A stretch of DNA of 54,222 nucleotides from an uncultured Acidiferrobacterales bacterium (GCA_964355495.1 CAYHES010000001.1:1-54222), one strand, 5' to 3'. Shown: positions 1 through 54,222, counted from the stretch's first letter. The notes: generated from the sequence alone by a model not told the origin. Made by a program: numbers and translations.

Positions 1-386
1 CCGTTAAGGAAGCCCTAAACAAGTCCCCTCTCCCCCTTGAAAAAAAGGGGGGGGGGAGGGAGAGGGGGCAGGTCAATCCCTTGAACTGCCTCAGTCGGTT
101 TGCAGTGTGACCATATTCGCGGCAATAGAATCACAGCCTCACGCCCACCAAGGTATTCAAACATGAACACCGGAAGGAGAGACACCACGGAAAAGACCGG
201 CCTGGTGCTGGCGCTGGGTGGCGGCGGTGCACCGGGCCTGGCGCATATCGGCGTCCTTCAGGTGCTGGAGGAAAACGCCATCCCGGTGCGCGCCATTGCC
301 GGCACCAGCATCGGCGCCGAGATCGGCGCATTCGTGGCGAGCGGTATGCCGATCAACGATCTTGCGGCAATCGCCCTGGAGTTCGA

Positions 387-636
387 CTGGAAGCAGACCC
401 TGCAGTTGTTCATGCCGGATCTGCCCGCTGGCGGCATTATTTCCTGTGTTACTGAGGAGACCACCAAATAGTGCGTAGCACCACGCATCCTTTATTCGTA
501 GGGTGGGGCCCTGCCCCACCATCTCCCCGATACAGGAAAACTGGTGGGGCAGGGCCCCACCCTACAGGAATGCTGGAAGCAGACCCTGCATCTGTTCATG
601 CCGGATCTGCCCGCTGGCGGCATTATTTCCGGTGTT
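387..636. repeat. 64-bp direct duplication of patatin coding sequence (387-450 and 573-636, 3 mismatches) flanking a 122-bp insert
   Basis: Aligned by eye, the two copies (starting ctggaagcagaccctgca and ending cattatttcc[t/g]gtgtt) differ at 3 positions. The flanks outside the copies are unrelated. Confidence 0.9.
498..565. repeat. REP-like palindromic doublet: perfect 24-bp inverted repeat with a 20-nt loop
   Basis: GTAGGGTGGGGCCCTGCCCCACCA (498-521) is the exact reverse complement of TGGTGGGGCAGGGCCCCACCCTAC (542-565). Related GGTGGGGCAGGNCCCCACC units occur at 1628-1650 and 51561-51583. Confidence 0.85.
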
Positions 637-1426
637 AACATCGTGGATTTCCTGGAGGGCTGGCTGGGTGCGCAGCACATCCAGGATCTGGCCATGGGAT
701 ACGCGGCCATCGCGGCAGATCTTGAGAGCGGCGAGCAGATCATCATCGACCGGGGTACGCTGGTCAACGCTGTGCGTGCCAGCGTTTCGGTGCCGGGCCT
801 CATTGCACCCTATCGCAGTGGGCAGCGGCTGCTGACCGACGGTGGTGTGGTGAATCCGCTGCCGTTCGATGTGGCGCGTGAACGTTTCGGCGGTCCGGTG
901 GTGGCCGTGGCGGTGCATGGCGGCGCTCGCCACCTGCAGACCCACCCGCAACCGCTGCCGGAGTGGCCGGTGCGCGCACGTCAACTGCTCGATCAGCCAT
1001 GGATGGCGCGCGTACCGGGCATGCGCGCCTGGTTGGAGACGCAGCTGCATAATCACCTGAACAACTTTTCCGACAACACTCTTTGGACTGCACGCCGTGT
1101 ACTCGACCGGGTAGTGAATATCACCGAGGCCGAGATTGTGCGCTTGCGCACGGCGCTTGATCCGCCCGACCTCATGTGCTCATGCCAGAGGTGGGCCACA
1201 TCGGCCTGGTCGAGTTCTATCGCGCCAAGGATGCCATCGCTGCCGGCCGCCGCGCGGCCGAGGCGAGTTTGCCCGATCTGTTCCGTCTCCTGAAGGCTGA
1301 CCAGGCCCAGCATCAAGTGCCGGACAGGATAGCGTGACAGTCAAAAAGAAGTGGGCACCTCTAAAAATCGGTTATTTTATGCAGGCTGGGTTAAGCCGCC
1401 AATATTTATATCGTCTTACCACCAAC

Positions 1427-1720
1427 TCCCCCTCTCCCGCATCAGCGGGAGAGGGCAAGGGGTGAGGGCACAGCGGCGAACCCAACAAAATCATACTGAT
1501 TGGTGGATACGTTGCGCATAATCCACCCAACAATTTTGAATTAGCAAGGCATGCGGCGTTCCCGTGCAAATCATCCAAAGGTAGGGTGCGTTCCACGCAC
1601 CGATCGGAGTGTCTCGCTGCTAATGAATGGTGGGGCAGGCCCCCCACCCTGACTAGAACTTATCTCAAAATCCCCCCGGCCTCCGGCCGACCCCCTTTTC
1701 CAAAGGGGGTGAGCGTCTAA
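1427..1720. repeat. Cluster of several REP-like palindromic units in an intergenic spacer
   Basis: Units seen: ccccctctcccgcatcagcgggagaggg...ggtgaggg (1427-1470), gtagggtgcgttccacgcacc (about 1578-1600), tggtggggcaggccccccaccct (1628-1650) and the hairpin acccccttttccaaagggggt (about 1690-1712). There is no convincing ORF. Confidence 0.7.
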
Positions 1721-1908
1721 TTCGGTGAGTGCCTCGGCAACCGCTCCCTGCGTTGGCCCCTCGACCGCGCCAAGCAAGCCATGAACGTCAACCATGCCAC
1801 CGCTGTGAGTTTATTCTTGTTCCCATATAACCAGTATTCATTGTTAAATACGAGGAATGGCAAACTTTCCCCTTGCAGTAAGTTTATTATCAGTATAATT
1901 TAACAATA

Positions 1909-2706
1909 ATGGCTAGTGAAACAGGCAGCAAGATAAACAAACTCCTCAGAATATGGCCGCCAGGTGCCGTGATGGTGTCGCCGTGGCTGGAAAAACAGGG
2001 TGTCTATCAGCAACTGGTTCACGAATACGAAAAAGCCTCTTGGCTGCGCCGGATCGGCCGAGGGGCCTATGCCAAGGCCGGCGACAAGGTCGAGTGGACC
2101 GGCGGCCTTTATGCCATGCAGGAACAGATGGGTCTGCCCGTGCATGCGGGCGGCAAAACCGCGCTGCAAATGCAGGGGTACGCCCATTTCCTGCCGCTGG
2201 GGAAGGGCGCAACAGTTACGCTGTTCGGTCTTCCCGATGTCAAGCTACCCGCGTGGTTCAAGCAGTACCGCTGGGGCGTCAGGGTCCGGTATACGACAAC
2301 AACTCTTTTTGCCGGTATCGCGAATCGAGGGCTGACAAAAAAGGAAATCGGGTTCTACGCCGTCGGCGTTTCCGCACCCGAGCGGGCCATCATGGAAGTG
2401 TTGTATGGCGTGCCCAATGAAGAATCGTACGAGGAGGCGAAGCTGCTCATGGAGGGGCTGACGACATTGCGTCCCGCGGTAGTGCAGACCTTGCTCGAAC
2501 ACTGTGCGTCCGTGAAGGTAAAACGCCTGTTCATGGTGCTCGCCGAAAGCTGTCGGCATTCCTGGGTCAAGAAGCTCGACCTGTCGAAAGTGGACTTTGG
2601 CAAGGGCAAACGCATGCTGGTCAAGGGCGGGCGGTTCGATTCCAAATACAACATCACCGTGCCGGACAGGGAAGGTGAGCGGAGCGAGTCGGGAGGGCGG
2701 GTCTGA
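1909..2706 (+). CDS. Type IV toxin-antitoxin system AbiEi-family antitoxin/transcriptional regulator
   Basis: The N-terminus (WPPGAVMVSPWLEKQGVYQQLVHEYEKASWLRRIGRGAYAKAGD) resembles the AbiEi_4-type domain. It lies immediately upstream of, and abuts, an AbiEii gene. Confidence 0.7.
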   Translation: MASETGSKINKLLRIWPPGAVMVSPWLEKQGVYQQLVHEYEKASWLRRIGRGAYAKAGDKVEWTGGLYAMQEQMGLPVHAGGKTALQMQGYAHFLPLGKGATVTLFGLPDVKLPAWFKQYRWGVRVRYTTTTLFAGIANRGLTKKEIGFYAVGVSAPERAIMEVLYGVPNEESYEEAKLLMEGLTTLRPAVVQTLLEHCASVKVKRLFMVLAESCRHSWVKKLDLSKVDFGKGKRMLVKGGRFDSKYNITVPDREGERSESGGRV

Positions 2707-2735
2707 TCGGTAATCCGTATTTCAAGCAGGCGGAA

Positions 2736-3623
2736 TTGATGCTCCGGGTCATGCCGCATGTGGCAGCGGAGGATTGTTTTGCGCTGAAGGGCGGGACAGC
2801 GATCAACCTGTTCGTGCGGGACATGCCGCGGCTGTCTGTGGATATTGATCTCGCGTATCTGCCGGCTGAGGAGTCACGTGCAACAGCGCTGAAAAATATC
2901 AGTGAGGCCCTTGGCCGTATCGCGATGGCCATTAAAAAGACGATCCCAAACGCGAAGGTCCAGGAAAGCCGGGCGCAGGAGCCGGCGCGAATTGCCAAGC
3001 TCCTTGTGGCGGTCGGACAGACACGGATAAAAATCGAGCCGAACGAAGTCATTCGGGGAGCGGTGTTTGCGGCTGAGGAGCGTGAGCTGACGCGGCGCGC
3101 GGAAGAGCTGTTCGAGCTTTCGGTTACGGCACGAATGCTTTCGATTGCCGACCTGTACGGAGGAAAACTCTGCGCCGCATTGGACCGCCAGCATCCACGG
3201 GATCTTTTCGATGTCATGGTGTTGCTGGAAAACGAAGGTATTACGGATGCGATACGCAAGGCGTTTGTCGTTTATCTCGCCAGTCACGATCGGCCGATCA
3301 ATGAACTGCTCGACCCGACACGGAAAGATATCCGGCGAGTCTACGAGAGCGAGTTCGTTGGCATGACGGCCGAAGAGATCGAATACGAAGACCTGATCGT
3401 GGCCAGGGAAACCCTCATTGAGACCTTGAAGAAGGAGTTGACCGATGCCGAAAAGGCGTTCCTCATCTCGCTGAAAGAAGGGCAGCCCGAGTGGAGTGCC
3501 ATCGGCGTCGAGGGTATTGAGAAGTTTCCGGCTATTCAGTGGAAGCTGATGAACATTCGGAAAATCGGTGAAAAGAAACGTGTCGAGTCTCTGGAAAAGC
3601 TCATGAGAATACTCGGACTATAG
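2736..3623 (+). CDS. AbiEii/AbiGii-family nucleotidyltransferase toxin (DUF1814)
   Basis: FALKGGTAINLFVRDMPRLSVDIDLAYLP is the typical AbiEii nucleotidyltransferase N-terminal motif. The start is uncertain: TTG 2736 or ATG 2739, and the family-like residues GNPYFKQAEL lie upstream without a canonical start codon. Confidence 0.8.
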   Translation: MMLRVMPHVAAEDCFALKGGTAINLFVRDMPRLSVDIDLAYLPAEESRATALKNISEALGRIAMAIKKTIPNAKVQESRAQEPARIAKLLVAVGQTRIKIEPNEVIRGAVFAAEERELTRRAEELFELSVTARMLSIADLYGGKLCAALDRQHPRDLFDVMVLLENEGITDAIRKAFVVYLASHDRPINELLDPTRKDIRRVYESEFVGMTAEEIEYEDLIVARETLIETLKKELTDAEKAFLISLKEGQPEWSAIGVEGIEKFPAIQWKLMNIRKIGEKKRVESLEKLMRILGL

Positions 3624-3847
3624 GACTGACGAGTCGAGCATCGTCTGCCATCCAGGGCCGCCTAATCCTGCAGGGATTCCAGCTACTGAGGAGAGCGGTA
3701 AATAGTGCACACCGTCGCGTCTATTAGGTTCCTTCTCCCGGAGGGAGAAGGATACTGAAGTGGTCCTCTGTGAGTTATGCCTGCCGCCGAATCACGGCTA
3801 TGCTCTTGCGTAACAAATTGCACGCACCCCGGCGAAGAACGAAGAGC

Positions 3848-4831
3848 ATGCGTTATACCAGTCAGATCGTTGTCCTGTTCCTGTTGATTGCGCCGAAAGC
3901 AGCAGCCGAACCGCCTGTGCCATTACACGACTGTCGCCGCCTGACGAGCGAGACCGAGCGTCTGCGTTGCTACGATGCATTGCCTTTGGGTGGCGAGACA
4001 CAACCGCCGCCGGCTGCGGATGAAGCGGTTCCCGATGCAAGGCCGGCGCTCGAACAGCGTCTGGAAAAGCAGCGTGACCTCGCGCGCCGCGCTTTCGCCG
4101 TCATTCCGCACCGGCCGAATTACATTCTGTATACCTACAACAGCGAGCCGAACCTGGCGCCGTTCCTGGCCGTTAACCCGGAGGCCGATCTCCAGCACCA
4201 GGAACTCAAGTTCCAGATCAGCCTGCGCGTGCCGCTTTATAACAGGATGTTCGGGGAAAATGGCGACCTGTGGTTTGCCTATACCCAACTGTCGTTCTGG
4301 CAGGCATTCAACTGGGCGCAGTCAGCACCGTTTCGTGAAACCAACTACGAACCGGAACTGGGCCTGACGTTCCACACCGACTTCGCGTTGCTCGGTCTGC
4401 GGCACCGGTTATTTGCCGTGGGTTTCGCACACCAGTCGAATGGTCGGGGCGAGCCATTGTCGCGTAGCTGGAACCGCCTGTGGGCCAGCTTTCAACTCGA
4501 GCGCGGCAATTTCGTGCTGGCCTTCAAGCCGTGGTACCGCATTCCGGAAGAAAGTGCACACGACAACAATCCCGATATCCTCGACTACGCCGGACGTGCC
4601 GAGCTGCGCAGCATCTACAAGTACGGCGAGCAGGTCTTCTCATTCATGCTGCGCAACAACCTGCTTACCGCCGACAACCGCAGCGGCTATGAGCTCAACT
4701 GGAGCTTTCCGTTCAGCCGGCGCATCAAGGGATTCCTGCAGTTCTACAACGGTTATGGCGAGAGCCTGATTGACTATGACGTCCGCACCCGGCGCGCGGG
4801 GCTTGGGATCCTGGTAGAGGATTGGCTGTAG
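3848..4831 (+). CDS. pldA: Outer-membrane phospholipase A1 (OMPLA)
   Basis: Contains DLWFAYTQLSFWQ and the catalytic-region motif HQSNGRGEPLSRSWNR. The signal peptide MRYTSQIVVLFLLIAPKAAA favours the ATG at 3848 over the longest ORF start at 3770. Confidence 0.85.
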   Translation: MRYTSQIVVLFLLIAPKAAAEPPVPLHDCRRLTSETERLRCYDALPLGGETQPPPAADEAVPDARPALEQRLEKQRDLARRAFAVIPHRPNYILYTYNSEPNLAPFLAVNPEADLQHQELKFQISLRVPLYNRMFGENGDLWFAYTQLSFWQAFNWAQSAPFRETNYEPELGLTFHTDFALLGLRHRLFAVGFAHQSNGRGEPLSRSWNRLWASFQLERGNFVLAFKPWYRIPEESAHDNNPDILDYAGRAELRSIYKYGEQVFSFMLRNNLLTADNRSGYELNWSFPFSRRIKGFLQFYNGYGESLIDYDVRTRRAGLGILVEDWL

Positions 4832-4870
4832 TGTAGTGCTTCGTATTAACGCACCTTCCGGTCTTGCAAG

Positions 4871-4910
4871 TCCCCTCCCCCTGAAGGGGAGGGCTAGGGA
4901 GGGGTGGGGT
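4871..4910. repeat. REP-like unit of the CCCCTC(C/T)CCC...GGGGAGGG...GGGTGGGG family
   Basis: The sequence is tcccctccccctgaaggggagggctagggaggggtggggt. Related copies occur at about 24-69, 1427-1470, 5157-5200 and 52511-52600. Confidence 0.7.
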
Positions 4911-4947
4911 TGAATCCATGCAGCCGTGTCCTTCTTCTTGAGAAGGA

Positions 4948-4972
4948 GAAAAAAAGGGCCACGACGTGGCCC
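4948..4972 (-). terminator. Rho-independent terminator downstream of tRNA-Leu
   Basis: On the minus strand, the hairpin GGGCCACGTCGTGGCCC is followed directly by a T run (the plus-strand A run at 4949-4955). Confidence 0.7.
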
Positions 4973-4982
4973 TGCGATCGAT

Positions 4983-5069
4983 TGGTACCGAGGGTCGGAA
5001 TCGAACCGACACGGTGTCACCACCACCGGATTTTGAGTCCGGCGCGTCTACCAGTTCCGCCACCCCGGC
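4983..5069 (-). tRNA. tRNA-Leu (anticodon CAA), 87 nt with a long variable arm and encoded CCA
   Basis: The reverse complement reads GCCGGGGTGGCGGAACTGGTAGACGCGCCGGACTCAAAATCCGG...GTCGGTTCGATTCCGACCCTCGGTACCA. The acceptor stem pairs with two G-U wobbles, the anticodon loop is CTCAAAA, and the T-arm is GTTCGATTC. Confidence 0.9.
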
Positions 5070-5156
5070 ACAGCTCGGCAGTATATCAATCTCGCTATCC
5101 GGATAACAACGCAGACAGCAGGCTAGGGAATCTCTGAACGAGTTGCAAAAAAATTT

Positions 5157-5232
5157 GCCCCCTCTCCCTTTAAGGGAGAGGGCTGGGGAGAGGGTGGGGC
5201 AGATCAATGTATTGACCTACCCCCTCTCCCCT
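5157..5232. repeat. REP-like unit plus a partial second unit (CCCCTCTCCC family)
   Basis: The sequence is gccccctctccctttaagggagagggctggggagagggtggggcagatcaat, followed by ccccctctcccct. Confidence 0.7.
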
Positions 5233-5248
5233 AAACCCCGTCAATTCT

Positions 5249-5330
5249 GTCATTTCGAGCGCAGCGAGAAATCTTCCGGTGCCCAGGAATAAAGAAGATT
5301 CCTCACCGCCTGACGGCGGTTCAGAATGAC
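5249..5330. repeat. MITE/REP-like element with imperfect terminal inverted repeats (GTCATTTCGAGCG...TCAGAATGAC)
   Basis: The ends gtcatttcgagcgcagcgagaaatcttc and gaagattcctc...ggttcagaatgac are partially complementary. This resembles a short repeat family that is widespread in bacteria. Confidence 0.55.
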
Positions 5331-6047
5331 AAACATGGACTTGTTCAGAGCTTCTCTAGTGCAGGCAAAGGCGGCCACCCAGTATGGGTGTGCATGGTTG
5401 CAACACCATGACGCAGAGCTGTTCACACGGTGCCCGATGACGAGCGCCTCTCGCCAGCAGGGTTCCGGCAGTGGTAACGCAGTGGTACACTCGTGCACGC
5501 AAGCGTGGCAAGGAAAAGAACAAGGGATTGCGTACTTCATAGCCATGCCGACTTCATCGGCGGAACCGAAAGCAGGTTTTGCATCGCCCCTGGATTTTTC
5601 AGGGACGCGCAGACGTTTGGCAATGCTCGGCGGAACGTACCGGGTGGCCAAGACTTGGTTTGTGGCGGTGCGTATGACGTGGAATGTCACCTGACTGCGG
5701 GGCCAGGGTCCCGGTGTGTCGGTTGGCATGCGCTCGTGTCACGGCGTGCGTGTTTTGGAGGAGTTAGAAATGCCCTGTCATCAATGTGTATCGTGCCCGC
5801 AAATGACGGCGATAGGGTAGGGCATATGCTTTTGAGGGCTTCGCTAACTCCCCGGCATGTTCCTTGCAAGCAGGATGATGACTGGTCTGGGGTGGGGCAA
5901 GAGGCGCATCGCCAGAGCCCAAGATTTTGGTGGTTTGCGCACTGTTCGGCAGGCCACGAGTGAATTCATTGAGCACATCCGTGAATGCAGGGCGCAAGAA
6001 ATCAGTGTTGAAGGGATAAATACTGTGGAACAAGGGAAACAAGGGAC

Positions 6048-7454
6048 ATGATCCGGATTTTCAGGCATTACGTGCCTGCGCAGCTTCTGCTGCTGGCGGT
6101 GGTTGAGGTCGCCATCCTCATTTTATCCATCTATCTCGCGGTCGCTGTCCGCTTTGCAGGTGCCGACGCGGCCGACCTCCTGTCAGTCGGTACGGTTATC
6201 TCGCGCGCCATACTTTTTGCCTGCGTGATGCTCATCACGATGACCGCATTCGGCATGTTCACACGCGCATCCCAGACCGGCGACTTGGGGTACTACATTC
6301 GTTTTCTGGCGAGTTTTGCGGTGGGGGGCATTATCATGACCTTCATCTTCTACCTGTTGCCGAGTTTGTTTCTGGGTCGTGGTGTCATGGCGCTGGCATT
6401 TATGTTCGCCTTTGCGGGCACGGCGCTGAATCGCCTCGTCTTCGTGCGCCTTGTGGACATGAATGCGCTCAAGCGCCGGTTGCTGGTGCTGGGAACCGGA
6501 ACGCGGGCAGCGCAAATCGGCAATTTGTATGAGCAAGACGAGGACATGCGACGCAAGTTCCATCTGGTTGGTTATTTGGCGCTTACGAAGGCAACACACC
6601 ATCCGTATGTGCCGCGCGAGAACCTGCTGGAACACAGTGGCAGTCTGCTGGCGATTGCAACTCGGCACATGGCCGACGAGATCGTCGTAGCGATTCGCGA
6701 TCGCCGCAATGGCGGCCTGAATATCGATGAGCTGCTGGAATGCAAGCTCAATGGAATTGAGGTGACGGATATTTCCAGTTTCTTCGAGCGCGAGACTGGC
6801 CACGTACAACTCGATTCGCTCAATCCAAGCTGGATAGTATTCTCGGATGGTTTCGGCCGTACTACCGCGAAGTCCACGTCCAAGCGCATCTTCGATGTTG
6901 CCGTGAGCCTGTTGTTGCTGGTCGTTACGCTACCGGTCACGTTGTTAACGGCTTTGTTAATTGTGCTCGAGAGTGGTTTTCCGATGTTCTATCGGCAGGA
7001 GCGCATGGGTGAATGTGGACAAGCCTTTGGAGTGTTCAAGTTCCGCAGCATGCGCCAGAATGCCGAGCAGGCGGGGCAGCCGCAGTGGGCAAAAATAAAC
7101 GATGACCGCGTAACGCGCGTCGGACGCGTGATTCGTAAGTTGCGCATTGACGAGTTGCCCCAGGTCATCAATGTATTGAAGGGAGACATGAGCTTTGTCG
7201 GACCACGTCCAGAACGGCCTTACTTCGTAGAGCAACTGGCAACCCAGATTCCTTTTTACCACAACCGTCACTCCATCAAACCTGGTATCACCGGCTGGGC
7301 ACAAATCCGCTATCCGTACGGTTCAACGGTCGAAGATGCTATGCACAAACTGCAATATGATCTCTACTATGCCAAGAACCACAGTCTGTTTCTGGATCTG
7401 ATTATTCTGTTTCAGACAGCGCAGGTCGTACTGTTCGGCAAGGGCGCGCGCTGA
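6048..7454 (+). CDS. Priming polyprenyl glycosylphosphotransferase (bacterial sugar transferase, PEP-CTERM/EpsB-type)
   Basis: It has N-terminal transmembrane segments. The C-terminal domain reads KRIFDVAVSLLLL...FYRQERMG...FKFRSM...DDRVTRVGRVIRKLRIDELPQVINVLKGDMSFVGPRPERP. Confidence 0.9.
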   Translation: MIRIFRHYVPAQLLLLAVVEVAILILSIYLAVAVRFAGADAADLLSVGTVISRAILFACVMLITMTAFGMFTRASQTGDLGYYIRFLASFAVGGIIMTFIFYLLPSLFLGRGVMALAFMFAFAGTALNRLVFVRLVDMNALKRRLLVLGTGTRAAQIGNLYEQDEDMRRKFHLVGYLALTKATHHPYVPRENLLEHSGSLLAIATRHMADEIVVAIRDRRNGGLNIDELLECKLNGIEVTDISSFFERETGHVQLDSLNPSWIVFSDGFGRTTAKSTSKRIFDVAVSLLLLVVTLPVTLLTALLIVLESGFPMFYRQERMGECGQAFGVFKFRSMRQNAEQAGQPQWAKINDDRVTRVGRVIRKLRIDELPQVINVLKGDMSFVGPRPERPYFVEQLATQIPFYHNRHSIKPGITGWAQIRYPYGSTVEDAMHKLQYDLYYAKNHSLFLDLIILFQTAQVVLFGKGAR

Positions 7455-7762
7455 GTGTGCGTCAACGGTGCTACTTGAAGGGAGGTAACGGCGATCATGT
7501 AAATGGCATGGAGTTGCCGATTGTCGGGCACGGCCCCGTTCATTGTTTGTTACATGTTCCTTGAACACTTGAAAAGTAGAGTAGAAATAGACCATTATTC
7601 AATAGCTTGATACAACGCCGGGCGGAATAACCGGTCCTGAGCAACGACTTGGTATTGATGTACCGATGACATTTGCCTCGCTGTGCAGCTGTGGCGAGTG
7701 AAGCCGCGTTGAAGCCCGACGGCTCCAATTCTTCAGTTAGGTCGATAATCAAGAGCGACAGA

Positions 7763-8344
7763 ATGCGATACGAAACCAAGCGTCTCATCGTTTACTGCTT
7801 TTATCTTCTCGTGTGGCCCTTCGGCCTGGTGAGCTGGTTGCCATACAAGCTGTTCCGAAGTGAGGTGGCTTTTGACTTCTTTTCAAAGCTTCTCAGCCTG
7901 ATACCGGGAAAAATCGGCCAGTACATCCGAACGGCGTTCTACAAGATGACACTCACAGAGTGTCATTACGATCTGATGGTGGGATTCTGCTCCTTCTTCT
8001 CCCATCCCACCGCCAAGGTTGGTCGTAAAGTTGGCTTGGGCAGTTTCACAATCGTCGGTATCAGCAACATCGGTAAGAATGTCATGATCTCCAGCAGGGT
8101 TTCGGTGCTGGGCAGTAAGTATCAGTATGGCAATACAATGCAATCTGACGCGTCTTCGCAAGAGACACAGGATGAAACGGTTATTATCGGCGATGGCTGC
8201 TGGATAGGCGAGGGAGCGATTGTGATGGCCTCGCTCGGGCGGCAATGTGTTGTGAGTGCGGGCAGCGTCGTAACCAAACCGTCGCAGGATCACGTTGTGG
8301 CAATTGGCAATCCAGCTAGGTACCTGAAGATGGCGGAAAATTAA
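7763..8344 (+). CDS. Membrane-anchored left-handed beta-helix (hexapeptide) acyltransferase, copy 1
   Basis: The C-terminal hexapeptide region reads VIIGDGCWIGEGAIVMASLGRQCVVSAGSVVTKP. There is an N-terminal hydrophobic segment. ATG 7763 is preferred to the TTG at 7673. Confidence 0.75.
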   Translation: MRYETKRLIVYCFYLLVWPFGLVSWLPYKLFRSEVAFDFFSKLLSLIPGKIGQYIRTAFYKMTLTECHYDLMVGFCSFFSHPTAKVGRKVGLGSFTIVGISNIGKNVMISSRVSVLGSKYQYGNTMQSDASSQETQDETVIIGDGCWIGEGAIVMASLGRQCVVSAGSVVTKPSQDHVVAIGNPARYLKMAEN

Positions 8345-8485
8345 CGCGATGCAGTGTGATGATCTGGAGTGCACAGAAAGAATTATGCTTACTATGCAGA
8401 GAGCGACACGCGAGTTAGGTACATTATCGACTGCACTGGTACGCAGAGACGATACTCAGCAGGCACGGAACTCCGATTGCTAACA

Positions 8486-8523
8486 GGCATGCGCACTGTT
8501 CACCGGCATGCGCACTGTTCACC
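8486..8523. repeat. Perfect tandem duplication of a 19-bp unit (ggcatgcgcactgttcacc x2), 34 bp upstream of the second acyltransferase start
   Basis: Units at 8486-8504 and 8505-8523 are identical. Each contains a GCATGC palindrome. Confidence 0.9.
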
Positions 8524-8556
8524 CGAGCCGCAGATTAATGGAGGAGTTGAGACGCA

Positions 8557-9150
8557 ATGCCTTATGGATTCAAATGTGTATTAGTCGCTCTGTTTTGCGC
8601 GGTTACTTGGCCGTTGTCATTGCCGGCGCGAATCGCGCATCGCCACTTTGGTAGCGAGACCCTGTTCGACTTTTCAGCAAAACTTCTGAGTTTGGTACCT
8701 GGCAAAGTGGGCCAATATCTGCGTACGTCATTTTATGTTGTCACGCTTGATCGTTGCCCCGCCGATTTGTCGGTTGCCTTTGGTTCATTTTTCTCACATG
8801 CGACCGCGAACGTAGGGCGTTCTGTTGTAATAGGATCCTTCTCCATCGTGGGCACAGCCAGGCTCGGTAACGGTGTGGCGATTGCCAGCCGCGTGTCGGT
8901 GCTAAGTGGTAAACACCAGCACGGCAGTGCGTTGCGTGGCCTCTCGTCATCACATGAGGTGCATTATGAGATGGTCACCGTTGGCGATGGCTGCTGGATC
9001 GGCGAAGGTGCGATAGTGATGGCCTCGATTGGGCGTGAATGCATCGTGGGCGCAGGCAGTGTCGTTACGAAACCAGTAACTGATCGTGCAGTTCTTGTTG
9101 GCAACCCAGCAAAGATGCTGAAGAGCATGGAGGATGTGTATGATGCATAG
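8557..9150 (+). CDS. Membrane-anchored hexapeptide acyltransferase, copy 2 (paralog of 7763-8344)
   Basis: FDFSAKLLSLVPGKVGQYLRTSFYVVTL matches FDFFSKLLSLIPGKIGQYIRTAFYKMTL in copy 1. It also has VTVGDGCWIGEGAIVMASIGRECIVGAGSVVTKP. A GGAGG ribosome-binding site lies upstream of ATG 8557. Confidence 0.8.
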   Translation: MPYGFKCVLVALFCAVTWPLSLPARIAHRHFGSETLFDFSAKLLSLVPGKVGQYLRTSFYVVTLDRCPADLSVAFGSFFSHATANVGRSVVIGSFSIVGTARLGNGVAIASRVSVLSGKHQHGSALRGLSSSHEVHYEMVTVGDGCWIGEGAIVMASIGRECIVGAGSVVTKPVTDRAVLVGNPAKMLKSMEDVYDA

Positions 9151-9859
9151 TCAACGATCAAATGATGCAGGAAGGCCCATACTTGTGGTTCTGGTCGTGG
9201 GCATATGGTTGGCATCAGTGGCAGGCGATTTGATGGCGGATAGCAAACACATCGTTTACATCGAGGCCTCAACGGTGAATCGTTGGAAGCTGGACGGTTT
9301 CGCGGCACGCACAGGTAACGATCGCTATCGACTGGAAGCATTGCGCGAGTACGACTTCGACAAAACACGACTCGTGAAACAGGTAATAGAGATCGGCAAG
9401 CGCAGCCCTGATGCCGTCGTTGTTCAGGAATGTTCGGTGTATTTCCCCGGCGACCTTGACGCTTACAAGCGTCAATACCGCGGGTGGATTACGGATATCC
9501 GTGCCCGTGGTTTGCTGCCGGTAATTGCAACGACAGTGCCGCCCGCGTCGCGCAAAGGGTGGACAGCAGATACTAAGGATTTTATCAAGGAGCGCATTCT
9601 CGGCAAGCCGAGCCAGTATGAGCAAGTGATCGCGTTCAACGAATGGCTGCGCGAGCTAGGAAGAGAACTCGGTGTAGCAGTGTTTGACCTTGAACAGGTG
9701 TTACGTGTGAGCGCCGAGGACCGGCACATGCGCGATGAGCACAATGAGGGCGATGGTATCCACTTGAACCGCTCGGCCTACGAGTTGCTCGATCGGGAGC
9801 TAAAGGTGTTTCTCGACCGGTTAGACTGGAAATCTGGCCACGTGCGAAGAGGGCGCTGA
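9134..9859 (+). CDS. SGNH/GDSL-like hydrolase family protein with an N-terminal membrane or signal segment
   Basis: A block V-like motif, EGDGIHLN, is present. Block I is divergent (IEASTV instead of GDS). The gene overlaps the preceding gene by 17 nt. Confidence 0.5.
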   Translation: MCMMHSQRSNDAGRPILVVLVVGIWLASVAGDLMADSKHIVYIEASTVNRWKLDGFAARTGNDRYRLEALREYDFDKTRLVKQVIEIGKRSPDAVVVQECSVYFPGDLDAYKRQYRGWITDIRARGLLPVIATTVPPASRKGWTADTKDFIKERILGKPSQYEQVIAFNEWLRELGRELGVAVFDLEQVLRVSAEDRHMRDEHNEGDGIHLNRSAYELLDRELKVFLDRLDWKSGHVRRGR

Positions 9860-9895
9860 GCAGCACGATCATTCTTACCACTAAACTCACTTAGA

Positions 9896-10912
9896 ATGCG
9901 TATCAGAAAAAAACAGTTGCTCGCGAGGGCTCTTCATTCCATAGGTGCGCCTTCCATCGCACGGAGTATCCGACGGTTCTGCGGCCACGAGATAATGGTT
10001 CTGGCATACCATCGAGTGCAGGATCTTCTTGATGAAGACACTTTTCTGTTTGACCCAGAACTCGTGAGCGCATCAGTGACCGATTTCGCGTGGCAGATGT
10101 CATACGTCAGCCAAAAATATAATCCAATTACCTTCACACGGCTTCTCGATGCTATAGATGGGAAAAGCTCCCTTCCTCCGCGACCTGTGATTGTGACTTT
10201 CGACGATGGGTTCCACGACAACTATCGTTATGCGTTTCCTGTTTTGAGATCGATTGGTGTGCCAGCCACTTTCTTTGTCTCGACTGGCTATATTGGGCAG
10301 ACGCATACCTTTTGGTTTGATTGGTTAGTTTACCTCTGCAAGTATGCCGGATCAGTCGGTGTCCCGTTACGGATCGGAGACCAGGTTTTCCCATTTTCAG
10401 CTAGAGATAACGCGACCCTTATATATCAGGCGATGCTTGCAATACGTGCATTGTCGGATAGTGAGCGGAAGATGGTTATCCGCATATTTGAAGGCACGCT
10501 CAGTATGCAATATCCTGCGGATGGATTCGATGAGAGCAGGCCGATGACATGGGAGCAAGCTAGAGAGATGGCTAACGCCGGTATGGAGTTCGGTTCTCAC
10601 ACGGTTTCGCATCCAGTATTGACTAGTCTAGGTGATGATGAACTACAGCAGGAGTTGTCCGTATCCAAACAGACCCTAGAGGCACAGTTGGGCCTGAGCA
10701 TTGACGTTCTGGCCTATCCGATGGGACTCTTCGACGATCGTGTTCGAAGACAGGCGCAGGAGGTAGGTTATCGCATGGGGATAGCGTACGAAAGCGGTGT
10801 TAATCGGTTTAACACCCTGGACCGCTTCGGTATCATGCGCTTGCATGTTGAGCGTTATGTCGATAGACATGAGTTTGCCATGTCGCTCGCGCTTCCAGAG
10901 ATATTTTCCTAG
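9896..10912 (+). CDS. Polysaccharide deacetylase (NodB homology domain)
   Basis: Contains VIVTFDDGFHDNYRYAFPVLRSIGVPATFFV and GSHTVSHP. Confidence 0.85.
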   Translation: MRIRKKQLLARALHSIGAPSIARSIRRFCGHEIMVLAYHRVQDLLDEDTFLFDPELVSASVTDFAWQMSYVSQKYNPITFTRLLDAIDGKSSLPPRPVIVTFDDGFHDNYRYAFPVLRSIGVPATFFVSTGYIGQTHTFWFDWLVYLCKYAGSVGVPLRIGDQVFPFSARDNATLIYQAMLAIRALSDSERKMVIRIFEGTLSMQYPADGFDESRPMTWEQAREMANAGMEFGSHTVSHPVLTSLGDDELQQELSVSKQTLEAQLGLSIDVLAYPMGLFDDRVRRQAQEVGYRMGIAYESGVNRFNTLDRFGIMRLHVERYVDRHEFAMSLALPEIFS

Positions 10913-10957
10913 GCTACCATAGGCTAGACAGTAGCAAGAGGAGCGCATCACAGCTTT

Positions 10958-12778
10958 ATGGAAGAATCTATATCTTCGCAACATGTCGATCTGGCTAAGG
11001 ATGTGCTCAATAATCTGGACTTCAGCGTGCCGCGAGAGGCGCTATATGCAACGCTGTCTAAGTATTTGCCTTATGACGAATACCTGAGTGTTGCACGCAC
11101 CCTCACCCGCAGTTATGCGTTCCTGATCCCGTTGTTCCCCGTTCACGCGACCCGCACAACAGCCCTTGTTCTTGAAAGCCGCCTGGGATCAGTGTCAGCA
11201 AGCCTTGCCGCGCATTTCCACTCCATCCTATGTATCCCGGCAACGCCGCTGGATCGTGCTTTTACCGAGCGAAGAATTCAGCAGAACAAAATCCAGAACG
11301 TGACAGTACTCGCAGCTAACAAATCGCTCGATGAAGAACTCACAGCGGTGGAGTTAGGAGTCATTGTGCTATGGGGATTTCCCCAACTTACTGAAGGACA
11401 CGAAATTGGTACAGATTCGTATTCATGGCAGTCGTTTATTCGACTGACCAATCTTCGGATCGGTGCGCAAGGCATTCTCATCATCGCCGACAATAATGCC
11501 CGTGATTATCGTAAGTGGAAAACCATGGCAGGTTTGGCAAATTGCATAAAATCGTCTGGGCGCCTGACGATACCGGCTGCCGGTCGTCTGATGAGCGCAC
11601 ATGGCCTTCGTGAGCGAGTGTACTTTGCGGGAAAAAGCACTTTGTCCCCCGATTTCTGGCCACCCCCCGAGTTTATCAGCGGCAGCGAGTCACCTGCGGC
11701 TTTCCCATATGGGGGGAACCCTGCTAAGGATAGGGCAGTGCGCACGCGTTTATTAAAGCGGTTTTGGCCCGCCTTTCTGTTTCTTGGTTCGCGCCAAAGA
11801 TATCCATCGGATCTTGACGCACTTTTTATGGAAAGCGGGGTCGCAGAACGTGTCGGCTGGGCGGCACACGAGAAGATATTGGTCAGAAAACTGGTGGCGG
11901 GTAATGCGGATACGACGGTGATAATCGCGGGACCAGAGAACCGCTATGATGCCGATGTGGTTGTACGCATACCGGATTCCGAAGAGGGTCGTATCCGTTG
12001 CGAGACGAATGTGATGTCGCTTGGTATTCTTGAGCGTAGCCCCATTGCGAATCGTACTCCTAAGCTTCATGCAACAGGGATGTGGCATGGTCGAATGTAT
12101 TCTGTGGAAAGCCGATGCACGGGCCGCGAGTTTCTTGGCAGCAGACATAAATCCAAAATGGATATGGCTGTTCGAAAGGCGTGTGAAATGCTGCTTAGGT
12201 ATCATGAGCAGTCCTGTGTGCGGCAACCTGTCACCGAGCAGATCTACCGGAACGTCGTGGAAAGCACTCTGACCGTTGCCTCACGTTTTAGTGATGCACG
12301 TACTAATAGTCGGATTGATATCTTGAACCAGCAGCTCCACGAAGTCTTGACCGACAGCGAGATGGCGATCGGTCACACGCATGGCGATTTCAAGCTTGGC
12401 AATATCCTCTTCGATCACCGCCTTGAGGCATGCGCGATCATTGATTGGGACTACGCACAGAATCAGGGCATGCCGCTGCTTGATTATCTAACCTGCCTGA
12501 TTTACCAGTTGGCGCAAGAATCTGGCCGCCTGCGGCAGGTATATATTGAACAGATCTTGCCATGGCATTTATCGGCCACGGCAGCTAAAGTCGTAGAAGA
12601 GGCAGTGACGAGACTGGGCTTGTCCGAGACCCAGTTTCTGGCGCTTCGCATCGTACTATGGTTTACCTTGACCCGTGACCGATTCGATCCGTGTTTCATG
12701 GCTCAACCCGGGTGGCGCCTGGAATATCACGAACATATCTTGGGTCACATCGAAAAGCAGAGCCGCCGTCTTGGATAA
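10958..12778 (+). CDS. Fusion protein: uncharacterised N-terminal region of about 330 aa plus a C-terminal aminoglycoside-phosphotransferase/choline-kinase-like kinase domain
   Basis: The C-terminus has a Brenner-type catalytic loop, HGDFKLGNILFD, and a metal-binding IIDWDYA. The N-terminal half has no motif I can name. Confidence 0.55.
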   Translation: MEESISSQHVDLAKDVLNNLDFSVPREALYATLSKYLPYDEYLSVARTLTRSYAFLIPLFPVHATRTTALVLESRLGSVSASLAAHFHSILCIPATPLDRAFTERRIQQNKIQNVTVLAANKSLDEELTAVELGVIVLWGFPQLTEGHEIGTDSYSWQSFIRLTNLRIGAQGILIIADNNARDYRKWKTMAGLANCIKSSGRLTIPAAGRLMSAHGLRERVYFAGKSTLSPDFWPPPEFISGSESPAAFPYGGNPAKDRAVRTRLLKRFWPAFLFLGSRQRYPSDLDALFMESGVAERVGWAAHEKILVRKLVAGNADTTVIIAGPENRYDADVVVRIPDSEEGRIRCETNVMSLGILERSPIANRTPKLHATGMWHGRMYSVESRCTGREFLGSRHKSKMDMAVRKACEMLLRYHEQSCVRQPVTEQIYRNVVESTLTVASRFSDARTNSRIDILNQQLHEVLTDSEMAIGHTHGDFKLGNILFDHRLEACAIIDWDYAQNQGMPLLDYLTCLIYQLAQESGRLRQVYIEQILPWHLSATAAKVVEEAVTRLGLSETQFLALRIVLWFTLTRDRFDPCFMAQPGWRLEYHEHILGHIEKQSRRLG

Positions 12779-13090
12779 ATTGCAAAAAATACCAAGACAA
12801 CATAATGGCGACGAAGCTCTTGTGGTGAATGACCAGCACTACGTCAACCGTGGAGAATTATACCTCGCTGTGTGTATGCTATGCGGACTATGTGCGCAGC
12901 GCGATATTGCTGCGTCATTTTATCATGCCATCTCTGCTGAGAAGCGCGAATGGCCTTGGCAGGCGTCGACTGTTTCCTGCCTGGTAGCTGATCCAGTAGC
13001 GATGCAGGCTGTGTCTGTCACTACTTTCATACCCTTGACGCTGATGGCGAATGCAACAGCGCCAGCCTCGTCGGTAGTTCTTTGATAGCT

Positions 13091-14584
13091 ATGCAAGCAG
13101 ATCTGAAGCGACTCTTCCGCAAGAGCGGTATTTATCTGGTCGGTAATTTGCTGAACAGGCTGGGAGCTTTCCTTTTGTTGCCACTGTACACTTCGCAGCT
13201 GAGCGTAGCGGAGTATGGTCGACTGGAGCTGCTTTATTCACTATCGGCGGTAATCTCTGTAGTGTTTTCCGCCGGGTTAGCACATTCGACGCTGCGATTT
13301 TACTTTGACCAGCCTGAAGTCCAAAAGCGTAAACAAGTCGTGACCACAGGTCTTGTGACTATACTTGCGCTGAGCAGTTTTGGTGCAGTGTTGGTGTACC
13401 TTGCGCGTGTCCCGATTGCCGTGATGCTGCTCGACAGTGCAGCGTATGTTCCGGCGCTTAATATAGTTCTCCTGATTCTGGTGCTGGAGCTGACGACCGA
13501 GGTTGGCTTTGCCTATTTGCGCGCCAGAGAACTGGCCGTCTTTTATGTGCTTGTGTCATTTACCAAGTTGCTTGTGCAGGTAGGCCTCAGTATTTATTTT
13601 GTAGGCGTGCTGCATATGGGTGTGTTAGGTGTGTTGCAAGCAAATCTGTGGACGGTAGCGCTCGGGTCGCTGGTGGTAATCGGTTATGCTCTCAGGCACT
13701 GCGGGCTCATGCCCGATATCGCCATGCTTGGGCAAATGTTGCGATACAGTATCCCGATGGCGCTTAGCGGCATCGTCGCATCGTTCGCCGGCAATATAGA
13801 CCGCTTTCTTCTCAAAGATATGGTTTCGCTCGAAGCGGTAGGTCTGTATGGACTTGCCATGAAGTTTGCACTCCTGTTGACCTTTGTTGTCCTTGAGCCG
13901 TTTCAGCGAGGTTATGGGCCATTCCGTTTTTCTGTTATTGGACAGGAGAATGCGACCGCTGTTCAAGCACAAGCCGCCCACTATCAGTTCGTGTTTGCAA
14001 TTATTGCGGGTTTTGGAATTGCGCTTGTAACGCCTGAGATTCTGCATGCAATCACCCCACAGAGCTATTTTTCCGCGTACACAATCACACCTATCTTGCT
14101 GCTTGGCGTGACGGTCAGCGGCCTTTCTTACTGTTATGAGACTGGAATTTTATATTGCAAAAAAACACAGTATCTTCTGTACATCAACCTTGGAACACTT
14201 GCGATAAAGACAGGGCTAAATCTGTTGTTGATTCCGTTCTGGGGGGTCTATGGCGCAGCGACTGCATATATTGGTGCGAATCTCGTCAATGCTATCCTTA
14301 TTAACATGGTTTCACAGCGGCTTTATCCGGTACCTTTCAGGTATGCACCACTTATCTGGATATCAACGCTAGCCGTAGTCTTTTATTTTCCATCACTGCT
14401 GTTCAACAATTGGCCCCTGTTTGTTTCGATTCCTGTAAAGCTGGTTCTATTTTTGATGTTAATTGCCGTGATATATCGCATAGATACGCCTGTCCGGACT
14501 TTGCTGGACACGTTGTGGCGTTCTGGTAGTTCGATAAGGCAGTGGCGCAACATACCGGCGGCGCACAGTCGTCATAACAAATAG
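13091..14584 (+). CDS. Wzx-type oligosaccharide flippase (MOP superfamily)
   Basis: It is polytopic throughout. The N-terminus FRKSGIYLVGNLLNRLGAFLLLPLYTSQLSVAEYG is typical of polysaccharide biosynthesis flippases. Confidence 0.8.
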   Translation: MQADLKRLFRKSGIYLVGNLLNRLGAFLLLPLYTSQLSVAEYGRLELLYSLSAVISVVFSAGLAHSTLRFYFDQPEVQKRKQVVTTGLVTILALSSFGAVLVYLARVPIAVMLLDSAAYVPALNIVLLILVLELTTEVGFAYLRARELAVFYVLVSFTKLLVQVGLSIYFVGVLHMGVLGVLQANLWTVALGSLVVIGYALRHCGLMPDIAMLGQMLRYSIPMALSGIVASFAGNIDRFLLKDMVSLEAVGLYGLAMKFALLLTFVVLEPFQRGYGPFRFSVIGQENATAVQAQAAHYQFVFAIIAGFGIALVTPEILHAITPQSYFSAYTITPILLLGVTVSGLSYCYETGILYCKKTQYLLYINLGTLAIKTGLNLLLIPFWGVYGAATAYIGANLVNAILINMVSQRLYPVPFRYAPLIWISTLAVVFYFPSLLFNNWPLFVSIPVKLVLFLMLIAVIYRIDTPVRTLLDTLWRSGSSIRQWRNIPAAHSRHNK

Positions 14585-14615
14585 TCTGGGTACAAGCGGA
14601 TAACGGTAGTCAATC

Positions 14616-15878
14616 ATGGCGCTAATTCCCATTTATCTCTATCTGATCGCCCTGTATATACGGCCTCAGGACTGGGTGCCATTTTTTCTAGGCTGGCCTA
14701 CGGCCTATTTGATTATTCCATTTGGTATGGCGATAGCCATCAGCCAATACACCGGCGAGCGAGAGCGTTTCAGGATTCCTCAAAACTGGCTGATGCCGGT
14801 GTATCTTGTAATCATTTTTCTTTCAACGTTGTTGGCAACAGATGCAGGGTCGGCTTTTGAACAGCTTGAGCTTTTCATCAAGCGCGTCATTGTGTTCTTC
14901 ATGATCGCGTGGACACTCACTACGATCGAGCGGTTGCAGGCAGTGGTTTGGGCAGTACTCTGGCTGTCATTGTTCCTAGCCTATCAGGCATTCTTGCAGG
15001 CTACCGAGGGGCAAGCATGGGGTGGGCTGACTTCATTTCCAGGTTACGCGGAAACGCGTGTACGCTGGTACGGTGACTGGGATGGGCCCAATGTTTTAGG
15101 TATTCTGTTTGTAATCGCCGCAGCCTTCACGTACGAGCTCGTGTTAGGTGCACATTCATGGTCCGTCAGGCTTGTCGGGATCGGTTTAGGGGCATCCTAC
15201 TTTGTGGCAATCTTCCTGACTGACTCGCGTGGTGCGGTGCTCGCGCTGGGTTGCAGTATGTTGTTCTATCTTAGAGAAAAATTTCGCCATCCCATGGCTG
15301 TCGTTATTGGTATTGCGGCGGTGCTTGCTCTTTTTATGATAGGCCCATCGCGCATGAGTACGGTGAGTTCCGGTGAGTCGTCTGCACACGAGCGAACTTG
15401 GCTGTGGGAGCAGGGGCTAAACATGCTCAGGGAGAAACCACTATTGGGCGTAGGGCGAGGGGAATTTGCCAAGAAGGTGGATTTGAAACTGGTAGCCCAC
15501 AACAATTATGTCCAGAATTTTTCAGAGACGGGTCTGCTCGGCTTTTTCTGTTTCATGGCAATTCTGTGGTTCTGCTTTAAAGGTAATTGGCTTGTTACCA
15601 AACCAGAGTATGGAAGCGATCCTCGCCTGGTTGCAATCGCGCGCATGATAACCGGTGCGTTCATAGGTTTCGCTGCCGCGACGTTCTTCGTCGTCATGGA
15701 ACTCGATCTGTTGTACTTTCTGGAAGGTCTCGCAGCGGCGAATTACTTGGTGGCCCGCCGTGAAAACCTGCAACTACCTGCATTGCGGTTCTCGCGTCTG
15801 GACGCCGTAATTATAGTCGGTAGCATGATAAGTTTAATTAGCATGATTTGGTTGGCTGCGGTTAAAGAGATTATCTAA
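14616..15878 (+). CDS. O-antigen ligase/Wzy-like polymerase family membrane protein (resembles the exosortase-A-associated O-glycosylation ligase family)
   Basis: It is polytopic, starts IYLYLIALYIRPQDWVPFF, and has TDSRGAVLAL and a periplasmic-loop region with HNNYVQ. Confidence 0.7.
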   Translation: MALIPIYLYLIALYIRPQDWVPFFLGWPTAYLIIPFGMAIAISQYTGERERFRIPQNWLMPVYLVIIFLSTLLATDAGSAFEQLELFIKRVIVFFMIAWTLTTIERLQAVVWAVLWLSLFLAYQAFLQATEGQAWGGLTSFPGYAETRVRWYGDWDGPNVLGILFVIAAAFTYELVLGAHSWSVRLVGIGLGASYFVAIFLTDSRGAVLALGCSMLFYLREKFRHPMAVVIGIAAVLALFMIGPSRMSTVSSGESSAHERTWLWEQGLNMLREKPLLGVGRGEFAKKVDLKLVAHNNYVQNFSETGLLGFFCFMAILWFCFKGNWLVTKPEYGSDPRLVAIARMITGAFIGFAAATFFVVMELDLLYFLEGLAAANYLVARRENLQLPALRFSRLDAVIIVGSMISLISMIWLAAVKEII

Positions 15879-15882
15879 ACTC

Positions 15883-17025
15883 ATGATGCAAATATCATCG
15901 AATCAGGCACCGCTGCCCGTACTGTTTGTCAATCACAGTATGGCAATGGGCGGCATCGAGACGCTTATTGTGGATTTCGTCTGCAGCTTAAGTGCCGTTG
16001 GCGTTCAGCCGCGGATTGCTGTATTTGAGGCCGGCGGTAGCCTGGAACAGCGTCTGGAGAAGCTCTCGATCCCCATCCACCGTATGGAGAAGCGTGAGGG
16101 CGTAGATTTGCGCATGGTAGTGCGCCTGCGCAGGCTGATAAAGGCGCATGGCATCCGCGTTGTGCACAGCCACGTTTTCTCTACTTGGTTATACTCCGCG
16201 CTCGCAGTGCATAGCATGCCTGGTGCAGGTATTGTGCATGTGCACACTGTGCATTCACACATCGAAAATATGCCACGGCGTAAACTGTTAGAGAGACTGC
16301 TGTCTGCGCTGACAACACACGTCGTTTCGGTGTCTCGATACGTGAATGATGTTTTAACCCGTCAAAACGGTATCCCTGCGCATCGTGTTAGGCTCATATA
16401 TAATGGTGTTGACACTGCCCGGTTTGTTCCAGATCCGATTCGCCGTGGCCATACTCGTGCTGCGCTTGGTATCGCCGAGAACGAGATTCTGATCGGAATC
16501 GTGGCGCGTCTCTCAAAAATTAAAGACCATGTGACACTGCTGCATGCCTTTCGACGATTGCTCGATGTGACCCACAGGCCGGTAAGACTGGCGTTAATCG
16601 GTGGCGGCCCGGAACGGGGCGCGATCGACGATACGGTGCGCGTACTTCGGCTTGAAGAACGTACACTGCTACTTGGCGAACGACAGGATACTCCGGACCT
16701 GCTCAATGCCATGGACATCTATGTGCTGTCATCGCTCAATGAGGGCATGAATGTGACCCTACTTGAGGCCATGAGCACGGGTTTGCCGGTGGTTGCTACT
16801 GCTGTCGGAGGGAATCCCGAGATCGTGGAAGAGGGCGTCACAGGGCTGTTAGTTCCTTCGCAGGACCAAGTGGCGTTAGCAGCTGCGCTTGCACAAATGG
16901 TTGAGTCGAAAGACCAGCGCACCGCATTTGGTGAGGCAGGTCGCTCGCGTGTTTTAGGGCGCTTCAGTCAGGTAACCATGTTAAGCGCGTACATGGAACT
17001 TTATCACGCTCGGGCGAGCAAGTGA
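15883..17025 (+). CDS. Glycosyltransferase family 4
   Basis: The C-terminal GT1/GT4 signature reads SLNEGMNVTLLEAMSTGLPVVATAVGGNPEIVEEGVTGLLV. Confidence 0.85.
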   Translation: MMQISSNQAPLPVLFVNHSMAMGGIETLIVDFVCSLSAVGVQPRIAVFEAGGSLEQRLEKLSIPIHRMEKREGVDLRMVVRLRRLIKAHGIRVVHSHVFSTWLYSALAVHSMPGAGIVHVHTVHSHIENMPRRKLLERLLSALTTHVVSVSRYVNDVLTRQNGIPAHRVRLIYNGVDTARFVPDPIRRGHTRAALGIAENEILIGIVARLSKIKDHVTLLHAFRRLLDVTHRPVRLALIGGGPERGAIDDTVRVLRLEERTLLLGERQDTPDLLNAMDIYVLSSLNEGMNVTLLEAMSTGLPVVATAVGGNPEIVEEGVTGLLVPSQDQVALAAALAQMVESKDQRTAFGEAGRSRVLGRFSQVTMLSAYMELYHARASK

Positions 17026-17589
17026 GATTGCTGTGCAATATTCTTTACTCGTGGCAGCTTCCTGTGCCGTGCTACTGAACGGTGGAATTACACAGCTCAG
17101 CTTGCCTAGGCTTTGTGTGGGCTGGGCTTGCCAAAGCGCATAGCTCAGATCGTGGCGCAAAGAGTTGACTGTATGCAGTCGAGGCTTATTGGGGAGAGGT
17201 GATTGATGTGTGCGATCAGACAAAGAATCTATTAAGTTAGCTTGGGCGGCTGATTGGTGCTTACGGATATGGAGCTGTATCGTGCTCGACTCCATCGATT
17301 TCAGTTCTAACAGCAAATGGTTTTGTATATTATGTTGACGGCAGTCCGGTGATGGCACAGGAAGATCCCCCCAACTAGGCTGTAAACGCTGTCAGCGATG
17401 GCTTGGGAGTATGTTGCTGTGACACGGAATATTCGCTAAATGGCGGCCTGACTGGAGTTAATGCAAATGGCCATGGTAGTTTACAAAATGCATGGTCGAA
17501 CAGGCTAGACGGATAGACATGTATGGGCGCAAATGGATCGACAGCTCCCATGCCATTCTAAGACTGTGTGACCTGAGGAGAATATAGAA

Positions 17590-18513
17590 ATGGTATTACC
17601 TGAACGCATTTATCGCTGGATCGCGACCCAAAACTCAAACCTGCCTTTGGTCGGGCTTGTGACTTTCACCGCGCCAGGTCTGTTTGTAAAAAGCATACTC
17701 AATGGCAATCGAGACAAAAGCTTGTGGGCGTCGAAGAAGGCTTGTGTGACGCTCTCGTTTGACTGCGATTATCCCGATGATGTTGAGGCCATCCCGGCGA
17801 TACTGGAAATGCTCAAGCCGTACCGCTACAAGGCGAGTTTTGCCGTCGTGGGCCACTGGGTGCAGAAGTACCCTAAAGAGCATGCTGCCGTGGTGGAGCA
17901 GGGCCACGAGATCATGAATCATACGTACTCTCACCCAGATAATGAGTTGCTGAATCCGGGACGCAAGTTTCGCTATATATCGAAAGACGAAAAAATGGAG
18001 GAGATCGTGAAATGCCACGAGATCTGCAAGTCAGAACTCGGCATAGAGCCTATCGGGCTGCGAATTCCGCACTTCAAGCATTTGTTTTCGAGTGACATTT
18101 ACGCATTGCTGAGCGAAGTCGGATACCGCTATTCTTCGTCCACTTGGCTTACGAATACCACGACGCGCGGTCTGCCATTCCAGGCCGAACACGGTATTGT
18201 GGAATTCCCCTTGACGACCTGTCCGAAGCATCCATTTACCGTGTTTGACACTTGGCATTCACTCAATGCCCAGCGGCTGAGTCATCGACTGCTGCATCGC
18301 GGGCCAGAGAGCTATCTTGAACTGTTCCGTGACTTGCTCAGAATGGCGCGTGAGACTGGCTCCTATCTCAACATTTACATGGACCCCCTGGATATCAAGA
18401 ATATCCCCGGTTTTGAGATTATGCTGAAACTGTTGGCAGATGAAGACCTGGACGTGGTGACCTATTCACAATATCTGGAGCGAGGAATGCATATTGCGTC
18501 ACCAAATGGATAA
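17590..18513 (+). CDS. Polysaccharide deacetylase (divergent NodB domain)
   Basis: Contains VTLSFDCDYPDD (motif 1-like) and EIMNHTYSHP (motif 2). Confidence 0.7.
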   Translation: MVLPERIYRWIATQNSNLPLVGLVTFTAPGLFVKSILNGNRDKSLWASKKACVTLSFDCDYPDDVEAIPAILEMLKPYRYKASFAVVGHWVQKYPKEHAAVVEQGHEIMNHTYSHPDNELLNPGRKFRYISKDEKMEEIVKCHEICKSELGIEPIGLRIPHFKHLFSSDIYALLSEVGYRYSSSTWLTNTTTRGLPFQAEHGIVEFPLTTCPKHPFTVFDTWHSLNAQRLSHRLLHRGPESYLELFRDLLRMARETGSYLNIYMDPLDIKNIPGFEIMLKLLADEDLDVVTYSQYLERGMHIASPNG

Positions 18514-19654
18514 TCGAAAGAAAGTCCTGGTTGTATTCGGCACTCGACCGGAAACAATCAAACTGGCGCCCGTGTGTATGGCTTTACAGGAGAATAGCGA
18601 CGCGTTCATCGCGCGCACGGTGGTCACTGCGCAACATCGTGGCATGCTGGACCAGGCGCTCAGCGACTTCGCGATTACGCCTGACTACGACCTCAATGTC
18701 ATGCGTGAAAACCAGGATCTCTTTCACGTCAGTGTAGAGGCGCTCACCGGCATGAAGTCCGTGCTGGAGGACTTTCAGCCGGACTGTGTGCTTGTTCAGG
18801 GCGACACGACCACGACCTTTGTTGGGGCGTTGGCGGCATTTTATAAACGCGTGCTGATTGGCCACGTGGAAGCCGGCTTGCGCACGCACAACAAGTATTC
18901 GCCTTACCCTGAGGAAATTAACCGGCGTCTTACGGGGTGCCTGGCGGACCTGCACTTCGCGCCCACTGTGAGGGCGCGCCAGAATCTTCTGGATGAGGGA
19001 ACCAATGCCGGTTCGATCGAGGTTACCGGCAACACCGGTATCGATGCCTTATTATGGATTCTGGCGAACAGGCCGCCGGATTTTATGCGTGTATTGCCAT
19101 CCAGCGCTCACGATGCGGTTAAAGGCAGATTTATCCTGCTGACGACGCATCGCCGGGAGAGTTTTGGCGCACCTCTTGTGGAAACGTTGCTTGCCGTAGA
19201 GGAAATTGCGACCCGCTTCCCCGAAGTCGGGGTTGTGTTTCCCGTTCACCCCAATCCCAATGTGAGACAGGAGGCGCACCGGCGACTTTCTTCCTGTCCG
19301 AATGTACATTTGATCGATCCAATGGATTACGTCAATTTTTCCCATCTCATGAATCAGGCCGAGATTATTCTCACGGACTCCGGTGGCATACAGGAAGAGG
19401 CTCCCTCGCTCTCCAAGCCGGTACTGGTGCTGCGAGAGACTACCGAACGACCCGAAGGTGTAGAGGCGGGGGTAGCACGGCTCGTTGGCACCAATAGAAA
19501 ATTGATCGTTGATGAGGTCACGCGCCTCTTGTCGGATCGTCAATACCGCGACTCCATGACAGGCAGGACAAATCCCTATGGCGACGGTCAGGCGGCAGCG
19601 CGGATTGTCCAAATGCTGAAGCAGCGGCTGTTCGCTCCGACGGTGTCGGCATGA
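18506..19654 (+). CDS. wecB: UDP-N-acetylglucosamine 2-epimerase (non-hydrolysing)
   Basis: Contains KVLVVFGTRPETIKLAPV, VQGDTTT, HVEAGLRT and TDSGGIQEEAPSLSKPVLVLRETTERPEGV. Confidence 0.9.
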   Translation: MDNRKKVLVVFGTRPETIKLAPVCMALQENSDAFIARTVVTAQHRGMLDQALSDFAITPDYDLNVMRENQDLFHVSVEALTGMKSVLEDFQPDCVLVQGDTTTTFVGALAAFYKRVLIGHVEAGLRTHNKYSPYPEEINRRLTGCLADLHFAPTVRARQNLLDEGTNAGSIEVTGNTGIDALLWILANRPPDFMRVLPSSAHDAVKGRFILLTTHRRESFGAPLVETLLAVEEIATRFPEVGVVFPVHPNPNVRQEAHRRLSSCPNVHLIDPMDYVNFSHLMNQAEIILTDSGGIQEEAPSLSKPVLVLRETTERPEGVEAGVARLVGTNRKLIVDEVTRLLSDRQYRDSMTGRTNPYGDGQAAARIVQMLKQRLFAPTVSA

Positions 19655-20814
19655 AGATACTCTTTCCCTATATGGCACGCTGGCATGCCATGAACTGGAG
19701 CCGATATCACTCACTGCTGTATGCGCTCGCCGATGCCGGTCATGAGATACACGTAATGCAACCGCCGCCGCTCAAGTCAGCGGAGACGAATTTTCAGGAA
19801 ATCACAAGCCGCGGTCACAAAAACATCATCATCCATGATGTACCGCTCACCCCGTGGCTGTGGAACCTGCGTCTGCCGCTCGAGAAGTTGTTCAAGAAAG
19901 CCTATTATTCATTTGCCAGTTACCAGGACGCCAAGCGGCTTATCGCGGAGCACGAGTTAAACGTCGTGCTTCTTTACAACATCCCGCAATACCGGTTTAT
20001 CTCGCTCGACTCCGTGGTGCTGGTGTTCGACTACGCCGACGACTATATCGACATGCTTTCCTACGAACTGGGCCGACTGGATATCCGTTTGCTGCGGAAT
20101 CTGGCGCAATGGCTGCTGAACAACATGATGTCGCGGGCCACGCTGACGTTCTCCATATCGAACATCCTGGCACGACAGGCGCTGGGTAATGTCCATATCA
20201 TCCCAAACGGCGTAAGCCTGTCCAAGGCAGCAACACCGCCTTCCGTCCCCATCCAGACGGTGCGTCATGGCGGACTTCCCGTCGTGGGCTTTATCGGTTC
20301 CTTCGAATATTTTATCGATTTAGACCTCATGGTAGAGGTGGCCAAGGCCATGCCGGACATCCACTTCCTGTATGTGGGGACCGGACGGGAGTGGAAGCGG
20401 GTGGAGAAGCGCATCCACGACGAAAATGTCCACAACGTGCAACTTACCGGAGGCGTGCCTCACGACCAGGTGTTTGAGTACATCCGCGCCATGGATATCT
20501 GCCTTAATCTTTTTACCAAAATACCGGTCTCTCATCGCGCTTGCCCCATCAAGCTCTTTGAGTACCTGAGCCAGAAAAAACCGGTTATTTCCACGCGCCT
20601 TGACGAACTTGTGTACATCGATGACGGCTTTCTGTATTACGGAGATAACGCTGCCGAGGTCTCGGCCCGGATTCGCTCAATACTCAATGACCGTGGCGCC
20701 GCCGAGGCGACCGCGCAGAGCGGCTACCACAAGACTGTTGCAGATTACACATGGGACCGTATTGCCGAGCGCTTTGCTGCTCTGGTGTCAGAGAAACTGC
20801 CTCGTACTGCATGA
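19651..20814 (+). CDS. Glycosyltransferase (GT4-like)
   Basis: There is an ATGA start/stop overlap with wecB. The C-terminal region VGFIGSFEYF...CPIKLFEYLSQKKPVIS fits the GT1/GT4 fold. Confidence 0.7.
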   Translation: MKILFPYMARWHAMNWSRYHSLLYALADAGHEIHVMQPPPLKSAETNFQEITSRGHKNIIIHDVPLTPWLWNLRLPLEKLFKKAYYSFASYQDAKRLIAEHELNVVLLYNIPQYRFISLDSVVLVFDYADDYIDMLSYELGRLDIRLLRNLAQWLLNNMMSRATLTFSISNILARQALGNVHIIPNGVSLSKAATPPSVPIQTVRHGGLPVVGFIGSFEYFIDLDLMVEVAKAMPDIHFLYVGTGREWKRVEKRIHDENVHNVQLTGGVPHDQVFEYIRAMDICLNLFTKIPVSHRACPIKLFEYLSQKKPVISTRLDELVYIDDGFLYYGDNAAEVSARIRSILNDRGAAEATAQSGYHKTVADYTWDRIAERFAALVSEKLPRTA

Positions 20815-21045
20815 ACGTGATTATGGTCCATGCGGCGTTGAGCGCCAACCATTGTTATGCATCGCTGGTCCGGTATGGCTTGTGCCCTATCGGTCATGTC
20901 TTGCCTGCCGTTTGCCGCATGCATGGTGGTAAGCCGCTACACTAAGTATGTCGCTTATTCTGCAATGCTATGACGAGCCCGGTGACGCAGCCTGGCTATT
21001 TGTGCGGGCCCTCACGAGGGAAGTAGAGCAGCAACAAATGGTGTA

Positions 21046-22164
21046 ATGATGATGGTATTCCTGGTGTTGGCGTTATTAGCATTTGCTGCAGCAGCCATTT
21101 GGCTGACGCTGCGCTCACGCAACATGCAGATCTGGATCGGTCCGTACCTGCGCCGTGCCTTGTTCGGTCGGCGGCGGTCGGGAGATGGTCCGGTCCATGT
21201 GTATTTCTGCTTTGCGGATCACTATGAGCCTTTCTGGGGAAAAGTCGATACGGAGACAGCGCGCGCGCGAGTGGCGCGGTGGGTGCGGGAGTACCCGCCT
21301 TTAGCTCTGAGACACCGTGACAGTGATGGTCGTTCACCGCAGCATAGTTTTTTCTATCCCGAGGAGGAGTATGACGCACAGATATTGGAGTGGTTATCTG
21401 GCATGTGCCGGGATGGTCATGGCGAGGTAGAAGTACATCTTCATCACGATGATGACACGGCAGATAATTTGCGACATACATTGACACGCTTCAAGTCGTT
21501 GTTGCATGAGAAGCATGGTTTGCTGCGGCGAGACCCCGATACTGGAGAGATTGTCTATTGCTTCATCCATGGCAATTGGGCGCTGGATAACTCCCGCCCC
21601 GATGGTCGCTGGTGTGGCGTGGACAATGAAATCAGTGTGTTGGTAGAGACTGGCTGCCGATGCGACATGACCATGCCATCAGCGCCGAGCGACACCCAGA
21701 CTAGCAAGATCAACTCCATATATTTTGCGCATGGCCGACCAGGACATCGCAAGTCGCATGATCATGGGCGAGACGCATCAGTCGGTGATTGGACCAAGGA
21801 CGGCGAACTTCTGCTTGTACAGGGACCCTTGGCGCTCAATTGGCAAGAGCGCAAGCTGGGAGTGATGCCGCATATCGAGTCGGGCGAGATTTCGCGAGAT
21901 GCACCACCAACGCTGAATCGGGCACGTTTGTGGGCGGATTGTGGGGTAACAATCCGCGGTGCCGAAAACCATGTGTTCGTGAAGGTACACACGCACGGTG
22001 CGGAGGATGGCACGACTGAAATGTTAATGAACGGTGGCTTTGAAAGATTATGGACGAGCATCGAGAATCTGTACCGGGATCGCCCGGGCTATGCGCTCCA
22101 CTATGTTACTGCCTGGGAGATGTACCGCAAGATCAATGCGCTGTGCCACGGTTTGAGAGGTTGA
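21046..22164 (+). CDS. Uncharacterised membrane-anchored protein with His/Asp-rich motifs
   Basis: It has an N-terminal transmembrane segment (MMMVFLVLALLAFAAAAIWL) and the motifs FADHYEPFWG, EVEVHLHHDDD and FIHGNWALDNS. I recognise no named family. Confidence 0.5.
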   Translation: MMMVFLVLALLAFAAAAIWLTLRSRNMQIWIGPYLRRALFGRRRSGDGPVHVYFCFADHYEPFWGKVDTETARARVARWVREYPPLALRHRDSDGRSPQHSFFYPEEEYDAQILEWLSGMCRDGHGEVEVHLHHDDDTADNLRHTLTRFKSLLHEKHGLLRRDPDTGEIVYCFIHGNWALDNSRPDGRWCGVDNEISVLVETGCRCDMTMPSAPSDTQTSKINSIYFAHGRPGHRKSHDHGRDASVGDWTKDGELLLVQGPLALNWQERKLGVMPHIESGEISRDAPPTLNRARLWADCGVTIRGAENHVFVKVHTHGAEDGTTEMLMNGGFERLWTSIENLYRDRPGYALHYVTAWEMYRKINALCHGLRG

Positions 22165-22224
22165 TGCGGTGAATGAGCCACAACTCATCAAGCCGCACCA
22201 CCGCCACGGTTTTTCTGCTTGAGC

Positions 22225-22872
22225 ATGCACCACGAGAAATTCTCCATGCGAAAACTCGCTAAACGGTTTTTACGCCAGGCACTGAATCCTGTCGTCAACT
22301 TTCGATCAGGTAGCGACCGGACATTCCTGACATTTGATGATGGGCCGCATCCGCAGCGAACTCCGGCCGTTCTGGATCAGCTGGAGAAACATGGTGTTAA
22401 GGCGACATTCTTCATGATTGGTGCCGAGGCTGAGAAATATCCCGAGATCGCACGGCGAGTTGTCTCCGCAGGGCATACCATCGGATACCACTCCCATAAC
22501 CACCCACACATGCGCTCACTATCCGTAGCGCGGCAGTTTGAAGAGCTACGTGGGGTTAACCAGTTGTCTCAGTTGCTCGGGAGGCGTGTATCGCTCTATC
22601 GCCCCCCCTACGGAGAGTTGACAATCCCGCAGCTTGGCTGGTGTCTCATACACGGTTTGCGTGTTGTAATGTGGTCGATTGAGACGGGTGATTCGTTTGC
22701 GCACAGTGCTGACGAAGTGGCGAAGCGCATGAAAACCACGTCTGTCCAGCATGGGGACATCGTGCTCTTGCACGACGATACGGCATCGGCAATTGAGAGT
22801 TTGCCGCTTATCCTCGGCAATTTGCAGAATGCTGGTTTAGTGCTGGACCGGCTGCCAGAACGAAGATATTGA
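22225..22872 (+). CDS. Polysaccharide deacetylase (NodB domain)
   Basis: Contains FLTFDDGPHPQRTPAVLDQLEKHGVKATFFMIG and GYHSHNHP. The start is ATG 22225; the longest ORF begins at TTG 22219. Confidence 0.85.
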   Translation: MHHEKFSMRKLAKRFLRQALNPVVNFRSGSDRTFLTFDDGPHPQRTPAVLDQLEKHGVKATFFMIGAEAEKYPEIARRVVSAGHTIGYHSHNHPHMRSLSVARQFEELRGVNQLSQLLGRRVSLYRPPYGELTIPQLGWCLIHGLRVVMWSIETGDSFAHSADEVAKRMKTTSVQHGDIVLLHDDTASAIESLPLILGNLQNAGLVLDRLPERRY

Positions 22873-22886
22873 GCTTGGAACTTGCC

Positions 22887-24050
22887 ATGCCATCCCCGCA
22901 CATCGTGCACACTATCAGTGCGTTCGACGTATTCGGTCCTGAGAAGACGGTAATAAACGAATGTCTCGCACTGCAGAAAATCGGTTGGAGAGCCACAATT
23001 GTCAATTTCTGGGACGTGCAAGATACGCCCTTTTCCCGGAAACTCGCGGGTAGCGGTATTCCCTATCAGTGCATACCGTCACGGAGTAAGTTCGATATGC
23101 ACGCCATCGCGGCGCTGCGCGCCCTGATTGAAAACGATCAGGGCGTCGCTGTGCACAGCCATGGCTACAAGGCAGACCTGTACTCACTTATTGCCGCCCG
23201 TCGCGCGCGTCGCCCGGTAGTAACGACAGTGCATGGTTGGACCTCGGAAAATATGAAAGTACGTCTATATGAGCGCCTCCAGGCCTTCACTTGGAGGTTC
23301 TTTGACCGAGTAATCTGTGTATCGCGCAACTACCGGAATGTGGCTAATGCGCGAGGCGTGCCCGGTGACAGGCTTGTGCTGATTGCCAATGCGATCAGAG
23401 CCAATTATGCCGAGCGTCCGGGTGAGCGTGAACGCGAAGCAATGCGAGCAGAGTTTGACGTTCCGGCTGGGCACGTTGTCGTTGCCATTATCGGCCGGCT
23501 TGGTATCGAGAAAGCGCACGCCCTCTTTGTCAAAGCAGCGCAACGTATCTTGAAGGACGGCGGGAAGGCCGTCTTTCTTATAATAGGGGAAGGGCAGGAA
23601 CGGGATAATATCGAAGCACTTATCGAACAGTACGGTCTTGGCAGGCAAGTAAAGATGCTCGGCCATCGAGACGATGTCGCGAGACTCTTTGCAATCATCG
23701 ACATACTCGCCATCTGCTCGCTGCGCGAAGGGTTGCCGAATGTGCTGCTCGAAGCGATGCTGAATGGCGTGCCAGCCGTGGCAACGGGGGTCGGCGGTAT
23801 CCCGGACGTGGTGCACACGGGTATCAATGGGATTCTTACGCCTCCCGGTCAGGAAGAGGACTTCATACGTGCGCTCGCGGAGCTGGTATCGCAACCCGAG
23901 AAACGCAACGCGTTGGGCGTCGCGGCACGCGCCAGCATTGAACAGGAGTATCTGTTTGATCGGCGCATGGAACGAGTTATGGCGCTGTACATGCAGGTTC
24001 TGCGCCACGCGGCAACAACTGATGCAGCGGGTAGGTCACTCGACCGATAG
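22887..24050 (+). CDS. Glycosyltransferase family 4
   Basis: Contains SLREGLPNVLLEAMLNGVPAVATGVGGIPDVVHTGINGIL. ATG 22887 is preferred to TTG 22869. Confidence 0.85.
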   Translation: MPSPHIVHTISAFDVFGPEKTVINECLALQKIGWRATIVNFWDVQDTPFSRKLAGSGIPYQCIPSRSKFDMHAIAALRALIENDQGVAVHSHGYKADLYSLIAARRARRPVVTTVHGWTSENMKVRLYERLQAFTWRFFDRVICVSRNYRNVANARGVPGDRLVLIANAIRANYAERPGEREREAMRAEFDVPAGHVVVAIIGRLGIEKAHALFVKAAQRILKDGGKAVFLIIGEGQERDNIEALIEQYGLGRQVKMLGHRDDVARLFAIIDILAICSLREGLPNVLLEAMLNGVPAVATGVGGIPDVVHTGINGILTPPGQEEDFIRALAELVSQPEKRNALGVAARASIEQEYLFDRRMERVMALYMQVLRHAATTDAAGRSLDR

Positions 24051-24058
24051 GGGCGTTT

Positions 24059-25210
24059 ATGCTGATCGATATAATGTTGTGGATGTTAGCAGCTGGTTTG
24101 TGGGGAATGTTCGGCTACCATGCATTGCTGGCAGCGTGGGGCTGGCGTTTGCAGCCGGGACCGCCGCCGGATGAATCGCTTCGTTTTGCAGTTCTAATTC
24201 CAGCACACAATGAAGAGATTAGTTTGGGGAAATTGCTGGATTCTCTGCGTTCTGCACACTACCCGAGTGTACAGCTGCTAGTTCTGGTTGTGGCCGATCA
24301 CTGTACTGACGCGACAGCGCGTGTGGCACGGGAGGCCGGTGTGGCGTGCCTGGAACGTGCAAGCGGTCCGCGCGGCAAGGCGGCTGCACTTTCTGAAGGC
24401 ATCGCCTGGTTGCGCACGCGGAATGAACGATTTGATGTGCTGGCGTTTTTTGATGCAGACAATATTGTGGATCCGGCATTCTTCCAGTATGCCGCGGGCC
24501 GAATTGCCGCCGGTGCGCCAGTTGTACAGGGTCACGTCGGCATTGCCAATCACGACGTATCCCTGTTCGCACGTCTCAACTACATCAGCGCCATGGTGGT
24601 GAATCGTTTCAAGGAGCTTGCACGCAGCCAAGCTGGGCTCACCTGCCAGTTGCGGGGACACGGAATGGCGTTCCGCCGCGATCTGGTAGATCGCTTCGAT
24701 TGGCAAGGTGATTCACTGGTAGAGGACAAAGGGATGGTGGTGCGACTGGTTCAGGCCGGCGAGCGCGTGGTGTGGGAGGATCGTGCCAAGGTCGAAAGCG
24801 TACTGCCCGTGAGTCTTCAGGAGGCTGCTGCGCAACGCCGCCGTTGGGCCGGCGGAAAGTCGTCGGTAGGGAAGGCGAGCGTACGTGCGCTCTTACGAAA
24901 GGCGTTCGTGGACCGGGATGCCGTGGCTCTGGATCTGGCGTTCGATTTCCTGATGCCTTCGTACGCGGTGCAGTTAAGTTTGGTATTCCTGGCAGTTGCC
25001 GTAGCGGCGCTGTTCGGCGGGCTGTCATCGGCGTCGTTCCAGGCGCTGCTGGTGTTAATGTTCGCCTATCTTCTGTACTTCTATCTCGGCAGCCGCCGGG
25101 GCGGTGTTCCCGGGCGCGTGTTTATGAGCTTCTTTATGGCGCCGTTCTATATTCTGTGGCGTACCTGGATACACCTAACGCGTCACTCCGGTACGCGCCG
25201 CTGGCGTTGA
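24059..25210 (+). CDS. Membrane-embedded family 2 glycosyltransferase with synthase-like motifs
   Basis: Contains VLIPAHNEE, FFDADN, LVEDKG and AAQRRRWAGG (a Q-x-x-R-W-type motif). Transmembrane segments sit at both ends. Confidence 0.75.
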   Translation: MLIDIMLWMLAAGLWGMFGYHALLAAWGWRLQPGPPPDESLRFAVLIPAHNEEISLGKLLDSLRSAHYPSVQLLVLVVADHCTDATARVAREAGVACLERASGPRGKAAALSEGIAWLRTRNERFDVLAFFDADNIVDPAFFQYAAGRIAAGAPVVQGHVGIANHDVSLFARLNYISAMVVNRFKELARSQAGLTCQLRGHGMAFRRDLVDRFDWQGDSLVEDKGMVVRLVQAGERVVWEDRAKVESVLPVSLQEAAAQRRRWAGGKSSVGKASVRALLRKAFVDRDAVALDLAFDFLMPSYAVQLSLVFLAVAVAALFGGLSSASFQALLVLMFAYLLYFYLGSRRGGVPGRVFMSFFMAPFYILWRTWIHLTRHSGTRRWR

Positions 25211-25220
25211 CAGCCATCTA

Positions 25221-27065
25221 TTAGTTGGTAAGGTCAAAGTGATCGAGGATCTCGCCATGGATATTGTAGGCAACAGCGCGCAATCCACCAGTCGTGATCT
25301 CGACGTGTAGAAATCCGTATCTGACACGAGGTTCACGTGGTGGGCGGTCGGTGCTATCGAATAGGACCGGCGCACCATCTGCGCGTAGCGCAATGAAGTC
25401 GTAGCCTTCTCCGTAATCGCGCATTCCCTGCTCATAGATTGGCGTACCGCAGGGTAAAGGGTCTATTTTTCTGTTGTGTAGGTCATAACCACCGATACCA
25501 ACGGTGACGTAAACAATCCCTTTTTCCGATTCGATCACGCGGCACTTGCTGTCGCGCACTATTTTTCCATTACCATCCACTTGTAATCGCTTACTGCGTT
25601 CATACAAATGGTCATGCCCATTGATGGCAAGCTGCACCCCATGTTTCTGCATGATCGGCGCCAAACGTTGGCGCATGCCTCGATTCTCGTGAATATCGCC
25701 ATAGGTGCCATGCGGGCCGTGAGCGAAAATAGCGTGATGATAGAATACAATGCGCCATTTCTTTTGGGTGTGGCCTAAATCGTGGTCCAGCCACGCAAGC
25801 ATGGCATCCAGTGCCGCGCTTGAGCGTCCTTGAAATTTCATGCTGTCTATCACCACAAAATGCGCATCTCCTGAGTCGAAGCTGTAATAACGCTCCTTTT
25901 CTGAGGATGGAATATCATCCGCAACGGGATTGGAGAAGGACTGCAAGAATCCATCGGGCAGTGAGTCTTTTCTGTTGTCATACTCATGATTGCCGAGCAC
26001 CGGAAAAAATGGCCGGCTTGTTAAAATGCTGTGCACACCATCGCCGCGGTCGCCTTTGCCACTTAACTGGTTGAAGAACCGCTTATCGAAATCCACGAAT
26101 GTGCCGCTGTTGTAGGCGATATCTCCCACGCCCACGATAAAGTCGTGTGGATATTGATACTTACCGGTGGTATTGCGGTTGGCAATGGCATCGCGTACCG
26201 AGCGTGGTGCACTGTATTCACTACCGGAGTCGCCAAACACAACGAAGCGTACTGCTGCCTCACTGGGTTCCGTGAGAGTCTTGAATGGTATCCCTTCCGC
26301 GATGAGCACGCCGTTGTGCGATACGTGGTAGGTGTAAGTGTTGTCAGGATCGAGGTCATCTAGCACGGCCTCGTGTTGGGTAAAATCCTGTGGCAAGGCA
26401 GTGCGTGTGGAGGGGTAACGCTGTGTAGTTGCTGTGACCCTGCTCCAATGGTGCTCGCCCGCCGTCTGGTACCACACGGCGCCTTGCCCAGGCGTGGCCG
26501 TGGCCCAAAGAATTCGCATGCGCCGCGGAGAATCGGTTTGAAGGTAGGGATAACGAAAGAGTTCGAGACGCCCGGCGGGGGCGGGCACATGAAAGCTGCG
26601 CATGATCAGCGTATCGCTGCCGGTGGTAAAGCGCCAGCGGTATTCCTGCGGCAGCGTCCGCCCACTGCGGTCTTTGACCCCGGTAGTGAGAACGGCAGTA
26701 TACGCCGTGCGGGGAGCGAGTGCAGCGGTTGGTTCAAACACAACTGTGGCACCACGCACACGTACGCTGCCTGTCACGCCTTCGAGGCGGAAACTCCCAC
26801 TGTTGATGCTAGAAACGTCGGGTGTCGCACTCAAGCGCAGGCTGATCGCAACATTGCGTGGTAGGTTTGTAGTTTCCGGCGGCGGCGAGGTAGTGATGAC
26901 ACGAAACTCCGGTGCGGGCGAGGCCGTATCGACACTAAGCTTCGGCGCCGCAAGATCTTCCTTGGATGCAGTCTTCGGTGTAACTATCGCGTCTGGGTGT
27001 GAACTTGGAGCTGCGCAGGCGCTGAGGATGAGGACGAAGGACAATGTGCAAATGAGGTATTGCAT
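25221..27065 (-). CDS. Lipoprotein: Ig-like (SbsA_Ig-type) domain plus a purple-acid-phosphatase-like metallophosphoesterase
   Basis: The lipobox is LILSAC. Metallophosphoesterase motifs present: VVFGDSG, GDIAYNSG, GNHEY, HHAIF and GHDHLYERS. Confidence 0.75.
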   Translation of the reverse strand: MQYLICTLSFVLILSACAAPSSHPDAIVTPKTASKEDLAAPKLSVDTASPAPEFRVITTSPPPETTNLPRNVAISLRLSATPDVSSINSGSFRLEGVTGSVRVRGATVVFEPTAALAPRTAYTAVLTTGVKDRSGRTLPQEYRWRFTTGSDTLIMRSFHVPAPAGRLELFRYPYLQTDSPRRMRILWATATPGQGAVWYQTAGEHHWSRVTATTQRYPSTRTALPQDFTQHEAVLDDLDPDNTYTYHVSHNGVLIAEGIPFKTLTEPSEAAVRFVVFGDSGSEYSAPRSVRDAIANRNTTGKYQYPHDFIVGVGDIAYNSGTFVDFDKRFFNQLSGKGDRGDGVHSILTSRPFFPVLGNHEYDNRKDSLPDGFLQSFSNPVADDIPSSEKERYYSFDSGDAHFVVIDSMKFQGRSSAALDAMLAWLDHDLGHTQKKWRIVFYHHAIFAHGPHGTYGDIHENRGMRQRLAPIMQKHGVQLAINGHDHLYERSKRLQVDGNGKIVRDSKCRVIESEKGIVYVTVGIGGYDLHNRKIDPLPCGTPIYEQGMRDYGEGYDFIALRADGAPVLFDSTDRPPREPRVRYGFLHVEITTGGLRAVAYNIHGEILDHFDLTN

Positions 27066-27075
27066 ATGGTTATGT

Positions 27076-28428
27076 TTATTGCGTTACCGGACAGAGTTCA
27101 TGGGCACCAATATCGGTCTTACCGCGGCAGGGACGGGTGACGCCGGTGTAATCCCGCGTTACCAGTGGCGTGTCAGTGCCTGCGTTTAACACCGGACTGT
27201 TGGGTGATGGGACTAGCGTGGTGCGATCGCTGAAGCGTGGGTCGGCCACCAGGCTGTGGGCATCGAGTCTGGTCGCCTTACGCCAAGTGTCAAAGGAGAC
27301 GCGCTCTAAGCCTTTGTCGCGCCAGGTGAAACGCACTGCGGTAGCACCGCCTGTGGTCCAGTAGAGATTGTGGTCGATGCGCAGCGTGGCTGTGTCAGTC
27401 ATGGCGTTAGAGGTGATTTTGATCAGCGGTTGGCGTGCCGAACCATAGAAAATGTTATTGCGTATTTCGATATTCGTTCCCGCCTGCTTTACTTCGGATT
27501 CGTTCGAAATGAGCACTGTGCCGTGGGTTTCGGAACCGGTGTCGTAGCAACTGTTGTTCAGAATGTGAACGTTGAATGATGAGGCAGTAGCGACGCAGGA
27601 CCAGCCGGTTTGACGAATGATATTATTGCGGATGATGCCGTCGTAGGATTCATAGCGGCCATCGCGCAGGCGGTCTGCATCCGTCGACTGACCGAGCATG
27701 ATGCCGTGCAACCAGGTGCGTTCGACCAGATTGTGCTCGAACACCGTGTTGCGGGAGTTCCCTTTGGCATACATGCCGATGGAGGGAATGTCGTGCACGT
27801 GATTGTATGCGACATGCGTTCGGTCGGCGCCGACAATATCAACGCCCTGAGCGTTTGCCCCGTTTCGCGCGTTGGGGTGATGTATTTCATTTCGAAAAAT
27901 CTCGACATCATCGGCAGTGTGCACCAGCTTGATAATGTCGGCAGAGGAGCCGTGCAGGTTGTTTCCGACGATCCGCACTCTCGGAGTATCCACCTTGATC
28001 ACGTGATCAGCGCCACCGGCGCCAAGGATCTCCAGGCCCTCAATATTCCAGTAGAGCGGTTGGCAGGGGTAATTATTCGGATTTTCTTCGTCGCAACTGG
28101 AATGATAAAAATAGAGCGTTGGGTGCCCGCTGTGTGCGGCAGTTATGACTGCCTTTTCGTTGTTATAAGGACGTAAGCTGATCCAGGCGTCAGGTGTTCC
28201 AGGGCGCTTGATCAGAACACCAGTGTAGTGCCCAGCGCGCAGCTCGATGGCGTCGCCTGGCTTGACCGCCGATACGGCCCTGGCAAGCGTCCTGAATGGG
28301 CTCCTGAGGCTATAGCCGTCGTTGGCATCGTCGCCATGGTTGTCCACGTATAATGTGGTCGCGAGCGCGGAGTGTGTAACCGTCAGAAGAGAAGCAAGTA
28401 GCAGGTGGACGACAGGGTTTTTGTTCAT
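27076..28428 (-). CDS. Secreted right-handed parallel beta-helix protein (DUF1565/pectate-lyase-fold)
   Basis: The signal peptide is MNKNPVVHLLLASLLTVTHSALA. The N-terminus TLYVDNHGDDANDGYSLRSPFRTLARAVSAVKPGDAIELRAGHY is followed by repetitive N-x-I/V coils. Confidence 0.7.
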   Translation of the reverse strand: MNKNPVVHLLLASLLTVTHSALATTLYVDNHGDDANDGYSLRSPFRTLARAVSAVKPGDAIELRAGHYTGVLIKRPGTPDAWISLRPYNNEKAVITAAHSGHPTLYFYHSSCDEENPNNYPCQPLYWNIEGLEILGAGGADHVIKVDTPRVRIVGNNLHGSSADIIKLVHTADDVEIFRNEIHHPNARNGANAQGVDIVGADRTHVAYNHVHDIPSIGMYAKGNSRNTVFEHNLVERTWLHGIMLGQSTDADRLRDGRYESYDGIIRNNIIRQTGWSCVATASSFNVHILNNSCYDTGSETHGTVLISNESEVKQAGTNIEIRNNIFYGSARQPLIKITSNAMTDTATLRIDHNLYWTTGGATAVRFTWRDKGLERVSFDTWRKATRLDAHSLVADPRFSDRTTLVPSPNSPVLNAGTDTPLVTRDYTGVTRPCRGKTDIGAHELCPVTQ

Positions 28429-28538
28429 AATGACCGAGCCAAGTTGAGATCACAACTTTGCCCAGCATTATACGCAGGAAAACGGGATCCAGGATACGCC
28501 TCCTCGCGGTCGGCGCGTTGAACCAACTGCGAGAGGGA

Positions 28539-30437
28539 TTAATTTGCCGGCATACTGAATTGGTCCATGATCACGCCATTGAGATTGTAGGTGGTGGAGT
28601 TCAGGGTGGAACCAGATATGATTACCTGGGTAAAACCATAACGTTCTGTGACCGCAGGGGTAGTGGGAAGCCCAGTACACTCTGCACCGCCCCCGCTGAA
28701 CAGTACCGCTGCGTTGTTACGGGATGCCACAAAATCATAACCGTCCCCGTAGCTGGAGACATAGTTGGTGTATTTGGCCGATCCAAACAGTGCGCTAGGA
28801 TCGGCTTGGCAATCATGCATATCCGCCCCCCCGATGCCAGTCAGGACATATATGATACCGGCGCTGGAATCAACGACATTATTGGAACCGTCGCGGATTA
28901 TTTTCCCACCGCTATCCACACGCAGGCGCTTGCTACGTTGGTAAGCGTGATCGTGGCCAAACATGACCAGTTGAACGCCCCGGTTTTGTAGGATTGGCGC
29001 AAGCTGTTGACGCATTTTTCTATTTTCTCCAATGTCACCCCAAGTTCCGTGGTTAGCATTGGAAAATATTGTGCGGTGCAAGAACACCAGACGCCATGTC
29101 TTGGTTGTGGCCGCCAAGTCAGCGTCCAACCAAGACAGCATTTGTGCGAGCCTGGTGGCAGTCGCGTCACCAGAAAACTTTTCGGAGTCAATGACGACTA
29201 AATGCGCATTCCCGGAATCAAAACTGTAGTAACGCTCAGCATCCTCGCTCGGCGCGCCAGAAGGAACCGGTAGCGAGAAAGAGCTGAGATAACCAGTGGG
29301 GGTACTGGTTGATGAATTGCCGTATTCATGGTTTCCGAGTACGGGGAAGAAGGGACGGGTAGCCAGGATGCTGTTCAGGCCTGCGCCATCATTTTTTCCA
29401 CTCAGCTGCCCAAAGAAATTCTGGTCAAACTCAGTATATGTCCCGCTGTAATACGCAATGTCGCCCACGCCTACGATAAAATCATGTGCATAGATATAAT
29501 TCCCGCTACCGTCCTTGCTGGCTATGGCATCACGCACCTGGCGTGGAGTGCTGTATTCAATACCAGAATCACCGATGACGATAAACTGGGTTGTGGCATT
29601 GCTTGCTTCTTTCATGGTTGTGAAGCCGACGTTCCTCGCCAGAACGGTACCATCATGTATTACGTTATAGGTATAACTCGTGTTTGGCAGGAGACCCGTG
29701 AGCGTGACTTCGTGTTGATAAAAGTTTGCACCAAGGCCGGTGGTGGCGCCGCTGTACAGCTGTTCACTGCAGGTGGGTTGCGTGGTCCAGACCGTATCTG
29801 AGGACAGCTTGTATTGCACCTCGCAGGTACCGGAAGTTGTCGTTGCCCAGAGAATCTTCATCCGGTTCGCTGAATCCGTTTGCAGGTAGGGATAGCGAGA
29901 AAGCAGGCTGGCCCCGCTTGCGGTGGGAATTTCTGTTGTGCTCCCACCTCCGCCGCCCCCCGCACTATAACTAATCGAAATCGTGTCGGTCCTGGTGTTA
30001 TTCGCCGCGTCCCGCGCCGTGACCGTAATGACATTGGTGCCGCTCTGCAGGGCAATGCTGCCCACGCTCCAGCTTGTGGTGCCACTGGCGGTGCCGCTAC
30101 CACCCAGATTGTTGGACCAACTAACCTGTGTGACACCGACATTGTCCGAGGCCGTGCCGGCCAGGGTGGTGAGGCTGGCGCTACTGCTGGTGTAGGTGGT
30201 GGACGATGTGGGGCCGGAGATGGTGATGTTGGGGGCTGTGGTGTCGCTGCCGCTACCACCACCGCTACCACCACCGCCGCTTGGAGGAGGGGCTGTTCCC
30301 GTGTCGCCGGAATTCGCACTAATCGTGTCGCCTGCGCTACAGGCATGCAGAAATAGTGTGGATAGCAGCACCATCGCAATGAGTCGAAGCTGGTCTGTCC
30401 AAGAAGGATGCTTTTTCAGGTATAGTGCGCTGGGCAT
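28539..30437 (-). CDS. Lipoprotein: Gly/Ser linker plus Ig-like domain plus purple-acid-phosphatase-like metallophosphoesterase (paralog of 25221-27065)
   Basis: The lipobox is LFLHAC. Metallophosphoesterase motifs present: IVIGDSG, GDIAYYSG, GNHEY and GHDHAYQRS. An AAGGA ribosome-binding site 6 nt upstream favours ATG 30437; the longest ORF reaches 30542. Confidence 0.75.
   Translation of the reverse strand: MPSALYLKKHPSWTDQLRLIAMVLLSTLFLHACSAGDTISANSGDTGTAPPPSGGGGSGGGSGSDTTAPNITISGPTSSTTYTSSSASLTTLAGTASDNVGVTQVSWSNNLGGSGTASGTTSWSVGSIALQSGTNVITVTARDAANNTRTDTISISYSAGGGGGGSTTEIPTASGASLLSRYPYLQTDSANRMKILWATTTSGTCEVQYKLSSDTVWTTQPTCSEQLYSGATTGLGANFYQHEVTLTGLLPNTSYTYNVIHDGTVLARNVGFTTMKEASNATTQFIVIGDSGIEYSTPRQVRDAIASKDGSGNYIYAHDFIVGVGDIAYYSGTYTEFDQNFFGQLSGKNDGAGLNSILATRPFFPVLGNHEYGNSSTSTPTGYLSSFSLPVPSGAPSEDAERYYSFDSGNAHLVVIDSEKFSGDATATRLAQMLSWLDADLAATTKTWRLVFLHRTIFSNANHGTWGDIGENRKMRQQLAPILQNRGVQLVMFGHDHAYQRSKRLRVDSGGKIIRDGSNNVVDSSAGIIYVLTGIGGADMHDCQADPSALFGSAKYTNYVSSYGDGYDFVASRNNAAVLFSGGGAECTGLPTTPAVTERYGFTQVIISGSTLNSTTYNLNGVIMDQFSMPAN
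29940..30384. repeat. 445-bp direct repeat, copy A (5' coding module of the phosphoesterase gene)
   Basis: It appears identical to 31798-32242 at a constant offset of 1858 nt. All overlapping ORF translations in three frames are letter-identical across it. The flanks diverge immediately at both ends. Confidence 0.9.
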
Positions 30438-30513
30438 GGCTGGTCCTTTAGCTTTCGTGGTTTTCATATGCTTCTGGCTATGCCTGATGCAGGCGGGATA
30501 ACTGTTCGCGGCA

Positions 30514-32310
30514 CTACTGTACAAGCAGATCCGCAAGTTCATTAATGTAGTCTTCGATGGCTGTATACCCTGATGGCATCACGGTATTGTGGTCGTCCAC
30601 GTACGGACTTAGCCCGTGCGCGGATTCCCAGGCGTCCGCCATGCCGTCGTTGTCAGCATCCACAGGCGCGCTCCCTGGCGTCAGGCCGGTCATCAGACCT
30701 GTGATCGTTGGAACTGCGGCACCCCAGCTACCGGTACGATCAAGGGTATCCTGAACAGATTTGTTGGTGACGATGTCACGCGGCCAGGCGCCTGCCTTGT
30801 TAAGCACGGTGTTGTAGGCCGATGTCGCCGTTTCAGTCGTTACCGCAACGTACCCGGTGTAGGTCGAGAAATCGTGTTCCGTGGCAACTCGATACGGGCT
30901 CTCGGGTAGACCCAAACTTCCGAACGTCGGATGTAATAGCGGGGTGGCCCAGGGATTACCCACAACACCTACGTAGTCGCCCGGGTCGTCGATGTAGTTA
31001 TCGCGCAGGTAGTAGCGCAGATCAGGTGCTACGCCGCCATTTTCATCGTCAAAATAGAACGGATACAACGCAGCACTCGGACCCTGTTTGTAATAGTTGC
31101 CGATGATATTGAAATGCCCAGATGCAGGATTGTGGTGAATGAATCCGTGCCGCACGTTGTAAGAAACGTTGTTGCGGATGTCCGCCGGACCGTTGGCGAT
31201 CGCCGGATTGCGATCGCTGTTGTGCGCAAACAAGTTGTGGTGGACGGAAATGCGCCAGCCATCTGGCCCGTTGAGCAACCCAAAATTATGGCCCGACGCA
31301 CCGAGAGTGGAGCTCTGCTCAATTGTCGAATACTGGACGGTCACATCGTCCGCCTCGTACAGGTCGAATGTCTCATCCGCGCCAAACGCAACCGAGATGT
31401 GATCAAAAATTGCGAGACGGTTGAGAGAAAACTGCATCCCGTCATAGTCGCTCGAGGCGCCCTCTGCGGCGCTATAGGCCCTCGGACGTATCCGCACATG
31501 ACGAATGATAATGTTGTCGATGCCAGTGCTGTAGTTGCTATACAGACGTCCGCGTATCGTGATGCCTCCACCCGGCGCTGTTTGACCGGCAATCGTCAAG
31601 TTACCGTGTGGTATGTAAATATCGCTATCGATAACCCCGCTGACTGCGAAGACCACGATGCGCGGCACTGTCAAGTTAAGCGCAGCTTGCAGGCTGCCAG
31701 TGCCACTGGCATTCAAGTTGGTCACTTTCACGACTTGACCGCCACGACCGCCTGTAGCGGACGCGCCGAAACCTTCTGCGCCAGGGAAGGCCCTCACGCT
31801 CCCACCTCCGCCGCCCCCCGCACTATAACTAATCGAAATCGTGTCGGTCCTGGTGTTATTCGCCGCGTCCCGCGCCGTGACCGTAATGACATTGGTGCCG
31901 CTCTGCAGGGCAATGCTGCCCACGCTCCAGCTTGTGGTGCCACTGGCGGTGCCGCTACCACCCAGATTGTTGGACCAACTAACCTGTGTGACACCGACAT
32001 TGTCCGAGGCCGTGCCGGCCAGGGTGGTGAGGCTGGCGCTACTGCTGGTGTAGGTGGTGGACGATGTGGGGCCGGAGATGGTGATGTTGGGGGCTGTGGT
32101 GTCGCTGCCGCTACCACCACCGCTACCACCACCGCCGCTTGGAGGAGGGGCTGTTCCCGTGTCGCCGGAATTCGCACTAATCGTGTCGCCTGCGCTACAG
32201 GCATGCAGAAATAGTGTGGATAGCAGCACCATCGCAATGAGTGCGGTACGTGAAAAGTTATGCAGGCTCGCGTCGAGGTTACTCGGTGAGTGGACAGGCT
32301 CCATAATCAT
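30514..32310 (-). CDS. Lipoprotein: the same Gly/Ser linker and Ig-like module plus a pectate-lyase-like (PL1-type) beta-helix domain
   Basis: Contains FPGAEGFGASATGGRGGQVVKVTNLNASGTGSLQAAL and IIIRHVRIRPR, with a C-terminal DADNDGMADAWE. The start is placed at about 32310 from GGAG spacing; the longest ORF reaches 32493. Confidence 0.7.
   Translation of the reverse strand: MIMEPVHSPSNLDASLHNFSRTALIAMVLLSTLFLHACSAGDTISANSGDTGTAPPPSGGGGSGGGSGSDTTAPNITISGPTSSTTYTSSSASLTTLAGTASDNVGVTQVSWSNNLGGSGTASGTTSWSVGSIALQSGTNVITVTARDAANNTRTDTISISYSAGGGGGGSVRAFPGAEGFGASATGGRGGQVVKVTNLNASGTGSLQAALNLTVPRIVVFAVSGVIDSDIYIPHGNLTIAGQTAPGGGITIRGRLYSNYSTGIDNIIIRHVRIRPRAYSAAEGASSDYDGMQFSLNRLAIFDHISVAFGADETFDLYEADDVTVQYSTIEQSSTLGASGHNFGLLNGPDGWRISVHHNLFAHNSDRNPAIANGPADIRNNVSYNVRHGFIHHNPASGHFNIIGNYYKQGPSAALYPFYFDDENGGVAPDLRYYLRDNYIDDPGDYVGVVGNPWATPLLHPTFGSLGLPESPYRVATEHDFSTYTGYVAVTTETATSAYNTVLNKAGAWPRDIVTNKSVQDTLDRTGSWGAAVPTITGLMTGLTPGSAPVDADNDGMADAWESAHGLSPYVDDHNTVMPSGYTAIEDYINELADLLVQ
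31798..32242. repeat. 445-bp direct repeat, copy B (5' coding module of the pectate-lyase-like gene)
   Basis: See copy A. The repeat encodes IAMVLLSTLFLHACSAGD...GGGGSGGGSGS...Ig-like domain...SAGGGGGGS. Confidence 0.9.
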
Positions 32311-32579
32311 ATACATTCTCCGTTCGCGATCGTGCTGCGGCATCAATTTCTCCAGATTCCCAAGAATTATTTCTAAATTAAGGGGTAGTGAATTACGTTT
32401 GGACTTTGATTTTATATGAAAAATAGCATGATCAATCAGGCGACGTAGCGAAAACATGACTTGTGGGGTATGCATGCTGACAAGTGGCGGCATAGTTTCA
32501 TTGGTTAAGAATCAACTGCGACAACTGACCGTTCATCCGCTAGAATAAGCCGTGTTTCGGTAGCCTGAGTATTCTGCCC

Positions 32580-33359
32580 ATGCGTTCGGTTGCGACAGAA
32601 CTTCTGCATCTGTTCCTCTCAATTCCATTGATCATAATACTTGCCTTGGCCGTGCTGACGCTGATGGCGTTTCGTGAGCACGCAGCGGTGGGCCTGCGTC
32701 GTTGGCGTTTTATCCTGCCTTTGTTTGCATTTGCTGTATATCTGGTGAGCGCGCCGGTGGTGTCGAATACTGCGGTGCGCTGGATCGAGTCTGGCTATGC
32801 GGTGCCCAGGCAGGCCGAGACGGTGACGCCCAAGAAGCCTGTTATTCTGGTATTGACGGCAGGCTGGTTGCGCACGACGGAGCGGGGCTATGAATTAAAA
32901 CTATCCGAAGCTGGTTGGGAGCGCACCCATGCTGCGGTGCTGTTGTGGAAACGCCATGGCGGGATCTTAGTGTTTTCTGGTGCACCGACACCGGATGGGA
33001 ACGATTCAGCCGCTGCCGGCATGGCGCGTGTGGCACAACAACTGGGCGTACCAGCAACCGCAATCAAGATCGAGCCGGCATCACTCAACACGTATGAAAA
33101 CTTCCTATTCTCAAAACCGTTACTCGATCAGCACGGGGGTGAAATCTGGCTGGTCACCAGCGCGCTACACATGCCGCGCGCAATGGCGGTGTCTAAGAAG
33201 GTGGGGGTATCTGCGATCGCCTATCCGTGTGATTTTCACGGCGAGGAGCGTCTCAATTGGCGGCTCTGGTTACCCAGCAATGCCGGACCGGCTATGCTGG
33301 AAGAAGCACTACACGAATTGTTGGGCATCCTGCAATACCGTCTGCGCGGATGGGCCTGA
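32580..33359 (+). CDS. YdcF/ElyC-family (DUF218) protein
   Basis: It has N-terminal transmembrane segments, then VILVLTAG, LVFSGA, NTYENF and WLVTSALHMPRA. Confidence 0.75.
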   Translation: MRSVATELLHLFLSIPLIIILALAVLTLMAFREHAAVGLRRWRFILPLFAFAVYLVSAPVVSNTAVRWIESGYAVPRQAETVTPKKPVILVLTAGWLRTTERGYELKLSEAGWERTHAAVLLWKRHGGILVFSGAPTPDGNDSAAAGMARVAQQLGVPATAIKIEPASLNTYENFLFSKPLLDQHGGEIWLVTSALHMPRAMAVSKKVGVSAIAYPCDFHGEERLNWRLWLPSNAGPAMLEEALHELLGILQYRLRGWA

Positions 33360-33521
33360 AGTTATGGCTTTCCTGGTTATCGCCACCACGTGGATAGTCT
33401 GTCAGGGGTCGACTTCTAATATCCGCATCACGCTAGTGAAGCAGCTATTTTTGACCACTCAGTACACAGATAGCATAGACGGCGATAATTAGAGATTGCA
33501 GTGTGGATCACGGCAGTTGTT

Positions 33522-34541
33522 TTACGAAGATGCGCGAGCGCGGTACCGCTGGCGAATATATCGCATTGCAGGTACTTCAATGTACCTTGTTACCATCGTG
33601 GCAAGCGCAAACGATATCAATGCGGCAACCAGGATACAGATATTGATATCGATGTTGTGAGTGGTGAGTTGTCTTATTACAACAAATCCAATGTTCTCGT
33701 GAAGGAGATATAGTGGATACGATATTGCCCCGAGGAACAATAAAGGTTTATTTTTTAGAAACTGTAGTTTCTCGTTGATGAACAAGTGAAATAGCATGGT
33801 GAAAGAAAGGCAAGCGATGGTTGCTGTTAAGTCTTTCGAGAATGCGATGACAACGACGCTGGCAATTATCACCAGCAGACTGCTTGGTGTGTAGGATAAG
33901 TTCTTTCGGCGATGATAAAATACAATACCTAAAGCAAAGTAAGGAATATTCTTCAGGTTGAGTAGTGTCTCGACTGTGTAGGGAATCCGTAGCCCAGTAT
34001 AGTATTCCAATGTGATGCCGATGGCCGCGATGGAAAGCCATACTAATAGTATAGACAATATTCTGTGTAGTTGGGCAGTTACGAACAATATAAGCATCGA
34101 CATGTAGAATATGATTTCAACAAACAGGGTCCAATAGACGCCGTCTATGTCCTTGATAAGGAATAATTGCTGAAGCATGGTCATATTGACGAAAATCTGG
34201 ATCGCCGTTGGCTCCTTCCCTGGAAGCCCCAGCAACAAGATACTGCCGGTTGTAAGCAGCACACATATCCAATAGGCATGGTATAATCGCGAAAATCGTG
34301 AGACGATGAAGTCGAGCGGACGATTTGTTTTATCGAGCGTCAGGAAGATGACAAACCCGCTGATCATGAAGAATAGCTGCACCCCAAGGTACTCATACTC
34401 ATAGGGGACAGTTGCGAGCGGACGCCCAATATATTCGTACTGGGACTCATAGCGAGACGTGTAGTGAAACAGAAGGACCGCTACTGCGGCTAGGCCTCGC
34501 AGTGCGTCTAGCTCTTGAAGTCTGTTACGGTTGAATTCCAT
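33522..34541 (-). CDS. Acyltransferase family 3 (OafA-like) membrane protein
   Basis: Contains LDALRGLAAVAVLLFHY. It is polytopic and the gene is AT-rich. Confidence 0.8.
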   Translation of the reverse strand: MEFNRNRLQELDALRGLAAVAVLLFHYTSRYESQYEYIGRPLATVPYEYEYLGVQLFFMISGFVIFLTLDKTNRPLDFIVSRFSRLYHAYWICVLLTTGSILLLGLPGKEPTAIQIFVNMTMLQQLFLIKDIDGVYWTLFVEIIFYMSMLILFVTAQLHRILSILLVWLSIAAIGITLEYYTGLRIPYTVETLLNLKNIPYFALGIVFYHRRKNLSYTPSSLLVIIASVVVIAFSKDLTATIACLSFTMLFHLFINEKLQFLKNKPLLFLGAISYPLYLLHENIGFVVIRQLTTHNIDINICILVAALISFALATMVTRYIEVPAMRYIRQRYRARASS

Positions 34542-34750
34542 CTTTATATCAAACTGCAAGATGTCGCTTGATGTTGGACAAAAACTATTGATTACTAATC
34601 ATAGAATATCGTGTAGCTCAACAATATATATCCTTCCTCTTTGGCTCTAGTCAATCAAATTGATTAAGTCAGGCAGGGTGACAGGTCACGGAATGCGGCC
34701 TCCAGATATTGCCGCACGACTGAACTATTCTACCCCAACATGAGGCATGA

Positions 34751-35899
34751 ATGACTAAACCGCAACGAATCTACTACGCCGATGCCATGCGGAGTATTTT
34801 GATGCTATTAGGCGTCGTAGTGCACTCTTCGTATGTTTATAACACCAGCACCAACTGGACTATTCACGATGCTCAAGTTTCGCCATTTTTCGATGTGATA
34901 ATTGGTTTCCTCTCGATGTTTCGAATGCCGGCATTTTTTCTCATATCCGGCTTCTTTTGTCATATGACGTTAACCCGCTATGGTGTGCTACGCTTTCTAA
35001 AAGTTCGTTTAAAACGAATTGCGGTACCGTTGATCACGACAGCGATCATCGTGAATGGCATACAAAATTACATATTGGAGCGGTACCACGATGGGCATCG
35101 AGACGCCATCGAGTTGCTCCTAAGCGCGTCGTATTGGCTCGGTGGCAAGTGGGTGTCTCATTTATGGTTTCTGAACGACCTGCTTGTCTTCTTTTTGGTC
35201 GTTGCGATTGTCTATGCCTTGCTGAATCGCCCGCACGGATGGCTGGGGCTGCGGTCGCTGAAATGGTTGGCCACCAGCGGACTTTATGTGTTGCTCTTAC
35301 CTGCGATTTTGCTTGTCGCCGATTTTATCGGTAATCGGTTTCCCCTTGTGATTACGGAGGCCGCACCGTTTCTTGATTTCTCCGAATTGACCCACTACGG
35401 AGTGTTCTTTACGTTTGGTTTCCTTATGGGCGCCTACCCCAAGCTGATGGACGACTTTCCGAATCCCCGGATTTGGGCTTTGATGCTAATGTGTTTTTTC
35501 ATCCTGCTAAAGCTAGTTTTCGAGGCCGATCAGTATCATGGCATCGGCGCAAAAATGGTGTTCCATTATTTTGATGCGTATATCAGCTGGCACCTGTGCA
35601 TAATATGCTTTTACCTATTTAGAAAGTATTTCAATTCGGCATCGAAACAATTTGCGTACTTGTCTGACGCCTCGTATTCGATTTATTTATTCCATCATAT
35701 TTTGGTCGTTGTCATAGGGATAGCTTTGATTCCGCTAACTTTCAACATATACCTCAAGTTCTTCACGCTAATGCTGACCGCCGGGGCTATCAGTCTTGCA
35801 ATACACCATTTCGGAGTGCTGCGCTCACCGGTGTTGCGGTTATTATTCAACGGCAAAACACCCATGGAATCCGATAAGTCAATCAAAGCCTACTCATGA
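34751..35899 (+). CDS. Acyltransferase family 3 (OpgC-like) membrane protein
   Basis: Contains RIYYADAMRSILMLLGVVVHS. It is polytopic. Confidence 0.75.
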   Translation: MTKPQRIYYADAMRSILMLLGVVVHSSYVYNTSTNWTIHDAQVSPFFDVIIGFLSMFRMPAFFLISGFFCHMTLTRYGVLRFLKVRLKRIAVPLITTAIIVNGIQNYILERYHDGHRDAIELLLSASYWLGGKWVSHLWFLNDLLVFFLVVAIVYALLNRPHGWLGLRSLKWLATSGLYVLLLPAILLVADFIGNRFPLVITEAAPFLDFSELTHYGVFFTFGFLMGAYPKLMDDFPNPRIWALMLMCFFILLKLVFEADQYHGIGAKMVFHYFDAYISWHLCIICFYLFRKYFNSASKQFAYLSDASYSIYLFHHILVVVIGIALIPLTFNIYLKFFTLMLTAGAISLAIHHFGVLRSPVLRLLFNGKTPMESDKSIKAYS

Positions 35900-36127
35900 A
35901 CGTCATTCATTTTTCCATCGAGACCTCCTAACCGGCCGGCGCAGAGAAAATGATTATCAACCTCGCCGATTCCCTGGATAAGGACCTCATATCGATCTGT
36001 TCTCTGTCTTCTCTAGGATGATTGGTTTGCCGATGACTCACGCCGGCGCGGTTATCAGACCTACATCATTCCGCGCGAACGCGCCGTCGATATAAGCTGG
36101 GTTCGTCACGACGTCACCCCATCTTGA
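35896..36127 (+). pseudogene. 5' remnant of a GT4 glycosyltransferase gene (in-frame stop, frameshift, truncated)
   Basis: There is an ATGA overlap with the preceding gene. The reading is MNVIHFSIETS, then TAA, then PAGAEKMIINLADSLDKDLISICSLSSLG, then a frame change to DDWFADDSRRRGYQTYIIPRERAVDISWVRHD. This matches the usual GT4 N-terminus (a GGAE-containing loop and a Rossmann beta-alpha start). Only about 75 codons remain. Confidence 0.6.
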
Positions 36128-36184
36128 GTAGCAGTCACGTTTAGAGTCCGGTGTGACCGAATCAAGAACCGGGTTACGCCAATC

Positions 36185-37105
36185 CTACTTCTGAACTTTC
36201 AGTGGATTAAGAGAAGATTCTTCCCAGCCCGTGACCACGTCACCGCTGAAAAGAATGCGCGATGATCCATACGCCCATTCTCGCTCGGTCTGGCGCCAAG
36301 GTGTCCCCTGTATGGTTCTGACCTCGGCCTTGGTCGAGCCGCGTTGAATGAAGGCTTTCCCGGTGGATACAGGATCGATCTCAAGGCTTGCGTTAAGCGG
36401 GTTGTCCGGATGGCTGTCCCAGCGGGAGACGCTGCCATTAACGAAGTACACACGCGATTTTCCGTAATGCCAGACTCCATTCTCGGTTGTTGAGGGGATT
36501 CCCTGAATCGCGTAAACCTCGCCAAGCTTTGATCCGCGCGTAAAGAATCGATCTGCGGGATGTGGCGTTACTTTGTCGCCAGGCTCCGGTCGTGGCACAT
36601 CCTGCACCGCGATATTCGGCAATGTGCCGATATCAAGACCATGTTCGACCGGATCATTCAGAAACCAGAAATAGAGCAGTAAGGTAATAACGGTCAGAAT
36701 TGCGATCGTCTTCCATTGAGTGGGTTCGACCGGGATTGATGTTGAGCTGCGAGTATGGCTATGACTCTGAATATTCGTGGCTGTTACGTCGGCTGCGGTC
36801 GCTTGGCCTGTATGCTCGGGCGGTGTTTTTGTTTCTGGCGGTTTTGCCTGGGCAGCTGGTGCAGGCGTTGGTTTGGTGGGCGTCGAACCGTGTTTCCGAT
36901 AGTAGTCAGCCAAGGTTTTGTATGCCCTGGTGATCTCCATGGTTCTTTCTTCAGCAATTTTTCGGTTGTTACTGTCGTGTTGGAAGTGATCCGGATGCCA
37001 TTTCTTGATCAAAGCCTTATATGCACCACGAATATCACCCCAACTTGAACCGGCCTGGAGGCCAAGGGCAGCATAACTGCGTGTATATCGCTCATCCATT
37101 GTCAA
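36185..37105 (-). CDS. J-domain (DnaJ-like) membrane protein with two tandem BamE/SmpA-OmlA-like C-terminal repeats
   Basis: The J domain reads YAALGLQAGSSWGDIRGAYKALIKKWHPDHF. A Pro-rich linker and a transmembrane segment (WKTIAILTVITLLLYFWF) follow. Two repeats then fit RGS..EV..IQG.P....W.YG.SR..F....V..W....NPL. Confidence 0.75.
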   Translation of the reverse strand: MTMDERYTRSYAALGLQAGSSWGDIRGAYKALIKKWHPDHFQHDSNNRKIAEERTMEITRAYKTLADYYRKHGSTPTKPTPAPAAQAKPPETKTPPEHTGQATAADVTATNIQSHSHTRSSTSIPVEPTQWKTIAILTVITLLLYFWFLNDPVEHGLDIGTLPNIAVQDVPRPEPGDKVTPHPADRFFTRGSKLGEVYAIQGIPSTTENGVWHYGKSRVYFVNGSVSRWDSHPDNPLNASLEIDPVSTGKAFIQRGSTKAEVRTIQGTPWRQTEREWAYGSSRILFSGDVVTGWEESSLNPLKVQK

Positions 37106-37685
37106 TACTTAGATCGTAAAGGTTTTTATATGATTATGCCTCCCGCCCAATGACGTGCCATCCGATTGCTGGGCTAGATTAGCCGTTTCTGAAGAATCTT
37201 TAAATCTGCGTTTAGAGTCAGTTCGCGACAGAACTATGCGGCCAGATGTTGAAAAGTTCAGGCCGGGACATGCTGTAGACAGGCAGCATTCTAAGAGGAA
37301 GTTATACTAACTTGTTAATATAAAAAGAGTTATACAACCAATTATGTGACCGTACACAGAGATGTGGGTGCGACAGGTATTGGCAGTTATTGACTAGATC
37401 GGCAGCGTTTGGAAACAAATTCTTGAAAAGAAATCACATGTAATTTAAGGTGTTGCCGTTGCGAATGGGTTGAGCACAAGGAAAAACTGCCGCAAGGAGT
37501 TATGTGCTGACCATGAGCCGCTTGTTACGTCTAGGCATGGGGTATAACCGCACGGCACAGAATCGCGACTGCAGGCATTGCTTTGCAGTATAGGCGAACC
37601 TGCTCGTTTGCAACCCCAAGGTGGGATCAAGCGTGTGTTTGGTGCTGTGTTTATTGAATACTTTTCGACAAGATGCGAGGAAGAA

Positions 37686-38309
37686 ATGCGTAACGGTTTA
37701 CTGATCCTTGGCATAATTTTAAGCGGGCTTCTTGGAGCGGGCTGTGCCGGGACAACGGTTCCGGATACAGATAGTCAAGGGGCGTTCACCTGGGAACAGG
37801 AGGGTGATTACCGGATTGGCGCGGATGATCGGCTACAAATCACTGTGTGGCGGAATCCAGAGCTTTCGGCCACTGTACCTGTCAGGCCCGATGGGAAGAT
37901 TTCGGTTCCGCTGATCGGCGATGTCATGGCCGGAGGTAATACCCCCGAGCAAGTGGCGGCCTCGATCAAGCAGAAACTGACAGCTTATATCCGTGAACCG
38001 AACGTGGCCGTAATGGTGGTGGAACTTCGCAGCCATGAGTTCATTTCACGCGTGCGGGTGACAGGCGCGGTCCGTACGCCGCGATCCATGCCTTTCCGTC
38101 AGGGCATGACAGTGCTGGATGCTGTTCTGGAGGCCGGTGGACCCAATGAGTTCGCAGCACCGAACCGGGCCAAGCTCTATCGAAAAGGAAAGGACAAGAC
38201 AGATGTGGTCGATGTCGAGCTCGGCGATATCCTTAACAAAGGGAAGCTGCAGACAAACATTACCCTGAAGCCAGGGGATGTCGTGACTATCCCCGAGCGG
38301 TTGTTCTGA
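37686..38309 (+). CDS. Wza-like polysaccharide export lipoprotein (PEP-CTERM system EpsE-type)
   Basis: The lipobox is LLGAGC. Contains YRIGADDRLQITVWRNPELS and VRPDGKISVPLIGDVMAGGNTPEQV. A GAGGA ribosome-binding site lies upstream of ATG 37686. Confidence 0.85.
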   Translation: MRNGLLILGIILSGLLGAGCAGTTVPDTDSQGAFTWEQEGDYRIGADDRLQITVWRNPELSATVPVRPDGKISVPLIGDVMAGGNTPEQVAASIKQKLTAYIREPNVAVMVVELRSHEFISRVRVTGAVRTPRSMPFRQGMTVLDAVLEAGGPNEFAAPNRAKLYRKGKDKTDVVDVELGDILNKGKLQTNITLKPGDVVTIPERLF

Positions 38310-38328
38310 ACGGCAAGAGTAACTACCT

Positions 38329-39870
38329 ATGTCAACCCTTCATCCTGAGCTCATCCGCAAACTCCTCATCGGCGAGCTATTTAATTCGCGCAAGACAGCT
38401 GTTGGGATATTTGTCGTTGTGGTGCTTGCTCTAGTGGTCGCTGGTCTCGTCTGGCCAAAAGGATACGTGGCGTCGACCACAATTCTGGTGGACGAGAAAA
38501 ATATCATCCAGCCCCTGATGCTGGGCGCGGCGGTAACCACAGAGGTTGCGGATCGTTCCCGACTTGCCAGGGAGACGATTTTTGGCAGAAAGGTCATGAC
38601 CCAGCTTCTCACTGACACAGGCCGGTTGAAGGAAAGCTTTTCGCCGGAAGAGAAGGATAAGTTGTTCAAGAAGCTGACGAAGCAGACGGCTATCAGCAAT
38701 GTAACTAGAAACATCATCAAGATCGAATACCGGGACGATGATCCGGAGAATGCATTTTTAACGACCAAGCGCTATGCCGATCTGTTCATCGCTGAAGCAC
38801 TCGGCACCAAGGCCGCTGAAAGCCAGGCGGCATTCGATTTTATTGACAAGCAGGTGCATGAGTACCACGAAAAGCTTGTTCAAGCAGAAGAACAGCTCAA
38901 AGAGTTTCGCTTGGCCAATGCGGATGCGCTTCCGGGAACGGATACGGATATCGGAACACGGCTGAGCGCCCAGCAGACACGAATCGAGCAGTCTGCCCAG
39001 GAACTTAAGGAAGCGGAGATCAAGAAACGTTCCCTTGAGAAACAGCTTTCTGGTGAAGCGGAGGTCGCCACGGTTCTGTCGCGCGAAGGACAATACCGGA
39101 CACGAATTGCGGAACTTCAGTCTCAGATGGAAACGTTGCGCCTCAGTTATCACGACACCTACCCAGACATTGTTCGACTCCGTCACCAGATCGCTGATCT
39201 AAACGATGCGATCGCAGTTGATCGGAAACAGCGCGAAGCAGCCAAGGCGAGCGGTCGGGTGATTATCGATGACAGTGTTACCAATAATCCAATGTACCAG
39301 CAGCTGAAGCGCGATCTCTCGCAGACTCAGATTACTATTGATACCCTGAATGCGCGCATCATCGAGGCCAAGCGTCAGATGAGTAGTACACTTGAACGCG
39401 GTAAGCGTGTACACGGTGGCGAAGTAACACTTGCCGAGCTTACCCGCGATTATCAGGTCAATCGCGACATTTACCAGGACCTGCTAAAGCGCAGGGAAAA
39501 CGCGCGCGTGTCCATGAATCTTGACAAGGAAAAGCAGGGCCTCTCATTCAGAATTCAGGAGCCGGCGACATTGCCGATTGATCCAAGCGGTTTGCTTTTC
39601 AAGCATTTTATTATTGCAGCGCTGGTACTTGGTGTGCTTGTTCCTGTAGGGCTGGTATATGCCAAGTTGCAAATCGACCCGAGGATTCGGGTCGGGAGCA
39701 TGGTAGCGGAGCGCAACAATTTGCCGTTGCTAGCCGTAATTCCGCATCTTTGGCAGCAGACTGAAATCCAGGTTGTCCGCCAGGAGATACAGTGGTTGTA
39801 TCTGATCGCTGCAGGAACACTGACGGTCATGGCGCTGCTTGCTACGTTGCGCATTGTGCGGATGATTTGA
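38329..39870 (+). CDS. Polysaccharide chain-length determinant (Wzz/PCP, PEP-CTERM locus type)
   Basis: It has an N-terminal transmembrane segment, a long coiled-coil periplasmic region and a C-terminal transmembrane segment. It lies immediately upstream of the BY-kinase-like gene. Confidence 0.8.
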   Translation: MSTLHPELIRKLLIGELFNSRKTAVGIFVVVVLALVVAGLVWPKGYVASTTILVDEKNIIQPLMLGAAVTTEVADRSRLARETIFGRKVMTQLLTDTGRLKESFSPEEKDKLFKKLTKQTAISNVTRNIIKIEYRDDDPENAFLTTKRYADLFIAEALGTKAAESQAAFDFIDKQVHEYHEKLVQAEEQLKEFRLANADALPGTDTDIGTRLSAQQTRIEQSAQELKEAEIKKRSLEKQLSGEAEVATVLSREGQYRTRIAELQSQMETLRLSYHDTYPDIVRLRHQIADLNDAIAVDRKQREAAKASGRVIIDDSVTNNPMYQQLKRDLSQTQITIDTLNARIIEAKRQMSSTLERGKRVHGGEVTLAELTRDYQVNRDIYQDLLKRRENARVSMNLDKEKQGLSFRIQEPATLPIDPSGLLFKHFIIAALVLGVLVPVGLVYAKLQIDPRIRVGSMVAERNNLPLLAVIPHLWQQTEIQVVRQEIQWLYLIAAGTLTVMALLATLRIVRMI

Positions 39871-39871
39871 C

Positions 39872-40825
39872 ATGAGCAAGATCGAAAAGGCCCTGAGTCG
39901 CGCACGCAATGAAAAGGGCCTTGTTGTCGTCGGGAGCCGTCAACGGAGCGGCGAACCTGACCAACCAGACAGCCAGAGTCGCGATCTTGTAGCGGCGGAA
40001 GGTGCGACTGCAATAAGCAAGTCGCGCGTCGATTCCACCGCAGCGATCGCTCGGATGAACGAGCCGAGTTTGCGCGACATGTCTGAACTTGCGCTACAGC
40101 GCATTATTTATCCGGACATGGCTGAGAACAGTACAGTACAGGCCTTCCGTGAGATCCGCACACGAATACTGCAGAAGACCAAAGGACAAAACTGCATCAT
40201 CATGGTCACTTCTGTGACCGGGGATAGCGGTAGTTCGTTTGTCGCGACAAATCTGGGCGTGGCGTTCTCTTTTGATGCCGGCAAGACGGCACTTCTTGTA
40301 GATTGTAATCTGCGCAATCCGGGATTACAGAAGCTTTTTCCAGATAAGGTTCCACTCGGTATTACGGACTACCTCGAGAAAGAAGATTTGGATGTCGCAG
40401 ATATTATCCATTCTATCGGCATAGAGCGGTTGCGAGTAATTCCCGCTGGTGACCAACGCGAAATCCCGAGTGAGTATTTTACGTCGATCAGGATGAAGCA
40501 GATGCTAAGCAGCATTCGACAGCGTTATGCCGAACGATTCATTCTCATTGATGCCCCACCTGTGAGTGAAACGGCGGATACCCAGATTCTGGCTGAACTG
40601 TGCGATTACATCCTCTTGGTGGTCCCATACGGAAAGGTTACAAATGGGCAAGTAGAGGCCAGCATAAAGTCGATCGATAGTAAGAAGCTGCTTGGTATCG
40701 TTTTTAATAATGAGCCGAATGTGCCAAGCATTGACTGGAAAGAAATGCTAAGAACCTCCTATGTACCTTTATGGAATTGGCTTCTTCGGTTAAACAGAAC
40801 AATTAGAAATGCAGCGCATACTTGA
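39872..40825 (+). CDS. BY-kinase-like (MinD/ParA-fold) protein of the PEP-CTERM locus type, with an atypical Walker A
   Basis: Walker A' (ALLVDCNLRNP) and Walker B (FILIDAPP) are present. The Walker A position reads VTSVTGDSGSSF, with no Lys. There is no C-terminal Tyr cluster. Confidence 0.7.
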   Translation: MSKIEKALSRARNEKGLVVVGSRQRSGEPDQPDSQSRDLVAAEGATAISKSRVDSTAAIARMNEPSLRDMSELALQRIIYPDMAENSTVQAFREIRTRILQKTKGQNCIIMVTSVTGDSGSSFVATNLGVAFSFDAGKTALLVDCNLRNPGLQKLFPDKVPLGITDYLEKEDLDVADIIHSIGIERLRVIPAGDQREIPSEYFTSIRMKQMLSSIRQRYAERFILIDAPPVSETADTQILAELCDYILLVVPYGKVTNGQVEASIKSIDSKKLLGIVFNNEPNVPSIDWKEMLRTSYVPLWNWLLRLNRTIRNAAHT

Positions 40826-42164
40826 TAGATCACGCACTATCACTTCAAAGTCTGGCACGGCAGTTATTATCAGCCTTCTGGTTGCTGGCCATTTGATGCA
40901 GACCTCCCATGCTGGTGAGTTCGCCTATGGGGTCGGCTATCTCGGCGAGCACAGCGATAACATTCGACGCACTCCGACAGACCCTCAAAGTGAATGGGTC
41001 AACTCTGCAATTGCGGGAGTTGTTTACCTTGAAAATGGCCCGGCACTCGATGCCCATTTACTGGCGCAGGCAGAGTACCGTGATTACAAGAATGATATTT
41101 ATAACGATGGACCGGTTTATTATGCCGACGCGTCCTTGCTCTGGCGAATCACACCGCAGCGCCTCAATTGGGTTTTCGTTGATCGTTACAGCCAAGTCAC
41201 GCGGGATGTCACGCTTCCTGATACACCCGACAATCGTGTAAATGCCAACGTACTCGACACAGGGCCGGATTTTTACATACGATTTGATCAAGTTAATACA
41301 CTGGTGCTGGGATTGCGCTATGGGAACGCCTCCTATAGCGAAGGTGATCTTGATAGCAATCGCTACGGCGCCTCTGCACGATGGCAATATGCATCAACAG
41401 CGGAAACAACCTATTCACTGAACTACGAAGCTGAACAGGTCAAGTATGACAACGAGATTCTGAATGAAAACGTCATGCGGCAGGATTTATTCATCAGAGC
41501 AGAAAGACGCCAAGCCCGCGCACGATTTCGCATGGATCTCGGTGCCACTCGCTTAGATCGGGACCGAACCGGTGGAACGTCCGGAAATCTCGCACGTTTG
41601 GAGTGGTCGCAGCAGCTTACCTCTGTGTCGACAGCCGGTATCCAGCTTGCACGTGAATATCTTGATGCTGGGACAGTATTGCTCTCCACGGCAACGAGTC
41701 CGACCCCTGCACCGGGCGCACCACCTTCTTCATCTGCAACAGGTGAAGTAACTAACGACTTCTTCTACACGAAGCGTGCAGAGGCTTACTATAATCGTAG
41801 CGACAGTAGTTATGGTCTGAGTGCGAGGGCCTACTATCGTGACTTGGATTACGAAATGTCACCGCAGGATCGTCAGGAAGCCGGTGGAAGGATTGATGTT
41901 ACATATAATCCATCCAGCGTTCTGGCAACAACGGTATACGGGAGTTACCTCGGCGTACAATATCAGAGCATTACCCGGGATGATCAGGAGAGCGAGGCTG
42001 GGATCCGTTTTCTGTACAGGCTCAACAGAAATCTCAGCACCATACTTGAGGGGCGGAAGACGTGGCGTAACAGCACAGATGTATTACAAGAATATACTGA
42101 CAGAAGGGTGCTGTTCTCGCTGCTATACAGCAGCAGCCCGTTGTTTGCCCCCGTAAGGAGATGA
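40809..42164 (+). CDS. Outer-membrane beta-barrel protein (PEP-CTERM system-associated type)
   Basis: It has a signal peptide ending SHA-GE, an alternating aromatic/polar pattern rich in Y, N, R and D, and a C-terminal ...VLFSLLYSS region. Confidence 0.65.
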   Translation: MQRILDRSRTITSKSGTAVIISLLVAGHLMQTSHAGEFAYGVGYLGEHSDNIRRTPTDPQSEWVNSAIAGVVYLENGPALDAHLLAQAEYRDYKNDIYNDGPVYYADASLLWRITPQRLNWVFVDRYSQVTRDVTLPDTPDNRVNANVLDTGPDFYIRFDQVNTLVLGLRYGNASYSEGDLDSNRYGASARWQYASTAETTYSLNYEAEQVKYDNEILNENVMRQDLFIRAERRQARARFRMDLGATRLDRDRTGGTSGNLARLEWSQQLTSVSTAGIQLAREYLDAGTVLLSTATSPTPAPGAPPSSSATGEVTNDFFYTKRAEAYYNRSDSSYGLSARAYYRDLDYEMSPQDRQEAGGRIDVTYNPSSVLATTVYGSYLGVQYQSITRDDQESEAGIRFLYRLNRNLSTILEGRKTWRNSTDVLQEYTDRRVLFSLLYSSSPLFAPVRR

Positions 42165-42173
42165 CTGGCGGCC

Positions 42174-43244
42174 ATGTATCTTGATTATTTCAAGCTCAGG
42201 GAATTTCCGTTCCGGCTGACGCCGGATACCGAGTTTCTGTACATGAGTAATGTGCACGCACGCGCCAAGGCCTACATGGACTACAGCGTGTGGAACCGCG
42301 AGGGCTTCGTGGTCATCACCGGTGAAATCGGCTGCGGCAAGACCATCCTTATCAAGAAACTCTTATCCGAACTGGAGGAAGACAACTTCTTGGTGGCCAA
42401 GATCTTCCAGACCCAGCTCGATGAGGTCGAGTTTCTGCAAGCGGTGCTGGTTGAGTTCGGGCTCAATCCGTTCAATGCCAAGAAGGTCGAGCTGATCGAC
42501 ATGCTCAACACCTTCCTGGTGGACAGTTACCGCGAGATGAAACAGTTGGTGCTGATCGTCGACGACGCACACAATCTGAGCCTGAAGGCACTGGAAGAGA
42601 TACGCATGCTCTCCGGTCTTGAAACCCAGAAGGAGAAAGTCTTGCATGTCATTCTGGTCGGTCAGCCGCAACTCAACGTGATGCTGGATGCGCCGGAGCT
42701 GGAGCAGCTGGTGCAGCGCGTGCGCCTGCGTTTCCACGTCAGGCCGTTGGCGCCGGACGAAACGGCAGAGTATATCGCCCATCGTCTCAAGGTAGCGGGC
42801 GCTACACGCACAGATTTATTTACTCTAGAGACTATGTCGGTGATCTACAAGTACACAGGCGGCGTGCCGCGTCTTATCAACACTCTGTGCGACACAGCGC
42901 TTACCGTTGCCTACGCCGATAGTCTTCCGACAGTCACAATCGATGTTCTCAAGTCGGCACTTGACGAATTGCAGTGGGTACCGTTTGAGCGGCGCGCTGG
43001 TGGGCGGCTTGCGAAGCCCGCAGCGAAGGGCGACCGTTCCCATACGGTGCGTGAGCAGGACAAGCTGATCGCCAACATCGGAAACCGCCTGAATCAGATG
43101 GATAGCTTGGTGCCGTCACTGTCGATGATTTCCGACCGCATGGGGAACATTGAGGCGTTATTGACGAGTATCGTAACTCTCTTGAAGCAGGGTCGGGCGG
43201 AGCGGGTTGTCCCACCGCGCAAGGTCGGCGGGAAGGACCACTAG
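42174..43244 (+). CDS. ExeA/GspA-like AAA ATPase (PEP-CTERM locus secretion ATPase type)
   Basis: Contains YLDYFKLREFPFRLTPDTEFLY, Walker A GEIGCGKT and Walker B LVLIVDDAH. Confidence 0.85.
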   Translation: MYLDYFKLREFPFRLTPDTEFLYMSNVHARAKAYMDYSVWNREGFVVITGEIGCGKTILIKKLLSELEEDNFLVAKIFQTQLDEVEFLQAVLVEFGLNPFNAKKVELIDMLNTFLVDSYREMKQLVLIVDDAHNLSLKALEEIRMLSGLETQKEKVLHVILVGQPQLNVMLDAPELEQLVQRVRLRFHVRPLAPDETAEYIAHRLKVAGATRTDLFTLETMSVIYKYTGGVPRLINTLCDTALTVAYADSLPTVTIDVLKSALDELQWVPFERRAGGRLAKPAAKGDRSHTVREQDKLIANIGNRLNQMDSLVPSLSMISDRMGNIEALLTSIVTLLKQGRAERVVPPRKVGGKDH

Positions 43245-43258
43245 GCAAAGTATGCCCC

Positions 43259-45232
43259 ATGTGTGGTATCGCTGGGATTCTCAACCTGACGGCCAATCGC
43301 CCACCGAGTGAAACCGAACTCGGTGCAATGATTGGTCAACTGCATCACCGTGGCCCGGATGGCTACGGCTATTTTTCGGATACACAGGTTGGCCTTGCTC
43401 ATGCGCGACTCAGCATCATCGATATTGCCGGCGGCAAGCAGCCGATCCACAACGAAGACCGGACCATCTGGGTCAGTTTCAACGGCGAAATCTTCAATTA
43501 CATCGAACTGCGCGCGATTCTTGAACAACAGGGTCATCGTTTCTACACGCACTCCGACACCGAAGTTATCGTGCACCTGTATGAACAGCACGGCGATGAC
43601 TTTGTCCAGCACCTGAACGGCCAGTTCGCGATCGCGCTCTGGGACCAGCAGCGCCGGCGCCTGGTGCTGGCCCGAGACCGCGCCGGTATCCGCCCACTGT
43701 TCTACACGCAGACGCGCAGCCGGTTGCTGTTTGCCTCCGAGGTCAAGGCACTGTTCGTGCATTCCGAACTTCCGCGCCGACTCAATCTTGAGGCGCTTGC
43801 CCAGGTTTTCACCTACTGGTCGCCGCTCGCGCCAGCGACGGTTTTCGAGGGCGTCACGGCGCTGCCTCCAGGACACATCTTGGTGGCAGAAAACGGTCGC
43901 ATCCAGACGCGGTGTTACTGGGACTGGTTATTTCCCGAACCGCCCTTGCCCAAAGAACGGCCTGCCGCAGAATATGCAGAAGAGTTGCGTGCTTTGCTGA
44001 TCGATGCGGTGAAGTTGCAGTTGCGCTCGGACGTCCCGGTAGGTGCATACTTGAGCGGCGGGCTCGATTCTTCGATTATCACCTCGTTGATCAAGAACTT
44101 TACGGATGTGCCACTGCGTACATTCTCGGTAACGTTTGATGACGCAGAATATGACGAGAGCATCTTCCAGCAGGAACTGGTGGATTACCTCGATACCCAG
44201 CACACCGCGTTACGTTGTACCACGGCGGATATTTGTGATGCGTTCCCGAAGGTGATCTGGCACACCGAGACCCCGATCGTGCGCACGGCGCCGACGCCGC
44301 TCATGCTGCTGTCCGCCAAGGTGCGCGCTGAGGGCTACAAGGTGGTGCTGACCGGGGAAGGGGCGGACGAGGTGTTCGGTGGCTACGACCTGTTCAAGGA
44401 GGCCAAGATCCGGCGCTTCTGGGCGCGCCAGCCACACTCAAAAATGCGCCCGCGTATCCTCGAACGGCTCTATCCGTATCTCAAGCATTCGCCTGCATCT
44501 GGGCGAGCGTTTACCGAAAATTTCTTCAGCCAGGGTATGGAGCACAAGGACCGGGCGTACTTCTCCCATATTCCTCGCTGGACGACGACAAGACGTATTG
44601 CCCAATTTTTCTCGCCGGAGATGCAGCGCACAGTGAGTGGCTGGGACCCGTATGCTGCCATTATGCAAACACTGCCGCCAGGTATCGAACGCTGGATTCC
44701 GCTTGGCCGCGACCAGTATGTCGAGGCGCACACCCTGATGGCCGGCTACCTGCTCTGCTCCCAGGGCGATCGCGTGGCCATGGCCAACTCCATCGAGGGG
44801 CGTTTTCCATTTCTGGATCACCGCGTGATCGAATTCGGCAACCGCCTGCCGTCGCGTTGCAAACTGATGGGCCTCACCGAGAAATATATTTTGAAGAAAT
44901 CTATGACTGGATTGTTGCCAGAATCGGTGCGTACACGCACCAAGCAACCCTACCGCGCACCCGACAGCCAGAGCTTCTTCCGCAACGGGGTGGCGGCAGA
45001 TTATGTGGCAGAACTGTTCAGCGAACGGCGCCTGCGCGAGGCGGGCTACTTCGATCCGCGCGTGGTGGCCAAGCTTTACGAGAAGTGCCGTGCCGGACGC
45101 GCCATCGGCTTCGCTGACAACATGGCCTTCGTCGGCATCCTGTCCACCATGCTGGTGGATGAGCAGTTCATCCGGCCGGTTGCGTTGACTGGGACGATCG
45201 CTCGGCCTTTTGCCAAGCAGATTTCGGCTTAG
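43259..45232 (+). CDS. Asparagine synthase (glutamine-hydrolysing) family amidotransferase (exosortase-A-associated amidotransferase type)
   Basis: It has the MCGIAGIL Ntn-glutaminase start and the synthetase-domain PP-loop-like motif YLSGGLDSS. Confidence 0.9.
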   Translation: MCGIAGILNLTANRPPSETELGAMIGQLHHRGPDGYGYFSDTQVGLAHARLSIIDIAGGKQPIHNEDRTIWVSFNGEIFNYIELRAILEQQGHRFYTHSDTEVIVHLYEQHGDDFVQHLNGQFAIALWDQQRRRLVLARDRAGIRPLFYTQTRSRLLFASEVKALFVHSELPRRLNLEALAQVFTYWSPLAPATVFEGVTALPPGHILVAENGRIQTRCYWDWLFPEPPLPKERPAAEYAEELRALLIDAVKLQLRSDVPVGAYLSGGLDSSIITSLIKNFTDVPLRTFSVTFDDAEYDESIFQQELVDYLDTQHTALRCTTADICDAFPKVIWHTETPIVRTAPTPLMLLSAKVRAEGYKVVLTGEGADEVFGGYDLFKEAKIRRFWARQPHSKMRPRILERLYPYLKHSPASGRAFTENFFSQGMEHKDRAYFSHIPRWTTTRRIAQFFSPEMQRTVSGWDPYAAIMQTLPPGIERWIPLGRDQYVEAHTLMAGYLLCSQGDRVAMANSIEGRFPFLDHRVIEFGNRLPSRCKLMGLTEKYILKKSMTGLLPESVRTRTKQPYRAPDSQSFFRNGVAADYVAELFSERRLREAGYFDPRVVAKLYEKCRAGRAIGFADNMAFVGILSTMLVDEQFIRPVALTGTIARPFAKQISA

Positions 45233-45249
45233 ATCGGGATTGGCACGCT

Positions 45250-46779
45250 ATGCTCCTGCATCAATTTCTTGAAGCGAGTAGCCAGCAGCTGCCGGACAAG
45301 GCTGCGCTGGTGTGCGACGGCCAACGCTACAGTTATGCCCAGATCGACCAAATGGCGACCGAACTCGCCGTGTTCCTGCAGCAACGTGGTGTGCGGCGTG
45401 ATGATCGGGTTGCCATCTTTATGGACAACTCTGTTGAGACGGTAGTTAGCATCTATGCCGCACTCAAGGCGGGCGCCGTGTTCATGCCGGTCAATCCGCT
45501 GACCAAGCATGACAAGCTCGCTTACCTGCTCAATGATTCACGCGCTAGCGCGTTGATAACGCATGCCGCGCTGCATGAAGTGTTCAGCGGCGCCCTCGCG
45601 CACAATGAGAGCGTGCACAGCTGCATCGTCATTGGAGAACTGCGTGTTGGGGGCACGGATAAGCGCCTGTTGCGCTATGCCAGCGTACAGGATGTGCCGG
45701 GAGCTCTCGTGGCCCCGGGTAGTATTGACCAGGATCTCGCTGCCATTATCTATACTTCCGGGTCCACCGGTGATCCGAAAGGCGTGATGCTGACTCACCT
45801 GAACATGGTAAGCGCCACGAACTCGGTGAGCAGCTATCTCGGGTTGCAGAATGAAGATGTTGTCTTGTGCGTGCTGCCGCTCGCATTCGACTACGGCCTG
45901 TATCAGGTTCTAATGGGCTTCAAGCTCGGGGCGACCGTGGTCGTGGAGCGCTCGTTCGCTTTCCCGGTAAAGGTATTGGAGGTAATGGCGCGAGAACGCG
46001 TCACGGTCCTGCCGGGCGTGCCGACAATCTTCTCACTACTTATGAACATCAAGACCCTGTCGCATCATGATCTGGCGTCACTGCGCATGATCACCAATAC
46101 AGCCGCAGCGCTCTCCGAGCAGCATATTAAGGATTTGCGGGAGCTGTTTCCGCAGGCGCAGTTGTTTTCCATGTATGGCCTTACCGAGTGCAAGCGTGTG
46201 ACTTACCTTCCGCCGGAACAACTCGAGGCACGCCCGACCAGCGTAGGTCGAGGCATGCCTAACCAGGAAGTCTGGCTGGTGGATGAGGGCGGTAACCGGC
46301 TGCCAAACGGCAGCACCGGTGAACTGGTGATTCGCGGTAGCAATGTCATGCGCGGCTACTGGGAAAAGCCGGACGAGACGGCCAAGCGACTCAGGCCCGG
46401 CCCGAATCCGGGAGAGATGTTGCTGTACTCTGGCGATATTTTCCGTACCGATGACGAGGGCTATCTCTATTTCGTAGCACGCAAGGACGACGTAATTAAG
46501 AGCCGCGGAGAGAAGGTGAGTCCGCGTGAGGTGGAGAATGTGCTCTACAGTATGGAGGGTGTACAGGAAGTGGCTGTAATAGGAGTGACAGACCCGGTTC
46601 TTGGGCAGGCCGTAAAAGCCTTTATAGCATTGCGCCCGGGATTCAGTTACTCAGAGCGCGATGTCATCAAATATTGTCTTGGCCATCTGGAAAGCTTTAT
46701 GGCGCCCAAGCAGGTAGTATTTGTCGATGCCTTGCCCAAAACTGACACCGGCAAGATAAAAAAGTCTGGACTCGCCTGA
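45250..46779 (+). CDS. AMP-forming acyl-CoA/acyl-carrier ligase (ANL superfamily, exosortase-A-associated ligase type)
   Basis: Contains IIYTSGSTGDPKGV, YGLTE, GDIFRTDDEGYLYFVARKDDVIK and a C-terminal TGKIKK. Confidence 0.9.
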   Translation: MLLHQFLEASSQQLPDKAALVCDGQRYSYAQIDQMATELAVFLQQRGVRRDDRVAIFMDNSVETVVSIYAALKAGAVFMPVNPLTKHDKLAYLLNDSRASALITHAALHEVFSGALAHNESVHSCIVIGELRVGGTDKRLLRYASVQDVPGALVAPGSIDQDLAAIIYTSGSTGDPKGVMLTHLNMVSATNSVSSYLGLQNEDVVLCVLPLAFDYGLYQVLMGFKLGATVVVERSFAFPVKVLEVMARERVTVLPGVPTIFSLLMNIKTLSHHDLASLRMITNTAAALSEQHIKDLRELFPQAQLFSMYGLTECKRVTYLPPEQLEARPTSVGRGMPNQEVWLVDEGGNRLPNGSTGELVIRGSNVMRGYWEKPDETAKRLRPGPNPGEMLLYSGDIFRTDDEGYLYFVARKDDVIKSRGEKVSPREVENVLYSMEGVQEVAVIGVTDPVLGQAVKAFIALRPGFSYSERDVIKYCLGHLESFMAPKQVVFVDALPKTDTGKIKKSGLA

Positions 46780-46826
46780 GCGAGCCGCAAGTGATCCAAC
46801 GTGATCGAGGAAAAGGGGAAACCATA

Positions 46827-47078
46827 ATGCAAGACATCAAGTCACAGGTGCGCACGTACATTTTCGATAATTTCATCATGGCCGGCGACCCCGGCGATTT
46901 GCAGGATGGCGACTCTTTCATGGAGCGGCATATTCTCGATTCCACTGGCTTCATTGAGTTGATCACGTTTCTCGAGGAAGCATTCGGTATCAAGGTTGAG
47001 GATGACGATATGGTTCCGGAGAATCTTGATAGCCTCGACAAGATAGATATTTTCCTTCGCAAGAAGAAGGCGAGCTGA
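46827..47078 (+). CDS. Acyl carrier protein
   Basis: It is 83 aa. The phosphopantetheine-site context is HILDSTGFIELITFLEE. A Gly/A-rich ribosome-binding site lies upstream of ATG 46827. Confidence 0.75.
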   Translation: MQDIKSQVRTYIFDNFIMAGDPGDLQDGDSFMERHILDSTGFIELITFLEEAFGIKVEDDDMVPENLDSLDKIDIFLRKKKAS

Positions 47079-47116
47079 ATTGCCGACCTCCGAAACTCAC
47101 CCGACAGGAGCTGGCT

Positions 47117-48106
47117 GTGACCTCAACATTGCTTAATGCCCGCGTGCTGGACATCGACTGTTCTGCTGAAGTAGACCGCATTGCCAAACGGCTGGTGGAA
47201 ATTGTCGCGCGTACGCTGCACCGCCGTGGCATGATTATCGCACTGTCCGGCGGTGTGGACAGTTCGGTGTGCGCGGCGCTTGCGGTTCGCGCCCTTGGGC
47301 CAGGCAAGGTGTTTGGTCTGATGTTGCCGGAAAAGGAGTCCTCCTCGACCAGCCTGACGCGTGGCAAACTGATTGCCGAACAGCTTGACATCAGTTATGC
47401 GGTTGAGAATATCGGACCTACGCTTGAGGCAATTGGTTGTTACCGCTGGCGCGACGAAGCCATGCGCGTGGTGTTTCCTGAATACGGGGCGGACTGGAAG
47501 AGCAAAATTGCGATTGCGGGGGGCGCGCAGGGGCGCATCAACTACTTCAAACTGGTCGTGCAATCACCGAGTGGCGAAATCCAGGAGACGCGTCTTCCGC
47601 TTAAGGAATATCTGCAGATCGTAGCCGCCACCAACTACAAGCAGCGCATACGCAAGACAATCGAATACTTCCATGCTGACCGGCTGAACTACGCGGTGAT
47701 CGGTACACCGAATCGCCTTGAGTACGACCAGGGGTTCTTCGTCAAGAACGGCGATGGATCGGCGGACCTCAAACCGATTGCCCATCTCTACAAAACACAG
47801 GTCTACGCACTCGCCAGGTATTTTGGATTGCCAGCGGAAATCTGTTCCGCCGCGCCCACCACGGATACCTACAGCATGCAGCAGGGGCAGGACGAATTCT
47901 ATTTCGCACTGCCGTACGACAAGATGGACGTTGCATTGTGGGCGCACAATCACGCAGTGCCGGCCAACGCGCTCGCGGCTCATCTCGGAATCAGCGATGC
48001 CCAGGCAGATTTCATTTATAAGGATATCGATGCCAAGCGGCAGACCACGCGCTATTTGCATGCGAAGCCGGTTCTTGTGGAGCCTGTAACCGAGATCACC
48101 GTGTGA
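47117..48106 (+). CDS. NAD synthetase (NadE)-like PP-loop ATP pyrophosphatase without a glutaminase domain
   Basis: Contains the PP-loop motif ALSGGVDSSVCAAL and, later, DGSADLKPIAHLYKTQVYALARYFGLP. It has a GTG start with an AGGAG ribosome-binding site. Confidence 0.75.
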   Translation: MTSTLLNARVLDIDCSAEVDRIAKRLVEIVARTLHRRGMIIALSGGVDSSVCAALAVRALGPGKVFGLMLPEKESSSTSLTRGKLIAEQLDISYAVENIGPTLEAIGCYRWRDEAMRVVFPEYGADWKSKIAIAGGAQGRINYFKLVVQSPSGEIQETRLPLKEYLQIVAATNYKQRIRKTIEYFHADRLNYAVIGTPNRLEYDQGFFVKNGDGSADLKPIAHLYKTQVYALARYFGLPAEICSAAPTTDTYSMQQGQDEFYFALPYDKMDVALWAHNHAVPANALAAHLGISDAQADFIYKDIDAKRQTTRYLHAKPVLVEPVTEITV

Positions 48107-49017
48107 CGCCACCCACGACAGACGAAGAAATTGAACTTTTCCAAAAGCTGATTGCCCGGCTTTCATTTGGTCTGAACCTACTTCCGGACAAGCCGGAGGA
48201 AACAGTGGATAGCACGCTACGTGCACTCTGGCACGCTGCTGCCGATGTGCCGGTTTCCGTCCAGAAGGCAACTACACTGCCGCTGACTGCCCTCGATGCG
48301 ATGGGTATCGATCGGCTGCATATGCTCATAGCTCAGCGCGTCACGGGCGTTCCGCTTGCACATCTGACAGGTCGTCAGCACTTCATGGGGCTGGAGCTTC
48401 TGGCCGGCAAAGAGGCTCTGATACCGCGTCGGGAAACCGAGATCCTAGGCCGCGGTGCGTACGAAGTCTTGAAAAGTCTGGCTGAAGAGCGGGACGAGGT
48501 CACAGTTGTGGATGTCTGCACGGGCTCCGGCAATTTGGCGCTGGCACTCGCTTATCACGTACCGAAGGCGCGAGTGTTTGGCGCGGATCTCTCGGGCGAG
48601 GCCGTGACGTTGGCTCAACGCAATGTATGTCATTTGGGACTACAGAAACGGGTCGAGTTCCGGGAGGGAGACCTGCTGGCGCCGTTTGATGCGCCGGCGT
48701 TCCATGGCCGCGTTTGTCTTATGGTCTGCAATCCGCCGTACATATCAAGCAAGAAGGTCGACACCATGCCGGGGGAAATCATCTCGCATGAGCCGCGTTT
48801 AGCTTTTGACGGCGGGCCGTTTGGCATACGTATTGTCGAACGGCTGATGCGTGAGGCACCGCGTTTTCTGCGTAAGGGCGGCTTTCTGGCATTTGAAGTT
48901 GGTCTCGGTCAGGGACCGGCGCTTGCGAAGCGGCTGGCTGGGAACAAAAGTTATACCAGGCGGCGTTCCATCGAAGACGAAAACGGGGATATCAGAGTAC
49001 TCATAGCCGAAATCTGA
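48103..49017 (+). CDS. HemK/PrmC-like SAM-dependent N-methyltransferase
   Basis: SAM motif I is VVDVCTGSGNLALALA and the catalytic motif is CNPPYI. There is a GTGA start/stop overlap with the NadE-like gene. Confidence 0.8.
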   Translation: MTPPTTDEEIELFQKLIARLSFGLNLLPDKPEETVDSTLRALWHAAADVPVSVQKATTLPLTALDAMGIDRLHMLIAQRVTGVPLAHLTGRQHFMGLELLAGKEALIPRRETEILGRGAYEVLKSLAEERDEVTVVDVCTGSGNLALALAYHVPKARVFGADLSGEAVTLAQRNVCHLGLQKRVEFREGDLLAPFDAPAFHGRVCLMVCNPPYISSKKVDTMPGEIISHEPRLAFDGGPFGIRIVERLMREAPRFLRKGGFLAFEVGLGQGPALAKRLAGNKSYTRRRSIEDENGDIRVLIAEI

Positions 49018-49125
49018 AATGGATCGGCGATTCGGTCTCGTTCCGTGGCAACAGTAGTGGGCTTAGTTACGGGTAAGGCTCTGGGCTCGGTGTGAGGTGG
49101 GTAAAGGACCACGGAACGCCTGTCC

Positions 49126-50406
49126 TTAGAGACGCCAAATTCTGAGACCGGCGGCACGCAGTGCAGCCGTGTCGAAAGCAGACTTTACGTCAATGAAGCA
49201 TCCCTTGGCAGCAATCTTCTTCGCTAACCTGTCGGGACTCATCTTCAGGAAATCCGAGTGCGCGACCGCGGCGACCATGGCATCCGCCACTGGCAGATCA
49301 TCCCACGACACCAACTCAATGCCGTATTCATGGTGGGCCTCTTCCTTGAGCGGCACCGGATCGTGCACGAATACCTCGATGCCATACGTCCGCAGCTCAG
49401 CGATCACGTCGATGACGCGCGAGTTGCGTAGGTCCGGCACGTTCTCCTTGAAAGTGAGGCCAAGGACGTTGACCTTGGCGCCTTTGATGGAGCTACCGGA
49501 GGCGATCATCTTCTTGACGGTTTGCTCGGCAATGAACTTGCCCATGTTGTCGTTGATGCGCCGTCCGGCTAGGATCACTTCCGGGTGGTAACCGATCATC
49601 TCCGCCTTGTACGTGAGATAGTAGGGGTCGACGCCAATGCAGTGACCGCCGACCAGGCCGGGGCGGAAGGGCAGGAAGTTCCACTTGGTGCCGGCGGCCT
49701 GCAGTACTTCCAGCGTGTCGATACCGAGCTTGTTGAAGATCAGCGCCAGCTCGTTCATGAGCGCGATATTGAGATCGCGCTGGGTGTTTTCGATGACCTT
49801 GGCGGCTTCGGCCACGGCGATGCTGGAAGCGCGGTGCACCCCGGCTGTGATAACGGAACTGTAGAGATTGGCGACAGCGTCCAGGGTAGCGGCGTCGTCA
49901 CCCGATACGACTTTCACAATCCTCGTGAGCGTGTGTTCCTTGTCGCCCGGATTGATGCGCTCGGGTGAATAGCCGATGTGAAAATCCTTTTTCCACTTCA
50001 GGCCAGAATTTTGTTCGAGCACCGGAATGCAGACCTCCTCGGTGGCGCCTGGATAGACGGTTGACTCGTAGATCACGATCGCGCCCTTTTTCATGTTCTG
50101 GCCGACCGTGCGGCTGGCGCCCACGAGAGGGCTGAAGTCGGGCAGATGGGCGTTGTCGATCGGGGTGGGGACGGCAACAATGATGTAGTCGGCAGCAGCG
50201 AGCGCAGTGGGATCGGTGGTGGCCTTGAGTTTCGTGGCTGCGCGCAGCGCCTCACTCGACACTTCACCGGTGGGGTCTACGAAGTTCTGATAGCTGCGTA
50301 CCTTTTCGGTGCTCAGGTCGAAGCCGATGGTTTCGCGGATCTTTCCGAATTCCACGGCGAGCGGCAGGCCGACATATCCGAGCCCGACAACGGCAATAGT
50401 GCTCAT
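49126..50406 (-). CDS. Nucleotide-sugar 6-dehydrogenase, TviB/WbpO/CapL-like (UDP-N-acetylhexosamine dehydrogenase)
   Basis: MSTIAVVGLGYVGLPLAVEFGK matches the TviB/WbpO N-terminus. GGHCIGVDP carries the catalytic Cys. The start is taken at ATG 50406 rather than the longest ORF. Confidence 0.8.
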   Translation of the reverse strand: MSTIAVVGLGYVGLPLAVEFGKIRETIGFDLSTEKVRSYQNFVDPTGEVSSEALRAATKLKATTDPTALAAADYIIVAVPTPIDNAHLPDFSPLVGASRTVGQNMKKGAIVIYESTVYPGATEEVCIPVLEQNSGLKWKKDFHIGYSPERINPGDKEHTLTRIVKVVSGDDAATLDAVANLYSSVITAGVHRASSIAVAEAAKVIENTQRDLNIALMNELALIFNKLGIDTLEVLQAAGTKWNFLPFRPGLVGGHCIGVDPYYLTYKAEMIGYHPEVILAGRRINDNMGKFIAEQTVKKMIASGSSIKGAKVNVLGLTFKENVPDLRNSRVIDVIAELRTYGIEVFVHDPVPLKEEAHHEYGIELVSWDDLPVADAMVAAVAHSDFLKMSPDRLAKKIAAKGCFIDVKSAFDTAALRAAGLRIWRL

Positions 50407-50576
50407 TTTAGAATATCCCCGAAAGATTGACTGCTGAAGAGGCTGTTTGTTTCGGGCCAGTTTAACCGAAGAAATTGCGGTATTCCAACGCCGGCAGCAT
50501 GTCACCACATGGTAACCTGCATATACTATGAATTCGTGACGGCGAATGGTGTAATCCAACAAGGCGAGGTGGCACG

Positions 50577-51506
50577 TTGAACAGGAAGGTGTTGATTACC
50601 GGCGGGGCGGGATTCATCGGCTCACATCTGGCCGAGCATCTGCTCGCGGCCGGAAACAGCGTGCGGGTGCTGGATAACCTGTCGACCGGCAAACGCGAGA
50701 ATTTGCCCGCGCATCCGCAGCTTGAGTTCGTGCAGGGCGATATCCGTGACAAGCACCTTGTCTCCGAATCCGCTCACGGCATGGACGCCATTGTGCATTT
50801 GGCCGCAGTCGCGTCCGTGCAGGCGAGTGTGGATGATCCCACTGGCACGCATGAGACCAATTTCGACGGCACCCTGTATCTGCTTGAAGCCGCGCGCAAG
50901 GAAAACATCAGGCGCTTTCTCTATGCCAGTTCGGCCGCCGTGTATGGCGACAATACGCGTCTGCCGCTGGTGGAAGAGGAAATTCTCAATCCGTTGTCGC
51001 CGTATGCCGCCGACAAACTGGCCGGTGAGTACTATTTGCGTTTTTACCATGCGAAGTTCGGAATCGAGACGACGGCATTCCGGTTCTTCAATATTTTCGG
51101 GCCGCGCCAGGATCCGTCTTCACCCTATTCGGGAGTAATCAGCATTTTCATCGAGCGAGTCAGCCGCGGCGAACCGGTCACCGTGTTCGGCGATGGTCGG
51201 CAGACGCGCGATTTCGTTTATGTCGGCGATCTGGTGAAGTTGCTGGCGCAGGCGCTGACGCGTGCCGAAACGGCCGGGCAGGTGATTAATGTCGGCCGTG
51301 GCAAGCAATGCTCGCTGCTCGAGCTGCTGGAGGCGCTGGAGAAGCTTGCTGGCAAACCGGTGGAACGCCGATTCGCAGCAGCACGCCTGGGCGATATTGT
51401 GCATTCACGTGCGGATATTTCCCGACTCGTGCGCCTGCTGGGCAAGGCGCCGGAGACCGACATCGTTACCGGGCTTGGCGAGATCTTGCGGCACCGGAAC
51501 GGCTGA
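50577..51506 (+). CDS. NAD-dependent epimerase/dehydratase (extended SDR, possibly WbpP/TviC-like)
   Basis: Contains VLITGGAGFIGSHL and the catalytic motif SPYAADK. It is divergent from the dehydrogenase gene. It has a TTG start. Confidence 0.8.
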   Translation: MNRKVLITGGAGFIGSHLAEHLLAAGNSVRVLDNLSTGKRENLPAHPQLEFVQGDIRDKHLVSESAHGMDAIVHLAAVASVQASVDDPTGTHETNFDGTLYLLEAARKENIRRFLYASSAAVYGDNTRLPLVEEEILNPLSPYAADKLAGEYYLRFYHAKFGIETTAFRFFNIFGPRQDPSSPYSGVISIFIERVSRGEPVTVFGDGRQTRDFVYVGDLVKLLAQALTRAETAGQVINVGRGKQCSLLELLEALEKLAGKPVERRFAAARLGDIVHSRADISRLVRLLGKAPETDIVTGLGEILRHRNG

Positions 51507-51560
51507 CGGTCTACTGAAATACTCCCTCTTTACTTGGATTGAATCGCCTGCGGCGATGAT

Positions 51561-51583
51561 TGGTGGGGCAGGCCACACCCCAC
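51561..51583. repeat. REP-like unit (GGTGGGGCAGGNCCCCACC family)
   Basis: The sequence tggtggggcaggccacaccccac lies just downstream of the epimerase stop. Confidence 0.65.
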
Positions 51584-51613
51584 AAATTCTATGCCGCTTG
51601 GGCTTACAATTTC

Positions 51614-51642
51614 TTGACTAGATGTATCTTGTAGGATACACT
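51614..51642 (+). promoter_or_regulatory. Candidate sigma-70 promoter with an embedded palindromic operator for the toxin-antitoxin cassette
   Basis: TTGACT (51614-51619), a 17-nt spacer, then TACACT (51637-51642). The inverted repeat GTATC-N6-GATAC (51624-51639) lies between the -35 and -10 boxes, 18 nt upstream of the toxin ATG. Confidence 0.4.
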
Positions 51643-51656
51643 TAATCGTGCTGGTT

Positions 51657-51984
51657 ATGCGTGAATACACCCACAACGACAAAGCGCCGTTCAGCGAATG
51701 GCTGAACAAACTCGACCGGCCCGGTGAAGGCTCGGGTCATGACCCGCATTGACCGTATCCGGCGCGGGAATTTTGGTGATACGAAGTCGGTTGGAGAGGG
51801 GGTATTCGAACTGCGGATAGCCTTTGGCCCTGGTTATCGTGTCTATTACGCAAGGCAAGGTCAGGAGATTGTTGTTCTCCTGTGTGGCGGTGATAAAGGG
51901 TCACAGCCGAGAGACATAGCCAGAGCAAAAGAGTTCTGGCGTGACGTTAACCGGAGTGCAGACCATGGCAACCAGACCCTATAG
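51657..51984 (+). pseudogene. HigB/RelE-superfamily addiction-module killer protein, apparently frameshifted
   Basis: ATG 51657 gives MREYTHNDKAPFSEWLNKLDRP, then the frame is lost near 51717-51723 (cggcccggtg). The family sequence continues in the next frame as VKARVMTRIDRIRRGNFGDTKSVGEGVFELRIAFGPGYRVYYARQGQEIVVLLCGGDKGSQ. Confidence 0.65.
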
Positions 51985-52273
51985 CGAAACGCTTAACGAA
52001 GCGCTGCGTGATCCTCGCGACGCCGCGGCTTATCTTGAAGCTGCGCTGCAGGAGGAAGACGAGGAAGGTTTTCTCCTCGCGCTTCGCACCGTGGCGGAAG
52101 TGCATGGGATTGCCGAGGTCGCGCGCAAGGCCGGTGTCGGGCGCGAGAGCCTCTACAAGACGTTAAGCGAAGATGGCAACCCGAAGCTGCATACGCTCAC
52201 GGCGTTACTGCATAGTCTTGGATTGCGTCTCTCCGTGACCCCGGAGAACCAACAGTCTGCAACGAATTCTTAA
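51965..52273 (+). CDS. Addiction-module antidote protein (XRE-type HTH antitoxin)
   Basis: Contains YLEAALQEEDEEGFLLALRTVAEVHGIAEVARKAGVGRESLYKTLSEDGNPKLHTLTALLHSLGLRLSV. It overlaps the toxin 3' end. Confidence 0.8.
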   Translation: MATRPYSETLNEALRDPRDAAAYLEAALQEEDEEGFLLALRTVAEVHGIAEVARKAGVGRESLYKTLSEDGNPKLHTLTALLHSLGLRLSVTPENQQSATNS

Positions 52274-52371
52274 ACGCTTGAGGCTTGGCACGAACCAGGC
52301 CACAGTCAACGCAGCGCATTTCAATGCGACCACTCGTGCGCAGCCGCACGCATTATTGAGTGCCAACACCT

Positions 52372-52457
52372 CCCGGCTCGTTCGCCTGCTGGGCAAGACA
52401 CCGGAGACCGATATTGTTACCGGGCTTGGCGAGATCTTGTGGCACCGGAATGGTTGA
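52372..52457 (+). repeat. Diverged duplicate of the last 86 nt of the epimerase gene (51421-51506)
   Basis: There are about 9 mismatches in 86 nt. The copy translates to SRLVRLLGKTPETDIVTGLGEILWHRNG-stop, against SRLVRLLGKAPETDIVTGLGEILRHRNG-stop in the intact gene. A second shared 20-mer, ttgaatcgcctgcggcgatg, follows both copies (51539-51558 and 52669-52688). Confidence 0.9.
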
Positions 52458-52510
52458 ACAATCAAGCCTGCGCACGGCGATGCGCAGGTGGCCTGGCAGA
52501 TCGGCTCTAT

Positions 52511-52600
52511 CCCTTTCAAAGGGCTGGGAGGGGGATGGTGTCAACGAGGCATTTTTCCTTGAACCCACCCCCATCCCCGCCTTCCCCCTGAGGGGGAAGG
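52511..52600. repeat. Two REP-like units in inverted orientation (CCCCTCCCC/GGGGAGGG family)
   Basis: The units are ccctttcaaagggctgggagggggatggtg and cccacccccatccccgccttccccctgagggggaagg. Confidence 0.6.
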
Positions 52601-52772
52601 AGTGACCATGATCCGGCGTGTTGCCGGCACTTGTAGGGCAGGACCATGCCACATGGCGTGGCAATACTTTGAATCGCCTGCGGCGATGGTTCTCCCGAAG
52701 GGGAAAGGATAAAACACTGCGCGCTATTTACCGTTCCCATCAGAATCTACCGATACCAAGATCCAATCCGAG

Positions 52773-53696
52773 ATGAACAAAATCGCCATCATCGGCTCGG
52801 GGCGCGTGGGAGAAGCCGCCGCGTGGCTCATCGCCCAGCGCGGGCTGTGTGAAGAGCTTGCATTGCTGGAGGTCGTCCCGGGTCTGGCGGCGGGCGTTGT
52901 CCTCGATATCCAGCAGGCTGCCCCACTGCAGGGCTTTCATACGTATGTCTCTGGCGGGCAACAGCCGGACATCCTCCGTGATTCTGAGATTGTGATCATT
53001 ACCGCTGGCGCGTCACGCAGGCCCGGCATGACGCGTCTGGATCTGCAGGCGGTGAATATCCGGATCATGGAGACCGTGCTCCCGCAGATTCGCGAGCATG
53101 CTCCCCAAGCCATGTTGCTGGTGGTCACCAATCCGGCGGATGTCATCACCTATCATGTCTGGCGGCGCAGCGCGCTGCCGCGTCAGCGGGTGATCGGTTT
53201 CTCGGGCGTGCTGGACTCCTCGCGCATGGCACATTTTCTCGCCCAGGCCGCCGGATTCAAGGATGACGCCGTGACCGCAATGGTCATCGGCGGTCATGGC
53301 GACAGCATGGTGCCGTTGGTGAGTCAGGCGCGGGTGAACGGTGTGCCCGTGGGCGAGCTTCTGGACCCGGCGCAACTGGAGGAGGTGATCCGCCGGACCC
53401 GTCAGGCCGGCACGGAAATCCTGAATCTGAAGAAGACCAGCACGGCGTGTATCGCCCCCGCCGCAGGCATCGCCCGCGTGGTGGAGGCCATTGTTCGTGA
53501 TCGCAAGGAAACACTGCCCGTTATCAGCGTGCTGGACGGCGAATATGGGCTGCACGGGTTGGCGATCGGCGTCCCTTGTATCGTCGGCGGACGCGGAATC
53601 GAAAGCGTCGTGCAGCTCGGACTCGCGGGTGACGAGCAACGGCAGTTTCTGGAATCCGCCGAGCGCGTGCGCGAGGAGATCGGGAAGCTTGCTTAA
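52773..53696 (+). CDS. mdh: Malate dehydrogenase, NAD-dependent (LDH-like type)
   Basis: Contains KIAIIGSGRVG, ITAGASRRPGMTRLDL (Arg at the substrate-specificity position), VVTNPADVITY and IGGHGDSMVPL. Confidence 0.85.
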   Translation: MNKIAIIGSGRVGEAAAWLIAQRGLCEELALLEVVPGLAAGVVLDIQQAAPLQGFHTYVSGGQQPDILRDSEIVIITAGASRRPGMTRLDLQAVNIRIMETVLPQIREHAPQAMLLVVTNPADVITYHVWRRSALPRQRVIGFSGVLDSSRMAHFLAQAAGFKDDAVTAMVIGGHGDSMVPLVSQARVNGVPVGELLDPAQLEEVIRRTRQAGTEILNLKKTSTACIAPAAGIARVVEAIVRDRKETLPVISVLDGEYGLHGLAIGVPCIVGGRGIESVVQLGLAGDEQRQFLESAERVREEIGKLA

Positions 53697-53737
53697 GAGA
53701 TACATCTTTGAGGAGGGGCACGCCTTTGAGGTGGACT

Positions 53738-54055
53738 ATGGCGACTATCACTGACAAACGCACAAGGATGCACAACCCGGCGCACCCGGGCGAGATTTTG
53801 CGCGAGCTGTACCTGGCTCCGCTGGGCATCACCATCACCGAGGCCGCCAAGGCCTTGGGCGTAACGCGCAAGCATGTCTCGGCCATTGTGAATGGCCGCA
53901 CGCCGGTTACGCCCGACATGGTGTTGCGTCTGGCCACCGCATTTGCGACCGAGCCTGAGTTGTGGGTGAACCTGCAGGCACAGTACGACCTCTGGACAGT
54001 GAGCAAGAAGGCGCGCCCGAAGGTCAAGACACTGGTGACGAAGAAGGCGGCGTGA
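53738..54055 (+). CDS. higA: HigA-family antitoxin-like XRE HTH protein (orphan)
   Basis: Contains HNPAHPGEILRELYLAPLGITITEAAKALGVTRKHVSAIVNGRTPVTPDMVLRLATAF and ELWVNLQAQYDLW. A GAGG ribosome-binding site lies upstream of ATG 53738. Confidence 0.8.
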   Translation: MATITDKRTRMHNPAHPGEILRELYLAPLGITITEAAKALGVTRKHVSAIVNGRTPVTPDMVLRLATAFATEPELWVNLQAQYDLWTVSKKARPKVKTLVTKKAA

Positions 54056-54125
54056 ACTTGGGGACAGGGGCCAGGTGATTGCCGGGTCACAAACCAGGTA
54101 GGGGGTGAACGTGCCACCCCTTTTT

Positions 54126-54182
54126 GTAGGAGCGACCTCCGGTCGCGAATGTAATTAATCGCGGCCGGGAGGCCGCTCCTAC
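54126..54182. repeat. REP-like doublet in inverted orientation
   Basis: GTAGGAGCGACCTCCGGTCGCGAA (54126-54149) pairs imperfectly with TCGCGGCCGGGAGGCCGCTCCTAC (54159-54182). Each arm is itself a small hairpin. Confidence 0.7.
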
Positions 54183-54222
54183 GCGCAGCCTGCAGGGAGG
54201 GGTCCTGCATACCAATTTACTT

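Follow-up and report, generated by a model that had tools for sequence, protein, structure and literature searches.

An exact 445-nt module repeat heading two neighbouring enzyme genes of an exopolysaccharide locus, probably the product of very recent copying

Considering that two neighbouring genes with unrelated catalytic parts begin with the same coding DNA, the question raised by this locus is how one module came to stand twice in a single operon. The sequence analysed (the window) is a stretch of 54,222 nt from an uncultured groundwater bacterium of the Acidiferrobacterales. A perfect 445-bp repeat at a constant offset of 1858 nt, diverging abruptly on either side, had been predicted from the sequence, and both statements were borne out when the window was compared with itself. 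By exact-match extension, 29940-30384 and 31798-32242 were identical at 445 of 445 positions, without a mismatch, at an offset of 1858, and a repeat search agreed. The flanks at this offset are at random identity, about 25% (left flank, 26–27% over 100–300 nt; right flank, 24–25%). An exact repeat of 445 nt in 54 kb cannot be chance, and the tract combines long identity within one genome with unrelated flanks, as an exact segmental repeat does. The proposed hunt for additional module copies was run on the window, where neither DNA 20-mers nor protein tblastn found a third. The strand has to be added to the original reading: both genes lie on the minus strand. The locus order is A-R-C-B-R-D, with the following parts.

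32243..32579, minus strand: segment A, the upstream region, 5' UTR, start and n-region of gene 2, orthologous to the region upstream of the Ig-phosphoesterase gene of the related locus L054
31798..32242, minus strand: repeat copy 2 (R), the 5' coding module of gene 2, defined by exact match to 29940-30384, translation, AlphaFold and Foldseek
30514..32493, minus strand: gene 2, a lipoprotein-type PL1-like beta-helix lyase (longest ORF and public gene call, 659 aa)
30514-31797, minus strand: segment C, the catalytic part of gene 2 (lyase domain)
30385..30513, minus strand: segment B, a unique 129-nt spacer from the gene 2 stop to copy 1, holding the ribosome-binding site, ATG and n-region (MPSALYLKKHPSWTDQLR) of gene 1
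29940..30384, minus strand: repeat copy 1 (R), the same module at the 5' end of gene 1; Logan contigs L002 and L003 break at 29969
28539..30437, minus strand: gene 1, a lipoprotein-type purple-acid-phosphatase-like metallophosphoesterase (632 aa, also 632 aa in the public gene call)
28539-29939, minus strand: segment D, the catalytic part of gene 1 (phosphoesterase domain)

The two copies have a common codon phase within their minus-strand ORFs and yield one and the same 148-aa translation, LIAMVLLSTLFLHAC...SYSAGGGGGGS. It comprises a signal-peptide h-region, a putative lipobox Cys, a disordered Gly/Ser/Pro tether of about 30 residues, one Ig-like domain and a Gly6-Ser hinge, and the predicted content of the module (h-region with lipobox, Gly/Ser linker, Ig-like domain and poly-Gly hinge) was recovered by translation, AlphaFold and Foldseek. 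In the AlphaFold model, residues 1–50 are disordered and residues 51–140 form a beta-sandwich (pLDDT >96); eight strands are predicted, one of 3 residues only (96–98). The top Foldseek PDB match of the Ig-like domain was glucodextranase 1ug9 (E=2.7e-5, rmsd 2.2 over 94 columns), and ColG PKD domains were matched as well. Both Glucodextran_B (PF09136, 24.3 bits, gathering score 27) and Big_7 (PF17957, 19.2 bits, gathering score 24.1) stayed under threshold. The Ig-like domain of the original prediction is upheld by its fold, and the pectate-lyase-like domain is favoured by PDB matches; all Pfam matches to either lie below gathering scores.

The signal sequence of gene 1 reads MPSALYLKKHPSWTDQLR-LIAMVLLSTLF-LHAC, and the n-region of gene 2 is weakly charged. 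Judged by the pattern [LVI][ASTVI][GAS]C, with a positively charged n-region and a hydrophobic h-region, the proposed lipobox stands in part: in L-H-A-C the Cys and the Ala at -1 fit, but the His at -2 is unusual and outside the usual set. Canonical lipoboxes (LSAC, LVGC and LTAAC) occur in homologues. Since the shared module fronts both catalytic domains, it would export both enzymes and probably hold them on a lipid-anchored stalk, close to the polysaccharide that they process.

The catalytic partners were much as predicted. For the phosphoesterase, PF00149 (41.7 bits, cut-off 21.5) and PF16656 (39.2 bits, cut-off 30) were both above cut-off, and the PDB matches were purple acid phosphatases (1e-12). 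The five metal-ligand motifs sought (GDxG, GDxxY, GNH(D/E), VxxH and GHxH) were found in the translation of gene 1 as IGDSG, VGDIAY, LGNHEY, VFLH and FGHDH; its ATG lies at 30437, with AAAGGA 6 nt upstream. The pectate-lyase-like partner was recognized as a PL1-like beta-helix, with phmmer matches in the PDB to 9buj (PfPL1, PL1 subfamily 2; 5e-23) and 6fi2 (VexL; 8e-8). PfPL1 is a PL1 pectate lyase (PMC11229556) and VexL a Vi-antigen-specific depolymerase of Achromobacter (PMC6003464). On gene 2, PF00544 reached 21.0 bits, under its cut-off of 24, and NCBIfam PelZ matched weakly (79.9 bits vs a cut-off of 840); homologues carry the source name 'pectate lyase family protein'. The true start of gene 2 is probably at 32310-32316 (MYMIMEP, with GGAG upstream), a position that aligns with the start of the L054 orthologue.

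The repeat-bearing genes belong to one operon of an exopolysaccharide (EPS) locus, probably of XrtA/PEP-CTERM type, and no promoter- or terminator-like site was found between genes 2 and 1 (segment B, minus strand). The locus contains glycosyltransferases, deacetylases, Wzx-like and Wzy-like genes and TviB/TviC-like genes. Its chain-length determinant matched TIGR03007 above the NCBIfam cut-off (352 vs 278.85 bits); the matches to TIGR03015, TIGR03018, TIGR03098 and TIGR03108 were strong, all below NCBIfam cut-offs, and an exosortase gene was not identified in the window. After gene 1 the operon continues with two genes.

27076..28428, minus strand: Pel9A-like beta-helix protein, the next operon gene and part of this enzyme set, 450 aa, with an ordinary signal peptide (PF13229, 44.2 bits; PF22842)
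25221..27065, minus strand: paralogous lipoprotein phosphoesterase, the last operon gene (PF13205, PF16656 and PF00149; P0262)

The last of these has a different N-terminal module (Big_5) and shares 52% identity with gene 1 in its catalytic part. Elsewhere the Pel9A-like domain is fused to Ig and phosphoesterase (P0244) or to phosphoesterase (P0253 and P0278). Moreover, lyase, Pel9A-like and phosphoesterase enzymes of similar polysaccharide loci likewise start with this Ig module, which fits the earlier suggestion of a module dedicated to matrix enzymes. Substrates can be guessed from family membership and gene neighbourhood only. In the protein collection, no relatives of at least 90% amino-acid identity were found for the genes at 24059-28428, 28539-33359 and 34751-35899, unlike those at 43–48 kb, which do have such relatives. 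This pattern in the 24–36 kb block is typical of the recombination-prone variable part of a polysaccharide locus.

All data are metagenomic assemblies, with topology read from contigs and unitigs. Assembly errors classically occur at exact repeats that exceed the k-mer in length, so a chimeric or duplicated join made by the assembler had to be considered. The Logan assemblies use k=31 (k-1 = 30 nt). Contigs L002 and L003 stop at 29969, 30 nt inside copy 1, and the unitig L047 (1473 nt, 7 samples) equals 31827..30355, so that it starts 30 nt within copy 2 and reaches 30 nt into copy 1. Such ends mean that in the de Bruijn graph two contexts enter the repeat and two leave it; because L047 ends in both copies, any genome with the lyase segment must hold the repeat on both its sides. 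These ends come from short-read assemblies of other samples, four longer contigs contain the complete upstream gene and agree on the order, contig L001 carries both copies at 100% identity, and both ORFs are intact and in phase. The two-copy topology is present in a real genome, and an assembler product is scarcely credible.

Among relatives, the same domains are arranged in other ways. P0123 (1061 aa, 3 independent assemblies) and P0125 (1107 aa) each combine an N-terminal SP-Ig module, the lyase and the phosphoesterase, in that order, in one ORF. At the syntenic site of L054, DUF218 and the same upstream and start region are followed by SP-Ig-phosphoesterase without a lyase: blastn aligned 33361-32458 of the window with 1805-2698 of L054 at 79.6%, and the start region GAACGG(A/G)GAATG is conserved between them in a global alignment. 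The Ig part of R is nearest to that of L054 (83% nt, 85% aa; vs P0123, 73% nt, 68% aa). A mosaic history is indicated by the unequal identity of the window to P0125 (lyase, 84.4%; phosphoesterase, 75.4%) and by the P0125 phosphoesterase, which is closest to P0242 (80.7%); the NJ bootstraps are 96, 94 and 90. In this enzyme family, fusion, fission and exchange of the Ig module, lyase and phosphoesterase recur. Given the fused, lyase-free and split architectures of its relatives, the window is best explained by copying or conversion of the module, very recent and non-reciprocal, within this reshuffling family; we consider this explanation probable, and the original proposal of very recent gene conversion or domain shuffling agrees with it.

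The absence of differences in 445 nt limits divergence to about 0.0034 substitutions per site for each copy (5% level), against a JC distance of 0.19–0.30 from the nearest orthologous locus. One module would very recently have been copied, either onto the other or to a place ahead of it, by non-reciprocal transfer, as segmental duplication or gene conversion inside the operon; both the recency and the recombination mechanism we infer. The repeat stops inside the signal peptide, so the n-regions and start codons of the two genes are unrelated. This stands against a single simple duplication of a gene's 5' end, by which the start would have been copied too. Two further points weigh against the recent-copy explanation: no source of segment B was found in the window or any fetched locus, and the diverged edges that conversion between old paralogues normally leaves are absent. 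The module repeat as such is an ordinary example of domain shuffling.

One specific version of the recent-copy explanation fixes the direction. According to this assumption, a fused SP-Ig-lyase-phosphoesterase gene was split by a stop, start signals and a duplicate of its own export/Ig module in its linker, giving two separately exported lipoproteins. Two fused relatives have the same domain order, with a linker of only 6–8 residues. In a DNA alignment, 32111-30521 of the window corresponds to 2947-4540 of the related locus L048 and 29930-28540 to 4569-5980, so that some 590 nt of the window (stop, B and R) are additional and fall exactly on the interdomain linker; the window's LLVQ-stop ... 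GGGGGGS-TTEIP stands opposite LLVSNGDPVTTTIP in P0123. A split product also needs its own signal peptide, and a module copy supplies one. Nevertheless, for the upstream region, the Ig part of R and the phosphoesterase alike, the closest or syntenic counterpart is in the lyase-free L054, and fused forms are interspersed with split ones in the trees. The disagreement between the lyase tree and the phosphoesterase tree suggests a separate arrival of the lyase. Segment B, with its good ribosome-binding site and positive n-region, lies outside the repeat, and no homologue that could be its source was found in the window or any fetched locus. Fission in this direction is therefore rather unlikely.

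Evidence of the same kind bears on insertion of the lyase. If the ancestor was A-R-D, as in L054, a lyase segment from elsewhere could have recombined behind the module, R being duplicated then or soon after. A, the Ig part of R and D are syntenic with L054, and the window and P0125 agree markedly better in the lyase (84.4%) than in the phosphoesterase (75.4%). The lack of such close relatives as are found at 43–48 kb in the 24–36 kb block points the same way. On the other hand, a perfect 445-bp flanking duplication would, by any simple mechanism, need donor and recipient modules that were already identical, the donor was not found, the base composition of the lyase segment is unremarkable, and L054 might just as well have arisen by pop-out from a window-like ancestor. 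We regard such an insertion, too, as doubtful.

There is also the scenario of an old two-gene arrangement, whose paralogous N-terminal modules were kept identical, or have just been homogenised, by homologous gene conversion. In related loci, too, neighbouring genes have this kind of module in common, at 63–78% identity (L053, 74%; L051, 63–77%), so the arrangement is both old and widespread; the start of gene 1 (B) resembles an n-region shaped by evolution, with a good ribosome-binding site, and the shared module and the repeat have the same limits. However, conversion between old copies of about 75% identity should leave diverged homologous edges, and none were seen: identity is perfect to both ends and then random. 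The related loci themselves, at the identities given, show no homogenisation, and another two-copy locus of the window type was not found. Concerted evolution is possible, although we lean against it.

As to the consequences of the recent copy, a single RecA-type crossover between the R copies would excise C-B-R (1858 bp) and give A-R-D, which is the arrangement at the syntenic site of L054, and amplification of R-C-B would follow from an unequal crossover. Because direct repeats allow deletion or amplification of the DNA between them but not its inversion, only the first part of the deletion-or-inversion substrate originally proposed is retained, and the loss would amount to 1858 bp (one repeat copy and 1413 bp of unique DNA) rather than 1.4 kb. 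Whether the identical modules act as a recombination hinge, by which the lyase cassette is gained, lost or amplified behind a constant promoter, signal and Ig head, is a further step, and one that we consider quite improbable. If it were true, the window would be a live intermediate between the fused and lyase-free architectures of its relatives, and a natural example of the split of a secreted bifunctional enzyme in which the downstream half gets a copy of the upstream export module.

Several known systems resemble parts of this locus. The fold of the module resembles that of the glucodextranase domain B, Big_7 and PKD-like bacterial Ig spacers of surface enzymes (1ug9, ColG PKD), and it likewise lies between a membrane or cell-surface anchor and a catalytic domain; it differs in its Pfam scores below gathering, the spacer role being assigned by fold and position. 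Gene 1 shares both Pfam domains (Pur_ac_phosph_N and Metallophos) and the five metal-binding motifs of the purple acid phosphatase family (PDB 6git, 1kbp), here as a bacterial lipoprotein-type member inside an EPS locus, whose relatives are often fused to beta-helix polysaccharide-active domains. The catalytic domain of gene 2 appears to be a PL1-type beta-helix like those of VexL and PfPL1, and, as for VexL, it occurs in a polysaccharide locus with TviB/TviC-like genes (2-acetamido uronic acid sugar). In contrast to these two proteins it has a lipoprotein-type signal and an Ig stalk; it is only distantly similar to VexL (8e-8; PF00544 below cut-off), with a putative activity, and its locus appears to be a Wzx/Wzy one of XrtA type instead of an ABC-transporter-dependent one.

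For the repeat itself, tufA/tufB of Salmonella are the classic case of gene conversion or recent duplication between paralogous bacterial segments. The window likewise has an identical tract in two genes with diverged surroundings. Here, however, sharing is confined to the N-terminal export/Ig module in front of unrelated catalytic parts, the tract stops abruptly at both ends, its two copies lie 1.4 kb from each other in one operon, and conversion is a presumed event. Polymorphic toxin loci (the 'orphan' modules of CDI/Rhs) combine a constant N-terminal region with exchangeable C-terminal cassettes. The window similarly repeats a constant 5' module before alternative 3' domains, so that homologous recombination could change the domain that follows the first promoter and start; it differs in that both genes are complete and probably co-expressed, and the domains are polysaccharide enzymes, not toxins, and come without immunity genes, switching being hypothetical here. 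Finally, as in 'Rosetta-stone' pairs of fused and split genes, domains that form one polypeptide in P0123, P0125 and P0244 are encoded by neighbours in the window.

A single maximal exact block of 445 nt links two adjacent genes of the window, positions 29940–30384 (copy 1) and 31798–32242 (copy 2) remaining identical as the match is extended at an offset of 1858 nt. Outside the block, identity at this offset was random, at 26–27% on the left (over 100–300 nt) and 24–25% on the right. A repeat search of the window against itself returned the same direct pair, and thus the identity and the abrupt divergence described in the original prediction were both confirmed. No inverted repeat was detected in the window by this search, and no third copy of the module was found in the window at the DNA or the protein level. 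An exact 50-nt module probe also had no match in the JGI metagenome contigs. In a module-only protein search, the matches listed were mostly generic Ig-repeat proteins and the window's own proteins were missing, so this search carries little weight on further copies. Because the repeats are direct, the earlier suggestion that the intervening DNA might be inverted was wrong. The two genes carrying the module come first in a run of four co-oriented minus-strand genes.

Genes carrying the module, and the operon's second pair
30514–32493 as called, minus strand: gene 2; n-region, module, then a 427-residue beta-helix domain
28539–30437, minus strand: gene 1; n-region MPSALYLKKHPSWTDQLR, module, then a purple-acid-phosphatase-like metallophosphoesterase
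within 25221–28428, minus strand: Pel9A-like beta-helix gene, 450 aa; second pair
within 25221–28428, minus strand: Big_5-phosphoesterase gene, 614 aa; second pair

The module encodes 148 aa. It starts within the signal-peptide h-region (LIAMVLLSTLFLHAC), which is followed by a disordered Gly/Ser/Pro tether, an Ig-like domain and a terminal GGGGGGS. The His at −2 of its putative lipobox, L-H-A-C, is unusual; the lipoboxes of homologues are canonical. The Ig part was predicted to be an eight-stranded beta-sandwich (pLDDT >96), with the Ig-like domain of glucodextranase 1ug9 as its best PDB match; Pfam Ig-family matches were all under gathering. The beta-helix domain of gene 2 matched PfPL1 (9buj; 5e-23), a PL1 subfamily-2 lyase (PMC11229556), and VexL (6fi2; 8e-8), the Vi-antigen depolymerase (PMC6003464), and its Pfam PF00544 score was under the cut-off. 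In the phosphoesterase of gene 1, PF16656 and PF00149 exceeded their cut-offs and 5/5 metal-ligand motifs were readable. Gene 2 probably starts at 32310–32316, judging from a ribosome-binding site and from how the region aligns to the orthologous start of L054, the locus of the relative P0242, and gene 1 has AAAGGA 6 nt ahead of its ATG. No promoter- or terminator-like site was found on the coding strand between the two genes, overall counts being at shuffle expectation.

The original prediction had named an assembly artefact as one outcome that would overturn it. In Logan assemblies (k=31), exact repeats longer than k are impassable, and a unitig with one end 30 nt into copy 2 and the other 30 nt into copy 1 was predicted beforehand and its partial protein looked up. 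Unitig L047 matches this prediction (1473 nt, 7 samples, equal to window 31827..30355), and two other Logan contigs (L002 and L003) stop at window 29969, exactly 30 nt into copy 1. Therefore, the lyase segment has the module on either side in read sets that are independent of each other. Moreover, L001, a 49-kb contig in ENA assembled from a sample of Hainich groundwater, matches 21 kb of the window at 100% identity and includes both copies, and the complete upstream gene is present on four long contigs. The population occurs in the Hainich H52 assembly ERZ1292616 and in runs ERR3858110, ERR3858112, SRR34292218 and SRR34292221. The unitig breakpoints and spanning contigs, all of them assembled sequence, rule out an artefact.

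With no difference among 445 nt, each copy can have diverged by at most about 0.0034 per site since it was last copied (5% level), compared with a JC distance of 0.19–0.30 to L054. The copying was therefore very recent, and the main inference of the original prediction, very recent gene conversion or domain shuffling, stands. With high confidence, the repeat is a real, very recent non-reciprocal copy (duplication or conversion) between adjacent enzyme genes, made in a family in which the export/anchor/Ig, lyase and phosphoesterase modules are frequently rearranged. Full-length searches recovered a tight clade (74–84% amino-acid identity) in which the same parts are arranged differently.

Domain arrangements of homologous proteins
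P0123, 1061 aa, three independent assemblies: lipoprotein signal, Ig, lyase and phosphoesterase in one ORF
P0125, 1107 aa: one ORF as in P0123, with a different N-terminal module
P0242, 619 aa: signal, Ig and phosphoesterase, without the lyase
P0124 and P0122: signal, Ig(-Ig) and lyase alone

These arrangements bear on how the two genes arose. A fused ancestor gene may have split into genes 2 and 1: in the ORF of a relative's locus (L048), the matches to the window's lyase gene and phosphoesterase domain lie adjacent, 28 nt apart at the DNA level, and relative to it the window has about 590 extra nt at the junction, namely a stop codon, a 129-nt spacer and copy 1. Alternatively, a lyase cassette may have entered an Ig-phosphoesterase gene such as that of P0242. 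The locus of this protein, L054, is syntenic with the window through the DUF218 gene, the intergenic region and the gene 2 start region (79.6%); the Ig part of the module is 83% identical, and the Ig-plus-phosphoesterase stretch at 2954–4680 is 75.6% identical. Therefore, with A the upstream region of gene 2, R the module, C the lyase domain, B the spacer and D the phosphoesterase domain, L054 reads A-R-D and the window A-R-C-B-R-D; a single crossover between the two copies of the window would yield the arrangement of L054. A third scenario is that the two-gene arrangement is old and that its copies were just made identical. Neighbouring genes in related loci do have N-terminal modules in common, at just 63–78% identity, and such a shared head module is a recurring design there; however, the diverged homologous edges expected from plain conversion of diverged paralogues are absent. 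Against any single simple event, the repeat leaves out the start codons and n-regions, and the spacer brings good start signals without a detectable source: blastn-short and tblastn gave no match to it in the window or among the 56 loci retrieved.

The domain histories are mosaic. The lyase and phosphoesterase of P0125 are 84.4% and 75.4% identical to those of the window, the nearest relative of its phosphoesterase is P0242 (80.7%), and NJ bootstraps were 96, 94 and 90. In the NJ trees, forms with fused, split or missing lyase are intermixed and the deep nodes have weak support, so the polarity of fusion versus fission cannot be set from them. Base composition gave no sign of a foreign origin for the lyase segment, GC and GC3 being unremarkable.

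Module-like repeats were seen in L053 (422–570 / 3783–3931) and L051 (1082–1375 / 6551–6844 / 6845–7138), where the module at the N-terminus of the lyase or of the fused gene recurs at the start of, or within, a neighbouring gene at no more than 63–77% identity. L055, a Logan contig whose locus is syntenic (Ig-Pel9A-like, Big_5-phosphoesterase, Pel9A-like), breaks at 1–160 within conserved core sequence of its Ig domain (…WSNSLGGSG…); the break could reflect an exact repeat of the Ig module in that genome as well.

The window is an exopolysaccharide (EPS) locus. It contains genes for an initiating sugar transferase, a Wzx-like flippase and a Wzy-like polymerase, several glycosyltransferases, three polysaccharide deacetylases, acyltransferases and a UDP-GlcNAc 2-epimerase, together with Poly_export and an XrtA-system chain-length determinant (TIGR03007 exceeds its cut-off; other XrtA/PEP-CTERM-associated markers are just under theirs). 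A GTDB genome scan for close relatives of the locus gave only ≤60% identity and only in the lyase domain, and a DUF218-anchored scan of JGI metagenomes found no relative. Cluster look-ups in a 15-billion-protein collection returned no relatives at ≥90% amino-acid identity for genes 24059–28428, 28539–33359 and 34751–35899, the sole exception being two short fragments that match one acyltransferase. Several such relatives, on 55–74 kb contigs, exist for the Asn-synthase-like and NAD-synthase genes (43259–48106). Such a pattern typifies the variable, recombination-prone part of polysaccharide loci, and the enzyme block 24059–35899 sits in the strain-specific variable part of this one.

Other repeats and genes were observed in the window. 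A 98-nt direct repeat (86%; 51409–51506 / 52360–52457) places the 3′ end of the epimerase gene, stop codon included, about 950 nt downstream, where it is probably a gene remnant. A 65-nt direct repeat (95%; 387–451 / 573–637, 186 nt apart) lies at or just upstream of a patatin-like phospholipase ORF (544–1293). Upstream of the EPS locus, a phospholipase A1 gene is adjoined by an AbiEi antitoxin/AbiEii nucleotidyltransferase toxin pair (1909–3623; type IV toxin-antitoxin or abortive infection). A 130-nt direct repeat (75%; 8151–8280 / 8945–9074, 794 nt apart), with one copy in a hexapeptide-repeat acyltransferase gene (7673–8344) and the other just upstream of a GDSL-lipase-like gene, looks like a diverged paralogous fragment.

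The Pel9A-like and Big_5-phosphoesterase genes are also fused in other organisms (P0244, 1016 aa, SP-Ig-Pel9A-like-phosphoesterase; P0253; P0278). Both beta-helix/phosphoesterase pairs at the locus therefore are "Rosetta-stone" pairs, which suggests from gene fusion that the two enzyme types work together, a functional link between putative beta-helix lyase-type and purple-acid-phosphatase-type enzymes of XrtA-type EPS loci. The two EPS loci with phosphoesterases have in common a large, conserved APH-family phosphotransferase-like protein (window 10958–12778; L055 13338–13497), and the phosphoesterase substrate may thus be a phosphorylated polymer or precursor.

This locus records domain shuffling among secreted polysaccharide-processing enzymes at a clean, dated moment: its three building blocks occur fused, split or with one absent in close relatives, and its two genes still share the export/Ig module without a single mismatch. 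It offers one concrete route by which a downstream domain can become an independent exported protein, by gaining its own copy of the signal and stalk that lie upstream. The repeat is also a known hazard for assembly and binning here, and deletion or amplification can be predicted at this site. As an event, it is instructive but ordinary domain shuffling plus recent duplication. As for substrates, many lyase-domain homologues (P0142, P0143, P0157, P0171 and others) are fused to GH114 (PF03537, endo-alpha-1,4-polygalactosaminidase) and FN3, e.g., in Candidatus Thiodiazotropha, and these fusions point to amino-sugar polysaccharides rather than plant pectin as substrates of the family. TviB/TviC-like genes for 2-acetamido uronic acid are present, a TviB-like UDP-GlcNAc C6 dehydrogenase and a TviC/GalE-like epimerase (49126–51506) sharing the locus with the VexL-related lyase. 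This co-occurrence hints at a 2-acetamido uronic acid in the EPS, as in the Vi antigen, and a polymer of uronic acid would be a plausible substrate for the lyase.

Follow-up and report, generated by a model that had tools for sequence, protein, structure and literature searches.

Why does a gene cluster of a type that commonly bears the name of exosortase A stand in DNA where no exosortase gene is seen? The window analysed here (54,222 nt) is the entire contig C1 of a 2.92-Mb metagenome-assembled genome (MAG) of an uncultured Acidiferrobacterales bacterium (336 contigs, 86.75% complete, estimated contamination 0.53%), and its locus is a slime-polysaccharide synthesis and export cluster. We consider it probable that the window carries a Wzx/Wzy-dependent exopolysaccharide (EPS) locus that is complete and self-contained, and that its export module (37686-45232) represents a lineage, independent of exosortase, of the cassette labelled 'XrtA/PEP-CTERM-associated' in databases.

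Gene content of the locus

The first-pass annotation described the export module as an ordered series of lipoprotein, Wzz-like, BY-kinase-like, beta-barrel, ExeA-like ATPase and AsnB-like genes, and profile scores bear out all six and their order (cut-offs in brackets):

37686-38309 (ORF from 37578), plus strand: short (class-3, D1D2) OPX lipoprotein with LGAGC lipobox, Poly_export and one SLBB domain (TIGR03027, 207 bits, above the cut-off of 180)
38329-39870, plus strand: Wzz-like polysaccharide co-polymerase (PCP) without kinase domain, GNVR domain (TIGR03007, 352 bits, above 279)
39872-40825, plus strand: BY-kinase-like protein, predicted pseudokinase (TIGR03018, 192 bits, below 231)
40809-42164, plus strand: outer-membrane beta-barrel with signal peptide (PF10082, 33 bits; TIGR03016, 32 bits, below 91)
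42174-43244, plus strand: ExeA/GspA-like AAA ATPase (TIGR03015, 290 bits, below 324; AAA_22, 87 bits)
43245..43258, plus strand: intergenic spacer of 14 nt, proposed as a deletion junction, gcaaagtatgcccc
43259-45232, plus strand: AsnB-type glutamine amidotransferase starting MCGIAG (TIGR01536, 506 bits; TIGR03108, 455 bits, below 817)

Upstream and downstream of the module are the following genes:

6048..7454, plus strand: priming polyprenyl glycosylphosphotransferase of the TIGR03013 'XrtA/PEP-CTERM system' family (560 bits, above 393)
7673..25210, plus strand: repeat-unit biosynthesis block with acetyltransferases, GDSL esterase, deacetylases and an APH-like kinase
13082-14584, plus strand: Wzx flippase (Polysacc_synt, 43.7 bits)
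14616-15878, plus strand: Wzy polymerase (Wzy_C, 62 bits)
25221..32493, minus strand: two Ig/purple-acid-phosphatase-like metallophosphoesterases and two pectate-lyase-like proteins of right-handed beta-helix fold, all four of them exported enzymes
36185..37105, minus strand: J-domain membrane protein with one hydrophobic segment (PF00226, 39 bits)
49126..51506: TviB-like UDP-GlcNAc 6-dehydrogenase (minus strand; NF011729, 493 bits) and TviC-like epimerase (plus strand; NF011728, 185 bits)

Priming transferase, Wzx flippase, Wzy polymerase, PCP and OPX are all encoded, so that the gene set of a Wzx/Wzy-dependent pathway is present in full. The repeat-unit block also holds GT4 and GT2 glycosyltransferases and WecB (TIGR00236, 471 bits), and the TviB/TviC-like pair may supply a 2-acetamido uronic acid. 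The J-domain gene is transcribed divergently from the export module, a position kept in most window-type loci. In relatives the priming transferase gene abuts the J-domain gene beside the module; in the window about 28.7 kb of biosynthesis genes separate the two.

The four exported enzymes embedded in the locus could be taken as cargo of an unrecognised, non-exosortase sorting enzyme that, with its own signal, replaces XrtA/PEP-CTERM; one of them has a 'choice-of-anchor Q' domain, and some ORFs (21046-22164, 10958-12778) are unannotated. We regard this as highly improbable: none of the four enzymes (0/4) has a hydrophobic or basic C-terminal sorting tail, no uncharacterised polytopic protein is conserved alongside the module in relatives, and the embedded genes are not kept in related loci.

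Searches for the sorting half

The first-pass annotation saw neither an exosortase-like ORF nor a PEP-CTERM tail in the window, and neither was found on the whole contig. An xrtA/epsI pair with PEP-CTERM proteins elsewhere in the genome, which would have spoken against it, did not turn up in whole-MAG searches either. Profile searches of the whole 2.92-Mb MAG (86.75% complete) gave no match to XrtA (TIGR03109), none at E ≤ 1 to Exosortase_EpsH (PF09721) or to EpsI/DUF3485 (TIGR02914/PF11984), and a single PEP-CTERM (TIGR02595) match with E = 0.88 (13 bits, cut-off 16). A PEP-CTERM regular expression matched none of the 31,770 ORF tails of the MAG, and tblastn of the MAG with XrtA/EpsI and XrtD/EpsI proteins (including the fusion) from same-order relatives returned nothing. 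For PrsK, PrsR and PrsT the MAG gave only generic histidine-kinase, NtrC-family and TPR matches (at most 39-42% identity, partial lengths). No homologues of FemAB (TIGR03019) or stp1 (TIGR03087) were found in the MAG, and its deacetylases reach 48 bits with TIGR03006 (cut-off 276). As positive controls, the same searches recover exosortases (228-250 bits in G005 and G023) and PEP-CTERM proteins (1-4 matches above cut-off each) in relatives.

With 336 contigs and 86.75% completeness, the sorting half (xrtA/epsI, PEP-CTERM proteins, PrsK/R/T) might be encoded in the 13% that the assembly lacks; the relative G031 carries its XrtA genes on a contig other than that of the export genes, and the congener G004 has a sub-threshold exosortase-like fragment (21.7 bits) at a contig edge. 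However, at least 10 independent markers are missing, not one, the four congeners, of which one is 97% complete, show neither an exosortase above any family cut-off nor a PEP-CTERM match, and an orthologous module is found in a single-contig genome without exosortase, which leaves this explanation very unlikely.

The module in relatives and the ATPase-AsnB junction

The order EpsB2/Wza/Wzz/TyrK/OMP/ATPase/AsnB/ligase/NadE is shared with G037, G025 and G027. G037, a single-contig genome of 3.4 Mb, has no XrtA, PF09721 or PEP-CTERM match, G025 and G027 (95-99% complete) have no exosortase, and the exosortase-free G032 has a window-type ATPase. A PF09721 match is lacking in 9 of 14 further module-bearing genomes. 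We count it against exosortase independence that three window proteins pass NCBIfam 'XrtA system' equivalog cut-offs (TIGR03027, TIGR03007 and TIGR03013 are above, TIGR03018, TIGR03016, TIGR03015 and TIGR03098 below); these models are not specific to XrtA genomes, though, because the same ones match the exosortase-free G037.

The canonical XrtA/PEP-CTERM EPS system (Haft 2006, PMC1569441; NCBIfam set TIGR03027/03007/03018/03016/03015/03006/03019/03087/03088/03109/02914/03108 and PrsK/R/T) is intact in G031. There the ATPase is followed by TIGR03006 deacetylase, TIGR03019 FemAB, TIGR03087 stp1, TIGR03088 stp2 and TIGR03108 amidotransferase, with XrtA/EpsI on another contig together with PrsK, PrsR and PrsT, and the canonical order given in the first-pass annotation was roughly right. 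The window shares with this system the order OPX, Wzz, TyrK-like, beta-barrel and ExeA-like ATPase and the TIGR03013 priming transferase, whereas its genome is without XrtA, EpsI, PEP-CTERM cargo, PrsK/R/T, FemAB, stp1, TIGR03006 deacetylase and TIGR03108 amidotransferase, and the window's proteins share only 26-48% identity with those of the XrtA-linked G031 cassette. Haft 2006 (PMC1569441) noted that only EpsH has no homologues in PEP-CTERM-negative species.

Window-type module and exosortase coexist in G023, G029, G005 and G010, where the exosortase may be functionally linked in trans to the module. The two are 150 kb apart in G023 and 128 kb apart in G029 (both single-contig), and lie on different contigs in the other exosortase-bearing relatives. 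The exosortase in these relatives is mostly XrtD (TIGR04152, 588 bits in G023/G029, cut-off 400), with true XrtA in one, and in G023/G029 it has a cassette of its own, only 20-44% identical to the window's. The XrtD (VPLPA-CTERM) loci of G005, G023 and G029, from the same bacterial order as the window organism, share the cassette logic of the window (OPX, Wzz, TyrK, ATPase, PrsT-like TPR protein and AsnB-like genes) but group apart as paralogues (identity 40-44% for the ATPase and about 20% for Wzz) and lie within 14-30 kb of an XrtD-EpsI fusion. The ATPase tree places the XrtD-linked copies in a clade of their own (99%), and the 97% clade of the window ATPase does not include the XrtA-linked copy of G031. 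The window cassette is a separate lineage that in some genomes coexists with an exosortase-linked paralogous cassette, which speaks against viewing it as a stripped XrtA system.

Downstream of AsnB, on the plus strand, are four genes of a cassette that co-varies with it:

45250-46779, plus strand: acyl-CoA ligase
46791-47078, plus strand: ACP-like protein
47117-48106, plus strand: NadE-like ATP-pyrophosphatase
48103-49017, plus strand: HemK/PrmC-like methyltransferase

AsnB, ligase and NadE are present or missing together across the loci compared, and the AsnB block travels with the acyl-CoA ligase, carrier protein and NadE-like genes. The window AsnB shares only 34% identity with G031's true TIGR03108 protein and, judged by sequence, is a paralogue other than the XrtA-type amidotransferase.

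The ATPase stop codon (TAG, 43242-43244) and the AsnB ATG at 43259 flank the 14-nt spacer, and the equivalent junction in relatives is similarly tight (overlap to 130 nt). At the window's spacer a recent deletion was suggested to have taken deacetylase-FemAB-GT-xrtA-epsI. A TIGR03006-like deacetylase and FemAB do follow the ATPase directly in four window-type loci (L022, L029, L047, L052), and in L068 they stand between the ATPase and the same type of AsnB. Against this, the direct ATPase-AsnB order is kept in at least 13 related genomes/loci at 55-75% amino-acid identity, including the single-contig G029 and G037. Furthermore, the window AsnB is not TIGR03108, the 10 kb around each window-type locus are free of exosortase genes, and in L032 and L034 the deacetylase comes after AsnB-NadE, a placement that suggests inserted or shuffled cassettes and not xrtA loss. 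We give the deletion at 43244/43259 practically no credence. Of the two alternatives offered by the first-pass annotation, a sorting half encoded elsewhere or the polysaccharide half only, the second stands.

Export machinery and origin of the locus

BY kinases are defined here by a Walker A GK[ST], a Walker A' DxD and a C-terminal tyrosine cluster. By motif inspection the 39872-40825 protein (Walker A GDSGSS without Lys, Walker A' DCN, one Tyr in the last 30 residues) and its 24 orthologues lack this combination, and the missing Walker A lysine and Tyr cluster are common to 24/24 window-type orthologues. The Walker A lysine is retained in the kinase paralogues linked to XrtA and XrtD, most of which read GEGK[ST] there, and the XrtA-linked kinases have the Tyr cluster as well. 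Because Walker A lysine and tyrosine tail are missing, the window-type 'kinase' is predicted to be a pseudokinase throughout the lineage, as in Myxococcus EPS export; its motifs fit the BY-pseudokinase definition of PMC12004946.

The OPX protein (mature form about 187 aa) has only Poly_export and one SLBB domain and no outer-membrane-spanning Wza_C, and a large barrel is encoded in the same operon, the gene arrangement of a composite class-3 translocon. The AF2 model of the barrel (pLDDT 81.7, pTM 0.73) has about 20 strands, and Foldseek matches only large outer-membrane barrels (TM 0.45-0.52), generic hits with no preference for AlgE, PgaA or EpsX. Given this predicted fold, the 40809-42164 barrel is likely the pore partner of the short OPX.

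A close described parallel is the EPS system of Myxococcus xanthus, with EpsV (PCP), EcpK (BY pseudokinase), EpsY (short OPX) and EpsX (beta-barrel) (PMC9601211, PMC9603273, PMC12004946, PMC12819527), where OPX-barrel interaction and the need of the barrel for export were examined by pulldown/knock-out for EpsX/EpsY (PMC9601211). Both have a Wzx/Wzy pathway, a kinase-less PCP, a stand-alone BY-like protein without catalytic and Tyr residues, a D1D2/class-3 OPX adjoining a large barrel, and no exosortase; by analogy, the window OPX, barrel and pseudokinase appear to match the M. xanthus composite translocon and pseudokinase (PMC9601211, PMC9603273, PMC12004946). Sequence similarity is remote, however (EpsY model, 86 bits, cut-off 320), the M. 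xanthus barrel has 18 strands and the window's, without a specific AlgE-like match, about 20 by prediction, and the ExeA-like ATPase is an extra conserved member of the window lineage. The group 1 capsule Wza-Wzb-Wzc of E. coli shares the OPX + PCP-2 logic and Wzy-dependent export, but there Wza crosses the outer membrane by its own C-terminal helix, Wzc is an active fused kinase with Tyr cluster, Wzb phosphatase is present, and ExeA-like ATPase and separate barrel pore are absent. The window ATPase (Walker A GEIGCGKT) is homologous in its AAA_22 domain to ExeA/GspA of type II secretion (Aeromonas); unlike these it lacks both a transmembrane segment and a periplasmic peptidoglycan-binding domain, and is predicted to be cytoplasmic.

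From these parts we infer a route in which undecaprenyl phosphate would be primed by the TIGR03013 transferase, and the repeat unit would be built by glycosyltransferases, acetyltransferases and deacetylases with acetamido-uronic acid from the TviB/TviC-like enzymes, flipped by Wzx and polymerised by Wzy. With a catalytically inactive BY pseudokinase, and not tyrosine phosphorylation, to organise it as a scaffold, the Wzz-like co-polymerase would pass the chain to the short periplasmic OPX lipoprotein docked beneath the separate, ~20-strand barrel, the putative outer-membrane pore. The cytoplasmic ATPase would be an accessory of the export machine and not of protein sorting, and the AsnB-like enzyme, grouped with the ligase/carrier-protein/NadE-like/methyltransferase cassette, probably installs an amide-type decoration.

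Contig C1 is compositionally atypical (GC 54%, genome 61.5%; tetranucleotide distance rank 8 of 114), and the low-GC locus, absent from four congeners, was probably acquired laterally. That it is foreign to the genome of the bin altogether, either as a laterally acquired EPS island (likely) or as a mis-binned contig (less likely), we hold tentatively, at somewhat under an even chance. GC is 49-55% over 6-49 kb, the module is found in 0/4 congeners, Wzz is 61-66% identical to genomes of the family-f6 type and only 45-54% to its own family, the ATPase falls in the 97% clade with f6 genomes, and no relative has an MDH-like gene more than 48% identical to the one at the contig end. On the other hand, the right end (50.6-51.5 kb, 53.8-54.0 kb) has 83-84% nucleotide identity to the same-genus G004, the composition of 49-54 kb is typical of the genome, the bin has other low-GC polysaccharide contigs (C19, C31), and its contamination is estimated at 0.53%. 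If the contig is mis-binned, 'genome lacks exosortase' describes the wrong organism, which would weaken the claim on the organism and not that on the module. Lateral acquisition is compatible with a self-sufficient module and supports that view. The find is mostly ordinary: the window module is largely explained as a member of a sister lineage that is widespread and does without an exosortase, and for that reason nothing has been deleted in the window.

The export series and its polysaccharide locus

The contig (C1, 54,222 bp) belongs to a metagenome-assembled genome (MAG) of 2.92 Mb in 336 contigs, with a completeness estimate of 86.75%. All six genes that the first-pass annotation had described as a characteristic export series were found in that order at 37686-45232, as indicated by profile scores, and the 14-nt spacer from the end of the ATPase gene to the start codon of AsnB was likewise seen in the sequence. 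The nearest loci are from Acidiferrobacterales-like Gammaproteobacteria, i.e. Sulfuricaulis, Sulfurifustaceae and 'Candidatus Muproteobacteria'.

Features of the window (profile scores are given with the family cut-offs)
6048-7454, TIGR03013 priming transferase (560 bits, above 393)
13082-14584, Wzx
14616-15878, Wzy
37686-38309, outer-membrane polysaccharide export (OPX) lipoprotein, LGAGC lipobox, Poly_export and one SLBB domain (TIGR03027: 207, above 180)
38329-39870, Wzz-like (TIGR03007: 352, above 279)
39872-40825, BY-kinase-like (TIGR03018: 192, below 231)
40809-42164, beta-barrel, PF10082 (TIGR03016: 32 bits only)
42174-43244, ExeA-like ATPase, AAA_22 (TIGR03015: 290, below 324)
43259-45232, AsnB-type amidotransferase, N-terminus MCGIAG
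46791-47078, ACP-like ORF of 95 aa, 3' of AsnB
49126-51506, TviB/TviC-like uronic-acid enzymes

A full Wzx/Wzy pathway is encoded in the window, which also contains genes for acetyltransferases, deacetylases, GT4 and GT2 transferases and WecB. Downstream of AsnB are an acyl-CoA ligase (TIGR03098: 486, below 592), a NadE-like gene and a HemK-like methyltransferase; together with AsnB and the ACP-like ORF they form a tight co-directional cassette (43259-49017).

The AlphaFold2 model of the barrel (14 orthologues; pLDDT 81.7, pTM 0.73) has about 20 strands, and Foldseek matched it to generic large outer-membrane barrels only (TonB-dependent receptors, Occ porins), with no specific match to an AlgE/EpsX-like pore. 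The ExeA-like ATPase has intact Walker motifs and contains no transmembrane or peptidoglycan-binding part, so we can only infer its role. Homologues 53-62% identical to it are found in many genomes (Steroidobacteraceae, Woeseiaceae and others) that have no other module genes within 10 kb; these loci (L069-L135) make up the bulk of a broad ATPase-profile scan, and the family therefore also has another genomic context.

The gene at 36185-37105 (minus strand), transcribed divergently from the OPX gene, encodes a J-domain protein that has a single hydrophobic segment. It is kept at the same position in most loci of the window type across the order, and its product may act on the export module as a membrane co-chaperone or as a regulator. 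In relatives the TIGR03013 transferase gene directly adjoins the J-domain gene, whereas in the window the two are separated by about 28.7 kb (7455-36184) of genes for biosynthesis and exported enzymes; the variable portion thus occupies a different slot here. Four exported enzymes are embedded in this EPS locus (25221-32493, minus strand): two are metallophosphoesterases (Ig plus purple-acid-phosphatase-like) and two are right-handed beta-helix proteins, of which one contains a 'choice-of-anchor Q' domain. None of the four has a C-terminal anchor signal, and we rejected them as hidden PEP-CTERM cargo.

Search for sorting genes and origin of the locus

The first-pass annotation had reported no exosortase, EpsI or PEP-CTERM substrate gene in the window, and genome-wide searches with the XrtA, EpsI and PEP-CTERM profiles gave nothing convincing either. 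In the MAG (86.75% complete) there was no XrtA, no Pfam Exosortase_EpsH match at E<=1, no EpsI/DUF3485 and a single match to the PEP-CTERM profile (E=0.88), and none of its 31,770 ORFs has a PEP-like tail. Using the XrtA-system proteins of one relative (G031) and the XrtD-EpsI protein of another (G029) as tblastn queries, we found no exosortase, EpsI, FemAB or stp1 in the MAG; PrsK, PrsR and PrsT queries returned generic matches only. As positive controls, the XrtA model matched 12 of 41 relatives, PEP-CTERM proteins above cut-off were found in 13 of the 41, and PF09721 scored 228-250 bits in relatives G005 and G023. The locus fails the tests that define membership of the XrtA/PEP-CTERM sorting system; three window proteins nonetheless exceed NCBIfam 'XrtA system' cut-offs.

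No exosortase scores above any family cut-off in the genus's other four species, of which one is 97% complete. In G004, a same-genus MAG with 6% contamination, the start of a contig (G004:C56:17-322) matches Exosortase_EpsH below threshold (21.7 bits, E=2e-4); this may be noise or a divergent exosortase cut short.

The module itself is absent from all four congeners, and the DNA at 34-54 kb gave two short matches only against them. The window Wzz is 61-66% identical to those of Sulfuricaulis/Sulfurifustis-type genomes and 45-54% identical to those of its own GTDB family, and in the ATPase tree the window copy is in a 97% clade with Sulfuricaulis/Sulfurifustis-type genomes. Between 6 and 49 kb the GC content is 49-55% (61.5% for the genome) and the tetranucleotide distance is near the 95th percentile of fragments. 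The right contig end has a composition typical of the MAG and shares 83-84% nucleotide identity with congener G004. We read the window as a laterally acquired EPS island with a native flank; alternatively, C1 may be mis-binned. The sole MDH/LDH-family gene of the MAG lies on this contig (52773-53696, plus strand), and its identity to the MDH of any relative, the congeners included, is 45-48%, which makes it uninformative as a binning marker; a peptide-pattern search of 185,579 species genomes gave no closer match, and the gene may be a divergent paralogue or xenologue. Lateral acquisition, if true, would be an argument for a module that can function on its own. The MAG has further low-GC (50-54%) contigs (C19, C27, C31, C69 and C88); C19 encodes two more AsnB paralogues and C31 has a GT4-like match, which suggests additional polysaccharide islands.

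Cassettes and gene order in relatives

In relative G031 all families of a textbook XrtA system score above their cut-offs: one contig carries OPX-Wzz-TyrK-barrel-ATPase-TIGR03006-TIGR03019-TIGR03087-TIGR03088-TIGR03108, and a second carries EpsB2-PrsK-PrsR-XrtA/EpsI-PrsT. The canonical content given in the first-pass annotation roughly agrees with this. Three other relatives, G005 (L036), G023 (L049) and G029 (L053 7225-8796), have an exosortase-EpsI fusion that adjoins genes for a PrsT-like TPR protein and PrsK-like proteins and has an export cassette of its own 14-30 kb away. The G029 fusion, the sole copy scanned with TIGR04152, is XrtD (588, above 400); the XrtA model also matches it (about 190 bits), and the G005 and G023 fusions are 44-47% identical to it.

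The cassettes linked to these fusions are distant from the window genes (identity of 31-33% for OPX, about 20% for Wzz, 25-30% for TyrK and 40-44% for the ATPase), and G005, G023 and G029 hold a window-type module as well; its distance from the exosortase is 150 kb in G023 and 128 kb in G029, or else the two are on different contigs. A long branch of the ATPase tree leads to a clade made up of the XrtD-linked copies alone (99% SH-aLRT); the copy from G031, which is linked to XrtA, does not group within the window's clade. We conclude that the window carries a third cassette lineage, independent of exosortases, and no truncated XrtA system. The suggestion that the organism keeps only the polysaccharide half is supported, though not as the remnant of a cut-down XrtA system.

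A loss of xrtA-epsI had been proposed between the ATPase stop (43244) and the AsnB start (43259). By tblastn synteny, at least 13 genomes, among them single-contig G029 (L055) and G037 (L042), share the conserved order EpsB2 / J-domain (minus strand) / OPX / Wzz / TyrK-like / barrel / ATPase / same AsnB type / ligase / NadE (55-75% identity), with ATPase-AsnB gaps ranging from overlap up to 130 nt. The window AsnB is a different protein from the XrtA-system amidotransferase: it scores 455 bits with that model (cut-off 817; G031's own member scores 1077) and is 34% identical to the G031 member. We rejected the deletion, since the direct ATPase-AsnB order is intact in these genomes and the AsnB is of another type. 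AsnB, ligase and NadE are jointly present or jointly absent across related loci; the block lies between the ATPase and a TIGR03006-like deacetylase in L032 and L034, and in other window-type loci deacetylase-FemAB follows the ATPase directly. The slot downstream of the ATPase is therefore variable, and an exosortase was never seen in it in window-type loci.

Single-contig G037 has no XrtA-model, PF09721 or PEP-CTERM match, and its proteins are still above the TIGR03013 and TIGR03027 cut-offs. The same gene order is found in G025 and G027, the export cassette in G035 and a window-type ATPase in G032, all four genomes (95-99% complete) having no exosortase. G006, G009 and G018 contain the export cassette and no exosortase, and PF09721 had no match in 9 of 14 further module-bearing genomes. 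Annotations from NCBIfam ('XrtA/PEP-CTERM system exopolysaccharide export protein' and the like) are given to exosortase-free genomes, one of them single-contig, and are no evidence of a sorting system.

An export lineage marked by a predicted pseudokinase

The Walker A motif of the window BY-kinase-like protein is GDSGSS, with no lysine (GEGK[ST] is expected); DCN replaces DxD at Walker A', and one tyrosine is found within the last 30 residues. The Walker A lysine is missing and the tail has 0-1 tyrosines in 24 of 24 window-type orthologues. XrtA-linked kinases (L057, L033) have GEGK[ST] and 5-7 tail tyrosines, and XrtD-linked kinases keep the lysine. By these motifs, the putative kinase fits the definition of BY pseudokinases, exemplified by EcpK (PMC12004946).

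In Myxococcus xanthus, the translocon is a composite of EpsY and EpsX, and the co-polymerase (PCP) EpsV has EcpK as its scaffold (PMC9601211, PMC9603273, PMC12819527). The window parallels this EPS pathway in its D1D2/class-3 OPX, adjoining barrel and pseudokinase-like protein, but has the ExeA-like ATPase as an additional conserved member. The window locus is best read as a Wzx/Wzy pathway in which export goes through a composite OPX/barrel translocon and the PCP works independently of phosphorylation.

EPS-type families were already known to have close homologues in PEP-CTERM-negative genomes, EpsH alone having none (Haft 2006, PMC1569441), so the absence of an exosortase is ordinary and there is little here to surprise a specialist. 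Three points are modestly new: the five-gene cassette as a whole, ATPase and barrel included, is a distinct conserved lineage free of exosortases; this lineage is marked by a clade-wide pseudokinase; and XrtA-named models are non-specific to exosortase genomes. Persistence of the five-gene cassette and the TIGR03013 transferase without an exosortase argues that they, including the enigmatic ATPase and the barrel, have a role in polysaccharide export and none in protein sorting. Through its clade-wide pseudokinase, this lineage of proteobacteria connects with the mechanism independent of phosphorylation that was lately put forward for Myxococcus, and cultured sulfur oxidisers are possible test beds.

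A broader reading, which we consider rather unlikely, is that the 'XrtA-associated' cassette split long ago into at least three lineages: one linked to XrtA, with an active kinase; one linked to XrtD; and one free of exosortases, with a pseudokinase. This last lineage would be mobile and self-sufficient, and its conserved cytoplasmic ExeA-like ATPase, in place of tyrosine phosphorylation, would power the cycle by which the co-polymerase and the OPX/beta-barrel pore are assembled. If true, this would assign the long-unexplained exosortase-locus ATPase (TIGR03015) and barrel (TIGR03016) to polysaccharide export, not protein sorting.

Follow-up and report, generated by a model that had tools for sequence, protein, structure and literature searches.

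A slime-polysaccharide export operon in an uncultured Acidiferrobacterales bacterium ends in five adjacent genes, analyzed here, that together make up a widely conserved and so far uncharacterised module. Judging from the residues lining its substrate pocket, the ligase of this cassette probably charges the adjoining carrier protein with an acidic amino acid resembling aspartate. Tentatively, we favour a role for the cassette in tailoring a cell-surface polymer with the help of a carrier protein: an acidic amino acid would be tethered, amidated, in this subtype N-methylated, and then put on the exopolysaccharide (EPS). The window, that is, the whole stretch of DNA that was analysed, comprises 54,222 nt (GCA_964355495.1 CAYHES010000001.1:1-54222), and its relevant features are the following.

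9896-10912, + strand: PgaB-like polysaccharide de-N-acetylase, a family match (context)
17590-18513 and 22219-22872: further deacetylases, family matches (context)
37578-43244, + strand: five XrtA/PEP-CTERM-type export genes (Wza-like exporter, chain-length determinant, tyrosine-autokinase-like protein, outer-membrane protein, ATPase)
43259-45232, + strand: AsnB-like glutamine-dependent amidotransferase, 657 aa, MCGIAG start, SGGLDSS
45250-46779, + strand: stand-alone ANL ligase of the VinN type, 509 aa, YTSGSTGDPKG
46827-47078, + strand: carrier protein, 83 aa, LDSTG with the phosphopantetheine-site Ser
47117-48106, + strand: NadE-like PP-loop ATP-pyrophosphatase without a glutaminase domain, 329 aa, SGGVDSS
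48103-49017, + strand: HemK/PrmC-like methyltransferase, an accessory cassette member, 304 aa, NPPY
49126-50562, - strand: TviB-like UDP-GlcNAc 6-dehydrogenase, convergent with the cassette; NF011729 493 bits (below the cut-off of 592), TIGR03026 389 bits (above cut-off) (context)
50577-51506, + strand: TviC-like 4-epimerase (context)

All five co-directional ORFs of the cassette (43259-49017, + strand) were present where the sequence-only reading had placed them. ORF calls and NCBIfam and Pfam profiles bore out its tight operon in every detail, motifs and gene families included. The AsnB-like gene follows the export genes directly, after 14 nt; the next three gaps are 17, 47 and 38 nt, and the NadE-like and methyltransferase genes overlap by GTGA. 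The start of the carrier protein gene is preceded by GGGGA 8 nt 5′ of its ATG, and independent gene callers also returned 83 aa. Among the export genes, TIGR03027 (207 bits, cut-off 180) and TIGR03007 (352 bits, cut-off 279) were matched above their cut-offs, and TIGR03018 (192 bits), TIGR03016 (32 bits) and TIGR03015 (290 bits) below theirs. A search for internal promoter and terminator signals found none above chance.

The cassette recurs in dozens of species, on metagenomic as well as genomic contigs, and its arrangement is far beyond chance. At least 595 species were matched, and 80 loci, each from a different GTDB species, were sampled. The neighbours of the NadE-like gene in these loci included a ligase in 79, an ACP in 71 and an AsnB-like protein in 58 (the last counted from ORF clusters and mostly less than 5 kb away). 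The ACP and the ligase were its tightest partners, and the ACP linkage held for NadE-like homologs of 42% and 34% identity. Moreover, the NadE-like domain occurs in natural fusions, namely AMP-binding + NadE-like, NadE-like + AMP-binding_C + PP-binding, and NadE-like + ACPS, the last with a ligase gene upstream.

The best single-stretch PDB match of the ligase is VinN (3WVN, 246 bits), and over the pocket region VinN (E 1.4e-36) stands well ahead of the next match (4e-25). The substrate that VinN attaches to its stand-alone ACP is 3-methylaspartate or aspartate, and the roles of its pocket residues were taken from PMC11253843. Aligned with VinN (3WV4), the pocket is ungapped: VinN has SWDFGLYKVL, FTNSAAAL and MYGQTECKRISIMPP, and the window ligase has AFDYGLYQVL, ITNTAAAL and MYGLTECKRVTYLPP. 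The VinN type is defined by D230, a bulky residue at 231, S299, the K330-R331 pair and a beta13-beta14 loop one residue shorter. The window ligase conforms to it, with D, Y, T, K and R at the positions of VinN D230, F231, S299, K330 and R331. The sequence-only reading had allowed for an ACP-tethered decoration, an option that the evidence favours; the ligase is VinN-like and not a generic acyl ligase, which indicates an aspartate-type substrate. The loop Arg is kept in all but one of 73 aligned cassette ligases regardless of subtype, as would be expected if a distal carboxylate were the common feature; the exception is a second, non-adjacent ligase in one locus (L071).

Resemblance to the exosortase-A-associated families, also noted in the sequence-only reading, is real for the ligase and the amidotransferase, which are clear paralogs of that set (E 1e-145 and 5e-136) in the same type of locus, but both fall below the curated cut-offs. 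The ligase scored 486.1 bits against TIGR03098, the exosortase-A-associated acyl-CoA ligase (cut-off 592.35), and the AsnB-like protein 454.8 bits against TIGR03108, the XrtA/PEP-CTERM amidotransferase (cut-off 816.9). The latter passed TIGR01536 (506.5 bits, cut-off 267.1) and has an N-terminal Cys glutaminase domain followed by a PP-loop synthetase domain (Pfam GATase_7, Asn_synthase). In the XrtA set (TIGR03098-03101: ligase, ACP, PLP-decarboxylase, hydrolase), TIGR03098 is described as adjoining a PLP-dependent decarboxylase (TIGR03099). None was found among the annotated window ORFs or the recurrent neighbours of the 80 loci, and the window also lacks the two hydrolases of the set; in place of decarboxylase and hydrolases it has the NadE-like and HemK-like genes. 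The nearest PDB relatives of the carrier protein are type II peptidyl carrier proteins (2MY5, E 2e-7), DltC, PltL and HitD, not fatty acid synthase (FAS) ACPs, and its weak NCBIfam matches are ACP_for_OlsHI and AmcB.

By HMM, SGGxDS PP-loop and fold alike, the fourth protein belongs with NadE. It scored 496 bits against NF002048 (the NCBIfam PRK00876 'NAD(+) synthase' subfamily, cut-off 313) and 140 bits against TIGR00552 (cut-off 63.65), and the top 42 Foldseek matches of its AF2 model (pLDDT 79.6) were all NadE (2e18, E 1.6e-14). Like NH3-dependent NAD+ synthetase, it lacks a glutaminase domain and keeps the motifs SGGxDS, GFFxKxGDG and DE; with nearly all canonical catalytic motifs in place, NaAD is still possible as its substrate by sequence. 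However, its match to NadE is split at about residues 106-171 by an inserted helix/beta-sheet subdomain of about 55 residues, which NadE does not have. From its linkage and fusion to the ACP and ligase, we infer that the enzyme probably acts on a carboxylate bound to a carrier (or to CoA) and not on NaAD. It would thus probably convert the free carboxylate of the acyl group on the carrier to an amide, and the database label 'NAD synthase' is probably wrong.

The methyltransferase passed TIGR00536, the HemK family (173.9 bits, cut-off 115.5), and scored 196.1 bits against TIGR03534, PrmC (cut-off 199.1). Its closest PDB match is E. coli HemK (E 5.5e-24), with whose NPPY its VCNPPYIS aligns. The gene was found in 23-24 of the 27 loci whose ligase has the Asp and Lys-Arg residues (D-KR), compared with 0 of 44 loci with other ligases. 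Across genomes, co-occurrence with the ligase and ACP is conserved for the NadE-like gene, and for the NPPY gene with the D-KR ligase subtype only. Because the presence of the methyltransferase follows that of the amino-group-binding Asp in the ligase and not that of the NadE-like gene, its target could be either an amide nitrogen or an amine nitrogen. This covariation may also come from shared ancestry rather than chemistry.

By orthology and gene content, the four-gene core is the Sinorhizobium meliloti pSymB operon asnB-SMb20651-SMb20650-nadE, in which AsnB-like, ACP, ANL ligase and NadE-like genes are co-linear. Identities are 56-57% for the NadE-like protein, 52% for the ligase, 43-46% for the ACP and 49-50% for AsnB, and the rhizobial ligase is also of the D-KR type. 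We checked against a published alignment that the locus is that of SMb20650 and took the carrier protein encoded beside it as SMb20651. The gene set is thus in part already described, although the literature has assigned no function to the operon. In contrast to the window, the ACP gene precedes the ligase gene, the operon stands alone beside minCDE without XrtA export genes, and the Sinorhizobium HemK-like gene is found at a distance of 10 kb, without the N-terminal domain. Since this operon lies outside a polysaccharide locus, the final acceptor may not be EPS.

Under the tailoring model, the VinN-like ligase would adenylate an aspartate-like acid and attach it as a thioester, probably via the side-chain carboxyl, to the phosphopantetheine of the 83-aa carrier. 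The remaining carboxylate would be the one held by the Lys-Arg pair of the ligase. The NadE-like enzyme would adenylate it and add ammonia to give a carboxamide, and the AsnB-like enzyme may provide a second, glutamine-dependent amidation. In this subtype, the HemK-like NPPY enzyme would N-methylate the new amide or the amino group. The finished group would then be moved to the exopolysaccharide, where an amine exposed by the co-located de-N-acetylases is a plausible attachment point. We infer the substrate identity, the step order, the methylation site, the acceptor and the transferase. Counting against the model, a single free carboxylate after loading makes two amidating enzymes one too many.

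Two known systems resemble this scheme in part. The vicenistatin enzymes VinN/VinL/VinO, of a beta-amino-acid starter-unit pathway, likewise combine a free-standing adenylation enzyme that shares the pocket residues, an aspartate-type acid, a stand-alone ACP and a second enzyme that deals with the leftover carboxylate. However, the vicenistatin PLP decarboxylase removes that carboxylate, whereas the NadE-like enzyme would occupy its slot here, as it would that of the decarboxylase in canonical exosortase-A loci. Additionally, vicenistatin comes from an actinobacterial macrolactam cluster, and the window is a proteobacterial exopolysaccharide locus without a PKS. In teichoic acid D-alanylation, the ANL ligase DltA likewise attaches an amino acid to a small carrier of its own, DltC, for the decoration of a surface polymer. 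In contrast, no match to MBOAT (DltB) or DltD was found among the scanned window ORFs, the setting is a Gram-negative EPS locus, and our model adds amidation and methylation.

The sequence-only reading had also offered an amidation and methylation of uronic-acid carboxylates of the polymer. In that case, the AsnB-like and NadE-like enzymes would amidate uronic-acid carboxylates of sugar nucleotides or polymer, the methyltransferase would act on those amides, and the ligase and ACP would serve a separate acylation. In O-antigens, uronamide formation has been linked to enzymes of the AsnB family, WbpS for one, and the TviB/TviC-like genes directly downstream imply an N-acetyl-hexosaminuronic acid in the polymer. 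However, close homologs of TviB/TviC adjoin the cassette in no other locus (weak 27-35% matches occur in about nine), and the Sinorhizobium operon has no adjoining sugar genes. The NadE-like protein, moreover, is linked more tightly to ACP and ligase than to other genes, and its fusion partners are ligase, carrier and PPTase domains rather than sugar enzymes, so we consider this explanation unlikely. Quite unlikely, in our estimate, is a lipid route, in which the ligase is a fatty-acyl-ACP synthetase, as annotated, and the cassette makes a fatty-acyl amide or amino-lipid, for example an anchor for EPS or PEP-CTERM proteins, with AsnB and NadE amidating head-group carboxylates. The top NCBIfam match of the carrier protein is an ornithine-lipid ACP (56 bits, below threshold). 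In 2009, Ramos-Vega et al. reportedly saw SMb20651 carrying fatty-acyl groups (C12/C18) in E. coli, which would indicate a lipid and not an amino acid. SMb20651 is a true, phosphopantetheinylated ACP that becomes acylated in vivo in E. coli when SMb20650 is co-expressed, but SMb20650 could not replace FadD in three assays (PMC7232532). Fatty-acid ligases also lack the amino-binding Asp and carboxylate-binding Lys-Arg of the VinN pocket, and the carrier is nearer to peptidyl/aminoacyl carriers than to FAS ACPs.

The isolation of the Sinorhizobium operon beside minCDE, together with loci in which no export genes lie within 10 kb of the cassette, is consistent with a diffusible amide metabolite (an osmolyte or signal) made by the four-gene core, the EPS-locus position being incidental or regulatory. 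In most loci, however, genes for glycosyltransferases, deacetylases, flippases or export lie no more than 10 kb from the cassette, and only 14 nt with no terminator signal separate the window cassette from its export genes; such a product seems improbable to us. Finally, the NadE-like and HemK-like proteins might simply be the NAD synthetase and PrmC of the cell, placed here by chance. The NF002048 score above cut-off, a TIGR03534 score only 3 bits short and the retained NadE motifs would fit. Nevertheless, synteny with the ligase and ACP (about 70-79 of 80 loci) is kept across phyla, the NadE-like domain is fused to cassette-type domains, its gene is plasmid-borne in rhizobia, and the methyltransferase is restricted to one ligase subtype, with no prfA adjoining its gene. 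Linkage, fusions and subtype restriction largely refute the housekeeping identity, which we regard as highly improbable, and both proteins are parts of the cassette, as the sequence-only reading had held.

No acyl-transferring enzyme for the product of the tailoring cassette was identified in the window. Two AT3 acyltransferases and one SGNH protein are encoded there and are not conserved in the neighbourhood of the cassette elsewhere. A GNAT-like gene (cluster 10), missing from the window, lies 3′ of the cassette in about 23 loci, and in S. medicae, whose ligase is of the D type, the methyltransferase homolog 10 kb away sits beside a GNAT and a flippase gene. The de-N-acetylases of the window could be the source of an acceptor amine. 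Elsewhere, de-N-acetylases are the commonest non-core gene type near the cassette, with homologs less than 10 kb away in 19 loci (19 loci have a gene of deacetylase cluster 11, and 13 have one of cluster 15). In the window itself, the cassette is part of a locus for EPS synthesis and export that includes several de-N-acetylases.

The five genes that the sequence-only reading had grouped into one operon were all recovered on the forward strand, at the positions listed here. Their translations carried every motif that had been quoted, and HMM scans bore out the five gene families.

Cassette genes of the window and the export genes upstream of them
37578-43244, upstream of the cassette: XrtA (exosortase-A)/PEP-CTERM-type exporter, chain-length determinant, kinase-like protein, outer-membrane protein and ATPase
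43259-45232, forward strand: AsnB-like protein, 657 aa
45250-46779, forward strand: ANL ligase, 509 aa
46827-47078, forward strand: carrier protein (ACP), 83 aa
47117-48106, forward strand: NadE-like protein, 329 aa
48103-49017, forward strand: HemK-like methyltransferase, 304 aa

The cassette begins 14 nt from the upstream ATPase gene, the following gaps are 17, 47 and 38 nt, and the NadE-like and methyltransferase genes overlap in GTGA. The carrier protein gene has a GGGGA 8 nt 5′ of its ATG, and independent gene calls also gave 83 aa. A scan for a promoter or terminator between the export genes and the cassette, which does not itself give operon boundaries, detected no signal above chance. 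The resemblance to exosortase-A-associated families held in part: TIGR03098 was indeed the top model of the ligase (486), but both this model (cut-off 592) and the XrtA amidotransferase model TIGR03108 for the AsnB-like protein (455, cut-off 817) stayed under their cut-offs, and the AsnB-like protein passed TIGR01536 with 506 bits. The NadE-like protein scored 496 with NF002048 (PRK00876, 'NAD(+) synthase'), over the cut-off of 313. The methyltransferase passed the HemK family model TIGR00536 (174, cut-off 115.5) and failed the PrmC model TIGR03534 (196.1, cut-off 199.1). Only weak HMM matches were obtained for the carrier protein; an OlsHI or ornithine-lipid ACP identity scored far under threshold and was set aside as uninformative.

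Close homologs of the NadE-like protein number more than 8000; the best 120 of these are 73-91% identical, and an identical protein is present on a Hainich groundwater metagenome contig. The same five-gene cassette was found on three long contigs, in two of them after export genes. We surveyed the linkage with one genome per GTDB species; the gene occurred in at least 595 species, from which 80 loci were taken. These belong to Beta- and Gammaproteobacteria and to single MAGs assigned to Gemmatimonas, Longimicrobiales, Myxococcales, Desulfocapsaceae and Roseivirgaceae. As counted by tblastn and ORF clustering, with many absences being contig ends, the NadE-like gene stood beside a ligase gene in 79 of the 80 loci, an ACP of about 85 aa in 71, an AsnB-like gene in 58 and a HemK-like methyltransferase gene in 25. 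For the NadE-like gene, the co-occurrence with ligase and ACP that the sequence-only reading had proposed to look for across genomes holds in nearly all of these loci. Three gene orders were observed, namely AsnB-ligase-ACP-NadE-methyltransferase as in the window, AsnB-ACP-ligase-NadE, and AsnB-ACP-ligase-methyltransferase-NadE. The five-gene type also occurs in cultured bacteria, such as Thiomonas delicata DSM 16361 and Thiocapsa marina 5811. Searching 1.84 billion cluster representatives gave 357 NadE-like matches at E<1e-30, with full-length members down to 34% identity, and natural fusions of the NadE-like domain to AMP-binding (849 aa), to AMP-binding_C plus PP-binding (510 aa), and to a 4′-phosphopantetheinyl transferase (479 aa, with a ligase gene upstream). 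The two genes could have been ordinary housekeeping nadE and prmC, or could have lacked any conserved linkage, as the first interpretation had allowed. Because synteny with the ligase and ACP is conserved and natural fusions exist, we conclude that the NadE-like and HemK-like genes are cassette genes and not housekeeping nadE and prmC.

An ACP still adjoins NadE-like homologs of 42% and 34% identity. Two homologs of 36-39% identity (L092, 7001-7987; L093, 585-1574) have no adjacent ACP or ligase, and therefore our linkage claim covers the NadE-like clade above about 40% identity, plus one 34% case. Both keep the insertion that characterizes the window protein; one lies beside CTP-transferase and CDP-alcohol phosphatidyltransferase genes, and the other follows a sugar-nucleotidyltransferase-like gene. 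They may represent a second functional subgroup of the family.

Among solved structures, the top single-stretch full-length match of the ligase was VinN (246 bits), and over the specificity-pocket region VinN gave E 1.4e-36 compared with 4e-25 for the next match. VinN, the stand-alone adenylation enzyme from the vicenistatin pathway, binds (2S,3S)-3-methylaspartate or L-Asp in the manner of a beta-amino acid; its D230 anchors the amino group, its pocket takes shape from F231 and S299, and K330 and R331 are key residues in a beta13-beta14 loop one residue shorter than usual (PMC11253843). We take K330 and R331 to hold the remaining carboxylate, which is not explicit in PMC11253843. In an ungapped alignment, the window ligase has D, Y, T, K and R at positions 230, 231, 299, 330 and 331. 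We aligned 73 cassette ligases and typed their pockets.

Pocket types of the cassette ligases
D-KR (VinN-like): 27 loci, the window and Sinorhizobium included
S/N-KR: about 11 loci, including two variants with the Arg but without the Lys
G type: 4 loci
'TEATAR' type: 29 loci, loop of normal length, without the Asp

The loop Arg was kept in 72 of the 73 ligases, the exception being a second, non-adjacent ligase at one locus (L071). Since this Arg is conserved in all but one, we infer that a distal carboxylate would be the substrate feature common to cassette ligases, and that an amino group would be present on the substrate of the D-KR type only. The solved structures closest to the carrier protein are those of type II peptidyl carrier proteins, of DltC, of PltL and of HitD, rather than those of fatty-acid ACPs. 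In one MAG (JAEZCN01, loci L025 and L028) we observed two separate ACP-ligase-NadE cassettes, and at another locus (L050, 50-4149) the NadE-like gene lies between a 'TEATAR' ligase upstream and a D-KR ligase downstream. Two substrate variants can apparently run in a single organism.

The NadE-like family is extremely conserved, with about 130 invariant columns in a 41-sequence alignment, including SGGVDS, NxKQRxR, GFFVKNGDG and QGQDEFYF. An insertion at about residues 106-171 interrupts its alignment to Pyrococcus NadE, and the AF2 model (pLDDT 79.6, pTM 0.81) folds this insertion into a helix and a three-stranded sheet. The low-confidence loops of this model fall where NadE has mobile loops. 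The top 42 Foldseek PDB hits were all NadE, which confirmed the fold and the inserted subdomain and does not identify the substrate. The glutaminase domain is absent from the protein. Judging from the conserved motifs, the modeled fold and the Foldseek hits, the enzyme almost certainly adenylates a carboxylate with ATP, followed by attack of ammonia. Gene linkage and domain fusions suggest that the carboxylate it acts on is bound to a carrier protein or to CoA. A dicarboxylyl-phosphopantetheine would resemble NaAD in that a carboxylate ends a phosphodiester-linked arm.

The methyltransferase keeps the NPPY motif, and its closest structure is E. coli HemK/PrmC (E 5.5e-24). It was found in 23-24 of the 27 loci with a D-KR ligase compared with 0 of the 44 loci with other ligase types. 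The nitrogens that NPPY enzymes methylate are planar, for example that of the glutamine amide or those of exocyclic amines, and an amide made by the NadE-like enzyme would be a chemically natural target. The amino group is an alternative target, because the methyltransferase is strictly tied to the amino-binding Asp; this correlation with ligase type could also stem from shared ancestry. S. medicae, which has a D-KR ligase, encodes a shorter methyltransferase homolog (46% identity) 10 kb from its operon, adjoining a GNAT and a Wzx-like flippase.

The vicenistatin trio VinN/VinL/VinO, and the ligase, ACP and PLP decarboxylase that make up the canonical XrtA set, offer parallels to the cassette. 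On this basis, the free carboxylate of a carrier-bound aspartyl group would have two alternative fates, removal by a decarboxylase or, as in the window, amidation by the NadE-like enzyme. Polysaccharide de-N-acetylases are the commonest non-core neighbours of the cassette and number 3-4 in the window; therefore, the amine of a de-acetylated amino sugar is a plausible acceptor. A family of about 350 aa ('cluster 10'), with no NCBIfam match and marginal GNAT-like Pfam matches, lies immediately 3′ of the NadE-like gene (of the methyltransferase gene in Thiomonas) in about 23 species (L056, 10982-12040; L065, 11936-13051; L039, 11010-12062; and about 20 other loci). This GNAT-like protein is a candidate for the missing acyl-transferase. 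It has no homolog in the window and shows no relationship to the GNAT that neighbours the S. medicae methyltransferase. The AT3 acyltransferases and the SGNH protein of the window, also considered as the transferase, are not conserved near the cassette elsewhere.

A tblastn search against plasmids found NadE-like homologs of 55-57% identity on 116 replicons, mostly Sinorhizobium pSymB. In the S. medicae record, asnB, acyl carrier protein, AMP-binding protein and nadE form a stand-alone operon that adjoins minCDE. Its ligase corresponds to S. meliloti SMb20650, as the N-terminus, LPLAFDYGLYQ and YGLTECKRCTYLPP agree with the published alignment; SMb21525-30, also considered as this operon, are taurine genes. 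Ramos-Vega et al. in 2009 reportedly named asnB and nadE as operon members and observed C12/C18 acyl forms of the ACP in E. coli. The four-gene core is already on record as an S. meliloti orphan operon. The gene smb20650 is co-transcribed with the ACP gene smb20651, AcpS converts the ACP to holo-SMb20651, and acylated SMb20651 appears in E. coli once SMb20650 is added; SMb20650 does not substitute for FadD in growth on oleate, free-fatty-acid accumulation or motility (PMC7232532). The function of SMb20651 was described as still needing investigation (PMC5686131).

Overall, we tentatively read the PRK00876 'NAD(+) synthase' subfamily not as an NAD synthetase but as a new PP-loop amidating class acting on dicarboxylic acyl groups tethered to a carrier protein through phosphopantetheine. 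With the VinN-like ligase, it would make isoasparaginyl-type groups that are N-methylated in this subtype and grafted onto exopolysaccharides. We regard this joint reading as rather doubtful. If true, Gram-negative bacteria would have a counterpart to the D-alanylation of teichoic acids, exosortase-A loci would have an alternative to their decarboxylase branch, the NadE family would gain a carrier-protein-dependent reaction, and the database labels concerned would be systematic misannotations. The cassette is real and widespread, and the hypothesis is directly testable, since a model organism amenable to genetics carries an ortholog. The hypothesis offers a testable chemistry for the SMb20651 operon, unexplained since 2009, and for the ligase/ACP sets of exosortase (PEP-CTERM) exopolysaccharide loci, the basis of the flocs and biofilms that wastewater and groundwater bacteria form.

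Paralogous families are catalogued as XrtA-associated. No relevant paper emerged when exosortase or PEP-CTERM was searched together with NAD synthetase, asparagine synthase, ACP or ligase; the cassette genes are absent from Haft 2006, and papers on floc formation refer only to 'two asparagine synthetase genes'. Within the searchable literature, four points are new: the link, across the whole family, between the PRK00876 subfamily and a carrier protein and ligase, fusions included; the VinN-type pocket in a ligase whose annotation is that of a fatty-acid ligase; the exclusive tie of a HemK-like enzyme to an amino-acid-type ligase; and the attachment of the five-gene form to an XrtA export operon.

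A large EPS locus makes up the rest of the window; it encodes an XrtA-type priming transferase, a Wzx-like flippase, a Wzy/O-ligase-like protein, several GT4/GT2 enzymes and WecB, together with the de-N-acetylases, the SGNH protein and the two AT3 acyltransferases. The latter are membrane proteins encoded by divergently transcribed genes just 5′ of the export genes (33522-35899), one being OpgC/MdoC-like (249 bits, cut-off 338). A 606-aa protein (10958-12778), whose sole domain is an APH/choline-kinase-like phosphotransferase, has its gene between those of a PgaB-like deacetylase and the flippase; it may phosphorylate the polymer or add a phospho-substituent to it. Four large opposite-strand genes within the locus (25221-32493, reverse strand) encode pectate-lyase-like, choice-of-anchor-Q-domain and purple-acid-phosphatase/metallophosphoesterase proteins with Ig-like domains; these may serve in polymer degradation or processing. 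Just before the EPS locus lies an AbiEi antitoxin/AbiEii nucleotidyltransferase toxin pair (type IV TA/abortive infection, 1909-3623), with a patatin-like fragment (544-1293) on one side and an outer-membrane phospholipase A1 (3770-4831) on the other.

Convergent genes for a TviB-like dehydrogenase and a TviC-like epimerase lie 3′ of the cassette. The last 98 nt of the epimerase gene (51409-51506) are repeated 951 nt downstream (52360-52457) with 86% identity, and a second repeat of 23 nt (51539-51561 and 52669-52691) has a similar spacing. Because both repeats bracket a small two-gene module (51724-52273), whose products by eye resemble a RelE/ParE-type killer protein and its antidote, the arrangement suggests an insertion or recombination scar.
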